This document shows, one piece after another, positions 1-32,000 of a stretch of 32,000 nucleotides of DNA (its first letter is position 1; each line of letters begins with the position of its first letter). A program made the position numbers and the translations under genes. Source of the stretch: Microcystis aeruginosa NIES-843 (GTDB taxonomy: Bacteria; Cyanobacteriota; Cyanobacteriia; Cyanobacteriales; Microcystaceae); the NCBI RefSeq assembly GCF_000010625.1, contig NC_010296.1, forward strand, positions 3,180,001 to 3,212,000, in the 5' to 3' direction. A model generated the notes under the pieces. It saw nothing but the letters and a program-made list of their open reading frames with translations, ran no database searches and was not told where the DNA came from.

Positions 1-1
1 T

Positions 2-388
<387 letters not shown>

Positions 389-420
389 AATTTGAAAAAA
401 GTTTGCAGTGATCGAAAAAG

Positions 421-638
421 GGTGTTATACTAAAGGCACTGATAACTGATAACTGGTCACTGACTATTGTGGTACTTCGCTGAAACCCTTTTCGGCGAAG
501 TGTTTATTTTTGGCCTTTTTCTGCACGAAGGTATGATTTTTGGATCAAAGGTGTTATAGTAAAGGTACTGATAACTGATAACTGGTCACTGACTATTGTG
601 GTACTTCGCTGGAACCTTTTTCGGCGAAGTATTTATTT
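421..638. repeat. Tandem duplication: ~89-bp unit at 421-509 and 550-638 (period 129 bp), separated by a ~40-bp unique spacer
   Basis: GGTGTTATA(C/G)TAAAGG(C/T)ACTGATAACTGATAACTGGTCACTGACTATTGTGGTACTTCGCTG... occurs twice with a few mismatches. The second copy contains the stop codon and last ~15 codons of the minus-strand gene 593-955. Confidence 0.85.
474..511 (+). terminator. Putative rho-independent terminator downstream of eno
   Basis: An imperfect hairpin ACTTCGC...GCGAAGT is followed by GTTTATTTTT, about 85 nt after the eno stop. It lies inside the first copy of the duplication. Confidence 0.45.
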
Positions 639-955
639 AAGAGGGTGTTGACCAGAGAGAGGACGATTGGCGCACCGATAAAAGCCACTAAACCCTTAAC
701 TGCGAATCCCGGGACGAGGATCGAGGCTAACCAGAAACAAAAGCTATTGAGAACAAGGATAAAGCCACCGAGGGTGAGAATAGTAATCGGTAGGGAAAGC
801 AGCCCTAGAATCGGTTTAACCAGTCCGTTGACTAAACCGATAACTGCCCCCGCAACCATGGCCACAATAAAGCTATCGACTTTAACACCGGGGAAGATAA
901 TATCAACCACTAATAAACTAAGGGCAGTGGCAAGAATATTTAGGGTTTGCGGCAA
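593..955 (-). CDS. DUF360 / phage-holin-4-like small inner-membrane protein; the present 5' end (TTG start) lies inside a MITE
   Basis: 120 aa with 3-4 hydrophobic helices (LSLLVVDIIFPGVKVDSF..., LLSLPITILTLGGFILVLNSFCFWLASILVPGF), typical of the family. Codons 1-5 are encoded by the MITE terminal repeat (see findings). Confidence 0.75.
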   Translation of the reverse strand: MPQTLNILATALSLLVVDIIFPGVKVDSFIVAMVAGAVIGLVNGLVKPILGLLSLPITILTLGGFILVLNSFCFWLASILVPGFAVKGLVAFIGAPIVLSLVNTLLNKYFAEKGSSEVPQ

Positions 956-1158
956 AAAGCTTTTCGGTGGTGGCAGGGTGTGGGGTGTGGGGTGTGGGGT
1001 GTGGGGTTTTATCGATTTTCAGGTGGTCAACTACCTAATTTTCAGGGAAAAAGTCCAGGAATTTTCCCCCCGATCCCCGCAATGGCTGGCACTTTTTGAG
1101 GGGAAAAAAGTCCAAAAGTCTTATCCAACAAGGTTTTTAGATTTATTCAGCAGACCCT
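942..1158. mobile_element. MITE (217 bp) with IS5-type termini AGGGT(T/C)TGC and a 4-bp target duplication ATTT
   Basis: The left end is AGGGTTTGCGGCAAAAAG. The right end AAGGTTTTTAGATTTATTCAGCAGACCCT closely matches the right end of the IS5 element at 8019-8046. ATTT is present at 938-941 and 1159-1162. A GGGGTGT array lies inside. Confidence 0.8.
976..1006. repeat. Heptanucleotide tandem array (GGGGTGT) x ~4.5, STRR-like
   Basis: Read directly: GGGTGTGGGGTGTGGGGTGTGGGGTGTGGGG. Confidence 0.95.
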
Positions 1159-1194
1159 ATTTAAAAGAAGGCCGATCATCGAAAATTTGGGTCT

Positions 1195-2500
1195 GAAACC
1201 CCGCCGTTCTACGACGGCTTTACTGTTAAATATTAGCACATTTACGAAATATATGCTAAAATGTGAGACATGGAAAAAGCCTATTCGTTTCGATTTTACC
1301 CAACACCCGAACAAGAGTCGCTATTGCGGCGCACATTGGGCTGTGTAAGATTAGTTTACAACAAAGCTCTCCACGAACGAACACAAGCTTGGTACGAAAA
1401 GCAAGAAAGAGTAGGCTACGCTCAAACTTCTTCAATGCTAACTGATTGGAAAAAGCAAGAAGAATTAAACTTTCTCAATGAAGTAAGCTGTGTACCCTTA
1501 CAACAAGGGTTAAGACATTTACAAACAGCTTTCACTAATTTCTTTGCTGGTCGTACTAAGTATCCTAGCTTTAAGAAAAAACATCAGGGAGGAAGTGCCG
1601 AATTTACCAAGTCTGCTTTTAAATTCAAAGACAAACAAATCTATTTAGCTAAATGCACAGAACCTTTACCTATTCGATGGTCAAGACACATCCCAGAAAG
1701 CTGTGAACCAAGTACAGTAACAGTCAGATTACATCCCTCAGGACGTTGGCATATTTCAATTAGATTTGATGACCCAACGATTAAGCCATTACCAGTAACA
1801 GATAAAGCCATTGGAATTGACTTAGGAATTAGTAGCCTAGTAATTACCAGCGATGGTGACAAAGTATCTAATCCTGAGCATTTTAAAAAGCATTATCGGA
1901 GACTGCGAAAGGCCCAAAAAAGCCTTTCTAGAAAACAGAAAGGGTCAAAAAATCGGGAAAAAGCAAGAATCAAAGTAGCAAGGATTCACGCTCAAATCAC
2001 CGATAGCAGGAAAGACCATTTACACAAGCTAACCACTCAATTAGTTCGTGAAAACCAAACGATTGTGGTTGAGAATTTAGCCGTCAAGAATATGGTCAAA
2101 AACCCGAAATTATCTCAGGCAATATCTGATGTAAGCTGGGGAGAAATCACTCGACAATTAGCCTATAAATGCCGTTGGTATGGGAGAAATTACATCGAAA
2201 TAGATAGATGGTTTCCTAGCTCTAAAAGGTGTAGTAATTGTGGGTATATTGCTGAGAAAATGCCGTTAAATGTTCGAGAGTGGGACTGTCCAGACTGTGG
2301 GACGCACCATGACCGAGATATTAACGCCAGTAAAAATATTTTGGCCGCAGGGCTTGCGGTGTCAGTCTGTAGAGCGACCATAAGACCAGAACAGAGTAAA
2401 TCTGTTAAGGCAGGTGCGGAACCCCGCAAGGGAAAGAAGCAGAAACCTAAATCGTGAGGTTTGGGAATCGCCGTCCGTTTTACGGCGGTGAGGATGTCAA
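1195..2500 (+). mobile_element. IS200/IS605-family (IS1341-type) element carrying tnpB only; no tnpA
   Basis: The TnpB ORF is flanked by related subterminal hairpins: GCCGT-n6-ACGGC at 1203-1218 and CGCCGT-n7-ACGGCG at 2469-2487. There are no terminal inverted repeats, as expected for this family. The exact ends are not determinable by eye. Confidence 0.75.
1270..2457 (+). CDS. tnpB: TnpB (OrfB) RNA-guided endonuclease-type transposase accessory protein
   Basis: 395 aa. The N-terminus MEKAYSFRFYPTPEQ is typical of the OrfB_IS605 family. RuvC triad contexts are IGIDLGI, VVVENL and HDRDINAS. A Zn finger CSNCG...CPDCG is present. The reading frame is intact. Confidence 0.93.
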   Translation: MEKAYSFRFYPTPEQESLLRRTLGCVRLVYNKALHERTQAWYEKQERVGYAQTSSMLTDWKKQEELNFLNEVSCVPLQQGLRHLQTAFTNFFAGRTKYPSFKKKHQGGSAEFTKSAFKFKDKQIYLAKCTEPLPIRWSRHIPESCEPSTVTVRLHPSGRWHISIRFDDPTIKPLPVTDKAIGIDLGISSLVITSDGDKVSNPEHFKKHYRRLRKAQKSLSRKQKGSKNREKARIKVARIHAQITDSRKDHLHKLTTQLVRENQTIVVENLAVKNMVKNPKLSQAISDVSWGEITRQLAYKCRWYGRNYIEIDRWFPSSKRCSNCGYIAEKMPLNVREWDCPDCGTHHDRDINASKNILAAGLAVSVCRATIRPEQSKSVKAGAEPRKGKKQKPKS

Positions 2501-2608
2501 AAATTTCTCCTTAATTTTTTCGCAATCACCCCCATTTTATGGCAACTTTAAGGAGAGCAAGCTTAATATAGAATTAAGATTCACTAAAGTCTTTTTGAGG
2601 TACAAGCA

Positions 2609-2776
2609 ATGTTTCTTCGCCTAGTTTGTGCGTTTTTTTTGCCGCCCTTAGCCGTATTTTTGACTACGGGACTGAGTTTAGACTTTGTTATTAACATCAT
2701 CTTAACTTTAATCGGTTATGTCCCCGGCATTATCCACGCTTTCTGGATTGTCTCCAAAGAAGCGGAGAATTCCTAA
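2609..2776 (+). CDS. Pmp3/YqaE (UPF0057) family proteolipid membrane protein, 55 aa; below the ORF-track size cutoff
   Basis: Hand translation MFLRLVCAFFLPPLAVFLTTGLSLDFVINIILTLIGYVPGIIHAFWIVSKEAENS. The motifs LPPLAV and LT..GY.PG..HA are characteristic of the family. Confidence 0.8.
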   Translation: MFLRLVCAFFLPPLAVFLTTGLSLDFVINIILTLIGYVPGIIHAFWIVSKEAENS

Positions 2777-3008
2777 TTAGCACCCCAGGAGATGCCAGTT
2801 TTTCTAGTCGCTGCATTAGACATCTCCAATAATGAAGATTTTAGCTTGATGGATCGGGCTTCTAGCCTGATTTCTGGAGAGGTGTATTACACGCGGTTAA
2901 TAGGACAAAATTAACCGGACATATCGAACGGAGTCTTTGATCTAGATGCTTAAAGACTGATTGAGGATAAAATACCCAGTTTCAATGGACAAGAGCTTAT
3001 CTAATGGC

Positions 3009-3036
3009 AAGGAGAGAGTTAAACGGCTCTCTCCTT
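3009..3036 (-). terminator. Perfect 10-bp hairpin just downstream of the cyAbrB gene; possible terminator or RNA-stability element
   Basis: AAGGAGAGAG-TTAAACGG-CTCTCTCCTT lies 9 nt after the stop codon. No clear U-tract follows on the minus strand. Confidence 0.4.
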
Positions 3037-3044
3037 AATTATTG

Positions 3045-3434
3045 CTATTCGTCGTCGTCGCTGGCACCAACTTGCTTGAGATGAATATGTTTTCTCCCCA
3101 AAGTAATTTCAAATTCATCTCCCGGTTTGAGTCCCATTTTTTTGGTGTAGGCCGAACCGATTAGGAGATTATTATTGGATTGGACACTGATCCGGTAGCT
3201 GGCCGAGCGCCCACCTCGTCCGTGGCCATTGGCACTGCTATCTAAGTCAATTCCCTCGGCATCGATTAAAGCATTGAGAAATTTCATCATATTAACGCGT
3301 TCAATACCATTTTTTGTCATGGTATAGTAGCCGCATTCCCGAGCTTTTTCCTCTTTGCTGAGGTTGCCTAGCTGTTTAACTTTCTCAATTAGTTCGAGGC
3401 CAGTCAGGGGTTCTGGATTAGTAGTTTTGTTCAT
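3045..3434 (-). CDS. Cyanobacterial AbrB-like transcriptional regulator (cyAbrB/CalA type, C-terminal AbrB/SpoVT domain)
   Basis: 129 aa. The C-terminal GRGGRSASYRISVQSNNNLLIGSAYTKKMGLKPGDEFEITLGRKHIHL is the cyAbrB swapped-hairpin domain arrangement. Confidence 0.85.
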   Translation of the reverse strand: MNKTTNPEPLTGLELIEKVKQLGNLSKEEKARECGYYTMTKNGIERVNMMKFLNALIDAEGIDLDSSANGHGRGGRSASYRISVQSNNNLLIGSAYTKKMGLKPGDEFEITLGRKHIHLKQVGASDDDE

Positions 3435-3734
3435 TTAAGTTCGCGGCAGATAAGTAAAGGTTAGGGTCATCAAGGCCAGTCGAGGAGAATTGCTTCCCCT
3501 GACCAGAAACAATCGGGTTACGATTGCTCTCTACACTCATCTTACACGGTATAAACTAAAAATTATCACTTGCTTGAGGAAATTGATTGTAATTGATTAC
3601 ACGGGATCTCTCGATCAAAATCTTAACAGAATTTATCAATGTTTATCGAGATGCCGGGGTAAGGGAGGTTAGTCTTTCTGTCATCAATGAGAGCAGGGGG
3701 TAGGATAGAGATCAAGAGGTAAAAATGAGGGATA

Positions 3735-4178
3735 ATGAAGCTGACAACTAGGGGTCACTATAGTGTTAAAGCCTTGCTGGATCTTAGTTTACAACCGAGG
3801 GGAACTCCCGTATCGGTAAAATCGATCGCCCTGCGTCAAGATATCCCGGCCGCTTATCTAGAGAAATTGCTGATAGAAATGCGACGAGCGGGGTTAGTTC
3901 GCTCCTTTCGGGGCGCACAAGGGGGTTATCAATTGGCTAGGCCGGCAAATCGGATCTCGTTGGGGCAAATTTTAGAGGCAGTGGGAGAGACGATCGAGCC
4001 ATTATCAGGCTATCATCCCAGGGACGAACAGGCAGAAGATTGGGTGACATTTACTATCTGGAAACACCTACACGAGAAATTAAAAGAGGCCCTAGGGAAG
4101 ATTACCTTAGCCGATTTATACTACGATGCCCGTAGCTGGATCGCCGCTAGGGGAGAGGAAACCAGCTTTATTGTTTAG
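3735..4178 (+). CDS. Rrf2-family (IscR-like) transcriptional regulator
   Basis: N-terminal MKLTTRGHYSVKALLDLSL, then the wHTH ...PAAYLEKLLIEMRRAGLVRSFRGAQGGYQLARP, typical of Rrf2. Confidence 0.9.
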   Translation: MKLTTRGHYSVKALLDLSLQPRGTPVSVKSIALRQDIPAAYLEKLLIEMRRAGLVRSFRGAQGGYQLARPANRISLGQILEAVGETIEPLSGYHPRDEQAEDWVTFTIWKHLHEKLKEALGKITLADLYYDARSWIAARGEETSFIV

Positions 4179-4191
4179 TAGTTTAGAAGTT

Positions 4192-4599
4192 ATGACAGCA
4201 ATAACACAAGCAAAGATTTATGGGGGGGGTTGTCACTGTGGAGCGATCCGTTTTCAAGTGGCGATCGAGCATGATCAAGCTTTAGACTGTAATTGTTCCA
4301 TTTGTCAGAAAAAAGGCTTTCTGCATCTGATTGTTCCTTCAGCACAATTTACCCTCCTAAGCGGTGAAGATTTCTTAAGTACCTATACATTTAATACCCA
4401 CAGGGCCCAACATTATTTTTGTCGTGTTTGTGGTATTCATCCTTTCTATCGTCCTCGCTCCCATCCTGACGCTATAGATATAAACCTGCGCTGTTTGGAT
4501 GGCAATGTCTTAGGCGATTTTCAGATCCAGTTCTTTGATGGGGCTAACTGGGAAGACAATATTGAGAAAATTCGGGCTATCGATGGGAAAAGGGAGTAA
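4192..4599 (+). CDS. GFA (glutathione-dependent formaldehyde-activating / CENP-V-like) family zinc protein
   Basis: Cys motifs GGCHCGAIRF, CNCSIC.KKG and CRVCG. I prefer the ATG at 4192 because the longer ORF from 4126 overlaps the Rrf2 gene. Confidence 0.85.
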   Translation: MTAITQAKIYGGGCHCGAIRFQVAIEHDQALDCNCSICQKKGFLHLIVPSAQFTLLSGEDFLSTYTFNTHRAQHYFCRVCGIHPFYRPRSHPDAIDINLRCLDGNVLGDFQIQFFDGANWEDNIEKIRAIDGKRE

Positions 4600-4601
4600 T
4601 T

Positions 4602-5582
4602 GTGAAGGAAGCGGCAACGGCGATCATTTTAGTATTGGGGGCGGTTTTAGATTATCTGATCGGCGATCCCTGGGGATGGATTCATCCGGTGCAGGTGATG
4701 GGGGCGATTATTGCCGTTGCCACAAAAGTTATCCTTAATTGGATGCGGGAAAAAATCGGCCAACGTTTAGCGGGCATAATTCTGGGACTGGGTTTAATTA
4801 TCTTGACTGGGGCCTTAACTTGGCTAGGAATCCAGTGGTTAGATCAGGTCAATTTGCTGCTGAGTTACCTAGTACAAGTGATTCTCCTGGCCAGTTGTTT
4901 AGCCGGCAGAAGTTTACGCAGGGCTGCCGAAACCGTCACCGCAGCTTTACAAGCGGAAAACATCACCTTAGCTCGTTGCCAACTAAGTTTATACGTTGGT
5001 CGCGACACAGATAATCTCGGCCGGGAAGAAATCCTCCGCGCCCTATTAGAAACCGTCAGTGAAAATGGTGTGGATGGAGTTACCGCGCCGCTTTTTTATG
5101 CCCTTCTCGGTGCTTTTCTGGGTGTGGGGCCAGTTCCCCTCGCTTGCGCTTATAAAGCCGCTAGTACCCTCGATTCGATGATTGGCTATCGTCGGCCACC
5201 CTACACCCATATGGGTTGGTTTAGTGCCAAAAGCGAGGATGTTTTGACATGGCTACCTTGTCGTTTGACGGTATTAACTCTCGCCCTAATTTCGGGCCAG
5301 CCGGGGCGGGTTTTAAGCATTTGTTGGCGCGATGCCCGTCGGGATCCTAGTCCTAATTCTGGTTGGAGTGAATGCGTCTATGGGGCGATTTTGGGGGTGC
5401 AATTGGGGGGTAAAAATCAATATCGGGGCCAGATTGTGGAAAAACCTTTATTGGGCGATAACCTCAAACCGATTACCGTCAAAACCGTCGAACAGGCTTT
5501 GAATTTAACTCGTACTTGTGTATTACTTTGGCTAGCGATCGCTGTCAGCTGCTTGATTGCTAGAGATTTTGCTCAATTGTAG
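4602..5582 (+). CDS. cbiB: Adenosylcobinamide-phosphate synthase CbiB/CobD
   Basis: 326-aa polytopic protein starting at GTG. The motifs HPV..MG, GRDT..L, E..SENGVDGVTAPLFY and GY and the overall length fit CobD/CbiB. Confidence 0.9.
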   Translation: MKEAATAIILVLGAVLDYLIGDPWGWIHPVQVMGAIIAVATKVILNWMREKIGQRLAGIILGLGLIILTGALTWLGIQWLDQVNLLLSYLVQVILLASCLAGRSLRRAAETVTAALQAENITLARCQLSLYVGRDTDNLGREEILRALLETVSENGVDGVTAPLFYALLGAFLGVGPVPLACAYKAASTLDSMIGYRRPPYTHMGWFSAKSEDVLTWLPCRLTVLTLALISGQPGRVLSICWRDARRDPSPNSGWSECVYGAILGVQLGGKNQYRGQIVEKPLLGDNLKPITVKTVEQALNLTRTCVLLWLAIAVSCLIARDFAQL

Positions 5583-5897
5583 CGACCAGAGGCGACGGCG
5601 TTGACGGGATTGACGCTGCCAGTAACGGATAATCAGGGAGAAGGTCAAGAATAGGGATTGCAGTATCTGTATCTGTCCGCAGAGACGTTGATAGTTTTGT
5701 CTGAGATAATAGGTTTTCGCCCCGGCGATGACAATATATTCGGGGGCGGGGTAAAAAATGTGGTGTAAACGTCGTTCCACCCGGTTTAAAATTTTGGTCA
5801 CTCGCCCTAAAATCCGCCGCAATTGCCACAATTTCCAGACTAGAAAGCAATTAAATAAAGTTAAGCCTAGATTGAAGCCGAGGACAAAAAAGAACAT
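5532..5897 (-). CDS. Hypothetical membrane protein; convergent with cbiB, overlapping its 3' end by ~50 nt
   Basis: 121-aa ORF with an N-terminal hydrophobic helix and a second hydrophobic segment. I recognise no family. The overlap with cbiB lowers confidence. Confidence 0.4.
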   Translation of the reverse strand: MFFFVLGFNLGLTLFNCFLVWKLWQLRRILGRVTKILNRVERRLHHIFYPAPEYIVIAGAKTYYLRQNYQRLCGQIQILQSLFLTFSLIIRYWQRQSRQRRRLWSLQLSKISSNQAADSDR

Positions 5898-6060
5898 GGT
5901 CGAGGCGATGGTCGAGTTATGCCAATTTTAACCCACATTCCCCACTTCAAAGTGTAGGGGAAAGAAATCTAAGAAGCTGCCCGCGTATTTAGGGTCTGCT
6001 GAATAAATCTAAAAACCTTGTTGGATAAGCTGTTCGTAATTTAAATTGCTTGTTGAGATC

Positions 6061-6243
6061 AGGCGGTCGGCAGGGGGCGGTCGGCGGTCGGCAGAAGGCG
6101 GTCGGCAGGAGTCAGGAGATAGGAGACAGGTTTTGGGGGTTGGGGTTTTGGGGTTTTGGGGTTTTAGTTCAATTTCCCCACTTCCCCACCTCCCCAATTC
6201 ATAATTCATAATTCATAATTCCCACTCCCCACACCCCACACCC
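6061..6243. repeat. Cluster of different short tandem arrays: GGCGGTCGGCA-like units, TTTGGGG x ~4, CATAATT x 3, CCCCACA
   Basis: Read directly. The 66-aa ORF 6009-6209 is made of these repeats. Confidence 0.9.
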
Positions 6244-6362
6244 GTTCGGCTGAGCTCACGGCCGAAGCCCACACCCGTTACAGTAGAGCAGGAAGTCGCC
6301 TTCCCACCCCCTGCTTCAAAACCGGACTTACGACTTTCGCCGTATCCGGCTCCTGAGTAACT

Positions 6363-8046
6363 AGGGTTTGCTGAAAAAGTCATTGAAAAGTACAGGTCTC
6401 TTAATCAATGATTTCACTTAGCTACAAGCATAAGCTTTAGTTGTTGATTAATTTTTAAATTATAACTTATCCTAATCATTGACCGAGAAAAAGTGCTGTT
6501 TTTCCATTTCAGACATAAAAAAGCCCAAAAAACCTGCCTCAACAGGTTAGAAAGATTCATGACTAAAAAAGTAATAGCAATCGCTGAAAAGGAAGTATGA
6601 GGAAGTTTAGCCATCACTTTACCTAAGCTAAATCTTCTTTTCCCTTGTCCAAATTTGCCCTCTATACAATTCCGAATCCTCTCATCATCAGTAGCTTGTT
6701 TCTTTTGTTCTTTACTAACATTTTTGGCTGGTCTTCCTAATGGGGGACCACTGATTCTGATTCCCCTTTCTTTACACCAAGCTCGGTTTTCTCTGGTTCG
6801 ATAAATTTTGTCCACATGAACTGATTCTGGATAGTATCCTGTATAGTCATAATAAGCTTCTATTTGTGCTTTTAAATCTCCCGATTCATTAAAGTTATCC
6901 CAACTAATCCGGTCTAAAAATATGTAACCATCTATACAGCTTGCTGAGAATTTGGCCCCAAATTCTACGGGTTTTCCAGCTTTTCCTCTGACTATCGGAC
7001 GGATGTGGGGTTGAGTTAAGCTGACAATTCTGTCTTCAATACTCTGTTTGTTATTTTGGTACATCCAGAGTTGTTGGCGATAAACTTCTGTGACTACTAA
7101 TAACAGTTTATAGTCTCTTTTTTTCAAGCTTTGTAGAGAGGCTCCTTCTGCTAAAAGTTGTTCAATATGGTCGAGATTTCTTTTCAGATATTGCAGTTGT
7201 CTTTTTAGAGCTTTTCGTCTTTGTTTGACGGTAGGTTTTCTTTTTTTTGCTACTTCTAAATAACTTTTTCTGGCCAGGAGACGATAGGTTCTCGGTTTTT
7301 GAACAAGTTTTCCTTTTATAGTTTCCTAGAGAATATCAATAATTTTTTCGGTTTGTTTTCTTCCTTGATTTAACAGGTTTAAATCCGTAGGATAACTAAT
7401 ATCTGCGGGCGCACAACTGGCATCTAAAATTAATTTACCTCGATTTTCTGGTTGACTTTGGGTTTCGCTCTCTAACTTTTTTTCGGTGTTTTCTTCTTCT
7501 TTTATTTCTCTCGAATTTTTGACCATAAAGCGATTCACTTTATTAATTAGTTCCCGAGTGATTCTTTCTCGAAAGTGAACCAACATTGACGCTTCAAACT
7601 GGGGTTCATTGCTGTAGGCTGAAAACCCCAAGAAGTATTGTAAATAAGGATTTTCCTTGATTTGTTCTACCGTTTCTCTATCGCTTGTTCCTAATTTTTC
7701 TTTAATAATTAATGCTCCTAGTGCTGTCCTAAATGTTTTGGCGGGTGCGCCCATTTCTTCTGAAAAAAGTGATGCGTATTCCGCTTCAAATTCTGACCAG
7801 GGAATGAGGTTGGCCATAATTACCCAACGATTATCTTGGGATAATTTCCCCTCAAAGGGCAGCTCGAAGTTTTCTGGTGGGGTTGAGGGTAACTCGCTTT
7901 TACGGTACATTAGCACTAATTAGAGAAGATGCAAGGGTGATGCAAGGGTTTTAAGAGATTCTAGCAGATTTAAGTGCATTTGGGAAGCTCTCAATCAAGC
8001 TAAAAGCCCTTTCCTGTAAGGTTTTTAGATTTATTCAGCAAACCCT
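6363..8046 (-). mobile_element. IS5-family insertion sequence (1684 bp) with an apparent 4-bp duplication AACT
   Basis: Terminal inverted repeats AGGGTTTGCTGAA (6363-6375) and TTCAGCAAACCCT (8034-8046). AACT is present at 6359-6362 and 8047-8050. Confidence 0.85.
6414..7916 (-). pseudogene. IS5-family DDE transposase (InsH-like N-terminal domain), 500 codons with one in-frame TAG at 7326-7328
   Basis: ORFs 7326-7916 and 6414-7127 are in the same frame. The stretch between them is open (ETIKGKLVQKPRTYRLLARKSYLEVAKKRKPTVKQRRKALKRQLQYLKRNLDHIEQLL...). Only the single TAG breaks it. Confidence 0.85.
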
Positions 8047-8749
8047 AACTAGGCTACTGTCATTAGTAGAATAATAATGGGAATTATTATTTCCTTGTCT
8101 ATTCAACCCTCTTGGCTGTATCCCCACCAGACAAGATTGTTGGTTTTAGGGCGTATATGACCGTTGATTGTTGCTTAGACTTCCTAGTTACCCGTCCTTT
8201 GTCAGCATATCTTTGATATTACTCAAAGCCTTGGCTTTTAAGGACATCCTCTCCCTCTATTGACTTGCGGATGGTTTCCTACTGCCCCGAACGGGCAGAG
8301 TCAATCAGGGTTACTTCGTTCCCTATAACCATTGGTTGAACCCTTAGGATGATACTGTCCACAACAGAGTAACGGGAATGCCTTACTGATAGTGGTATGA
8401 GCTATCAGCCCCAACTCTGTTAACTTTTGTTTCGAGCCTGTCAGCCTTTTGGCTCGTGGGTGTTGACGATGGTTAATTCGTATCTTCGCCCCAGGGCTAT
8501 CCATAGGTTCTGGCTCAACGGGTTTCTGATTTAGGCTATCAGATACCGCTTTTTTTTCCTCGCTCACTACCTCAGATGTACCAAGTCTAAAGCAGCAGGA
8601 AATGCCGTCACTCTAGGCATCTAGAGGACAGGACTAAGGTTATTACTAACCCGCACCTGTAGGGTTATAAAGTTATCAAGGTACTACATTTACCAAGCGG
8701 CTAATCCTCTAAACGTCTTACTGTCTAGTTTCTAGCCAACGAATCGCAC

Positions 8750-8806
8750 CACACCCCACACCCTACACCCCACACCCCACACCCTACACCCCACACCCCA
8801 CACCCT
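8750..8806. repeat. Heptamer array (CCCCACA / CCCTACA; GGGGTGT on the minus strand) forming the 5' exon of the intron
   Basis: Read directly. Confidence 0.95.
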
Positions 8807-8840
8807 GTCCCCACGAAAAACTTTTTGCCGCAGACCCTAG

Positions 8841-9575
8841 TTAGCGTCCGAGGGCGTGTAATCCGTTAATAATTTCGGCACAGCGCTCGGTAACTGCCTG
8901 TAAAGCTTCTCTTTTGTTAGAAATCGGTGGCGGCAGCACTTCCCCGATGCGAATAGTTAAGGGGATACTATGGGGAAAAGAAGAACCTTTTGGAAAAATC
9001 TTTTCTGTCCCCCACAAACTGACGGGTAACAGGGGAACTCCCGCTTTAGCGGCAATCATCGCCGCGCCTAGTTTTGGTTGATGGATCAATCCGTCCTCGG
9101 TGCGCGTTCCCTCCAGAAACAATCCCACTGCCCAGCCCGCCGCTAATGCTCCCATCGCCGCCCGAATTGCCCCACGATCACCACTGCCGCGTTTGACGGG
9201 ATAGGCCCCATAAAGAGCGATCGCCTGTTTTAAAATCGGGATGGTAAATAATTCTTCTTTAGCCATATAAGCTACGGGACGACGCACGGCACAGGATAAT
9301 AGGGGTGGATCGAAGTAACTGGCGTGATTGCAGACGATAATCAGAGGATGACGCCGGGGGACATTTTCCACTCCGTAAACGCGACCGCGAAAATAGCCGT
9401 GTAGGGTTGGGCTAACGATCGACCATTTAAAGAGATGATATAAAACTAAACTGGCAAAAGGTTCTCGCTCTTGAGGCTGGTTCATGACTGACAATTGTTC
9501 CCTAGACATGGAAAAGCCCTCGGGAGTCTTGCCGTGTTTCGACCCCAAGGACTTTGCTTTCTTCTCACTCCTCAC
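8841..9575 (-). CDS. plsC: 1-acyl-sn-glycerol-3-phosphate acyltransferase (PlsC family)
   Basis: Acyltransferase motifs CNHASYFD (HX4D) and FLEGTRT. The true start may be the ATG 22 codons downstream (MSREQL..., about 9509). Confidence 0.85.
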   Translation of the reverse strand: MRSEKKAKSLGSKHGKTPEGFSMSREQLSVMNQPQEREPFASLVLYHLFKWSIVSPTLHGYFRGRVYGVENVPRRHPLIIVCNHASYFDPPLLSCAVRRPVAYMAKEELFTIPILKQAIALYGAYPVKRGSGDRGAIRAAMGALAAGWAVGLFLEGTRTEDGLIHQPKLGAAMIAAKAGVPLLPVSLWGTEKIFPKGSSFPHSIPLTIRIGEVLPPPISNKREALQAVTERCAEIINGLHALGR

Positions 9576-9896
9576 ACAATTAAAATATATAGCAATTTAT
9601 GGGTTAGGGAAAGGTTAAGCGTGCCGCTTTCTTAACTGGCATAATTACTTAGCTAGGGTTGAGAGCGGCAAAAGGATTAGCAAGATGTGTCCGACTAAAT
9701 CCTGTTTAAAAAGTATAGGAAAGTTGAGAGGGGTGCGTGGGTAGCGGCTTAGCAGCAAGCGGGGAGAAACAATCCATAACTTGGGAGTTAATCGCACTAT
9801 TAAAAACGGATTTGGTGTAATTAATTTTGCTTAGGTATTGAAAAAAAGTTGGGCTAAAATATAAAGGCCAAATCTAGTCAGAAAAAGAGAATTTTT

Positions 9897-10097
9897 ATGG
9901 AAAAACAGGTAAATTGTGCTGTAGATTGCCTAAATGGTTGTATTTTAGGCGATAAATGCCCCAATCAAGCTCATGCCGCTGAAGCAGCCAAATTCATTGC
10001 CGAAACTTCTTTGGAAAAGATGCTAGAAATGGCAGAAGCCGCTAGACTAAAAAAACTGACGCAACCGACCCAATGGATTATTCCCGATGATTTCTAG
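9897..10097 (+). CDS. Small Cys-rich hypothetical protein (66 aa)
   Basis: ATG-initiated ORF with CAVDCLNGCILGDKC followed by a helical tail. I recognise no family. Confidence 0.45.
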   Translation: MEKQVNCAVDCLNGCILGDKCPNQAHAAEAAKFIAETSLEKMLEMAEAARLKKLTQPTQWIIPDDF

Positions 10098-10836
10098 GGT
10101 TTGGCCGGGGAACGGGGAACGGGGGTGTTGACGATGGTTAATTCGTATCTTCGCCCCAGGGCTATCCATAAGTTCTGGCTCAACGGGTTTCTGATTTAGG
10201 CCATCACAGCAATTCTCATTTTAAAAAGTAACAAGTGATACAGACAGAAACAAAGCTTTAAGCAAGCTACAAAATGCGCTCCCGCGAGTGCGACTGCATC
10301 GCAGAGAAGTGAGTATATAGAGTATTTATACTCAAAATATTTGAAAGATGGGAGAAATCTAGAACAAAAGTTCTCTACATCAGAAAGAGAACCAAATAAA
10401 AATTGATGATTGTTGTCTGTTGAGGTAAAATTATTAAGTTGGAAATATTAATTAATCAAACTGTTCTGCGATGACGAAAAAGGCTGTGACTTGAGAAATT
10501 CCTGAATTAATACAATTTTTAGTTCAAGAATTACATGACTTACCCGATGACAGAAAACCAGGAAACAATACCAAATATCAGGTAGAAGATGCAGTTAAGG
10601 CGGCTTTTTCGGTTTTTTTTACTCAGTCACCTTCTTTTTTAGAGCATCAACGTTTGATGAAAAGTAGTAAGGGAAAAGATAATGCTTCAAGTTTATTTGG
10701 TATCAAAAAAATACCTGGTGATAATCAAATCAGAAACCTGTTAGATCCTATCCCAGCTGCCACAATATTTGGCTCTTTTCAACAAGTCTATCAATGGTTA
10801 AAAAAACCGGGAGTTATTAAAAAATTTTTCTACTTA

Positions 10837-11870
10837 TAGCAATTCTTGGAGCTATGAGGTACAATAGAAAGTAAATAGACAAATAATAGAACTTACCAGC
10901 TTCCTATGAGACCCTATTCCGTAGATTTTCGCCAAAAAATTATCGATGTCTGGAAGAAAGAAAAAATTTCCATTCGAGGACTAGCCCAGAGATTTGACGT
11001 GGCTAAAAGCTTTATTCAGAAGTTATTGAAGCAACATAAAGAAACAGGAGATATCCGTCCTCGTCCGCAAGGGGGAAGTCCGCCAACCAAGTTAAATAGT
11101 GAACAACTGATAATTTTAATAGAAATCATCGAAGCTAACAATGATGCAACTCTCGAAGAATTATCGGACTTACTGTATGAAAAGACACAGGTGAAAGTCA
11201 GTAGAGCCACCCTGGGGCGGCTTACGCAAAAACTCAATTACAGTTTCAAAAAAAAACACTACACGCGGCGGAAAAAGAAAGTGACAGGGTACAGCAAAAA
11301 AGAGTGGAATACTGGTCAGAAGTTCGGGAAATTGAGGCATCAAAACTAATTTTCATCGATGAATCGGGGGTAAATTTAGCCCTTTTGAGACTCTATGCTA
11401 GAGCCTTAATTGGCCGAAGAGCTCGGGGAAGAAAACCACAAAAAAGAGGGAGAAATATTTCAATAATTAGTGCTATAAGCTGAGAAAAAGTTGTCGCATC
11501 AGTCAACATATACGGTGCAGTGGATGCGGTAACATTTGAAGGATTTATTCTAAAGGAAGTGCTGCCAAAAATTAAAGAAGGAGACTGTCTGATCATGGAT
11601 AACGCCAAGATTCATCTCGGAGAAATGGTCAGAGAAATAATCGAACAAGAAAAAGCTAGACTCATCTATTTACCTCCTTATTCTCCCGAATTCTCTCCTA
11701 TTGAAAACTTTTGGTCAAAAGTGAAAGCGACGTTAAGAAAACTGAAGGCGAGAACTTACAAAGACTTAATAGAAGGGATTGAATTGGCTATGTTAGAAGT
11801 TACTCAAAAAGATATTCGCAATTGGTTTACTCACTGTTGCTACTGTACCTCATAAGTCAGAGAATTGCTA
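10837..11870 (+). mobile_element. IS630-family element no. 1 (1034 bp), TA target duplication
   Basis: ~29-bp terminal inverted repeats: TAGCAATTCTTGGAGCTATGAGGTACAAT versus the reverse complement TAGCAATTCTCTGACTTATGAGGTACAGT. Flanking TA at 10835-10836 and 11871-11872. Confidence 0.85.
10906..11855 (+). pseudogene. IS630-family transposase; needs a -1 shift at an A9 run (~11247) and has an in-frame TGA at 11481-11483
   Basis: An HTH N-terminal ORF is followed, in the -1 frame, by ...KLIFIDESGVNLALLRLYARA...ISAIS*EKVV...DCLIMDNAKIH...PPYSPEFSPIENFWSKVK (DDE_3 motifs). Confidence 0.8.
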
Positions 11871-13854
11871 TAGATGAGGAAATTTTAATAGCTTTAGATG
11901 GTACGGAATATTTTTCTTCAAAGAAAATTAGTTGTCCCCATTGTAATTGCCGCAATCCTCGTAATGGAACGACAACTTATTTTCATGGTTGCGTCACGCC
12001 AATTGTGGTTTCTCCTGAGCAAAAACAAGTGATTAATTTAGAACCAGAATTTATTAAAAAACAAGATGGGCAGCAAAAACAAGATTGTGAAAATGCGGCT
12101 GTTAAAAGATGGTTAGATAAGAATCATCAAAAGAAGTATGGTTATCCTGTAACCCTGTTAGGAGATGACTTATACTCTCGCCAACCTATCTGTGAGTTAG
12201 CTCTAAAACAAGGTTATAATTTTATTTTTGTTTGTCTTGAAACTTCTCATAAAACCTTATATGAATGGCGAGAATTTTTAGAAAAAAGTGGAGAAGTTAA
12301 AACCGTAGAAAAGAAACAATGGGATGGACGAAAGAATCTCATTTATCGTTATCGTTATGTTTCTAGAGTTCCTCTGAGAGAGGTCGAGTCAAGTCTCGAA
12401 GTTAATTGGTGTGAAGTCACGGTCATTAATGAAAAAACACAGAAAATTATCTATCAAAATAATTGGATTACCAATCATCAAATTACTGAAAATAATGTTG
12501 AAAAAATTGTCAAAGCTGGACGCAGCAGATGGAAAGTTGAGAATGAAGGAAATAACGTTCTTAAAAATCACGGTTATAATTTAGAACATAATTTTGGTCA
12601 TGGTCAAAGTCATTTATGCGAGTTCTTGTTGTCTTTAAATTTACTAGCTTTTTTATTTCATACCGTTTTAGATTTAGTTAATCATACTTATCAAAAGATT
12701 CGTGAGTTATTAGTTACTCGCACCAGTTTTTTTAATGATATTCGTACTTTATTAAAATATTTTTGGTTTAAGAATTGGTCAGAGTTTTTCTTGTTTATTC
12801 TTACCGAATATGTCCCGCTCAAAAAAATAAATTCTAGTTAAAAATGTCAATTTTTCGAGAGAAGGAAAGATTATTTTATTCATTGAAAAAACCACAAATT
12901 AGGTCAGAATTTCAGCTAAATTTATGAGTTGAGATAAGTTTTTTATGGGCAGATATTTTAAAACTGTCTCTTGAAGCTAATTATGATGATTATCTTGAAA
13001 AAAAATGATAATTAGACAGAAGTTCTCTTGTTCACATAGAGAACTTTATCTTCTTTTGTTTTCAAAATGAGAATTGCTGAGGCCATCAGATACCGCTTTT
13101 TTTCCTCGCTCACTACCTCAGATGTACCCGGTCTCAAGCAGCAGAAAATGCCGTCACTCTAGGCATCTAGAGGACAGGACTAATACCAAATTTCTAAATT
13201 CCTGACAGACATAGAGCTTCTAAAATCCAAGACCATCCCGTTAAATACCCGATAGTGTCATTGGATAAACGATTTAAAAGAGCATCGAGTTTATCTCTTA
13301 AAGCATCAAGAGATTCAAAAGTTTCCCATGCCAGAAAATTTTTCAGGTACAGCCAAACTCTCTGTTGCGGGGTTAACTTCAGGACAACAAGAAGGTTGAT
13401 AAAACAAGATAATATTGTCGGGAATTTCTAAGTGTCCCGCCATATGTGCAGGAGCGTTATCTACTTGTAAAATATGTAATTCATTGGGAAAAGCTGGCGA
13501 TAGTTGTAATAGATATTCTCCGAAACAATCCCCATCTAAATGGGAGAATTCATAGAAGAAGCTTCTGCCCTGTCGAGGCTCTACAGGCCCGTACAGCCAA
13601 AAGCATTGGAAGTTATCTTGAAAATTACCAATCGGCTTAACTCCGAAAAGAGTTATTTTATTCCGAGCCATAGTGTGACCACCAAATCTACTTTCATCCT
13701 CGCACCAAAAACTTACTTTCTCGTAACGCTTTACTTTCTCGCTTTCCCTCTCTAGTAAAGCTTTTAGTCGTTTAGATAAGTTCGCTTTAAACTCATCTAC
13801 TTCGCCAGGCAATTGTCTCGGATTTCGTGGTCTAGGTACTTTTAATTTTTAATT

Positions 13855-15117
13855 GGGAGCATCTCACTTGTGCAATGAGTATTAATGCTTATAGCCGTCA
13901 AAAACTAGAAAATCTCGAACTTTATCACAAAGAGAAATGAGATTATAATAGTTATAACTTACGATTCAGAATATATCTCGATGGGAGGAACAATCCAATG
14001 TTATCAGAAAATGAAAAAAGAATTCAAGAGTTATCCCGAGAGTTGGGAGCGTGTCTCTATGAGCAATCCCAAATTAAGAAATTTAATAACTTGGGAGAAA
14101 TAGAGGAGACGGTCAGAGATTTAATGATTCAGTATGTTAACCCAGAAATCGGTATTTTTTTATCAAAACAAGTACAGAAGAAACCGCCGGTCGGACGAGA
14201 AAAGTGAAAAGTATTTTGGGGGAATTACCAATTACAGAAAAACAAGCGAAGAAGTTAGAAGTAAAGCCGAGAACTCAGATGAGTCCAATGTTAGAGAAGA
14301 ACTGTTTGCTATTAAGTGGCGATGAATCCTATGAGAAATCGGAGCAGAAAATCAAATCATTGACAGGAATTGCTGTTTCTCACAGTACCCAACAACGCCT
14401 CGTACATCGCTATCATTTTGAAGAATTACCGTCTAACCTAGAAGTCGAAGTCGAAGAAATGAGCATAGATGGCGGTAAGGTACAACTGAGAACTCCCAAG
14501 GGAGAAGCCTTAATTTGGCGTGATTATAAAGCAGTGAGTTTTCATCAACTGGGGGTAGCGGCTTTTTTTCAAGATAACTCGGCTTTATTAGATTTGGTTA
14601 ATTCTCAAGTTTTGGTTAAACCTTTAATTTGTTTAGGAGATGGACATGATGGTATCTGGAATTTATTTCGTCAGATAGGAGAGAAACATGAAAGAATTGA
14701 AATTTTGGATTGGTATCATTTAATCGAAAACCTCTATAAAGTTGGCGGGTCATTCCAGCGAATTGAGGAGGTAAAATGTTTTCTATGGAAGGGGGAAGTG
14801 GATGCTGCTATCTCTTGTGCGCGAAGGATGGTCAGAGCCTCAAGTTGAGAATTTTATTACTTATTTGAACAAGCATAAACATCGAATTGTCAATTATGGT
14901 TATTTTCAAGAAGAGGGGATTTCCATTGGTTCTGGCTCTGTGGAATCTCAGGTGAAACAAATTAGTTTTCGTGTTAAAATTGCCGGTGCAAGTTGGAATT
15001 CTGGCAATGTACCGCAAGTCCTTCGTCATCGCTGTGCCTATCTGAATGGTTCTCTTTTTTAACTTTTTTATTTACCTCATTAAGCATAAATGCTTAATGC
15101 AAAGGTGAGATGCTCCC
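13855..15117 (+). mobile_element. ISKra4-like insertion sequence (1263 bp) with an 8-bp duplication TTTTAATT
   Basis: The terminal repeats are GGGAGCATCTCAC and GTGAGATGCTCCC. TTTTAATT is present at 13847-13854 and 15118-15125. Confidence 0.8.
13998..15062 (+). pseudogene. Transposase of the ISKra4-like element, spread over three frames (13998-14207, 14204-14848, 14802-15062)
   Basis: The consecutive ORFs contain CLGDGHDGIWN and LDWYHLIENL motifs. I assigned the family from memory of ISKra4-type proteins and did not check it. Confidence 0.6.
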
Positions 15118-15516
15118 TTTTAATTGAGCTTCCTAATTCCTCTCTAACGAGACGATAAACTGTTGTATAGCTGACGGAAATTTCTCGAACGACCGAGAGC
15201 CAAAAATAAATCTCTTTATAGCTGGTAAAACCCACTGGGTCTTTTAATTCGTTTTGTAAAAGAGCGACTTCTTCTACCGAAATCTTTTTCGGTCTTCCTG
15301 GTGGGTTTCCTTCAGATAATAATCGCTCGATTCCTCCTTTTTTGTAAAAACTTAACCAGCGATGGATTGTTCTTTCCCCTCGTCCCATTAATACCGCTAA
15401 ATGGCGAACCGTCTCTACCTCCCCCATCTTCAAAAAATATAAGGACTGTACTTTAGCGTAGTGGACTGTTTCAGCTAAAATAGGGCAATAGCTCGAACAA
15501 GCAGAGGACATCAATC

Positions 15517-16785
15517 ATGGGAAGAGGTCGGCGAGATAAAGTCAATCTAACAGGGGAACAAAGAGAAAACCTCGAACAAATCAGTCGTAATGGCTATGCA
15601 CCAGCTAAAAAAATTCTCCACGCTCGGATTTTGCTGATGTGTGACGAGGGAGAACAGGCGAAAAGGAAATGGACAGATGAAGAAATAGGCGAAGCTTTAG
15701 AAGTTCATAGAAATACAGTGGGACGTATTCGTCAAAGATTTCTTCAAAAAGGCGAAAAACCAGCATTAGAACGGAAATCGAGAAAAACTCCCCCCACTCC
15801 GGCAAAAGTTGATGGAGCCGCCGCCGCCCAAATCATTGCCCTGTGCTGTTCGGAGCCACCATCTGGCCGAGCCGAGTGGACAATCCGACTATTAACCTCG
15901 GAACTCAAACAAAGACAAATTATCACCGAGATTTCCAGTCCAACGGTGTGGCGTACTCTAAAAAAAACCAATTACGCCCTTGGAAAACCCAAAGATACTG
16001 TATTCCGGAACAGGATTTAGCCCGATTTGTTGCCCAGATGGAAGTTGTCCTTGACCTGTATGGCACTCACACCATTTTTCTTTATTCGCGTCACAACGAA
16101 CACCGGCTTGGCAAGCATTCGAGCGTGGATGTCTGTCATGGATTTAGAAATTTGGTATCAGCCATCGGAAGAAGAACCGTTAATCGCGATGGATGAAGCA
16201 TCAAAGCAACTACTTGGAGAAGTTTACCCTCCGATACCCATGCAACCTGGACAAGATAAAAAAGAAGACTATCACTATAGTCGTGAAGGGGTTCAAGCCT
16301 TGTTCATGTTTTTTGACCCCCATCGAGGATGGAGACGGGTGAGTAACCGAGATAGTCGAACCCGAATAGATTGGGCAGAAGAAATTCGTCAATTATTGGA
16401 TGTGGACTATCCAAAGGCTCGAAAAGTCAAGCTCGTCTGTGATAATCTCAACACTCATAACATAGCCTCGCTTTATGAAGCATTTCCAGCACCCGTTGCT
16501 CATCGTTTAGCTAGAAGACTGGAAATTTATTACACACCTCGTAATGGTAGCTGGTTAAATGTAGCCGAAACTGAACTAAGCGTCTTATCGAGGCAATGTT
16601 TAGATAGAAGGATTTCTAGCAAGGAAGAACTGAAAAGGGAGATAGAAACCTGGCAAAAAGAACGTAATCAGACTGCATCTACAGTAATATGGACGTTTAC
16701 GACCAGCGATGCTAGGGTCAAGCTGAAACATCTTTATCCTGTGTTTGAGGAGGAGGAATCGGGAGAATCTATTGCACCAAATTAG
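15517..16785 (+). pseudogene. IS630-family transposase; A8 slip site at ~15960 and interrupted by a 95-bp insertion
   Basis: The HTH ORF is followed, in the -1 frame, by LKKNQLRPWKTQRYCIPEQDLARFVAQMEVVLDLY. After removing 16061-16157 it continues QPSEEEPLIAMDEASKQ...CDNLNTHN...YTPRNGSWLNVAE. Confidence 0.8.
16061..16155. mobile_element. 95-bp miniature insertion at a TA site inside the IS630 no. 3 transposase gene
   Basis: Deleting 95 bp plus one TA gives the in-frame sequence VVLDLYQPSEEEPLIAMDE. One end, read as reverse complement, is TACCAAATTTCTAAATCCATGACAGAC, about 25/27 identical to the terminus of IS630 no. 2 at 13184. The other end is only weakly repeat-like. Confidence 0.65.
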
Positions 16786-16900
16786 CTGAAACAGTCCAGT
16801 AGGCTAAACTACTTTTTTGTTGTTTCATTAATTCTTTTAAATCTTCTACTGACTCAACAATATCAATTTTGGGTACGACTGGCATCGCTAATTTATACAC

Positions 16901-17089
16901 TTAATGGGACTTAGGCGTTTTCGGTCAGCAAAAAAGGCTCAAACCATTACGGGACAAAGGGTTAACCTCGATTTATGATTTTCCTTGATATATCTGGGTT
17001 TCAGCGATTTTGGGCTTCTCGAAGTAAATCCCAAGCGGGGATTGGAGTTGAGGCTTTTCTCGATTTGTTTTTTGTCTAAGTCCCATTAA
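16901..17089. mobile_element. 189-bp MITE in the 5' leader of IS630 no. 2
   Basis: 14-bp perfect inverted termini TTAATGGGACTTAG and CTAAGTCCCATTAA. No coding capacity. Confidence 0.6.
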
Positions 17090-17142
17090 TCATCTTTTCT
17101 ATAAGTATGCCATAGTTTTTGAAATTTGGTATAAGGCTATTA

Positions 17143-17228
17143 AGCTTAGACGCACTTACATTGCACTTTAATATCCTGGAACGCCTTGTAGATAGGGATA
17201 CGAGTAGGAAACTTAAATGCGTCTAAGC
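17143..17228. mobile_element. 86-bp mini-MITE inserted into intron copy 2
   Basis: Inverted termini (A)GCTTAGACGCA and TGCGTCTAAGC. TTA is present on both sides (17140-17142 and 17229-17231). Removing it recreates the GGCTATTACTAACCC sequence seen in copy 1. Confidence 0.55.
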
Positions 17229-17335
17229 TTACTAACCCGCACCTGTAGGGTTATAAAGTTATCAAGGTACTACATTTACCACGCGGCTAATCCTCTAAAC
17301 GTCTTACTGTCTAGTTTCTAGCCAACGAATCGCAC

Positions 17336-17434
17336 CACACCCCACACCCTACTTCCCCATCACCCCACACCCCACACCCTACTTCCCCATCACCCCACTT
17401 CCCCAATCCCCCATCACCCCACACCCCACTCCCA
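17336..17434. repeat. Degenerate heptamer array (CCCCACA, CCCTACT, TCCCCAT, ...) flanking the 5' end of intron copy 2
   Basis: Read directly. Confidence 0.9.
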
Positions 17435-17550
17435 TACCTAAGCGCCGCAATTCCGGAGATTATATAAAAAAACACCCAGAACAATCGGGGTAATGGACAA
17501 TACTAAAGGTTGTGTAGGTCATCAGAAAAGCCCTTTCAGGGTAAAATACT

Positions 17551-18714
17551 ATGAAACTAGCGTCACGAGTCAATCAAGTTACTCCCTCCCTTACCCTAGC
17601 TATCGACTCTCTGGCCAAGGAAATGAAGAAAAACGGCGAAGATGTCTGTAGTTTTAGCGCCGGGGAGCCAGATTTCGACACACCCACTCACATCAAAGCT
17701 GCCGCGAAAAAGGCCCTCGATGAGGGAAAAACTCGCTACGGACCGGCTGCCGGGGAAGCGGGGTTAAGAAAAGCCATCGCCGAGAAATTGCTGCGGGATA
17801 ATCAACTAGCATACAATGCCGATAATGTCATCGTCACCAATGGCGGTAAACAGTCTCTCTACAATCTGATCATGGCGTTAATTGAAGCGGGGGACGAAGT
17901 AATTATTCCCGCACCCTACTGGTTGAGTTATCCTGAAATGGTGACGTTAGCGGGGGGAACATCGGTTATAGTGAACACTAGCCTAGAGAATCACTATAAA
18001 ATCACCCCCGAACAGCTAGAAGCGGCAATTACACCGAAAACTAAATTATTTGTCCTCAATTCTCCCTCTAATCCCACCGGTATTGTCTATACTCCCGAAG
18101 AAATCGCAGCTTTAGCAAAAATTGTGGTTGAAAAGGATATTTTAGTGGTTTCTGATGAAATTTACGAGAAAATCCTCTACGATGGCGCAATTCACCGCAG
18201 TATCGCTTCTTTTGGTCCGGAAATCTTTCAGCGCAGTATTATTAGTAATGGTTTTGCTAAAGCTTTCTCGATGACGGGGTGGCGCGTCGGTTACATAGCA
18301 GGACCGGTGGAAATTGTCAAGGCTATGACTAAGATCCAAAGTCATAGTACCTCCAATGTCTGCACTTTTGCCCAATACGGTGCGATCGCTGCTTTAGAGA
18401 GTCCCCAAGATTGCATCGAGGAAATGGTCAAAGCTTTTAGCGAGCGCCGACAGTATATTTTAGAACGAGTGCGAGCCATTCCCGGACTCAATTGTCCTAC
18501 TCCCAACGGTGCTTTTTATGTGTTTATCGATATTAGTCAAACTGGTTTAAAATCACGGGATTTTTGTCAGAAACTGCTCGAAACCCAAAAAGTAGCTGCT
18601 ATCCCCGGTATTGCTTTCGGTGCCGATGATTGTATTCGTCTTTCCTACGCTACAGACCTAAAGACGATTGAAAAAGGATTCGATCGCCTTGATCAGTTTA
18701 TCGGCAGTTTGTAG
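17551..18714 (+). CDS. Pyridoxal-phosphate-dependent aminotransferase, class I (aspartate aminotransferase type)
   Basis: 387 aa. The motifs [33 protein letters not shown] and [14 protein letters not shown] (PLP lysine context) fit AspAT class I. Confidence 0.9.
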
Positions 18715-18733
18715 GATGATTACTTTGTTTGTT

Positions 18734-18761
18734 AGGGTGAATTTTGTTCGCCCTTTTTTTT
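18734..18761 (+). terminator. Rho-independent terminator of the aminotransferase gene
   Basis: GGGTGAA-TTTTG-TTCGCCC followed by a T8 run, about 20 nt after the stop codon. Confidence 0.7.
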
Positions 18762-18877
18762 GGGTTTTAACAGCTTAGGTGAGTTGCTTACCTAGAAGGT
18801 GATTCAGGCATATTTGAGTATAATTTTCTATCTCAATTGTTAAGCAAAAATTGACCAAATATTAAGAGTTCGTAACT

Positions 18878-19058
18878 AAGTACCTAAGCAAAATTAATTA
18901 CACATCTAAGCCACTACTCCGTCAGACTTCTGGTGTGAGGAAACAGTGAACTGAAAACTCAAATCCGATCCCTAATAGCTGTCTCCCGTCTCCCGTCTCC
19001 CGTCTCCTGTCTCGGAGTCTCCTGTCTCGACTAGGAAATTAATTTTGCACGACTACTT
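18878..19058. mobile_element. Putative 181-bp MITE carrying a GTCTCCC heptamer array (18981-19029)
   Basis: Imperfect inverted termini AAGTACCTAAGCAAAATTAATT and AATTAATTTTGCACGACTACTT. A 23-nt exact inverted match of the left end occurs at 9815-9837. Confidence 0.5.
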
Positions 19059-19288
19059 ATTCTGATTGACTGGTATCACTGGAAATGCCCACGCAAACCA
19101 CAAAATTGCACAATTGTCAATAGGGTTTGAGATGCGCTCACCCTGTAAATGAAACAGATCTACCCCTGAACGGTTACAAATTTTTGTTAACATATTATCC
19201 ACCGAAGAACCATGAATGTTAAAATCGCTGGCAATTCCCGATCTGAATCTTTACTATATGAGAGCAGTACAACCCAGCCAAACAGAGC

Positions 19289-19470
19289 GGGAGCATCTCA
19301 CCTTTGCAATGAGCATAAATACTTAGTGGAAAAATAGGCTTTTCGAGGGTAATTCTTGTTTTAATTCTCCATGTACGCAGTCTTTAAAAGCCTCTATTTC
19401 GTTCCAAGACACGATTAAGAGTGGCTTTTAGGCTAAGTATAATTACTTATCGCGTAAGTGAGATGCTCCC
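19289..19470. mobile_element. 182-bp MITE derived from the ISKra4-like element, 8-bp duplication AACAGAGC
   Basis: It has the same GGGAGCATCTCAC termini as 13855-15117. AACAGAGC is present at 19281-19288 and 19471-19478. Confidence 0.85.
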
Positions 19471-19497
19471 AACAGAGCCTGTTATTGTCGCTCAATC

Positions 19498-19679
19498 GGG
19501 AGCATCTCACCTTTGCAATGAGCATAAATACTTAGTGGAAAAATAGGCTTTTCGAGGGTAATTCTTGTTTTAATTCTCCATGTACGCAGTCTTTAAAAGC
19601 CTCTATTTCGTTCCAAGACACGATTAAGAGTGGCTTTTAGGCTAAGTATAATTACTTATCGCGTAAGTGAGATGCTCCC
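19498..19679. mobile_element. Second copy of the same 182-bp MITE, apparently identical, 8-bp duplication GCTCAATC
   Basis: GCTCAATC is present at 19490-19497 and 19680-19687. It lies 27 bp from the first copy in the same orientation. Confidence 0.85.
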
Positions 19680-19681
19680 GC

Positions 19682-20074
19682 TCAATCTTCCTCTGAACCT
19701 TCCCGATCAAATCCACCGCCAGGTAACGGCAGTTTCCCTTTAGTGCCGATAGGAGTAACTGTTGTGCTTACTTTGATGCTGGTTGCTTTGTGGTCGCAAA
19801 TGGAAATAGAGGCTCTTCTCGTTTCTGTGTGGGAGTAAGAAGAATAGGGATAATTTTCCAGAAATATAGTCTTCAAAGCCTTGCCTAGCAAGACTCCTAC
19901 GAATGATAAGCACTGATTATCACACCAAGTCGAGAAGAGCCAAATAGATAGAGAAGGGATTAACAAGTTAAGGCTTTGCACAAGTGGTATGTTACTGATC
20001 CAATCTTTACTAAATGGTAAGTTAGGAGATTTATTAGGTAAGTCGCCCCGCTCTCTGAATAAAGATAGCAACAA
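19682..20074 (-). CDS. Hypothetical ORF (130 aa) downstream of the AAA+ gene; doubtful
   Basis: It is the only long ORF in a 480-bp gap. It has a TTG start, no recognisable motifs and a Ser/Leu-rich composition. Confidence 0.2.
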   Translation of the reverse strand: MLLSLFRERGDLPNKSPNLPFSKDWISNIPLVQSLNLLIPSLSIWLFSTWCDNQCLSFVGVLLGKALKTIFLENYPYSSYSHTETRRASISICDHKATSIKVSTTVTPIGTKGKLPLPGGGFDREGSEED

Positions 20075-20168
20075 CGGACAGGATAATTCCGACGGATAAG
20101 TAACAGTGAGATTGAGTCATCTAAGCCAATTAATACCCGCCGATAAAACTAATTTTTCAACAGTAAAC

Positions 20169-21259
20169 GGCCAATTCAAGTCTGAATTGCATCACTGTCT
20201 GATCTACCTTTATAGAATACCTCATTCGGGGTACGATAGTCAAGACATTTTCGAGGACGATTGTTAATCAAGTTTACGGCTCTTTCCACCTCCTCTGGCT
20301 TAACGATTTTAAAATTCGTTCCCTTGGGGAAAAATTGTCTTAACAGTCCCTTGGTATGCTCGTTTAATCCCCTCTCCCACGAATGATAAGGAGTAGCAAA
20401 ATAAAAATCTGCTCCTAGTTTCTGACTCAACTCTTGATGTCCACAAAATTCTTTGCCGTTGTCACAAGTAAAGGTTTTTCTTTTGTCAGGGTGAATCTCT
20501 TGAAAAAGTTTTTCTGTGACTCTATTGATTTCCGATGCGGTTTTGTTTTTGGCTAATCCTGCTCCTAAAAATTTCGAGGCTTTATCTACATGAGTAACGA
20601 GAACTCCTAGATGATTGCCTCCAATCATTGTGTCACTTTCCCAATGACCGATTTCAGTTTTCTGGTCAGCAATTACTGGTCGCTCGCTGATATCTACACG
20701 CCCTGGAATCCCTCCACGCTTACTTTTTGCTCCGCCTCGACTCTTTCTTTGACAAAGCCCCCGGCGTAAATATTTCTGGTACTCTCCACATCCGTGATAG
20801 TTCTGATAGATCATTTGATAGATGGTTTCGTGACTGAGAGATTCTTGACTGGCTCTTTTCAGACGACCTGCTATTTGTTCGGGACTATGATAATCTTTCA
20901 ATCCTTCTTTGACCAACTCTAAGGCTGACTCGCTGACATTTTTAAAGGGTTGTTTGGCATTTTTTCGCCTTGTCTCGCTTTGAGCTTGTGCTGTGTCAGG
21001 TAGATAGCAGCCAAGGGAACTTTGATTCCTTTTTAATTCCCGTGATATTGTGCTTTGATGACATCCGAGCCAGACGGCCATTTGCCGTTGAGATAAATTT
21101 CCCTCCTGACTAAGTTGGTAGAGCAAGTTTCTTTGTTCTATGTTAAGATGTTGGTGGCTCATTTTGGGTCTGATTTGTTTTTGTTAATGATCAGACAGTA
21201 CCTGATGAGCCTTTCTTTGTCAACTCTTGAGGTTGATGCGTTTCATTTTTGAATTGGCG
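20169..21259 (-). mobile_element. IS30-family element, copy A (1091 bp); no target duplication visible
   Basis: The ends are GGCCAATTC... and ...GAATTGGCG, the same termini as copy B. The flanks are AAC and CAG. Confidence 0.85.
20176..21162 (-). CDS. IS30-family transposase (328 aa)
   Basis: An N-terminal HTH (LSQRQMAVWLGCHQSTISRELKRN) and a DDE core (HWESDTM..., TCDNGKEF, WERGLNEHTKGLLRQF) are typical of IS30. The protein is identical to that of 21945-22931. Confidence 0.92.
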   Translation of the reverse strand: MSHQHLNIEQRNLLYQLSQEGNLSQRQMAVWLGCHQSTISRELKRNQSSLGCYLPDTAQAQSETRRKNAKQPFKNVSESALELVKEGLKDYHSPEQIAGRLKRASQESLSHETIYQMIYQNYHGCGEYQKYLRRGLCQRKSRGGAKSKRGGIPGRVDISERPVIADQKTEIGHWESDTMIGGNHLGVLVTHVDKASKFLGAGLAKNKTASEINRVTEKLFQEIHPDKRKTFTCDNGKEFCGHQELSQKLGADFYFATPYHSWERGLNEHTKGLLRQFFPKGTNFKIVKPEEVERAVNLINNRPRKCLDYRTPNEVFYKGRSDSDAIQT

Positions 21260-21847
21260 CAGCATCTAACGCATCTGAAAGATCCCGATAACCTATTGTA
21301 CTACCGTTATTCATGGCAACTTTTAAGGCCGAATCAATAATCGCATTACGTATATCCCTGCCACAGACTTCATCTATTTCAGCAAGCTTCTCGGTAGATA
21401 CATCCTCTAGAAGTGGCAAATTTTTTGGCAGAAGTTTCTGCCAGATGAGGTTTCTACAAATTTGATCTGGCATTGGAAAAAATATATTACGAACCCTAGT
21501 CTCAAATGCAGGATCATAGTTTTCAACTAGATTGGTGGCAAAAACGACAATTCCTCGAAATCTCTCTAGTGAAATTAGTAACTGACTGCGCATAGAGTTT
21601 ATTGCCTGTTCGGATCCTTGAGTTACGTTAGTCAATCTTTTAGAGAGCAAGGAATCTGATTCATCAATGAAAAGGACGGCATTGTCGCGTTCAGCCGCAT
21701 AAAAAAGGGCTTCAACGTTTTTAGGACCCTCCCCATGATACATACTCTCAATCTGAGCATAACTGACCAGTAAAATATTTCTCTCTAAGTAAGAAGCTAC
21801 TGCGTGCGCAGCCAAAGTTTTTCCTGTGCCGGGTGAACCGTAGAAAT

Positions 21848-22938
21848 CGCCAATTCAAAAATGAAACGCATCAACCTCAAGAGTTGACAAAGAAAGGCTC
21901 ATCAGGTACTGTCTGATCATTAACAAAAACAAATCAGACCCAAAATGAGCCACCAACATCTTAACATAGAACAAAGAAACTTGCTCTACCAACTTAGTCA
22001 GGAGGGAAATTTATCTCAACGGCAAATGGCCGTCTGGCTCGGATGTCATCAAAGCACAATATCACGGGAATTAAAAAGGAATCAAAGTTCCCTTGGCTGC
22101 TATCTACCTGACACAGCACAAGCTCAAAGCGAGACAAGGCGAAAAAATGCCAAACAACCCTTTAAAAATGTCAGCGAGTCAGCCTTAGAGTTGGTCAAAG
22201 AAGGATTGAAAGATTATCATAGTCCCGAACAAATAGCAGGTCGTCTGAAAAGAGCCAGTCAAGAATCTCTCAGTCACGAAACCATCTATCAAATGATCTA
22301 TCAGAACTATCACGGATGTGGAGAGTACCAGAAATATTTACGCCGGGGGCTTTGTCAAAGAAAGAGTCGAGGCGGAGCAAAAAGTAAGCGTGGAGGGATT
22401 CCAGGGCGTGTAGATATCAGCGAGCGACCAGTAATTGCTGACCAGAAAACTGAAATCGGTCATTGGGAAAGTGACACAATGATTGGAGGCAATCATCTAG
22501 GAGTTCTCGTTACTCATGTAGATAAAGCCTCGAAATTTTTAGGAGCAGGATTAGCCAAAAACAAAACCGCATCGGAAATCAATAGAGTCACAGAAAAACT
22601 TTTTCAAGAGATTCACCCTGACAAAAGAAAAACCTTTACTTGTGACAACGGCAAAGAATTTTGTGGACATCAAGAGTTGAGTCAGAAACTAGGAGCAGAT
22701 TTTTATTTTGCTACTCCTTATCATTCGTGGGAGAGGGGATTAAACGAGCATACCAAGGGACTGTTAAGACAATTTTTCCCCAAGGGAACGAATTTTAAAA
22801 TCGTTAAGCCAGAGGAGGTGGAAAGAGCCGTAAACTTGATTAACAATCGTCCTCGAAAATGTCTTGACTATCGTACCCCGAATGAGGTATTCTATAAAGG
22901 TAGATCAGACAGTGATGCAATTCAGACTTGAATTGGCC
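21848..22938 (+). mobile_element. IS30-family element, copy B (1091 bp), 3-bp duplication AAT
   Basis: The ends are CGCCAATTC... and ...GAATTGGCC. AAT is present at 21845-21847 and 22939-22941. Excision restores the AAA+ reading frame exactly. Confidence 0.9.
21945..22931 (+). CDS. IS30-family transposase (328 aa), identical to copy A
   Basis: The translation in the ORF track is identical to that of 20176-21162. Confidence 0.92.
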   Translation: MSHQHLNIEQRNLLYQLSQEGNLSQRQMAVWLGCHQSTISRELKRNQSSLGCYLPDTAQAQSETRRKNAKQPFKNVSESALELVKEGLKDYHSPEQIAGRLKRASQESLSHETIYQMIYQNYHGCGEYQKYLRRGLCQRKSRGGAKSKRGGIPGRVDISERPVIADQKTEIGHWESDTMIGGNHLGVLVTHVDKASKFLGAGLAKNKTASEINRVTEKLFQEIHPDKRKTFTCDNGKEFCGHQELSQKLGADFYFATPYHSWERGLNEHTKGLLRQFFPKGTNFKIVKPEEVERAVNLINNRPRKCLDYRTPNEVFYKGRSDSDAIQT

Positions 22939-23374
22939 AATTAAGTGCAGAATAAGGGAAGGGTTGTATATTTCTTAATCCCCACTCATCAAATACTAAT
23001 TTTTCAAGGACTGAAATTTTACTAGCTATTAGTAATTCTTCCTTAACTGATTCAGGAACGACTAATTGTTCCATTGAAAAATTCGGCTTTTGGCTACGAT
23101 ACTGCTCCGCTCTTTCCTCTAGGGAAATAGAATTTGCTTTACTGACAGACGCTTTGTTACTATTTTTGCTCAGATTTTTGACGGAGTTTAAATCTACACT
23201 TGAGGAAACAATTAAAGGTAAATTTTCTTTTCCGATTTTTTCTAAATAGCTTTGCCAAGCTGCATATATTCTGGTTTTGAAAACAAGAAAATCTTTTTCA
23301 CTTTCTGTGGTGGTTGGTATATCCTGAAATATAATTTCGTCTTCCATGTTGTTTGCTTAAATTTTTGTATTGAC

Positions 23375-23423
23375 AATAAAAAGTAGTCCTTGATAATTTT
23401 CGATTAACTTTAGGCAGGACTAC
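23375..23423 (-). terminator. Possible terminator between the small-gene cassette and the AAA+ gene
   Basis: On the minus strand, GTAGTCCT-(25-nt loop)-AGGACTAC is followed by TTTTTATT. The long loop lowers confidence. Confidence 0.4.
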
Positions 23424-23474
23424 CCTCATCTATAAAGTATTACACGGTTGCAATTAACTGTTACTCAGCCTTAC

Positions 23475-23783
23475 CTAAATCGTGACATAAACTACATCCT
23501 CGTCTTCAAGTTCATTTGATATTGAGTTACTTTCAACGAGTAAAGCCTCCTTTGTTGACGTGTTGTACACAAATCTCTTGTGCTTCTTGCTACCCTTTTG
23601 CTTAGCAATTTTTTCTAATTCCGAACTAGCTTCAGGCGCAATTATGAGAACTTCATCATCAAGGTCATCCCAATAATCAGAGATGATCTCCATAACAGTA
23701 GCAATACTGATAATAGCCAAGGCTACTGCGGCTGCTCCAAACAAGAAACCCAATAGTACAAACTCTAATCCACCTAACAACAT
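23475..23783 (-). CDS. Unknown small membrane protein (~102 aa): one N-terminal TM helix plus an acidic C-terminal domain
   Basis: I prefer the ATG at 23783 because AAGGAG lies 8 nt upstream; the ORF track starts 3 codons earlier at a GTG. MLLGGLEFVLLGFLFGAAAVALAIISIATV is followed by DYWDDLDDE...NELEDEDVVYVTI. Confidence 0.7.
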   Translation of the reverse strand: MLLGGLEFVLLGFLFGAAAVALAIISIATVMEIISDYWDDLDDEVLIIAPEASSELEKIAKQKGSKKHKRFVYNTSTKEALLVESNSISNELEDEDVVYVTI

Positions 23784-23799
23784 AGTAAACACTCCTTAC

Positions 23800-24204
23800 T
23801 TATTTTTGTGGTAAATCAATCACAACACTATCATCGTTTCCAAAGATGTCATCTAATTCCTCATCAAGTTTTTTCGCACTGACTTTTCTACCTAAATAAC
23901 CTCTTTTTTTGGGTACAATTTTTTCCTTATTGTCTATAAAAACCTGAGTTATCACCAATCCTTTAGATGAACGCTCAAGTTTGAGCAAGGTTGACTTTAC
24001 AGTAGGATATTTCAACTTTATGTCAATAGCGTACTCCAAAGCCTCAACATAAGTGAATACACTATGATCAGAAGCAAGTTCCCCTTCTCTCAAGGTATCT
24101 AAAAGTCCGTATATCGGTTCTTTTGCTATACTTTTAACAAAATCTTTGAATCTTTCCAAATTTTCAGCTATTTTTTCAAATTTAGGCTCATTATCTGACA
24201 TCAT
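23800..24204 (-). CDS. Unknown soluble protein (~134 aa)
   Basis: I prefer the ATG at 24204 because GGAG lies 8 nt upstream; the ORF is open to 24234. Its stop codon is 16 nt from the next start. I recognise no family. Confidence 0.65.
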   Translation of the reverse strand: MMSDNEPKFEKIAENLERFKDFVKSIAKEPIYGLLDTLREGELASDHSVFTYVEALEYAIDIKLKYPTVKSTLLKLERSSKGLVITQVFIDNKEKIVPKKRGYLGRKVSAKKLDEELDDIFGNDDSVVIDLPQK

Positions 24205-24259
24205 AATCAAATCTCCAGATGTGAACGATGACAATAAGGTATAAAGGTATAAGTATTAC

Positions 24260-24448
24260 CTAACCCCCCGAATACTTGATACCAACTTGACTTAAAATCT
24301 GAGCCACTTTGGTTGCATTTGAGCTATAATTAACCTCGATAGTATCGCCTGAAATTGTCACACTCGAACCTAAAGAGTTAACTACTTTTGCCTTAGCTTC
24401 TGATTTTTTAGAATCGAGCGCATATTTGTCTAAAACGAACTTCGTCAT
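24260..24448 (-). CDS. Unknown 62-aa protein whose C-terminus is ...IKYSGG directly before the stop codon
   Basis: ATG-initiated first gene of the cassette, with an alternating beta/alpha-like pattern. I recognise no family. Confidence 0.55.
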   Translation of the reverse strand: MTKFVLDKYALDSKKSEAKAKVVNSLGSSVTISGDTIEVNYSSNATKVAQILSQVGIKYSGG

Positions 24449-24694
24449 AAAATACCTGCGTTAAACTGAGACATAAGCAATAATACTTAGAACTAGCGTC
24501 GCTGAGTTAGATATGGTTAGTTTTAGGTCTGTTTTGCTTAACTACATTCCATCATGCCAAACGCTTCCAAAAAGTGACAACCCCTAAACATCGGATTTTA
24601 TCGGGAGTTTTGTCGGGTAAATTTTTCTAAAAATTGGAAAAAGTGGGATTTAGTTGGGCTATAATACCCAAAAGTCTTTTGCTGTGTCGATTGT

Positions 24695-26041
24695 ATGAAT
24701 ATCACGGAAGTCTTACAACTGATTGACGAACGCCTTATTGAGCGAGATAAAAAGCCGCTAAATACTATCCAGAAGGCTATTTTTGAAGGGAGTTGGCAAG
24801 GACAGAGTTATCAAGAAATAGGTAACGAATATCACCGCAGTGAGACTCATATTAGAGAGGAAGGTGCTAAATTATGGAAGCTTTTATCGGATGCTTTTGG
24901 GGAAGAAATAAGAAAATCTAATTTTCGTTCTACTATAGAAAGAATGAAGATTAAATCATCTCCAAATTCTTTGAATGTTGTAAATAGTAACAATAACCAT
25001 TTTTGCCATACACAAACCTTCACTTTACCTAATGATAATGATAAAAATAGATATATAAACTCTCAATCTGAATCAATCTATCATGATCTAACCCTTGCTC
25101 CCCAAATTATTGATTTTTACGATCGAGAAAACGAACTCGCAACAGTCTCGAACTGGGTGTTTAAGCAAAATACTCGCTTAATTGCCGTTTTGGGATTAGG
25201 GGGAATAGGAAAAACCACCCTAGTTAAACGATTTATCGATCTCAATTTAGAACAATTTGAAGTGGTGATTTGGAAAAGTTTAAAATTTCCTAAGTCTTTA
25301 GATTTATGGCTAAATGATTTATTGAATACTTGCCAAAAAGAACCGAAAGAAAGCACCGATAATAAAATCCAGCAATTGTTAGAAGTTCTAAGCAATCATA
25401 AATGTTTAATCGTCTTAGATGATTTTCAGAATCTTTTTGCTGTTGGTCAAATGGCGGGTAATTATCAACCTGAATATAGTAGTTATTAACATTTTTTAAA
25501 ACTGATTGCAGAAATCCAACACCAGAGCCATTTTATTCTCATTAGTCAAGAAAAATCCGCAGAAATGAACTATCTTAATCAAGAAAATTCTCCTATTCAA
25601 TGCTTAGAATTATCAGGATTTGAAGCGATTGATTTTCTTGAAAATAAAGGTTTACAAGATGGGGAAAGATGGTTAGAATTAATTCAATTATACGAAGGTA
25701 ATCCTTTTTATTTAACCGATATTGCCGTTTTGATTAAAGATGTTTTTGATGGCAAGGTTAACGATTTCTTGGCAGAAAATAGCTTAGTTATTACTAAAAA
25801 AATGCAGTCTCATTTAAAACAAATTTTTGGTCGCTGTTCTCCCCTTGCCCAACAAATCGCCTTAGAATTAAGTAAAGTTGAGCAACCTTTATCTAGAGAG
25901 GAGTTAAAAAATAACCTAGATTTATCTGCTAGTGATTTAATCAATGGTTTACAATCCTTGCAACAACGTTATTTAATTCAAAGGGAGCAAAACCGATTTC
26001 AATTATCATCTATTTTTAAAGCGTATATCAAAAGCGATTGA
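24695..26041 (+). pseudogene. STAND NTPase: N-terminal HTH-like domain plus NB-ARC, no C-terminal repeat array; in-frame TAA at 25487-25489
   Basis: Walker A is VLGLGGIGKTTL and Walker B is CLIVLDDFQN. ORFs 24695-25489 and 25565-26041 share a frame. The segment after the TAA reads HFLKLIAEIQHQSHFILISQEKSAEM..LELSGF, which continues the NB-ARC fold. Confidence 0.8.
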
Positions 26042-26233
26042 TTGTAATATTTTTTAGAGGAGATCGAGTCTGAAAAAGAACCCTTCCAACCTCTTAAACT
26101 GATTGGTAACAATTAGAGGCAATCAGCGATATTGATAGCGATGTGTGAGATTATTCTTGAGATAATAAATGGCTGGTTATAATTAAATTAAAAATGGATT
26201 TTAGGTTCGATCCCCCCTGCCCCCCTTGATAAG

Positions 26234-27655
26234 GGTAGGGCTGTTTCATTCTCCCATCAGAATATCAAAAGTAAAAGCGATCAATATCAGGTAAAATGAT
26301 AAGTGACCGCCAACCTTTTAAATATATGTTGAGCTTAATAGAAAAACTGAAACAAGTCAAGGACTTTCGGAAAGATAAAGGAAAAAGACACCCTTTATGG
26401 ATAGTATTAGTAGTAATAATACTGGGAACAATGCTAGGATACTCAGGTTATAGAGAACTAGGAGAGTTTGCTAAAAATAATCGGCACAGGCTCAGTAAAG
26501 AATTTAACATAATTCCAGAAAGAGTCCCATCCTATTCAACAATTAGAAGGGTAATGATGGGAGTTGACTGGCAGAGTTTGTTAAAAATGTTTAATGAATG
26601 GGCATTAGAAGAATATGGACAAAGAGATGATATAAATTGGCTAGGTATGGATGGAAAAAGTCTCAAAAACACCCTAAAGAATCCTAATAATGAACAACAA
26701 AATTTTATCATGTTTGTCTCATTGTTTAGTCAAGAAAGTGGATTAGTATTACACTTAAAAAGAATCGAAAACAAAAAAGGGTCTGAAATCGACGAAGGGC
26801 AAGCTATAATTGAGGATTGCTCTCTCCAAAATAAAGTTTTTACTGGCGATGCTTTACACTGTCAGAAAAAAACAATCAGCTTAATAGCCAAGAGTAAAAA
26901 TGACTATGTTATCACCGTTAAAGGAAATCAGAAAAATCTTTATAAGCGAATACAAGACCTGAGTAATTCCTCAAAGCCAGAAAGTTGCTTTCTTGAACAA
27001 GATAATAGTCATGGACGAAAAATATCAAGAAAAATAGAAGTTTTTAAAGTGAGAAAAAATGAAAGACAAGGGTTTGAAAATCTGCGAAGAGTTATTAAAG
27101 TAGAAAGAAAGGGTAGTCGCGGGGATAAAACCTATGAAGAAACAGCTTACTATATCAGTAGCCTAACCGAATCCGCTCAAGTATTTGCTAAAATTATTCG
27201 AGGACATTGGAAAATAGAAAATCAGTTACATTGGGTAAAAGATGTAATTTTTGAGGAAGATAAAAGCGAGATAAGTGATTTTCAAGCGGCCAGCAATTGG
27301 TCAATTCTCACAACTATAGGATTGAATCTTTTCAGAGGTTTGGGTTTTCTCTCAATAACAGAGGGACAGAGGTGGTTAGCTGAACGTTGGGAAAAACTGA
27401 TAGTTTTATCGACGTAAGAAGCAGAAAAATTAGCTAAATTAACAGGATGTACTCTCAGACAATTTCAAGAAAGATAGGCTTTTAGTGGCTTGGAAACAGG
27501 CTTTATCAATTTATTCATAATCAATATTGGCAGAGGATTAAAGATTAGTTATTGTCACTAACTCTTTTGATTAGAAAAAGATAAACTTGAGAATTTTCAT
27601 TCAAATTTATTGACTCAAAATCAGCTGTAATTAATTTAAATGAAACAGCCCTACC
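26234..27655 (+). mobile_element. ISAs1-family insertion sequence (1422 bp), 8-bp duplication TTGATAAG
   Basis: Inverted termini GGTAGGGCTGTTTCATT and AATGAAACAGCCCTACC. TTGATAAG is present at 26226-26233 and 27656-27663. Confidence 0.88.
26296..27417 (+). CDS. ISAs1-family (H-repeat-associated type) transposase, intact
   Basis: 373 aa. DFRKDKGKRHPL, GMDGKSLK, TGDALHCQKK and RGHWKIENQLHWVKDV are hallmark motifs of the family. Confidence 0.9.
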   Translation: MISDRQPFKYMLSLIEKLKQVKDFRKDKGKRHPLWIVLVVIILGTMLGYSGYRELGEFAKNNRHRLSKEFNIIPERVPSYSTIRRVMMGVDWQSLLKMFNEWALEEYGQRDDINWLGMDGKSLKNTLKNPNNEQQNFIMFVSLFSQESGLVLHLKRIENKKGSEIDEGQAIIEDCSLQNKVFTGDALHCQKKTISLIAKSKNDYVITVKGNQKNLYKRIQDLSNSSKPESCFLEQDNSHGRKISRKIEVFKVRKNERQGFENLRRVIKVERKGSRGDKTYEETAYYISSLTESAQVFAKIIRGHWKIENQLHWVKDVIFEEDKSEISDFQAASNWSILTTIGLNLFRGLGFLSITEGQRWLAERWEKLIVLST

Positions 27656-27775
27656 TTGATAAGGGGGGTGCCGGTAGGCGGGGGGATCTCCCTTGATAAG
27701 GGGGGCATCTGATAATTTTTAACGCCTACCTACTTATAAAGTCGATGTCTGATAACTGATAATTGATCGCTGAAT

Positions 27776-30211
27776 TTAACTTCTTAAAGAAACTTGGAAC
27801 TGTTTAACTAAAGCTTCTCGCACTTTTGTCATTAAGGGTTCCACATCTTCATCGGTTAAAGTTCGATCGCTGGCACGATAGACTAAACTAAAGGCCAAAC
27901 TACAATGATTTTCTGGCACATTCTGCCCCTGATAGCGATCGAATAATTCGACTTTTTCTAAGAGATTGCCCCCAGCATTTTTGATAGTTTTTGTCAATCT
28001 ATCTACGGGTATATCTGTGGAAACAAAGAAGGCGATATCTCGTGCTGCCCCCGGATAGGTAGAATAGACCTGTAAACGCGGGGTAATTTTGGCACTATCG
28101 CTAAGAGTTGCTAACAGGATCGGGAACTGGATTTCAAAGGCATAAACTGCCTCAATTAATCCCTTTTGCTGACGCAATTGCGGGTGTAGTTGACCGAATA
28201 TACCTAGGCGTTGTTTGCCAATCCATAAAGATGCTGTTCGTCCGGGATGAAAACGCGCATCTTCGGCATCTTTTTCGTAGCTTACTGTCAGCGAAAGGCG
28301 ATCGAATACTGCTTCTAAAATCCCTTTTGCTTCATACCAAGTCATGGCCACCTCTTTACCCGATCGCAGCCAACGTCCGGCCGGGAAGAAATCACCGCCA
28401 AAAATACCAGCAATTGCATCGTATTCGTTGATATTATCCGATTCTAGGCGGAAAACTCGCCCGATCTCGAAGCCATTTAAGGAACCGTTCCCCTGAGACT
28501 GATTATACTCAAACGCTTCGATTAAACCGTCGAGGAGATTAGTCCGCAAAGCAGAATACTCGACAAAAAGGGGATTAGCGAGGACAACTTCCGCTAATTC
28601 CGGTTTAACTAGGGAATACTGGACTAATTCCGTCAAACCGACTGCTCGAAAAGCTTCCCGCAGCCGACGCTGTATAGTTTCCTCAAAGGATAATCCTCCG
28701 GCTGCGGTTTTTGCCGGCAAAGTATCGACAAAGCGATCATATCCGTACAGTCGCGCTACTTCTTCAATTAAGTCAATTTCCCGTTCTAAATCCCGATAAC
28801 GGTAGTCTGGGACTGTCACAGTCCACAGAACAGGATTTTTTGAGGTTAACTGCAATTCACAGCCTAAATTGCCTAAAATCCGTTCCACATCTTCGGCGAG
28901 AATTTCACCGATCGCACCATCATCTAGGGTAACTTGACCCAGTAGCTGCTGTAAACGTTCTAAACGCAATTCGATCGAACCCCTGGACCGTTCGGCACGA
29001 TAATCAGCTTTAACCTGACTGCTGACAGTTCCCCCAGCTAACTCTAGAATCAAATCGATCGCCCTTTGACAAGCATATTCCAAAGCGGCGGGATTAACAC
29101 CGCGTTCATAGCGTCCAGAAGATTCGCTGCGTAAACCCTGCGCTTTTGAGGAACGACGGATAGCGATCGGATCGAATAAAGCCGACTCTAGCACAAGATT
29201 AACGGTTTCCTCGTTAACTTCTGTATCTTGACCTCCCATCACTCCCGCTAAAGCTACCGGCTTATTATTGGCAGTAATTAATAAATTAAGCTCTTTTAAG
29301 CTTCTTTCCTGACCATCAAGGGTAATGATTTTTTCCCCTTCCTCGGCAAAACGGACTCCAATAGTAACGGATTTACCTCCGGCAAAACTTTGTAAACGAT
29401 CGCGATCGAAAGCGTGTAAGGGTTGTCCCCACTCCAAGAGGACATAATTAGTAATATCGACCACATTATTGATCGATCGCAATCCGGCAGCCTGTAAACG
29501 CTGTTGCAACCATAGCGGAGATGGGCCAATTTTTACCCCCTCGATCACCGTACCAATATAGGCAGGACAGGCTTTATTTTCTGATATTTCCAGCGTTAAA
29601 TCTTTTTTAGGGGAAAATTCCCGTAATTTGACTTTTGGTAGGCTTAATTCTCCTCCTGTCAAAGCCGCTACTTCTCGCGCAACTCCGATCATACTCAAAG
29701 CATCGGCACGGTTAGCGGTGGGAGAAATATCTAAAATCACCTCATCGAGTCCTAAAAGGGGACGAACATCTGTACCTAAAGGGAGATTTTCCTGGCTAAA
29801 AATGTGGATTCCTTCAGAATCTTTAGTTAATCCTAATTCTGCGAGGGAACAGATCATCCCTTCCGATTTTACCCCGCGCAATTTAGCCGGTTTAATCGTT
29901 AAATTGATTTTGGCTAAATAAGTTCCCAAAGTAGCCACAGGAACTAGAATATCAGCCCTAGCATTGGGCGCACCACAGACAATTGTACTAGGGTTTTCCT
30001 GACCGATATCCACCTGACAGACACTTAATTTATCCGCATTGGGATGGGGTTGGCGATCGATAATTTTACCAATAACCACACCCTTTGCCCATTCTCGGCG
30101 ATCCTCGATCTCTTCCACTTCTATTCCCGCAATTGTCAATAATTCGGCTAATTCTTGGGGAGATTGGGCAATTTTGACTAATTCTCGTAACCAGTTGATC
30201 GAAATCCGCAT
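27776..30211 (-). CDS. pheT: Phenylalanine--tRNA ligase beta subunit
   Basis: 811 aa. The N-terminal [12 protein letters not shown] with a tRNA-binding domain (HPNADKL..C.VD), the B3/4 and B5 regions, and the C-terminal anticodon-binding domain are all typical of PheT. Confidence 0.95.
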
Positions 30212-30436
30212 CGTTAATTCTTGCTTGCCGTTGGTTCTTAACTATTGTAAACCGTGGGTAGTCAATGATTTAGAGATTAGGGCCGATCGGCTGTTAAAAT
30301 GTTAGGGGGAGGATGGAAGGACTGTGTAAATAACCGCTCATTTTCCTTGGCCAGGGGTGATATTATCTTGGAACATATTACCGATAATTTGGGGAGATAA
30401 TCAGTAGTTAGCTATCTATATCAAAAAGGATTATTG

Positions 30437-31003
30437 ATGCCACCCGATCAAATAGAAAACCTCCTCAAGGGAATTTTGAGACAATACCAAAGTTCTTTTA
30501 GTGACAAAATCTATGGAGAAGAAAATGATGATTATGATCCGCTTATGAGGGTATTTGGAATTACTCCTAGTTTAAAAAGGGAAAATCGTCAGTATTGGGG
30601 CAGGGAACTAGGAATGTGTTGGCAACGTCTGGTGACAGAAGTTTTTAAGGCTAATTGTTTAGATTATCAACCGGCTTTAAAGATTGCAGATGATCAACCT
30701 TGTGACTGCATTTTAGGTAGAGATGCCATTGATACTAAATATAGAATTGGTTCGGGAGATTCTGGCACACTTAAAAAGTTTAAACAGTATGGAAAACTAT
30801 TACAGGAAAGAGGACTTAGACCTATTTTACTGATTGTGCGAGAGGATAACTTACCAGCAGCGATTAAAGCTTGTCATCTGGGTGGCTGGACTGTTTTGCA
30901 GAGCCAACAAAGTTTTGATTATATACTTGATCGCAGTGGGTTCGATTTGCTGAAAGCTTTTGATAAATTTTCTGAAACACAGGAGTTTTATATTGCCCGA
31001 TGA
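30437..31003 (+). CDS. Putative type II restriction endonuclease (188 aa, PD-(D/E)xK-like)
   Basis: It lies immediately upstream of a DNA methyltransferase and overlaps it by 4 nt (ATGA). A candidate catalytic signature is ...DDQPCDCIL...DAIDTKYRIG. I do not recognise the family. Confidence 0.6.
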   Translation: MPPDQIENLLKGILRQYQSSFSDKIYGEENDDYDPLMRVFGITPSLKRENRQYWGRELGMCWQRLVTEVFKANCLDYQPALKIADDQPCDCILGRDAIDTKYRIGSGDSGTLKKFKQYGKLLQERGLRPILLIVREDNLPAAIKACHLGGWTVLQSQQSFDYILDRSGFDLLKAFDKFSETQEFYIAR

Positions 31004-31938
31004 ATATCTCAAAAAGATGGCAACTTCTGCACGGTGATTGTAGAGAACTTCTCACTTTACTAGAAGAATCTAGTATATCTTGTGTGATCACAGATCCACC
31101 CTATAATTATGAGTTCATTGGCAGAAATTGGGATCATGATGAAATCCAAAGACGCAGAGAACGCATTCAAAACAGTTCCACACTGGTAAAAAATATTCCC
31201 TATGGAAGTGGGTTAGCTGGTGGGGTTCGCAATGAGCGTTGGTATCAACGCAATCGCGAAAATGTGGTCAATTATATTGAATGGGCAACAGATTGGTCAA
31301 AGGAACTAATGCGTGTTTGTAAAAGCGGGGCTGTTGTCGCTGTTTTTAGTAGCACAAGAACACTAGCTCATATTCAGATTGCTCTTGAAAATGCCGGTTT
31401 TTATGCTAGAGATGTGCTGGTTTATAGACGACATTCAGGCATTCCCAAAGGATTAAATATTGAGAAAAAACTTGACAAAATTGGTGACACTAATGCTCAA
31501 CAATGGCAAGGTTGGCATACTTGCTTGAGAAATGAATGGGAAGCTATAGTTATTGTGCAGAAGCCTCTAAAAAACAATTATATTGAAACTCTACAAATGA
31601 CTGGATTAGGTCCCTTTAAAGCTATACTAAGTGACGGCTCTTTTCAATCCAATATTTTAGAGGGCTTTTCTAAAGGACGGGATGAAAATTTTGATGAGCA
31701 TTGTACGATTAAACCTTTATCATTGATTAGAAAACTGCTCGAGTTATTTCTACCACAGGATAACAGTCATATAGTTCTCGATCCTTTTGCTGGAACGGGT
31801 ACAACTTTAATTGCCGCTCTAGAATTAGGTTATCAGACTATTGGTATTGAAATTGAAGCTCAGTATATTAATATCATTCAACAACGTTTGGGGGAATATT
31901 TTGGCAAGATCGGACAAGAATTTGAGGTATTTGATTAG
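31000..31938 (+). CDS. DNA methyltransferase, beta class (motif IV before motif I), probably N6-adenine
   Basis: ITDPPYNY (motif IV, DPPY) lies near the N-terminus and LDPFAGTGTT (motif I) near the C-terminus. This is the N4/N6 MTase (PF01555-type) architecture. Confidence 0.88.
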   Translation: MNISKRWQLLHGDCRELLTLLEESSISCVITDPPYNYEFIGRNWDHDEIQRRRERIQNSSTLVKNIPYGSGLAGGVRNERWYQRNRENVVNYIEWATDWSKELMRVCKSGAVVAVFSSTRTLAHIQIALENAGFYARDVLVYRRHSGIPKGLNIEKKLDKIGDTNAQQWQGWHTCLRNEWEAIVIVQKPLKNNYIETLQMTGLGPFKAILSDGSFQSNILEGFSKGRDENFDEHCTIKPLSLIRKLLELFLPQDNSHIVLDPFAGTGTTLIAALELGYQTIGIEIEAQYINIIQQRLGEYFGKIGQEFEVFD

Positions 31939-32000
31939 TCAATCAAAAAGTTAACAATAACAACCGCTACGGTAGAAAATCGGCTCGGCAATAAATCCCT

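Follow-up and report, generated by a model that had tools for sequence, protein, structure and literature searches.

A group II intron of 785 nt without an open reading frame (ORF), belonging to a multi-copy family specific to Microcystis, was found in the analysed window, a stretch of 32,000 nt of the Microcystis aeruginosa NIES-843 genome (contig NC_010296.1, positions 3,180,001 to 3,212,000). The intron lies on the minus strand (8749..8046 joined to 6357..6277; positions are those of the window) in an array of GGGGTGT heptamers carried by an element of the MITE type, and is itself interrupted by an insertion sequence (IS). It is a real, multi-copy element that was apparently mobile in recent times, and it belongs to a type for which cyanobacterial examples are known. 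The explanation given below, including the origin of the intron and its mechanism of spread, is held with high confidence as a whole.

The intron begins with GTGCG at 8749 and ends with ...CUACUGUAAC at 6277 (Table 1). Its length was obtained after taking out positions 8045..6358, comprising the 1682-bp IS and one copy of TAGTTA (1688 nt in total), which is the same stretch that was removed in an initial annotation made from the sequence alone. The resulting 785 nt are colinear with the uninterrupted copies L121 and L125, with identity of 98-99%. All nine independent 5' junctions, including seven besides the window's, read TAGGGTGTRGGGTGTR directly followed by GTGCG, and all nine 3' junctions, including eight besides the window's, read CTGTAAC directly followed by GG; the GTGCG and ...AAC boundaries are common to every other copy. 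A 5' boundary shifted by one G was rejected, since the canonical GUGCG start and the 3' end of the Rfam match fix the ends at 8749 and 6277. The initial annotation had described an ORF-less group II intron of about 785 nt with a GTGCG start and an AAC end, which was confirmed on the minus strand.

Table 1. Positions of the intron, its functional elements, its host element and related sequences in the window.
Feature	Positions	Strand	Remarks
Intron nt 1-704	8046..8749	-	5' GUGCG, domains I-III, ORF-less domain IV
Intron nt 705-785	6277..6357	-	domains V and VI, 3' end ...GUAAC
5' exon	8750..8806	-	(GGGGTGT/AGGGTGT) x8 heptamer array
IBS1	8755..8750	-	GGUGUG
IBS2	8763..8758	-	GGGUGU
3' exon	6229..6276	-	GGGTGTGGGC, short hairpin and more GGGGTGT units; host MITE interior
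EBS1	8399..8394	-	CAUACC, nt 351-356, in the loop of hairpin 8409..8385
EBS2	8463..8458	-	ACACCC, nt 287-292
Tetraloop-receptor-like motif	~8505..8501 and 8348..8343	-	UAUGG/CCUAAG
Domain IV hairpin	8093..8069	-	
Domain V	6352..6319	-	34 nt, RF00029
Domain VI	6314..6280	-	15-bp stem, single bulged A
IS5-family IS	6364..8045	-	1682 bp, ISMae6-like, termini GGGTTTGCTGAA...TTCAGCAAACCC, between domains IV and V
TAGTTA, second copy	6358..6363	-	6-bp target duplication; first copy 8051..8046 = intron nt 699-704
Host MITE-like element	5990..8839	-	~378 bp without cargo; ends homologous to the 219-bp MITE and the IS
Intron-free MITE	941..1159	+	219 bp, MaeMITEa-like
Second copy, piece 1	17229..17335	-	nt 1-107, 99%; identical 5' exon, non-MITE heptamer array 17336-17433
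Second copy, piece 2	13080..13183	-	nt 113-217, 94%
Second copy, piece 3	10120..10206	-	nt 209-295, 97%

Domains V and VI were recognized with significance in a cmsearch by the Rfam model RF00029, which matched positions 6354..6277 with 55 bits (E = 2.3e-8; gathering score 40) from model position 1 to 77 of 77. In the minimum free energy (MFE) fold the bulged branch-point A is nt 778 (window position 6284), located 8 nt before the 3' end, and the MFE z-score of the intron is -6.7. Domains I-III were alignable with those of the cyanobacterial introns L131, L132, L126 and L049, which encode a reverse transcriptase (RT). In this alignment of five introns, A1, 90.4% of the cells are paired over 131 pairs, versus 33-43% when slid, and compensatory changes are present in 67 of the 131 pairs, versus 12-25 when slid; the observed values were reached by none of 500 shuffles. 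Accordingly, the fold is a conserved multi-domain one with covariation. The Rfam model of domains D1-D4, RF01999, scored 26.7 bits, which is below threshold.

In domain IV, with its length of about 140 nt, there is no ORF. No RT or maturase ORF was found in the intron or in the whole window, and a related intron protein used as tblastn query matched neither the window nor any Microcystis locus. The element thus counts as ORF-less and non-autonomous. The 34-nt domain V, the domain VI hairpin and the lack of an RT or maturase given in the initial annotation thus agree with both the RF00029 match and the ORF check. In the alignment with the L131 intron, remnants of the start region and the stop region of an ORF flank domain IV, and the introns with which the element aligns have proteins bearing RT, X and HNH domains.

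Exon-binding sites complementary to the GGGGTGT exon were found, each being the sole site of such quality in the intron: EBS1 CAUACC pairs with GGUGUG at -6..-1, and EBS2 ACACCC pairs with GGGUGU at -14..-9, so that the two sites read two successive heptamer units. The target of insertion has the form TAGGGTGTRGGGTGTG before a G. In three related introns, the loop at the EBS1 position covaries with the exon: those of L132 (CAAGCA/UGCUUG) and L126 (GCAGU/ACUGU) are each complementary to the 5' exon of the intron concerned, and that of L131 to the exon of L123 (UGUUUC/GAAGCA). The EBS2-IBS2 pairing was confirmed in L126, and in at most two of the four related introns altogether, L131 and L132 being without settled pairing.

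The host element begins at the stop codon of an acyltransferase gene (8841-9509). The placement of the heptamer array within a MITE with IS5-type ends, proposed earlier, was borne out by the ends (TA)GGGTYTGC...GCAGACCC(TA), which are common to the host element, the MITE at 941-1159, the MITEs of L125, L034, L084 and L110, and the IS. The elements are non-coding, shorter than 600 bp and multi-copy, with terminal inverted repeats matching those of the IS and with a flanking duplication, TATTTA around the MITE at 941-1159 and TAACTA and TAAATA, with one mismatch, around the host copy. The MITE at 941-1159 contains an unoccupied (GGGGTGT)x4.6 array at 976-1007. MaeMITEa of M. aeruginosa NIES-843 is 219 bp long and present in 240 copies (PMC2779907); the element at 941-1159, of exactly 219 bp, was identified with it by length and family only, and the host copy, a variant of 378 bp, has another interior, which is rich in repeats.

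In the genome of M. aeruginosa NIES-102 (AP019314), the same MITE copy is present without the intron: the flanks are 99.1-99.9% identical, exactly positions 8748..6277 are absent, the joint is exact and the length of the array is unchanged. This empty site defines the same intron boundaries as the junctions of the copies. The joined flanks, ...GGGGTGTG+GGGTGT..., keep the heptamer register, as the initial annotation had stated, and this joined sequence really exists in NIES-102. Such an exact difference in presence between strains so nearly identical is suggestive of recent mobility. A precise loss of the intron in NIES-102, or the arrival there of an intron-less allele by recombination, instead of a recent gain in the strain of the window, is possible although rather less than probable: the IS already residing in the intron hints at some age, deletion could be favoured by the heptamer repeats flanking the intron, and allele exchange would be plausible in a recombining population, but slippage would usually alter the repeat count, which does not fit the unchanged array and the exact joint. 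The identity of the element is the same with gain or loss. The 20 kb compared between the strains contain at least three other insertion differences.

The interruption of 1.7 kb, to which the initial annotation had only alluded, is a complete IS5-family element; the host MITE, whose ends match, belongs to its family. It has a perfect inverted repeat of 12 bp and a 6-bp direct repeat, TAGTTA; intact intron copies read gcctagttactcagg at the insertion point. The transposase is represented by two ORFs in the same frame, 7916..7326 and 7127..6414, with one TAG between them, and the same TAG break was found in the IS transposase on 16 other contigs. Each ORF corresponds to one half of NF033578 (212 and 211 bits, with 275 as the cut-off for the whole protein); Pfam DUF772 and DDE_Tnp_1_2 were matched as well. 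ISMae6 of NIES-843, an IS5-family element, has a length of 1686 bp and 8 copies (PMC2779907); the IS in the intron is 1682 bp long, or 1686 bp with TA at each end, a likeness by length and family only.

The IS is nested in the intron and the intron in the MITE; most probably, the intron was inserted first and the IS later. It is highly improbable that the two arrived together, that is, that a donor intron already loaded with the IS retrohomed as a unit by way of an RNA of 2.47 kb, a length similar to that of introns with an ORF. It is well established that domain IV is the part where group II introns tolerate large inserts, and two separate insertions into a 785-bp target so quickly are improbable a priori; joint arrival retains a small probability because the near-identical strain (~99.9%) lacks both elements at once, exactly at the intron boundaries. 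On the other hand, the IS is absent from all eight other copies with a readable domain IV-V junction, none of ten other copies of this IS is flanked by intron sequence (no second junction of ...GCCTAGTTA with GGGTTTGCTG... was found among them), and the turnover of IS in the region is very high. If joint arrival were true, a DNA transposon would have been copied via an RNA intermediate as intron cargo, and its landing site would have been supplied by a MITE of the transposon's own family.

A scan of genome contigs with a degenerate domain V pattern, which was too permissive, returned 120 loci from many phyla, among which the close relatives were six Microcystis MAG contig ends only. The ORF-less introns L001, L071, L083 and L100 of Hormoscilla, with only domains III, V and VI in common, were left out because their 5' ends could not be placed, and the L029 intron (UBA11372) because its 5' end is ambiguous. 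The second copy in the window does abut an identical 5' exon at 17335, as noted earlier, but comprises only nt 1-295, being truncated at the 3' end and split by other insertions into three pieces. Pieces 2 and 3 overlap by 9 nt, which resembles a target duplication, and piece 3 stops within EBS2, where it is fused to (TTCCCCG)n. L122, another copy, is occupied by an ISL3 element, and many of the copies could be dead.

The view that the intron homes into repeats spread by a MITE fits the window copy, which lies in a heptamer array of a MITE, but the target is the heptamer itself: about 8 of the 13 known sites are outside the host MITE family, and one copy (L074) interrupts a methyltransferase gene, in frame, at motif I. 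A 15-mer resembling the target was counted 13 times across the window, versus 0 expected, so its frequency is not a matter of chance. The remaining known sites, about 5 of 13 (window copy a, L125, L034, L084 and L110), belong to the host MITE family and occupy equivalent positions in it, and these copies have 0, 1 or 2 downstream heptamers and different MITE interiors.

The recurrence of one position within a MITE family, the very active IS and MITE families of Microcystis (PMC2779907) and the other insertion differences from NIES-102 would also fit spread without retrohoming, in which a single ancient insertion into a MITE was multiplied by transposition of the MITE together with the intron or by recombination between repeats. 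This is very doubtful in view of the intron-free state of the same MITE copy in NIES-102, with its exact joint, of the varying heptamer numbers and interiors of the MITE-borne copies, and of the copies in non-MITE arrays and in the methyltransferase gene, the 15-nt motif being the same at every one of them, which EBS/IBS pairing explains.

Within the window, perfect target sites stand empty, which points to low or absent current activity. The element could be a decayed relic, a pseudo-intron kept only through its location in junk DNA; the IS in the window copy, the shattering or IS disruption of two other copies, the empty perfect targets nearby and a search that found no driver protein are in line with this. 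Such a state is unlikely, given that intact copies are 98-99% identical mutually and to the window copy, that no damage is seen in the catalytic domain V, the branch site or the EBS sites, that near-identical strains differ in the presence of the intron, and that the copy in the methyltransferase gene would be deleterious unless spliced. The intron is probably capable of splicing.

The intron probably derives from a cyanobacterial lineage encoding an RT-maturase-HNH protein, the gene of which was lost. Its transcription would most simply occur by read-through from the co-oriented acyltransferase gene; no terminator-like site was found between the stop codon of this gene and the intron. The RNA would then be spliced and bound by a reverse transcriptase/maturase from another intron in the genome, and the resulting RNP would reverse-splice into DNA at any two successive G-rich heptamer units. 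The GGGGTGT arrays are scattered in Microcystis genomes and built into an abundant MITE, and therefore offer many harmless landing sites, the host MITE copy of the window being one. Later, the linker between domains IV and V would have received an IS5-family element of the family of the MITE by transposition.

Dependence on a maturase acting in trans can be soundly inferred, and mobilization in trans is likely by analogy with the Thermosynechococcus precedent, in which ORF-less introns of T. elongatus are mobilized by 'driver' proteins (PMC2882425). The genome of M. aeruginosa NIES-843 contains seven group II RTs, six of which have an HNH-type domain (PMC8934634). Among the sequences searched, none of the RT-encoding introns has a ribozyme closely resembling that of the window intron, so the driver protein is hypothetical. 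A protein search with the L131 intron protein gave, among the matches listed, only filamentous cyanobacteria, with at least 71% identity; the contigs of the abundant clusters P0106, P0043 and P0083 contain ribozymes unlike that of the window intron; the search for a driver or parent gave no Microcystis match in a plasmid collection and nothing in viral contigs.

Introns of Microcystis have received almost no attention in the literature searched, in which no prior report of the intron or of GGGGTGT arrays in Microcystis was found. A well-delimited ORF-less intron family is added to this bloom-forming genus with its extreme load of IS and MITEs. It is a retroelement that exploits a simple repeat, EBS1 and EBS2 each reading one G-rich heptanucleotide unit, and the 219-bp MITE family, with its 240 copies in NIES-843, represents an ample supply of sites where insertion does no harm. 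The intron family can serve as a strain marker and as a lead to the 'driver' reverse transcriptase in Microcystis. The understanding of the workings of group II introns is unchanged.

Among known systems, terminator hairpins and integron attC sites are the places after which introns of class C (IIC) and IIC-attC insert; these introns are small, recognize a DNA stem-loop, and their EBS2 is short or missing. The Microcystis intron is similarly specialized on a repeated non-coding genomic motif, but is large and may be IIB-like, with ordinary EBS1 and EBS2 pairing. The natural homing site of RmInt1 of Sinorhizobium meliloti lies within the insertion sequence ISRm2011-2, so in both cases another repeated mobile element serves as a multi-copy safe landing site. 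RmInt1, however, encodes a protein itself and is directed to one unique sequence within the IS, while the Microcystis intron is ORF-less and its microsatellite target occurs outside the MITE as well. The copy number and protein type of RmInt1 are covered in PMC4615759.

The RT-maturase-HNH introns of filamentous cyanobacteria (L131 of an Oculatellaceae MAG, L132, and those of Crinalium, Nostoc and Tolypothrix) share with the Microcystis intron an identical stretch of the first 26 nt, covarying domains I-III, the position of the EBS1 hairpin, homologous flanks of domain IV and the 3' end ...UAAC/UAAU. They differ from it in the presence of a gene for a 591-aa protein (TIGR04416, 328 bits), in unrelated insertion sites and in the sequence of domain V, and primary identity is low outside the conserved cores.

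A close parallel in way of life is provided by the TeI3 introns (Mohr, Ghanem and Lambowitz 2010, PMC2882425), which are likewise cyanobacterial, multi-copy and ORF-less through a domain IV deletion with remnants of the ORF ends, and which lie for the most part in non-coding DNA and show good EBS/IBS pairing. One T. elongatus family member, TeI4g::ISEL2f, also bears an IS (PMC2882425). Since ORF-less introns mobilized in trans, one of them IS-bearing, are known in Thermosynechococcus (PMC2882425), the "unusual parasite-on-parasite" arrangement seen in the initial annotation is less unusual than claimed. The mobility of TeI3 by proteins of related introns is experimental (PMC2882425), while that of the Microcystis intron is deduced from sequence; the latter also differs from TeI3 in its host, in having no detectable close sequence relationship to it and in its target, a tandem heptanucleotide repeat read by EBS1 and EBS2.

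The minus-strand element, described in the initial annotation as an ORF-less group II intron, is a group II intron. The sole intron match in the Rfam scan of the whole window was to RF00029 (domains V/VI), at 6354..6277 on the minus strand, with the full model covered and 55 bits (gathering score 40; E = 2.3e-8); an Rfam model of D1-D4 stayed below threshold at 26.7 bits. The intron comprises 785 nt once an insertion sequence (IS) and one copy of the 6-bp repeat flanking it, TAGTTA, are taken out. The uninterrupted 785-nt element was found on two metagenomic Microcystis contigs, L121 (99.2% identity) and L125 (98.1%), and six contig ends of one Microcystis aeruginosa MAG run unbroken through ...gcctagttactcaggagccgg...; accordingly, the IS entered the intron secondarily and duplicated TAGTTA as its target. 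The single-sequence fold of an intact copy (z = -6.7) recovered domain V, a domain III-like arm, the short domain IV hairpin and a 15-bp domain VI, the one bulged A of which lies 8 nt before the 3' end. A reverse transcriptase (RT) ORF is absent from the intron, from the window and from every Microcystis locus fetched.

When metagenome contigs were scanned for the first 25 nt of the intron, introns of an Oculatellaceae MAG (L123, L126, L127, L131) and of another contig (L132) were also recovered, relatives whose domain IV encodes an RT-maturase-HNH protein of 591 aa (TIGR04416, 328 bits); a Ktedonobacter intron (L049/L120), the protein of which is 53% identical, came from the genome scan. Domains I-III of the Microcystis element are alignable with all these RT-encoding introns, and RNAalifold predicted 131 pairs on the alignment. 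Standard pairs were formed in 90.4% of cells and compensatory double changes were present in 67 pairs, versus 33-43% and 12-25, respectively, when the 3' partners were slid by 1-3 columns; 0 of 500 shuffles reached either observed value. The expected domain fold is thus borne out by conserved, covarying pairing. Remnants of the lost ORF are visible where ...GUCAUAUACGCC lines up with the region of the L131 start codon and ...CUACUAAUGA with that of its stop; ORF-end remnants are likewise described in ORF-less Thermosynechococcus introns (PMC2882425). Four loci of a Hormoscilla sp. MAG (L001, L071, L083, L100) contain domains V/VI 79-86% identical to those of the Microcystis intron, none showed an RT gene within the stretch covered, and they may represent an ORF-less family of another cyanobacterium that is related to this one.

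In the minus-strand reading, the host element (8839..5990), starting (C)TAGGGTCTGCGGCAAAAAG, adjoins the stop codon of an acyltransferase gene. The Cyano-1 RNA motif, located directly upstream of the ATG of this gene (9509), therefore looks like its 5' leader; the motif was also found at the orthologous locus L124 (5190-5263). The heptamer array gives way at 8749 to GTGCGATTCG..., then to a long non-repetitive stretch down to 8046; past the IS block, the intron resumes as TAGTTACTCAGGAGCCGGATACGG..., ending ...CTCTACTGTAAC at 6277, and is followed by GGGTGTGGGC, further simple repeats and, finally, ...TTTATTCAGCAGACCCTA at ~5990. The interior of this host MITE copy (5990-6276, minus strand), a patchwork of AATTATG (x3), GGGGAAGT, AAAACCCC (x4), CTCCTGA, CCGACCG and a GC hairpin, is unlike that of the 219-bp MITE.

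Features of the intron locus, the second intron copy and neighbouring elements
Feature	Position	Strand	Details
Cyano-1 RNA motif (RF01701)	9508-9581	minus	52.2 bits, gathering 41
Acyltransferase gene	9509..8841	minus	Pfam PF01553; ends in TAA
Eight G-rich heptamers, GGGGTGT/AGGGTGT	8806..8750	minus	~30 nt into host element; TRF period 7 and 21
IS block, 1682 bp	8045..6364	minus	perfect 12-bp inverted ends GGGTTTGCTGAA...TTCAGCAAACCC
Second copy, piece 1	17335..17229	minus	intron nt 1-107
Second copy, piece 2	13183..13080	minus	intron nt 113-217
Second copy, piece 3	10206..10120	minus	intron nt 209-295
Intron-free MITE	941-1159		exactly 219 bp; TATTTA on both flanks
IS605 OrfB/TnpB-type protein	1270-2457	plus	395 aa (OrfB_IS605, Cas12f1-like TNB, HTH); just downstream of intron-free MITE
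IS30-like element, two copies	20164-21259; 21848-22943		1096 bp each, 100% identical, inverted, flanking 588 bp; each with 328-aa HTH_38 + rve transposase
MITE-like unit	19288-19679		209-bp unit, duplicated perfectly in tandem (1.9 copies), with termini GGGAGCATCTCAC...GTGAGATGCTCCC; related termini also at 13849-13904 and 15068-15123
Short TAACTGA/CTGATAA heptamer arrays	438-463; 567-592; 27749-27767		first two within 92-nt unit repeated 129 bp apart

An identical acyltransferase protein is encoded on AP019314.1, belonging to M. aeruginosa NIES-102 (PMC6930136). NIES-102 matches the window with 99.95% identity over 14622 to 8749 and then with 99.1% over 6276 to 1; since the flanking matches join there, exactly 8748..6277 (one G ambiguous) is absent from this strain, while the heptamer count is unchanged. 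The NIES-102 locus is an empty site at exactly the predicted splice boundaries, which confirms the proposed in-register exon junction. All nine independent 5' junctions available (two in the window, plus L121, L122, L125, L128 and L130, with L124 and L129 representing the same locus as the second copy in the window) read TAGGGTGT(G/A)GGGTGT(G/A) followed by GTGCG, and 9/9 3' junctions read CTGTAAC followed by GG, so that the GTGCG start and AAC end are indeed common to other copies.

About five intron sites lie in the family of the host MITE, and the others are free-standing heptamer arrays, with L074 in a gene. The L074 copy (1-890, minus strand; M. aeruginosa MAG, SFCA01000100.1) is located inside a SAM-dependent methyltransferase gene, which would need splicing for expression. 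Its 3' exon translates from G-T-G-T-A-R..., matching Methyltransf_11 from profile position 4, and the insertion point thus falls within the G-C-G codons of motif I, between GGG TGT G and GA (ACT GGT). Because sites are present in free-standing arrays and in this gene, it is the sequence that is targeted rather than the MITE itself. In the window, GGGTGTRGGGTGTRG has 13 matches versus 0 expected; most of these sites are empty, the ones in the intron-free MITE among them.

Pairing of the intron with the heptamer exon, as anticipated initially, is represented by both exon-binding sites (EBS). IBS1, the last six exon nucleotides GGUGUG, has a sole complement in the intron (at most one G-U pair), CAUACC at nt 351-356 (EBS1), in the 9-nt loop of hairpin 341-365; IBS2, the preceding unit GGGUGU (-14..-9), has a sole perfect complement, ACACCC at nt 287-292 (EBS2). 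In relatives, the homologous hairpin pairs with their own 5' exon end: loop CAAGCA with UGCUUG in L132, GCAGU with ACUGU in L126, and UGUUUC of L131 with GAAGCA of the L123 exon. Judged from these sequences, the pairs represent intron-target covariation. An EBS2 match, AUGUCA/UGGCAU, was found by eye in the alignment and exon of L126; EBS2-IBS2 was not cleanly matched in the alignment and exons of L131 or L132. The pair UAUGG/CCUAAG, GAAA-tetraloop-receptor-like, brackets the EBS part of domain I and is probably the zeta receptor.

Both ends of the intron-free MITE are common to the host element and to MITEs flanking the introns of L125, L034, L084 and L110, and are homologous to both ends of the intron-borne IS, in line with the suggested MITE host with IS5-type ends. 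From these common ends the order of nesting is drawn: an IS5-derived MITE contains the heptamer array, the array contains the group II intron, and the intron contains a full-length IS from the same family as the MITE. The elements described in the NIES-843 genome include MaeMITEa, of 219 bp and present in 240 copies, and the IS5-family element ISMae6, of 1686 bp and present in 8 (PMC2779907); the MITE and IS of the window, fitting these in length and family, are MaeMITEa-like and ISMae6-like. The IS carries two same-frame ORFs (Pfam DUF772, DDE_Tnp_1_2), the two halves of NCBIfam NF033578 'IS5 family transposase'; in the transposase (6414-7916, minus strand; also loci L137-L146), one in-frame TAG (7328..7326) separates a 194-aa from a 237-aa product. 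The 194-aa product recurs, identical, on 16 other contigs that come from different samples, and the break is thus a property of the IS lineage, not of the window copy; read-through or a two-part transposase is possible. Two separate arrivals of intron and IS are favoured over the arrival of one RNA-borne unit, since the IS is missing from every other readable intron copy and none of 10 other IS copies is located within an intron.

The second copy, reported at 17335, has the same 5' exon junction as the first, but is represented only by nt 1-295, in three pieces, and its remainder was not found in the window. The pieces are separated by blocks with transposase ORFs, of IS630 type among others, and the 9 nt by which pieces 2 and 3 overlap resemble a target duplication. 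The copy stops within EBS2 (...CAACACCCCCG; 10120-10140, minus strand), fused directly to (TTCCCCG)n, another heptamer repeat read on its C-rich strand, which suggests recombination between the EBS2 region and a repeat array. This locus is simpler in another strain (L124), and the NIES-102 version differs again; the L122 copy contains an ISL3 element at nt 140. Comparison of window 14615-17227 with NIES-102 locus L133 (2007-4889), at ~99.9% identity over matched stretches, showed at least three further indel events within 20 kb; a 1.3-kb IS630-like element is present only in the window, a 1.5-kb element with a 447-aa ORF only in NIES-102, and there is an additional 188-bp difference. The TAACTGA/CTGATAA repeat type is described in Beggiatoaceae and cyanobacteria (PMC4679880).

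The element most likely follows the standard mechanism of non-autonomous group II introns. The intron, co-oriented with the acyltransferase gene, would be transcribed (no terminator-like site was found between that gene and the intron), spliced with the aid of a maturase made elsewhere, reverse-spliced into DNA chosen by EBS1 and EBS2, and then reverse transcribed. M. aeruginosa NIES-843 has seven group II RTs, six nearly identical, with an HNH-type domain fusion (PMC8934634). Splicing, mobility and the driver, the protein mobilising the intron in trans, are what we infer; among the sequences covered by protein, contig and plasmid searches, no RT-encoding intron had a closely similar ribozyme.

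Introns landing in other repeated or mobile DNA are already known: RmInt1 uses ISRm2011-2 as a landing site, and class C introns insert at terminators and attC sites. The Microcystis intron family and its heptanucleotide-repeat target appear to be unreported in the searchable literature. As for G-rich heptamer arrays themselves, their presence in cyanobacterial genomes is known (PMC4692102). Among precedents, the TeI3 family of T. elongatus comes closest, being ORF-less by deletion, multi-copy and located mostly outside genes; it is mobilised in trans, and one family member carries an IS (PMC2882425).

Follow-up and report, generated by a model that had tools for sequence, protein, structure and literature searches.

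Nested clusters of transposable elements are known from the IS-in-IS nests of IS-rich bacteria and from the nested retrotransposons that lie between maize genes. The locus described here, in the chromosome of the bloom-forming cyanobacterium Microcystis aeruginosa NIES-843, resembles them in that hosts are interrupted by guests, duplications of host sequence flank each guest, the order of events is readable from the nesting, and growth appears to have taken place in selectively neutral DNA. It differs from them in having the remnant of a group II intron as its seed, in reaching three levels, in combining members of four IS families with MITE-like elements, of which there are three, and in that other strains directly show intermediate states.

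IS and MITE sequence makes up about 11.8% of the NIES-843 genome, and the table of elements for this strain includes the IS630-family ISMae21-29, IS5, IS30, ISAs1 and IS605, together with MaeMITEs of 176-233 bp (PMC2779907). Mobile elements of Microcystis are active on laboratory timescales (PMC2779907, PMC11448079). The nest shares its genus and its kinds of element with the NIES-843 and PCC 7806 mobilomes, although the accounts of these, in their available portions, are genome-wide element catalogues that describe neither the nest locus nor multi-level nests (PMC2779907, PMC11448079). ISKra4 is absent from the NIES-843 family list as available (PMC2779907), and the term does not occur in the accessible text of the PCC 7806 paper (PMC11448079).

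Trichodesmium twintrons and intron-in-intron nests provide a further parallel, in which a cyanobacterial group II intron has likewise served as a landing pad for mobile elements (PMC4649490). There, however, the guests are themselves introns, and the host stays functional because they are spliced out sequentially (PMC4649490), whereas in Microcystis it is DNA transposons that have entered an intron, and this intron is truncated and dead.

Structure of the nest

Within the window (the whole stretch of 32,000 nt that was analysed), the nest spans 7.2 kb and is flanked by a 66-aa gene on one side and an aminotransferase gene on the other. The original prediction of eight mobile insertions in a single intron fragment was borne out: all eight guests could be verified, each bounded by terminal inverted repeats, and every host-guest relation had been assigned correctly (Table 1). 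Computational removal of the guests leaves four intron-derived pieces totalling 296 nt, in agreement with the roughly 290 nt predicted; the joined sequence is colinear with intron copy 1 (8455-8749) at about 97% identity, with one 1-nt indel. For seven of the eight guests an empty site was seen directly, whether in another Microcystis genome or in a sister copy of the host; IS630 no. 1 is instead supported by the restored host protein. Each event is an ordinary DDE-transposase cut-and-paste or copy-in that left a target duplication typical of its family.

We therefore consider it very likely that the nest is a genuine, stepwise pile-up of transposable elements in the Microcystis chromosome. 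Multi-copy repeats make up nearly the whole region, as would be expected if the nest had arisen from collapsed or mis-joined repeats, yet an assembly artefact of this sort is extremely improbable. The complete, independently assembled genome of the sibling strain NIES-102 (AP019314.1; 99.95% identical) shares five of the eight elements, whose junctions are identical, and a metagenome contig (L043, spanning 10834-14191) contains four junctions, from the IS4-like element, IS630 no. 1 and the ISKra4-like IS. Moreover, mis-assembly would create neither the family-typical duplication found at every guest nor the seven empty sites.

Intron copy 2 is a truncated, non-functional remnant of an ORF-less group II intron. 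Truncation of its first piece falls directly after GGGGAAC-type repeats, at a breakpoint (10120) that is also the position of a synteny break between strains, and CCCCACA-type heptamer repeats follow the fourth piece. The stretch of copy 1 homologous to piece 2 matches group-II-D1D4-2 weakly (26.7 bits, E = 0.0024). Copy 1 is interrupted by an IS5-family element at 6362-8047, both halves of which match NF033578, and is precisely lacking from NIES-102.

Table 1. Positions of the nested elements, the pieces of intron copy 2 and the reference intron copy in the window
Feature	Position	Strand	Target duplication	Description
Intron copy 1 (reference)	6277-8749	-		Complete ORF-less group II intron; RF00029 55 bits at 6277-6354
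Intron copy 2, piece 1	10120-10206	-		97% identical to copy 1 8455-8541; innermost retained part
'IS4-like' element	10207-13079	+	9 bp, AGGCCATCA, 10198-10206 and 13080-13088	1837 bp minus guest; 16-bp perfect terminal repeats CAGCAATTCTCATTTT
IS630 no. 1	10837-11870	+	TA, 10835-6 and 11871-2	1034 bp; inside IS4-like transposase gene; NF033545 188 bits (cutoff 100)
Intron copy 2, piece 2	13089-13183	-		95% identical to copy 1 8551-8637
IS630 no. 2	13184-17131	-	TAA (3 bp), 13181-3 and 17132-4	1144 bp peeled; ends TACCAAATTTC; NF033545 178.6 bits
ISKra4-like IS	13848-15117	+	8 bp, TTTTAATT, 13840-47 and 15118-25	Core 1263 bp (13855-15117); repeats GGGAGCATCTCAC
IS630 no. 3	15462-16798	+	GTAG, core TA	1246 bp minus guest; inside ORF A of IS630 no. 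2; NF033545 212 bits
88-bp non-autonomous element	16070-16157		TCA (3 bp), 16067-9 and 16158-60	Within IS630 no. 3
181-bp MITE	16905-17085		TTAA	Repeats TGGGACTTAG; upstream end of IS630 no. 2
Intron copy 2, piece 3	17135-17142	-		8 nt between IS630 no. 2 and mini-MITE; placed by alignment to copy 1
87-bp mini-MITE	17143-17229		TA	Repeats AGCTTAGACGC
Intron copy 2, piece 4	17232-17337	-		Holds intron 5' end (GUGCG, minus strand)

Elements and their boundaries

The 'IS4-like' element falls below the thresholds for IS4 membership (21.7 against a cutoff of 152 for the NCBIfam IS4 model; 22.1 against 23 for Pfam DDE_Tnp_1), and the label 'ISNCY family transposase', which NCBI gives to its relatives, fits better. 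Its empty site, TTTAGGCCATCAGATACC, is present in L002, L007 and L044. Excision of IS630 no. 1 together with one TA restores the host protein exactly; the peeled ORF, which carries a TGA at codon 8, is identical to an intact 444-aa protein (P0001) at 438 of 444 positions with no gaps. IS630 no. 1 itself contains one in-frame TGA as well as an A9 frameshift site, and a sister copy in L027 is likewise flanked by TA.

IS630 no. 2, with its guests removed at corrected boundaries, agrees at 1143 of 1144 positions with the unnested copy that L007 carries at this site, and ISMae22 of NIES-843 has the same length (1144 bp; PMC2779907). The two 'empty' references for its insertion site, intron copy 1 and the short metagenome contig L012, agree, although L012 may be chimeric, as its intron part is nearer to copy 1 than to copy 2. 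A copy of IS630 no. 2 in L041 also has a TAA duplication.

The ISKra4-like guest of IS630 no. 2 scores above the threshold for its family in conceptual translation (NF033572, 265.7 bits against a cutoff of 205) and is 99.9-100% identical to copies in L034 and L035. L007 and five more copies of the IS630 no. 2 type have its empty site, GGTAC-TTTTAATT-GAGC. Removal of the element and one duplication leaves seven extra nucleotides, TTTAATT (13848-13854), that do not occur in the empty site and go beyond what a simple insertion explains. The L035 copy has a clean 8-bp duplication, and the L032 copy has six extra nucleotides at its left end.

The target entered by IS630 no. 3 was the TA of a near-palindrome, CTTTAGCG-TA-GGCTAAAC, that is already present in unnested copies of IS630 no. 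2. The 10 bp outside each end of IS630 no. 3 belong to this host palindrome, which rules them out as an extended inverted repeat of the element. IS630 no. 3 is 99.8-100% identical to at least nine copies in NIES-102, and those are flanked by CTAC or CTAG. In intact copies of IS630 no. 3 (at least nine sister copies) the site of the small guest is uninterrupted (ATGGCAC TCA GCCATCGG; ATGGCACTCAGCCATCGG), and this comparison gives 88 bp and a TCA duplication in place of the 95 bp and TA originally proposed. The right end of the 88-bp element and the end of IS630 no. 2 agree in 27 of 29 positions; a second copy of the element was found nowhere among the sequences compared.

Both MITEs were also redrawn. 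What had been read as a 189-bp MITE is 181 bp flanked by TTAA; its empty site, CAC-TTAA-TCATC, occurs in L007, L002, L044 and L045, and a 100% identical copy lies elsewhere (L034). For the mini-MITE, 86 bp with a TTA duplication fits the nest site equally well, but comparison of all three sites, two of them elsewhere with 100% identical copies and TA duplications, shows the element to be 87 bp with a TA duplication. This site is empty in L007, L002, L044, L045 and NIES-102.

The duplications predicted for the IS4-like element, IS630 no. 2 (TAA), the ISKra4-like IS and IS630 no. 1 (TA) stood unchanged. It had also been claimed that four host reading frames are restored exactly. This is true of the IS4-like host and of IS630 no. 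3 once its 88-bp guest is taken out; the frame of IS630 no. 2 is restored across IS630 no. 3 solely with the corrected boundaries. The claim fails at the ISKra4 site of IS630 no. 2, where there is no continuous frame to restore because the two ORFs of this element are in different frames even where it is unnested.

Order of insertion

Intermediate nesting states, for which comparison with other strains had been proposed, were found in L002, L007, L044 and NIES-102. Three assemblies (L002, L007, L044) and one partial contig carry IS630 no. 2 alone in this intron fragment; this element, common to the three assemblies, NIES-102 and the window, is the oldest guest and is decayed. NIES-102 is the only strain that shares with the window the whole set of IS4-like element, IS630 no. 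1, ISKra4-like IS and 181-bp MITE; the mini-MITE, IS630 no. 3 and its 88-bp guest occur in the window alone. Two further insertions in the nest are private to NIES-102: a 1.5-kb element related to the IS4-like one lies, with the duplication TACTAACCC, 2 bp off the mini-MITE site, and a 187-bp MITE lies within the ISKra4-like IS.

This distribution of elements across strains points to three steps. IS630 no. 2, which has the size of ISMae22, was the first to enter the intron remnant. In the lineage shared with NIES-102, the ISNCY-labelled 'IS4-like' element then entered the remnant too, the ISKra4-like IS and the 181-bp MITE entered IS630 no. 2, and IS630 no. 1 the IS4-like transposase gene. Finally, the window's own lineage gained IS630 no. 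3 within IS630 no. 2, with the 88-bp element lying inside IS630 no. 3, and the 87-bp mini-MITE in the remnant.

Guests inactivate their hosts, and decay of the hosts ensues. The age ranking fits the proposed order, since the lesions are in the oldest hosts and the youngest guests have near-identical copies: IS630 no. 2 is frame-disrupted and a nonsense codon is present both in the IS4-like gene and in IS630 no. 1, while other copies match IS630 no. 3, the ISKra4-like IS and the MITEs at 99.8-100% identity. The 'relative timeline of transposition bursts' originally proposed thus survives as an order, with which presence and absence in strains agree; bursts are not established, because nesting yields a partial order only.

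The order would be wrong for any pair in which the host moved into the nest with its guest already aboard, mobilized by transposase acting in trans. The hosts keep intact terminal repeats and the genome holds many identical transposase sources. IS630 no. 3 and the 88-bp element could in principle have arrived as a composite; both are missing from NIES-102, and their relative order is consequently given by nesting alone. Nevertheless, none of ten sister copies of IS630 no. 3 examined contains the 88-bp element, the chimeric ORF formed by the IS4-like element and IS630 no. 1 (11837-12841) was found at no other locus in the public collection, and IS630 no. 2, the host of the ISKra4-like IS, IS630 no. 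3 and the 181-bp MITE, is in place unnested in other strains. Composite arrival is thus improbable for these pairs, and we favour separate, successive insertions.

Neutral retention or hotspot

Successive insertions would accumulate if, in dead DNA, they cost the cell nothing and were kept, and the nest would then snowball, because every insertion enlarges the neutral target. Selectively neutral accumulation, including a retention step that we infer, is sufficient to explain the nest; the suggestion of a 'safe-haven' sink therefore provides an adequate explanation, and one that is standard for such nests. The nest is an ordered, real structure, yet an ordinary outcome in a transposon-packed genome, of a kind already known.

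A local hotspot, in which remnant or IS DNA draws transposases beyond mere tolerance, had been suggested as well and appears unlikely. Of the nine insertions by which the window and NIES-102 differ, five lie in the nest, whose share of the compared DNA is 24% (p = 0.04), but this enrichment is marginal: p rises to 0.10 when IS630 no. 3 and its guest are counted as one event, and the effect is gone if only non-coding or non-essential DNA is taken as available outside. TA density is equal inside and outside the nest (70 and 69 per kb), and the flanks too contain four recent insertion polymorphisms. The near-palindromic site taken by IS630 no. 3 might point to target attraction, but it is occupied in none of L002, L007, NIES-102 and five further IS630 no. 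2-type copies (four species genomes). Also in keeping with a hotspot, two related ISNCY-type elements separately entered one 296-nt remnant, and in strain L006 a separate nest, of one IS630 within another, lies a short way downstream of the 66-aa gene that flanks the locus. Candidate causes of a hotspot would be secondary structure, palindromes, local hopping and target preference.

An intron remnant as the seed of the nest

The nest is flanked by a 66-aa gene (9897-10097) and an aminotransferase gene (17551-18714), both of which are present in many Microcystis assemblies; a Cyano-1 RNA lies at 9508-9581 of the window. The closest complete genome is AP019314.1 (GCA_003945305.1), which we take to be that of M. 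viridis NIES-102. It is 99.95% identical to the window over shared DNA, with at least nine insertion or absence differences in ~30 kb.

Two group II intron copies are present in the window. Copy 1 is precisely absent from NIES-102. Its domain V/VI was detected at 6277-6354 on the minus strand (RF00029, 55 bits; gathering score 40), while the match to domain I–IV at 8536-8603 fell under the gathering score (RF01999, 26.7 bits against 36; E = 0.0024). Without its IS5-family guest, copy 1 measures ~783 nt, and no intron-encoded reverse transcriptase was found in it. The only long ORFs in copy 1 are the halves of the IS5 transposase, and it is therefore an ORF-less intron. With respect to NIES-102, the intron may have arrived already carrying IS5, or it may have been lost from that strain.

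Copy 2, the host of the nest, has no domain V/VI part and is identified as a 5′ remnant by 92–97% identity to copy 1. The 5′ boundary reads GUGCG on the minus strand in both copies (8745-8749 in copy 1 and 17333-17337 in copy 2). When its pieces are joined, copy 2 is colinear with copy 1, at ~97% identity and with one 1-nt indel, so that the original prediction was right in deriving 7.2 kb of DNA from roughly 290 nt. Both copies are embedded in (GGGGTGT)n heptamer arrays, pointing to the heptamer repeat as a likely homing site of the intron.

Coordinates in the window of the intron copies and of the elements inserted into them
Feature	Position	Target duplication	Remarks
Intron copy 1	6277-8749		2473 nt, minus strand
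IS5-family guest of copy 1	6362-8047		
Intron copy 2	10120-10206, 13089-13183, 17135-17142, 17232-17337		296 nt in total
IS4-like element	10207-13079	AGGCCATCA (9 bp)	16-bp perfect repeats
IS630 no. 1	10837-11870	TA	1034 bp
IS630 no. 2	13184-17131	TAA	1144 bp when peeled
ISKra4-like IS	13855-15117 (core)	TTTTAATT (8 bp)	
IS630 no. 3	15462-16798	GTAG	1246 bp without its guest
88-bp element	16070-16157	TCA	
181-bp MITE	16905-17085	TTAA	
87-bp mini-MITE	17143-17229	TA	Duplication judged from three sites

Identity and boundaries of the eight guests

Conceptual translations of IS630 nos. 1, 2 and 3, joined across the A-run frameshift sites, scored 188.1, 178.6 and 212.1 bits, respectively, against NF033545 (cutoff 100). 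All three elements also have the other features of the IS630 family, namely terminal inverted repeats, a TA-centred duplication and a length of ~1.0–1.4 kb. Peeled with corrected boundaries, IS630 no. 2 is identical at 1143 of 1144 positions to an unnested copy at the same locus of another assembly (L007; L-numbers denote loci and contigs retrieved from other Microcystis assemblies or metagenomes), and its empty site is seen both in copy 1 and in the metagenome contig L012. The published account of the NIES-843 genome (PMC2779907) catalogues a 1144-bp IS630-family element, ISMae22, together with MaeMITEs of similar sizes, and puts IS and MITE sequence at 11.8% of the genome.

The target of IS630 no. 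3 was a near-palindrome in ORF A of IS630 no. 2, entered at its central TA. The tabulated boundaries of the guest follow from empty sites that read CTTTAGCG-TA-GGCTAAAC in L007, L002, NIES-102 and five more copies of the IS630 no. 2 type; these five came from a scan of the genome collection for this target, and all were empty. Host sequence accordingly occupies 15449-15461 and 16799-16811, and the outer 10 bp on each side are palindromic host target that mimics a longer inverted repeat. Sister copies of IS630 no. 3 are flanked by CTAC or CTAG. The guest of IS630 no. 3 had been described as a 95-bp element with a TA duplication; ten intact sister copies, reading ATGGCAC-TCA-GCCATCGG without the insert, show instead that it is 88 bp long with a TCA duplication. 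At its right end, 27 of 29 positions agree with the end of IS630 no. 2. A single copy was seen, so that it is no more than a candidate MITE.

The family label of the IS4-like element, which we keep as a name only, does not hold. The protein scored 21.7 bits against the IS4 model NF033591 (cutoff 152) and, narrowly below threshold, 22.1 bits against Pfam DDE_Tnp_1 (PF01609; cutoff 23), and relatives with 74–84% identity are called 'ISNCY family transposase' by NCBI where a name is given. The empty site of this element was found in L002, L007 and L044. Excision of IS630 no. 1 together with one TA yields a 444-codon host frame, identical without gaps at 438 of 444 positions to an intact protein from a cluster of 391 members; at codon 8, the restored frame has TGA in place of the Leu of the intact protein. 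The chimeric ORF of the IS4-like element and IS630 no. 1 is known in public data from the nest locus only, which argues against arrival of the two as a composite.

The ISKra4-like transposase, queried as three joined ORFs and ~70 aa shorter than the model, scored 265.7 bits against NF033572 (cutoff 205). The repeats of the element are perfect over 13 bp at the tips, with similarity across ~37 bp. Because the true empty site reads GGTAC-TTTTAATT-GAGC, the 7 nt between the left duplication and the left repeat (TTTAATT, 13848-13854) are additional. A copy in L032 has 6 additional nucleotides at the same position (TGATAT, L032 ~2352-2357) and a copy in L035 is clean; such nucleotides could be either carried donor flank or a small slippage duplication. 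The broken three-ORF layout is common to comparable copies (window, L034 and L036). The copies as a whole (window, L032, L034, L035 and L036) are 95–100% identical across loci and polymorphic between sibling strains, and must therefore presumably be mobilised in trans or expressed via recoding.

The 87-bp and 181-bp elements qualify as MITEs, being short and ORF-less, with inverted repeats, target duplications and multiple copies: the former has three 100% identical copies, with a TA duplication at each, and 100% identical copies of the latter occupy two distinct loci. Elsewhere in the window, two 100% identical 183-bp MITEs with ISKra4-like terminal repeats lie 27 bp apart (19289-19470 and 19498-19679), each with an 8-bp duplication of its own (AACAGAGC and GCTCAATC, respectively). 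Of the pair, only the second (19498-19679) is found in NIES-102, which carries instead the 87-bp mini-MITE, ~20 bp upstream.

Host reading frames

According to the original prediction, four host frames are restored exactly when a guest is removed with one duplication. This is correct for the IS4-like element. In IS630 no. 2, ORF A reads ...KSSLAYAKVQ... through the point of IS630 no. 3 insertion only with the corrected boundaries. In ORF B of IS630 no. 3, the correct excision of 91 nt restores ...DLYGTQPSEEEP..., while the 97-nt excision proposed earlier for the 88-bp element site is in frame by luck, at the cost of two codons. At the ISKra4 site the claim fails: ORF A and ORF B of IS630 no. 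2 do not share a frame, not even in unnested copies, so that there is no continuous frame to restore.

Peeling IS630 no. 2 in the earlier manner, with 8-bp and TA duplications and the apparent repeat ends, leaves the N-terminus frameshifted and the two ORFs offset by −1; this was rejected against the true empty sites. A programmed frameshift at the ISKra4 site is disfavoured as well: in unnested copies the run there is no longer than A4 and the offset is +1. A second frame disruption is found near the C-terminus in all IS630 no. 2 copies, and we leave the element as decayed or non-autonomous. ORF A and ORF B overlap at an A9 run in IS630 no. 1 and at an A8 run in IS630 no. 3, and a two-ORF layout of 167 aa and 248 aa is present in all the intact IS630 no. 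3 sister copies shown. Programmed slippage is known in the IS630 family, and this arrangement would fit it. Target duplications and 'restored reading frames' judged by eye can mislead: a palindromic target can pass for a longer inverted repeat, and an excision that is off by 6 nt can still restore a frame.

Order of insertion and strain comparison

The guests are flanked by duplicated host sequence and the hosts are uninterrupted elsewhere, as expected of a nested cluster. In L002, L007 and L044 (and, in part, L045), IS630 no. 2 stands alone in the intron remnant. Four more guests occur in NIES-102, with junctions identical to those in the window, namely the IS4-like element, IS630 no. 1 inside it, the ISKra4-like IS and the 181-bp MITE; the mini-MITE and IS630 no. 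3 with its 88-bp guest are absent. Two other insertions are peculiar to NIES-102: a relative of the IS4-like element, 1.5 kb long and with 51% protein identity, which has the duplication TACTAACCC and lies 2 bp off the mini-MITE site, and a 187-bp MITE within the ISKra4-like IS. Strain comparison, which had been suggested as a search for intermediate nesting, revealed such states, and the order deduced from nesting agrees with the strain distribution. Decay tracks this order, with frame or nonsense lesions in the oldest elements and 99.8–100% identity to other copies in IS630 no. 3, the ISKra4-like IS and the MITEs.

In metagenome scans, the pattern GGGTTTCTGATTTAGGCCATCA gave no match and a second pattern gave two contigs, both with IS630 no. 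2 alone; no state between this and that of NIES-102 was found in these scans. MAG contig VYLL01000127.1 (L044) has, in addition to IS630 no. 2 alone, a ~85-bp deletion (~4659-4671; window 10101-10185) between short GGGT repeats, which takes the left end of the intron remnant.

That the nest is an artefact of assembly, named at the outset as a way in which it might be refuted, can be excluded for practical purposes: independent assemblies contain it in part, target duplications are paired with empty sites, and the metagenome contig L043 gives independent coverage of 10834-14191. The original prediction was sound in that the nest is real and orderable, and its peeling is borne out by the near-identity of IS630 no. 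2 to the L007 copy; several boundary and duplication calls, and the claim about frames, needed correction.

We conclude that the nest is real and can be resolved, that it exemplifies a known phenomenon with known element families, and that it reveals no new mechanism. Our literature search turned up neither an account of this locus nor any report of nested IS in Microcystis. The nest provides a worked example of bacterial nested transposition, with three levels, eight guests and intermediate states in sister strains, and it could serve as a strain-typing marker or for benchmarking software that annotates IS and MITEs. It could also be used as a small natural record of recent movement in Microcystis, by IS630 no. 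3, the 87-bp and 181-bp MITEs, and the ISKra4-like IS with its 183-bp MITE.

Neutral retention or insertion hotspot

Of the insertion differences between the window and NIES-102, five fall within the nest (7.2 kb) and four within the remaining 23 kb. This enrichment has a binomial p of 0.04, or of 0.10 when IS630 no. 3 and its guest are taken as one event. TA density is equal inside and outside the nest and was rejected as its cause. Because much of the outside DNA is coding, retention of insertions in neutral DNA suffices to account for it. Alternatively, the stretch downstream of the 66-aa gene, including the remnant, could be a true hotspot of insertion and rearrangement, beyond a tolerated dump. 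Two related ISNCY-type elements entered the same 296 nt independently, an IS630-in-IS630 nest arose separately at this gene boundary in an unrelated strain (L006), and synteny breaks near 10126, by GGGGAAC/GGGGGT repeats, in most strains; we nevertheless regard a true hotspot as improbable. If one did exist, it would imply that several unrelated transposases are recruited by a cue in structure or sequence, for which the G-rich heptamer repeats (the apparent intron homing site) or structured intron DNA would be candidates.

The nest in L006 (GCA_002933835.1; 10560-13118) consists of a minus-strand IS630 split by another copy on the plus strand, which shares 97.4% identity with IS630 no. 1. Gene order past the 66-aa gene varies among strains (L001-L010), with an MmeI restriction system, FtsW, aconitase or IS nests. 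The break comes directly after GGGGAACGGGGAACGGGGGT repeats in L003 and L010, and the other strains cease to resemble the window a few bases before this, within the same stretch; window 10097-10126 is the boundary of a plasticity zone.

Other mobile elements in the window include an ISAs1-family IS at 26236-27653 (NF033564, 265 bits), which is absent from NIES-102 and has a duplication of about CTTGATAAGGG. Two 100% identical inverted IS30-like copies of 1096 nt, with HTH_38 and rve ORFs, occupy 20164-21259 and 21848-22943. They enclose 588 bp with an AAA-ATPase gene fragment, a layout that resembles a composite transposon or an inversion-prone structure and is also present in NIES-102.

Follow-up and report, generated by a model that had tools for sequence, protein, structure and literature searches.

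IetA, an ATPase, and IetS, a protease, have been reported to act together as a toxin-antitoxin and anti-phage pair, and the role described first was plasmid addiction, for IetAS on pTiC58 (PMC13069673). HTH_VMAP-M9 proteins of cyanobacteria have been treated by Kaur et al. (2020, eLife 9:e52696). We analysed a 32,000-nucleotide stretch of Microcystis aeruginosa NIES-843 (the window) with an island at 20169-26041 that bears likeness to both (Table 1). Its minus-strand cassette comprises genes for a 62-aa, a 134-aa and a membrane-anchored 102-aa protein plus an AAA+ gene, and a STAND gene lies divergent to it. The initial annotation had proposed that these five genes form one or two uncharacterised conflict or defence-type systems. 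Homologues, synteny and the absence of a known family support this proposal, and the outcomes set beforehand as counting against it (no homologues, no synteny, assignment to known non-defence families) did not occur. In NIES-843 itself, the locus is a dead, pseudogenised copy of a conserved cassette.

Table 1 Features of the island and its borders (positions in the window).
Feature	Position	Strand	Remarks
MITE-like pair, 183 nt each, identical, internal inverted repeats	19288-19470, 19497-19679		left border; repeat search
IS30-family element, copy 1	20169-21259	-	transposase 21162-20176; identical inverted copy of 21848-22938
AAA+ middle fragment, Walker A GSPGTGKT to ...DLSDALDA	21260-21847	-	ORF and intact alleles
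IS30-family element, copy 2	21848-22938	+	transposase 21945-22931; inside AAA+ gene
AAA+ N-terminal fragment, residues 1-135	22942-23347	-	helical piece, low-complexity linker, AAA+ N-terminal helices
102-aa protein, N-terminal membrane anchor (TM-X)	23475-23783	-	intact ORF; 105 aa from upstream GTG
134-aa soluble protein	23800-24204	-	intact ORF; low-confidence helical N-terminus and ~85-aa X domain
62-aa protein ending in GG	24260-24448	-	intact ORF
Divergent control region, 246 bp	24449-24694		alignment A5 and promoter scan
HTH (VMAP-M9 type)-NB-ARC STAND NTPase, full length, 448 codons	24695-26041	+	in-frame TAA 25487-25489
ISAs1-family element	26236-27653	+	transposase 26296-27417; right border of island

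The G+C content is 0.32-0.36 over 22.5-27.5 kb compared with 0.42-0.47 in the flanking housekeeping genes, and the island is bordered by MITE-like repeats on one side and an ISAs1 element (transposase, NF033564, 265 bits) on the other; the A+T-rich block and its borders are thus as initially described. The ISAs1 element is missing at the AP019314.1 locus, which is otherwise 99.98% identical (blastn against L112). The NIES-843 locus carries three lesions, and the sequence agrees with the earlier view that both NTPases are knocked out by two IS30 insertions and one TAA. The IS30 transposase scores 297 bits on NF033563 (cut-off 80). The copy inside the AAA+ gene is flanked by a 3-bp AAT duplication (21845-47 and 22939-41), and a search of the flanks of the left copy found no target-site duplication (AAC on one side, CAG on the other). 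At this left copy the AAA+ gene has lost its final 110 bp (~36 codons): the intact gene of L113 (8858-9961) matches the window only as far as L113 position 9851, and the element marks the loss of the 3' end plus whatever lay downstream. The gene is therefore truncated besides being interrupted, and the in-silico repair suggested earlier, deletion of the IS30 copies, cannot restore it. In the STAND gene, the in-frame TAA is CAA (Gln) in intact Microcystis copies, and this CAA>TAA change makes it a pseudogene.

When joined, the AAA+ fragments match Pfam AAA with 87.9 bits (E 1e-24), in keeping with the classical AAA+ ATPase first read there. The middle fragment is 100% identical to intact Microcystis alleles and scores 390 bits with a custom subfamily HMM built from alignment A3. 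Orthologous proteins keep Walker A and B, the arginine-finger region, the second region of homology and a YHG pore loop, and the nearest solved structures are VAT, p97 and Cdc48. The non-ATPase N-terminal region of ~130 aa ascribed to the protein shrinks to a subfamily-specific part of ~75 aa, consisting of a ~45-aa helical piece and a low-complexity linker; the helices usual at the N-terminus of AAA+ proteins take up residues ~75-130. IetA is always the top defence-library match, nearly full length and at 75-94 bits, but on the IetA equivalog profile the protein reaches 72-74 bits against a cut-off of 510. On these scores we class it as IetA-like, not as IetA.

The three small genes are as tightly packed as had been claimed, with gaps of 55 and 16 nt and Shine-Dalgarno-like sites before the second and third (GGAG 8 nt ahead of the 134-aa ATG; AAGGAG 9 nt ahead of the 102-aa ATG). 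Compared with orthologues, dN/dS is 0.11-0.19 for the 62-aa, 0.14-0.32 for the 134-aa and 0.16-0.55 for the TM gene, and the small ORFs are real genes. Orthologues of the 134-aa protein fall into 14 clusters (130-134 aa). It carries an unannotated domain of ~85 aa, termed X, with the order beta-alpha-beta-beta-beta-alpha-beta; its AF2 model has a pLDDT of about 90 across residues 50-130 and found no fold match in PDB or BFVD. None of the small proteins matched a profile in Pfam, NCBIfam, PADLOC or PHROG, and the precomputed Pfam annotation is '-' for all X-family members. The X domain, present in 219 representative clusters, is new to profile and structure libraries. Alignment of the 102-aa TM family with the 134-aa family (hhalign probability 86%, E 5e-6) shows that the two proteins are paralogous and that the tail of the TM protein is an X domain. 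The initial count of three unknown small proteins is accurate as to the lack of a profile family, but two of them are paralogues with one new domain. Every source-supplied name among the 32 clusters of the 62-aa protein is Microcystis; its gene is only a remnant in L008 and absent from L001, L003 and L009. We place this gene, from its distribution, outside the cassette core as a Microcystis-only accessory; the protein's fold is probably small and ferredoxin-like.

Intact Microcystis copies occupy the same pheT-adjacent site and encode a STAND of 444-451 aa, then proteins of 61, 134 and 102 aa and an AAA+ of 367 aa. Whether the order 62 aa-134 aa-TM-AAA+ is conserved had been posed as a check; its last three genes are found intact in other Microcystis (L113-L116, L118) and in Nostocales and other cyanobacterial MAGs (L003, L008, L009), whereas the 62-aa gene is confined to Microcystis. 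The X-TM-AAA+ set is also carried by one ICE/plasmid-like contig, Spirosoma foliorum (L121), Planktothrix plasmid p1 (L015) and many metagenome contigs, and distant members have kept the operon (L013, L014, L011, L012, L122/L123). The arrangement X, membrane-X (1-5 copies), AAA+ is met again in different phyla, both on plasmids and on islands with transposon flanks, and the sites vary (different chromosomal positions, plasmids, transposase flanks). Identity to the window proteins is 76-92% for AAA+, 63-93% for TM-X orthologues in synteny, 53-82% for the 134-aa protein and 33-51% for the STAND; close orthologues occur in only 3 of 185,579 species representatives. Among close metagenomic AAA+ relatives with sufficient upstream DNA, X and 1-3 TM-X genes lie immediately upstream on the same strand in 14 of 28 loci; the close subfamily lacks X genes in the other 14, which we count against our best explanation. 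The variable neighbours include HTH-NB-ARC STANDs, Hsp70-like fusions, HerA-like and dynamin-like NTPases (the latter with a weak LeoA-like match, PADLOC E 1.5e-7) and proteases. Conflict-type neighbours include a type II RM system (L113), NsnB (L003), HerA/mad8-like and SIR2 genes and subtilase or trypsin-like proteases. A search of viral contigs found no family members, which weighs neither for nor against defence.

The divergent HTH-NB-ARC STAND gene beyond a 246-bp intergenic region was correctly recognised: it scores 37 bits on Pfam NB-ARC (cut-off 23.5), and precomputed Pfam assigns it HTH_VMAP-M9. The control region shares sequence blocks with L006 and L008 and holds a promoter-like TTGTCA-18-CATGAT on the minus strand (24580-24551). 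Adjacency to the NB-ARC gene, likewise posed as a check, recurs in two arrangements, divergent in Microcystis and L008 and convergent in L003 and L050, with N-terminal HTHs of at least two unrelated types (VMAP-M9 and XRE HTH_31). The L003 STAND has a different, unannotated N-terminus that is HTH-like by eye. L001, L009 and most of the distant members have no STAND, so it is not obligatory. The earlier Avs-like label finds no support for this STAND: it has no enzymatic effector, repeat sensor or Avs HMM match in PADLOC, where it gave weak matches to the PDC-S27 and PDC-S01 candidates (20-35 bits).

PADLOC called no system at the locus, and no recognisable toxin or enzymatic effector was found there, two points that weigh against our best explanation. 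Together, the cassette and its frequent STAND partner look like an uncharacterised conflict or defence module, and gene context suggests a possible defence role. Our tentatively favoured reading takes the island as a pseudogenised and here inactive copy of a mobile conflict/defence-type locus with two modules. Module 1 would be a conserved operon of a soluble X protein, at least one membrane-tethered X paralogue with an N-terminal helix, and a dedicated classical-clade (Cdc48/PAN/IetA-like) unfoldase; module 2 would be the HTH-NB-ARC STAND, divergent from a conserved control region and possibly an ATP-dependent, signal-sensing DNA-binding switch of the operon. The AAA+ hexamer may remodel a membrane-associated X-protein assembly, for instance by stripping off or unfolding its soluble member, and the membrane-anchored paralogues would change state as a result. 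This might lead to a growth arrest directed at the membrane, as in abortive infection or addiction, in parallel with the ATPase-controlled toxicity reported for IetAS. In NIES-843 such a module would be off, with the AAA+ split and truncated and the STAND stopped.

It is possible, if rather doubtful, that the two are independent neighbours, a self-contained X/TM-X/AAA+ cassette beside a separate single-gene STAND element in a variable hotspot, the STAND being a regulator or a PDC-S27-like defence candidate. Cassettes without any STAND (L001, L009, L013, L014, L015, L121), the much faster evolution of the STAND (33-51% identity, cassette 76-92%) and its weak PDC-S27 matches (29-35 bits) speak for independence. 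However, four lineages show the adjacency, with two orientations and differing HTH types among them, STAND and operon have one conserved divergent control region in common, and the equivalent position holds a different large NTPase in other members.

A plasmid or mobile-element addiction (post-segregational killing) module, instead of an anti-phage system, is unlikely. Such a role, the original one for IetAS on pTiC58 (PMC13069673), would suit the ICE/plasmid-like L001 contig with ArdA, ParA and TrwB-like genes, L014 with TraG and ParB, the cassette on Planktothrix p1, and a more distant small-TM and AAA+ cassette that adjoins the replication gene of a 22.8-kb Synechococcus plasmid. Yet the copies in Microcystis, Nostocales and Spirosoma are chromosomal, and in the window the AAA+ is destroyed while its presumed toxic partners are intact, a loss that a classical antitoxin should not tolerate. 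The intact small genes therefore argue against an AAA+ antitoxin that the cell cannot do without, unless loss of the STAND silences the operon.

We consider it quite improbable that the cassette is an accessory module unrelated to conflict, with a role in membrane-protein quality control or envelope stress, in which the AAA+, together with chaperone-type partners, would extract or remodel small membrane proteins. The ECF sigma/anti-sigma pair with a trypsin-like protease upstream in L014, the ECF sigma in L039 and DnaJ in the L122 operon would also suit this role, which also draws on Hsp70-like fusions to X, FtsA-like and dynamin-like neighbours and membership of the AAA+ in the Cdc48/FtsH/PAN clade; but the spread is extremely patchy, RM, NsnB, SIR2 and HerA-type genes dominate the neighbourhoods, and the cassette, which has low G+C and transposase or plasmid flanks, falls readily to IS insertion. 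That the small ORFs, which lack library annotation, are chance ORFs or prophage structural remnants beside a decayed AAA+ gene is refuted by conserved lengths, low dN/dS (0.11-0.55), Shine-Dalgarno sites, synteny across phyla, the breadth of the X domain, the lack of PHROG matches and the absence of close relatives from viral contigs, and is extremely improbable.

The proposed mobile two-module conflict or defence locus can be set beside several known systems. With Avs/AVAST it has in common a STAND NTPase within a variable, defence-rich neighbourhood, but the window STAND lacks an enzymatic N-terminal effector and a C-terminal repeat sensor. Its HTH is of the type named by Pfam for vWA-MoxR-associated proteins, as in cyanobacterial HTH_VMAP-M9 proteins; there are no MoxR or vWA genes, so the locus is not a VMAP ternary system. 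The XRE-/SARP-NB-ARC-TPR and MalT-type regulators are similar in their N-terminal HTH, NB-ARC P-loop module (GLGGIGKT; LIVLDD) and divergent placement beside a (putative) target operon, but the window STAND is short (~450 aa), without TPR or WD40 sensor repeats. VAT, p97/Cdc48 D2, PAN, FtsH and Vps4/CdvC are the best solved-structure and NCBIfam matches of the AAA+ and share its Walker A/B, second region of homology and aromatic pore loop; in contrast to these unfoldases, it has a single AAA+ module and a short private N-terminal helical piece, without protease domain, double ring or detected MIT domain. IetA belongs to the same size class (~365-375 aa), its profiles align almost end to end with the cassette AAA+, including part of the N-terminal region, and both systems are compact operons with a presumed toxic partner, on plasmids and islands. 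At L055, a related locus, there is even a convergent subtilase, whereas the window and most cassette members lack a protease, and in place of the subtilisin-like protease IetS the partners are the soluble protein with the new X domain and the paralogues anchored in the membrane.

The cassette is defined here as a gene for an X protein (one carrying the ~85-aa X domain that we delimit in the 134-aa product), followed on the same strand by at least one N-terminally membrane-anchored X paralogue (TM-X) and then by an AAA+ ATPase of the subfamily aligned in A3. Along the minus strand of the window, a custom HMM scan gave matches first to X (126 bits), then to TM-X (111 bits) and last to the AAA+ subfamily (390 and 185 bits); the window thus contains the cassette, and its copy is a pseudogenised relic. 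The five-gene island (20169-26041) is as real as the initial annotation had described it: the ORFs, the Shine-Dalgarno sites before the second and third genes, and the gaps of 55 nt (62-aa/134-aa) and 16 nt (134-aa/102-aa) are all present, and a further 127 nt separate the 102-aa and AAA+ genes. Its supposed A+T richness is borne out by a G+C fraction of 0.32-0.36, against 0.42-0.47 for the aminotransferase and pheT genes that flank it. The borders likewise agree, with two identical 183-nt MITE-like repeats on one side and an ISAs1 transposase element on the other.

Features of the island and its right border in the window
Feature	Position	Strand	Remarks
Second IS30 copy (left), identical, inverted	20169-21259		no target-site duplication
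AAA+ gene, middle part	21847-21260	minus	between the two IS30 copies
IS30-family element (right), 1,091 bp			parts N-terminal and middle AAA+ fragments; 3-bp AAT duplication
AAA+ gene, N-terminal part	23347-22942	minus	upstream side of inserted IS30
102-aa protein gene, N-terminal hydrophobic anchor	23783-23475	minus	ORF; good Shine-Dalgarno site before it
134-aa protein gene	24204-23800	minus	ORF; good Shine-Dalgarno site before it
62-aa protein gene	24448-24260	minus	ORF
HTH-NB-ARC STAND gene, 448 codons	24695-26041	divergent	246 bp from small-gene cassette; single in-frame TAA at 25487-89
ISAs1-family element, 1,418 bp	26236-27653		

Both NTPase genes had been read as inactivated by two IS30 copies and one TAA. 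Both types of lesion are there, and the AAA+ gene has additionally lost its last 110 bp. Alignment to intact Microcystis loci places the TAA of the STAND gene where the intact alleles have CAA (Gln) and identifies the right IS30 as a simple insertion in the AAA+ gene; the match to the intact AAA+ gene ends exactly at the left IS30, 110 bp short of the stop codon. The missing C-terminus (...VKKRRVKPNTTVHKL...) is not encoded anywhere left of the left IS30. Because the homology stops exactly at this copy and no target-site duplication accompanies it, an IS-adjacent deletion is the most economical reading. Inversion between the two inverted copies, as a cause of the missing duplication, was rejected on the correct orientation and frame of the middle fragment and the AAT retained by the right copy. 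The repair proposed in silico, removal of the IS30 copies and reversion of the TAA, cannot restore the AAA+ gene, since its 3' end is gone at the left IS30. Both elements belong to the IS30 family by their transposase (NF033563, 297.5 bits; cut-off 80), terminal inverted repeats of ~25 nt and the AAT duplication of the right copy, the left having none.

The window is 99.98% identical to another Microcystis chromosome (L112; GCA_003945305.1, AP019314.1, ~1.113-1.129 Mb), and the sole structural difference is the extra ISAs1-family element in the window, which appears either to have inserted very recently or to vary between strains. The blastn segments flanking its site overlap by 12 bp in L112, and this may be a target duplication. 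The 588-bp middle AAA+ fragment is 100% identical to three intact alleles (L113-L115) and the remainder of the island (22939-26055) ~96-97%, a contrast that strong constraint on the AAA+, or a mosaic produced by recombination, might explain. By eye, from translations, window positions 1-17500 are crowded with mobile-element ORFs: a TnpB-like 395-aa ORF (1270-2457), split transposase-like ORFs (6414-7916, 10906-12841, 13315-14848) and an IS630-like ORF pair (15517-16785); stretches at 10-15 kb have a low G+C of 0.30-0.39. The far side of pheT in the window lineage (~30437-31938, mapped from L112) carries an N6/N4 DNA methyltransferase and a 188-aa ORF, and in L113 (800-3128) an HTH gene, a type II restriction enzyme (PADLOC, 3e-66) and a C5 methylase. 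This side too is variable and defence-like, and pheT seems to lie between two hotspots.

Syntenic homologues of the small proteins, on which the earlier reading had been made to depend, do exist. Exact-sequence look-up of the 134-aa protein in assemblies and metagenomes yielded intact Microcystis loci at the same pheT-adjacent site (L113-L116, L118; the L113-type allele is in GCA_020245465.1, JADBUU010000252.1), which encode a STAND of 444-451 aa, then proteins of 61, 134 and 102 aa and an AAA+ of 367 aa. X – TM-X – AAA+ (365-368 aa) is also found in an ICE/plasmid-like contig with ArdA, ParA and TrwB-like genes (L001), a Nostocaceae MAG (L003), a Nostocales MAG (L008) and a cyanobacterial MAG (L009). 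Remote cassettes hold the same order with one to five TM-X paralogues and reach beyond cyanobacteria: 133 aa – 95 – 98 – AAA+ 363 (L013); Trypsin_2 – 3×X – three TM-X – AAA+ 379 – dynamin-like GTPase (L014); Hsp70-TPR-X – five small X or TM-X proteins – AAA+ 378 – HerA-like DUF87 ATPase (Planktothrix agardhii plasmid p1); 138 – 102 – 93 – AAA+ 375 between transposase fragments (Spirosoma foliorum chromosome, CP059732.1, about 2.703-2.706 Mb); and X – small proteins – AAA+ – LRAT-like ... DnaJ (L122/L123, 4323-7981). At the last of these the AAA+ gene overlaps the downstream LRAT (NlpC/P60-type) gene, and DnaJ and a Phage_P4_cII-like gene lie beyond it; these genes may add a further effector and a link to chaperones.

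A metagenome scan, queried with the AAA+ subfamily alignment and scored with HMMs built here, gave 28 close AAA+ loci whose sequence extends at least 1 kb upstream of the gene. In half of these (14/28) the AAA+ gene is immediately preceded, on its own strand, by X and one to three TM-X genes; in the remaining 14 it stands alone or is N-extended, one of them adjoining a SIR2-like gene. Among the loci lacking X and TM-X (L024 2009-4470; L019, L026-L033) the AAA+ ORFs measure 425-449 aa, possibly with over-extended starts, and one is convergent to a SIR2-like protein (PADLOC SIR2, 1e-13). Identity to the window falls from AAA+ (76-92%) through TM-X (63-93%) and X (53-82%) to the STAND (33-51%). 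Viral contigs held only AAA-domain relatives, none above 37% identity, and phage carriage is unsupported; BLAST against phages and plasmids, Planktothrix plasmid p1 excepted, returned only distant AAA+ proteins with unrelated partners. On two plasmids, Synechococcus elongatus PCC 11801 p11801_2 (L120 2352-4783, beside a replication gene) and one of Nostoc flagelliforme (L016 3420-5972), 35-45%-identical IetA-like AAA+ genes come after genes for two or three small proteins, most of them membrane proteins, and at the right end of Moraxella phage Mcat5 (L119) one follows a 296-aa unannotated protein. These small partners are unrelated to X; the wider theme is an IetA-like AAA+ plus interchangeable small partners. 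Literature searches returned no description or functional test of the cassette.

The small proteins had been called three unknowns. They do lack library matches, with nothing above noise in Pfam, NCBIfam, PADLOC or PHROG and no model covering the X domain, yet two of them are related to each other and the third is a Microcystis-only accessory. All three ORFs are genes, and they are under purifying selection (dN/dS 0.11-0.55 against orthologues). The corresponding value for the STAND against L113 (0.93) was discarded as unreliable, because its internal stop put the codon alignment out of register. Orthologues of the 134-aa protein form 14 clusters, all of 130-134 aa. When 1.84 billion representative proteins were searched by profile, its C-terminal ~85 residues, the X domain, turned up in 219 clusters: singly, repeated two or three times in tandem, following a membrane anchor, or as the C-terminal part of Hsp70-like proteins, often Hsp70-TPR. 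The precomputed Pfam annotation was blank for every X-domain member encountered. In profile-profile comparison, residues 44-131 of the 134-aa protein align with the entire post-anchor part of the 102-aa protein (probability 86%, E 5e-6), and the two are paralogues. A first AlphaFold2 model of the X protein, from 15 close sequences, reached pLDDT 65 and had zero fold matches; a second, from 115 diverse sequences, reached about 90 over the X domain, with a beta-alpha-beta-beta-beta-alpha-beta topology. Foldseek found no significant match for the confident model in PDB or BFVD (best E 0.05-0.07, including the PepSY-like lipoprotein 4exr, prob 0.21). The near-invariant residues (F89, G105, D114, E116 and L117 in 134-aa numbering) are not catalytic-looking, suggesting that X is an interaction or assembly module.

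The 62-aa protein, named 'MULTISPECIES: hypothetical protein [Microcystis]' at NCBI, is confined to Microcystis and without exception ends in ...YSGG; a remnant of its gene with the same ending is present in L008 (~7880-7942), and the other cyanobacterial loci have none. L006 (9759-9944) also carries a 62-aa-type gene, and the UniRef label for the protein is 'HMA domain-con...'. Its sequence suggests a beta-alpha-beta-beta-alpha-beta fold without a CxxC metal site, and the gene is accessory, outside the cassette core. With its terminal GG it may be a ubiquitin-like or ThiS-like protein; there is no E1/E2 or JAB-type partner nearby and the protein is not core.

The joined AAA+ fragments of the window score 87.9 bits against PF00004 (gathering score 21.2), and the GSPGTGKT and LFIDESD motifs (Walker A/B), the arginine-finger region (AFETRVR) and the YHG pore loop are invariant across A3. 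By these features the protein is a classical AAA+, a single-module enzyme of the classical clade, and their invariance suggests that intact copies are working unfoldases. Among solved structures the protein comes closest to VAT, p97 and Cdc48, and the nearest NCBIfam models (PAN, CDC48, IteA, FtsH, CdvC) all score far under their cut-offs.

The divergent gene would encode an NB-ARC STAND NTPase (PF00931, 37.4 bits; gathering score 23.5) with a GLGGIGKT P-loop and a LIVLDD Walker B. Its sole PDB sequence match is a plant NLR NB-ARC, and its N-terminus is an HTH of Pfam HTH_VMAP-M9 type. STANDs adjoining the cassette elsewhere have other N-termini (HTH-like by eye in L003; XRE HTH_31 plus TPR repeats in L050) and vary in orientation among lineages; one rival explanation takes cassette and STAND as two independent neighbours. 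In the alignment of the divergent control region (A5), blocks including a promoter-like site (TTGTCA-18-CATGAT) are kept where the STANDs are only ~45-50% identical. ACAAAA(C/G)TCCCG...AAATCCG and GGTTGT(C/T)A in 24449-24694 are invariant among Microcystis, L006 and L008, with the flanking genes diverged; these blocks are candidate operator and promoter elements. We infer that the STAND is a signal-sensing, DNA-binding switch of the operon and not an Avs-type executioner.

The distribution is very patchy, with close orthologues in 3 of 185,579 species representatives. Low G+C, plasmid, ICE or transposase flanks and ready loss by IS insertion, as seen here, go together with neighbours such as a type II restriction-modification pair (L113), NsnB of the Menshen system (L003), HerA/mad8-like ATPases, SIR2, and subtilase or trypsin-like proteases. 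This context points to a conflict, defence or addiction role, and the hedged reading, that the five genes may form one or two uncharacterised conflict/defence-type systems, stands. In the mechanism we propose, the AAA+ would act on X-domain proteins assembled at the membrane, remodelling the assembly and thereby switching the membrane-anchored paralogues, with membrane-directed growth arrest as the outcome; the STAND, or another large NTPase in other members, would serve as the trigger or control transcription. The ECF sigma, Hsp70-like and DnaJ neighbours suggest a rival role, that of an envelope-stress or quality-control module. A mobile-element addiction module is a further rival. This strain lives with its small genes intact and its AAA+ destroyed, and the AAA+ is therefore probably not an indispensable antitoxin: either it serves as the activator, or the operon stays silent when the STAND is lost, as it too is here.

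It is possible, and in our judgement rather unlikely, that the window holds a dead copy of an undescribed, phylum-spanning family of NTPase-driven membrane effectors, built from the X domain and an IetA/Cdc48-like AAA+ with exchangeable sensor NTPases and acting as a new abortive-infection or anti-mobile-element immunity. Such a family would comprise X in soluble, tandem, membrane-anchored and Hsp70-fused forms with a dedicated AAA+ unfoldase, and its exchangeable NTPases would be HTH-NB-ARC STAND, Hsp70-like, dynamin-like or HerA-like.

IetA-like AAA+ modules with toxic or effector partners are already known, as are HTH-STAND switches. The island points to a cassette that lacks annotation and is widely scattered, to a protein domain that is new, and to a recurrent AAA+/STAND pairing. 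If the cassette is a working conflict system, it would add a new effector/adaptor domain and a new use of an AAA+ unfoldase in immunity or element addiction, and make IetA-like ATPases more accessible to experiment, their mode of action against phage having been called unknown (PMC13069673); short HTH-NB-ARC STANDs may then be operon transcriptional switches rather than Avs-type executioners. Microcystis forms blooms, and its populations have intact and IS-killed alleles at one site; fitness cost and sensitivity to cyanophage could thus be compared between naturally occurring alleles.

Three known systems were compared with the island. The vWA-MoxR (VMAP) ternary system encodes a MoxR AAA+, a vWA protein and VMAP together (PMC7159879); MoxR and vWA ORFs are absent from the island, which excludes this system, and the HTH type of the STAND is the only common feature. 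The initial annotation had brought in Avs-like STANDs as a parallel, and this did not hold: the STAND core is common to both, but the island's protein has no enzymatic effector, its ~140 residues C-terminal to the NTPase lack repeats and hence the TPR-like sensor, and PADLOC gave no Avs match, just weak ones to the candidates PDC-S27 and PDC-S01. An Avs/AVAST system was rejected on these grounds. The original description of IetAS was of a toxin-antitoxin pair on a plasmid, in which the protease is the toxin and the ATPase the antitoxin; the pair was later found to be phage-protective by a mechanism given as unknown (PMC13069673). No IetS-type Peptidase_S8 is encoded in window 19-28 kb or in the intact Microcystis loci, and only L055 has a subtilase nearby; on the IetA/IteA equivalog NF042959 (cut-off 510 bits) the joined window fragments score 72.3 bits and the intact L113 protein 73.9, and the window cassette is thus not a true IetAS. 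The likeness lies in the ATPase: IetA is invariably its top PADLOC match (75-94 bits, covering almost all of its length), and it is best classed as IetA-like, not as IetA.
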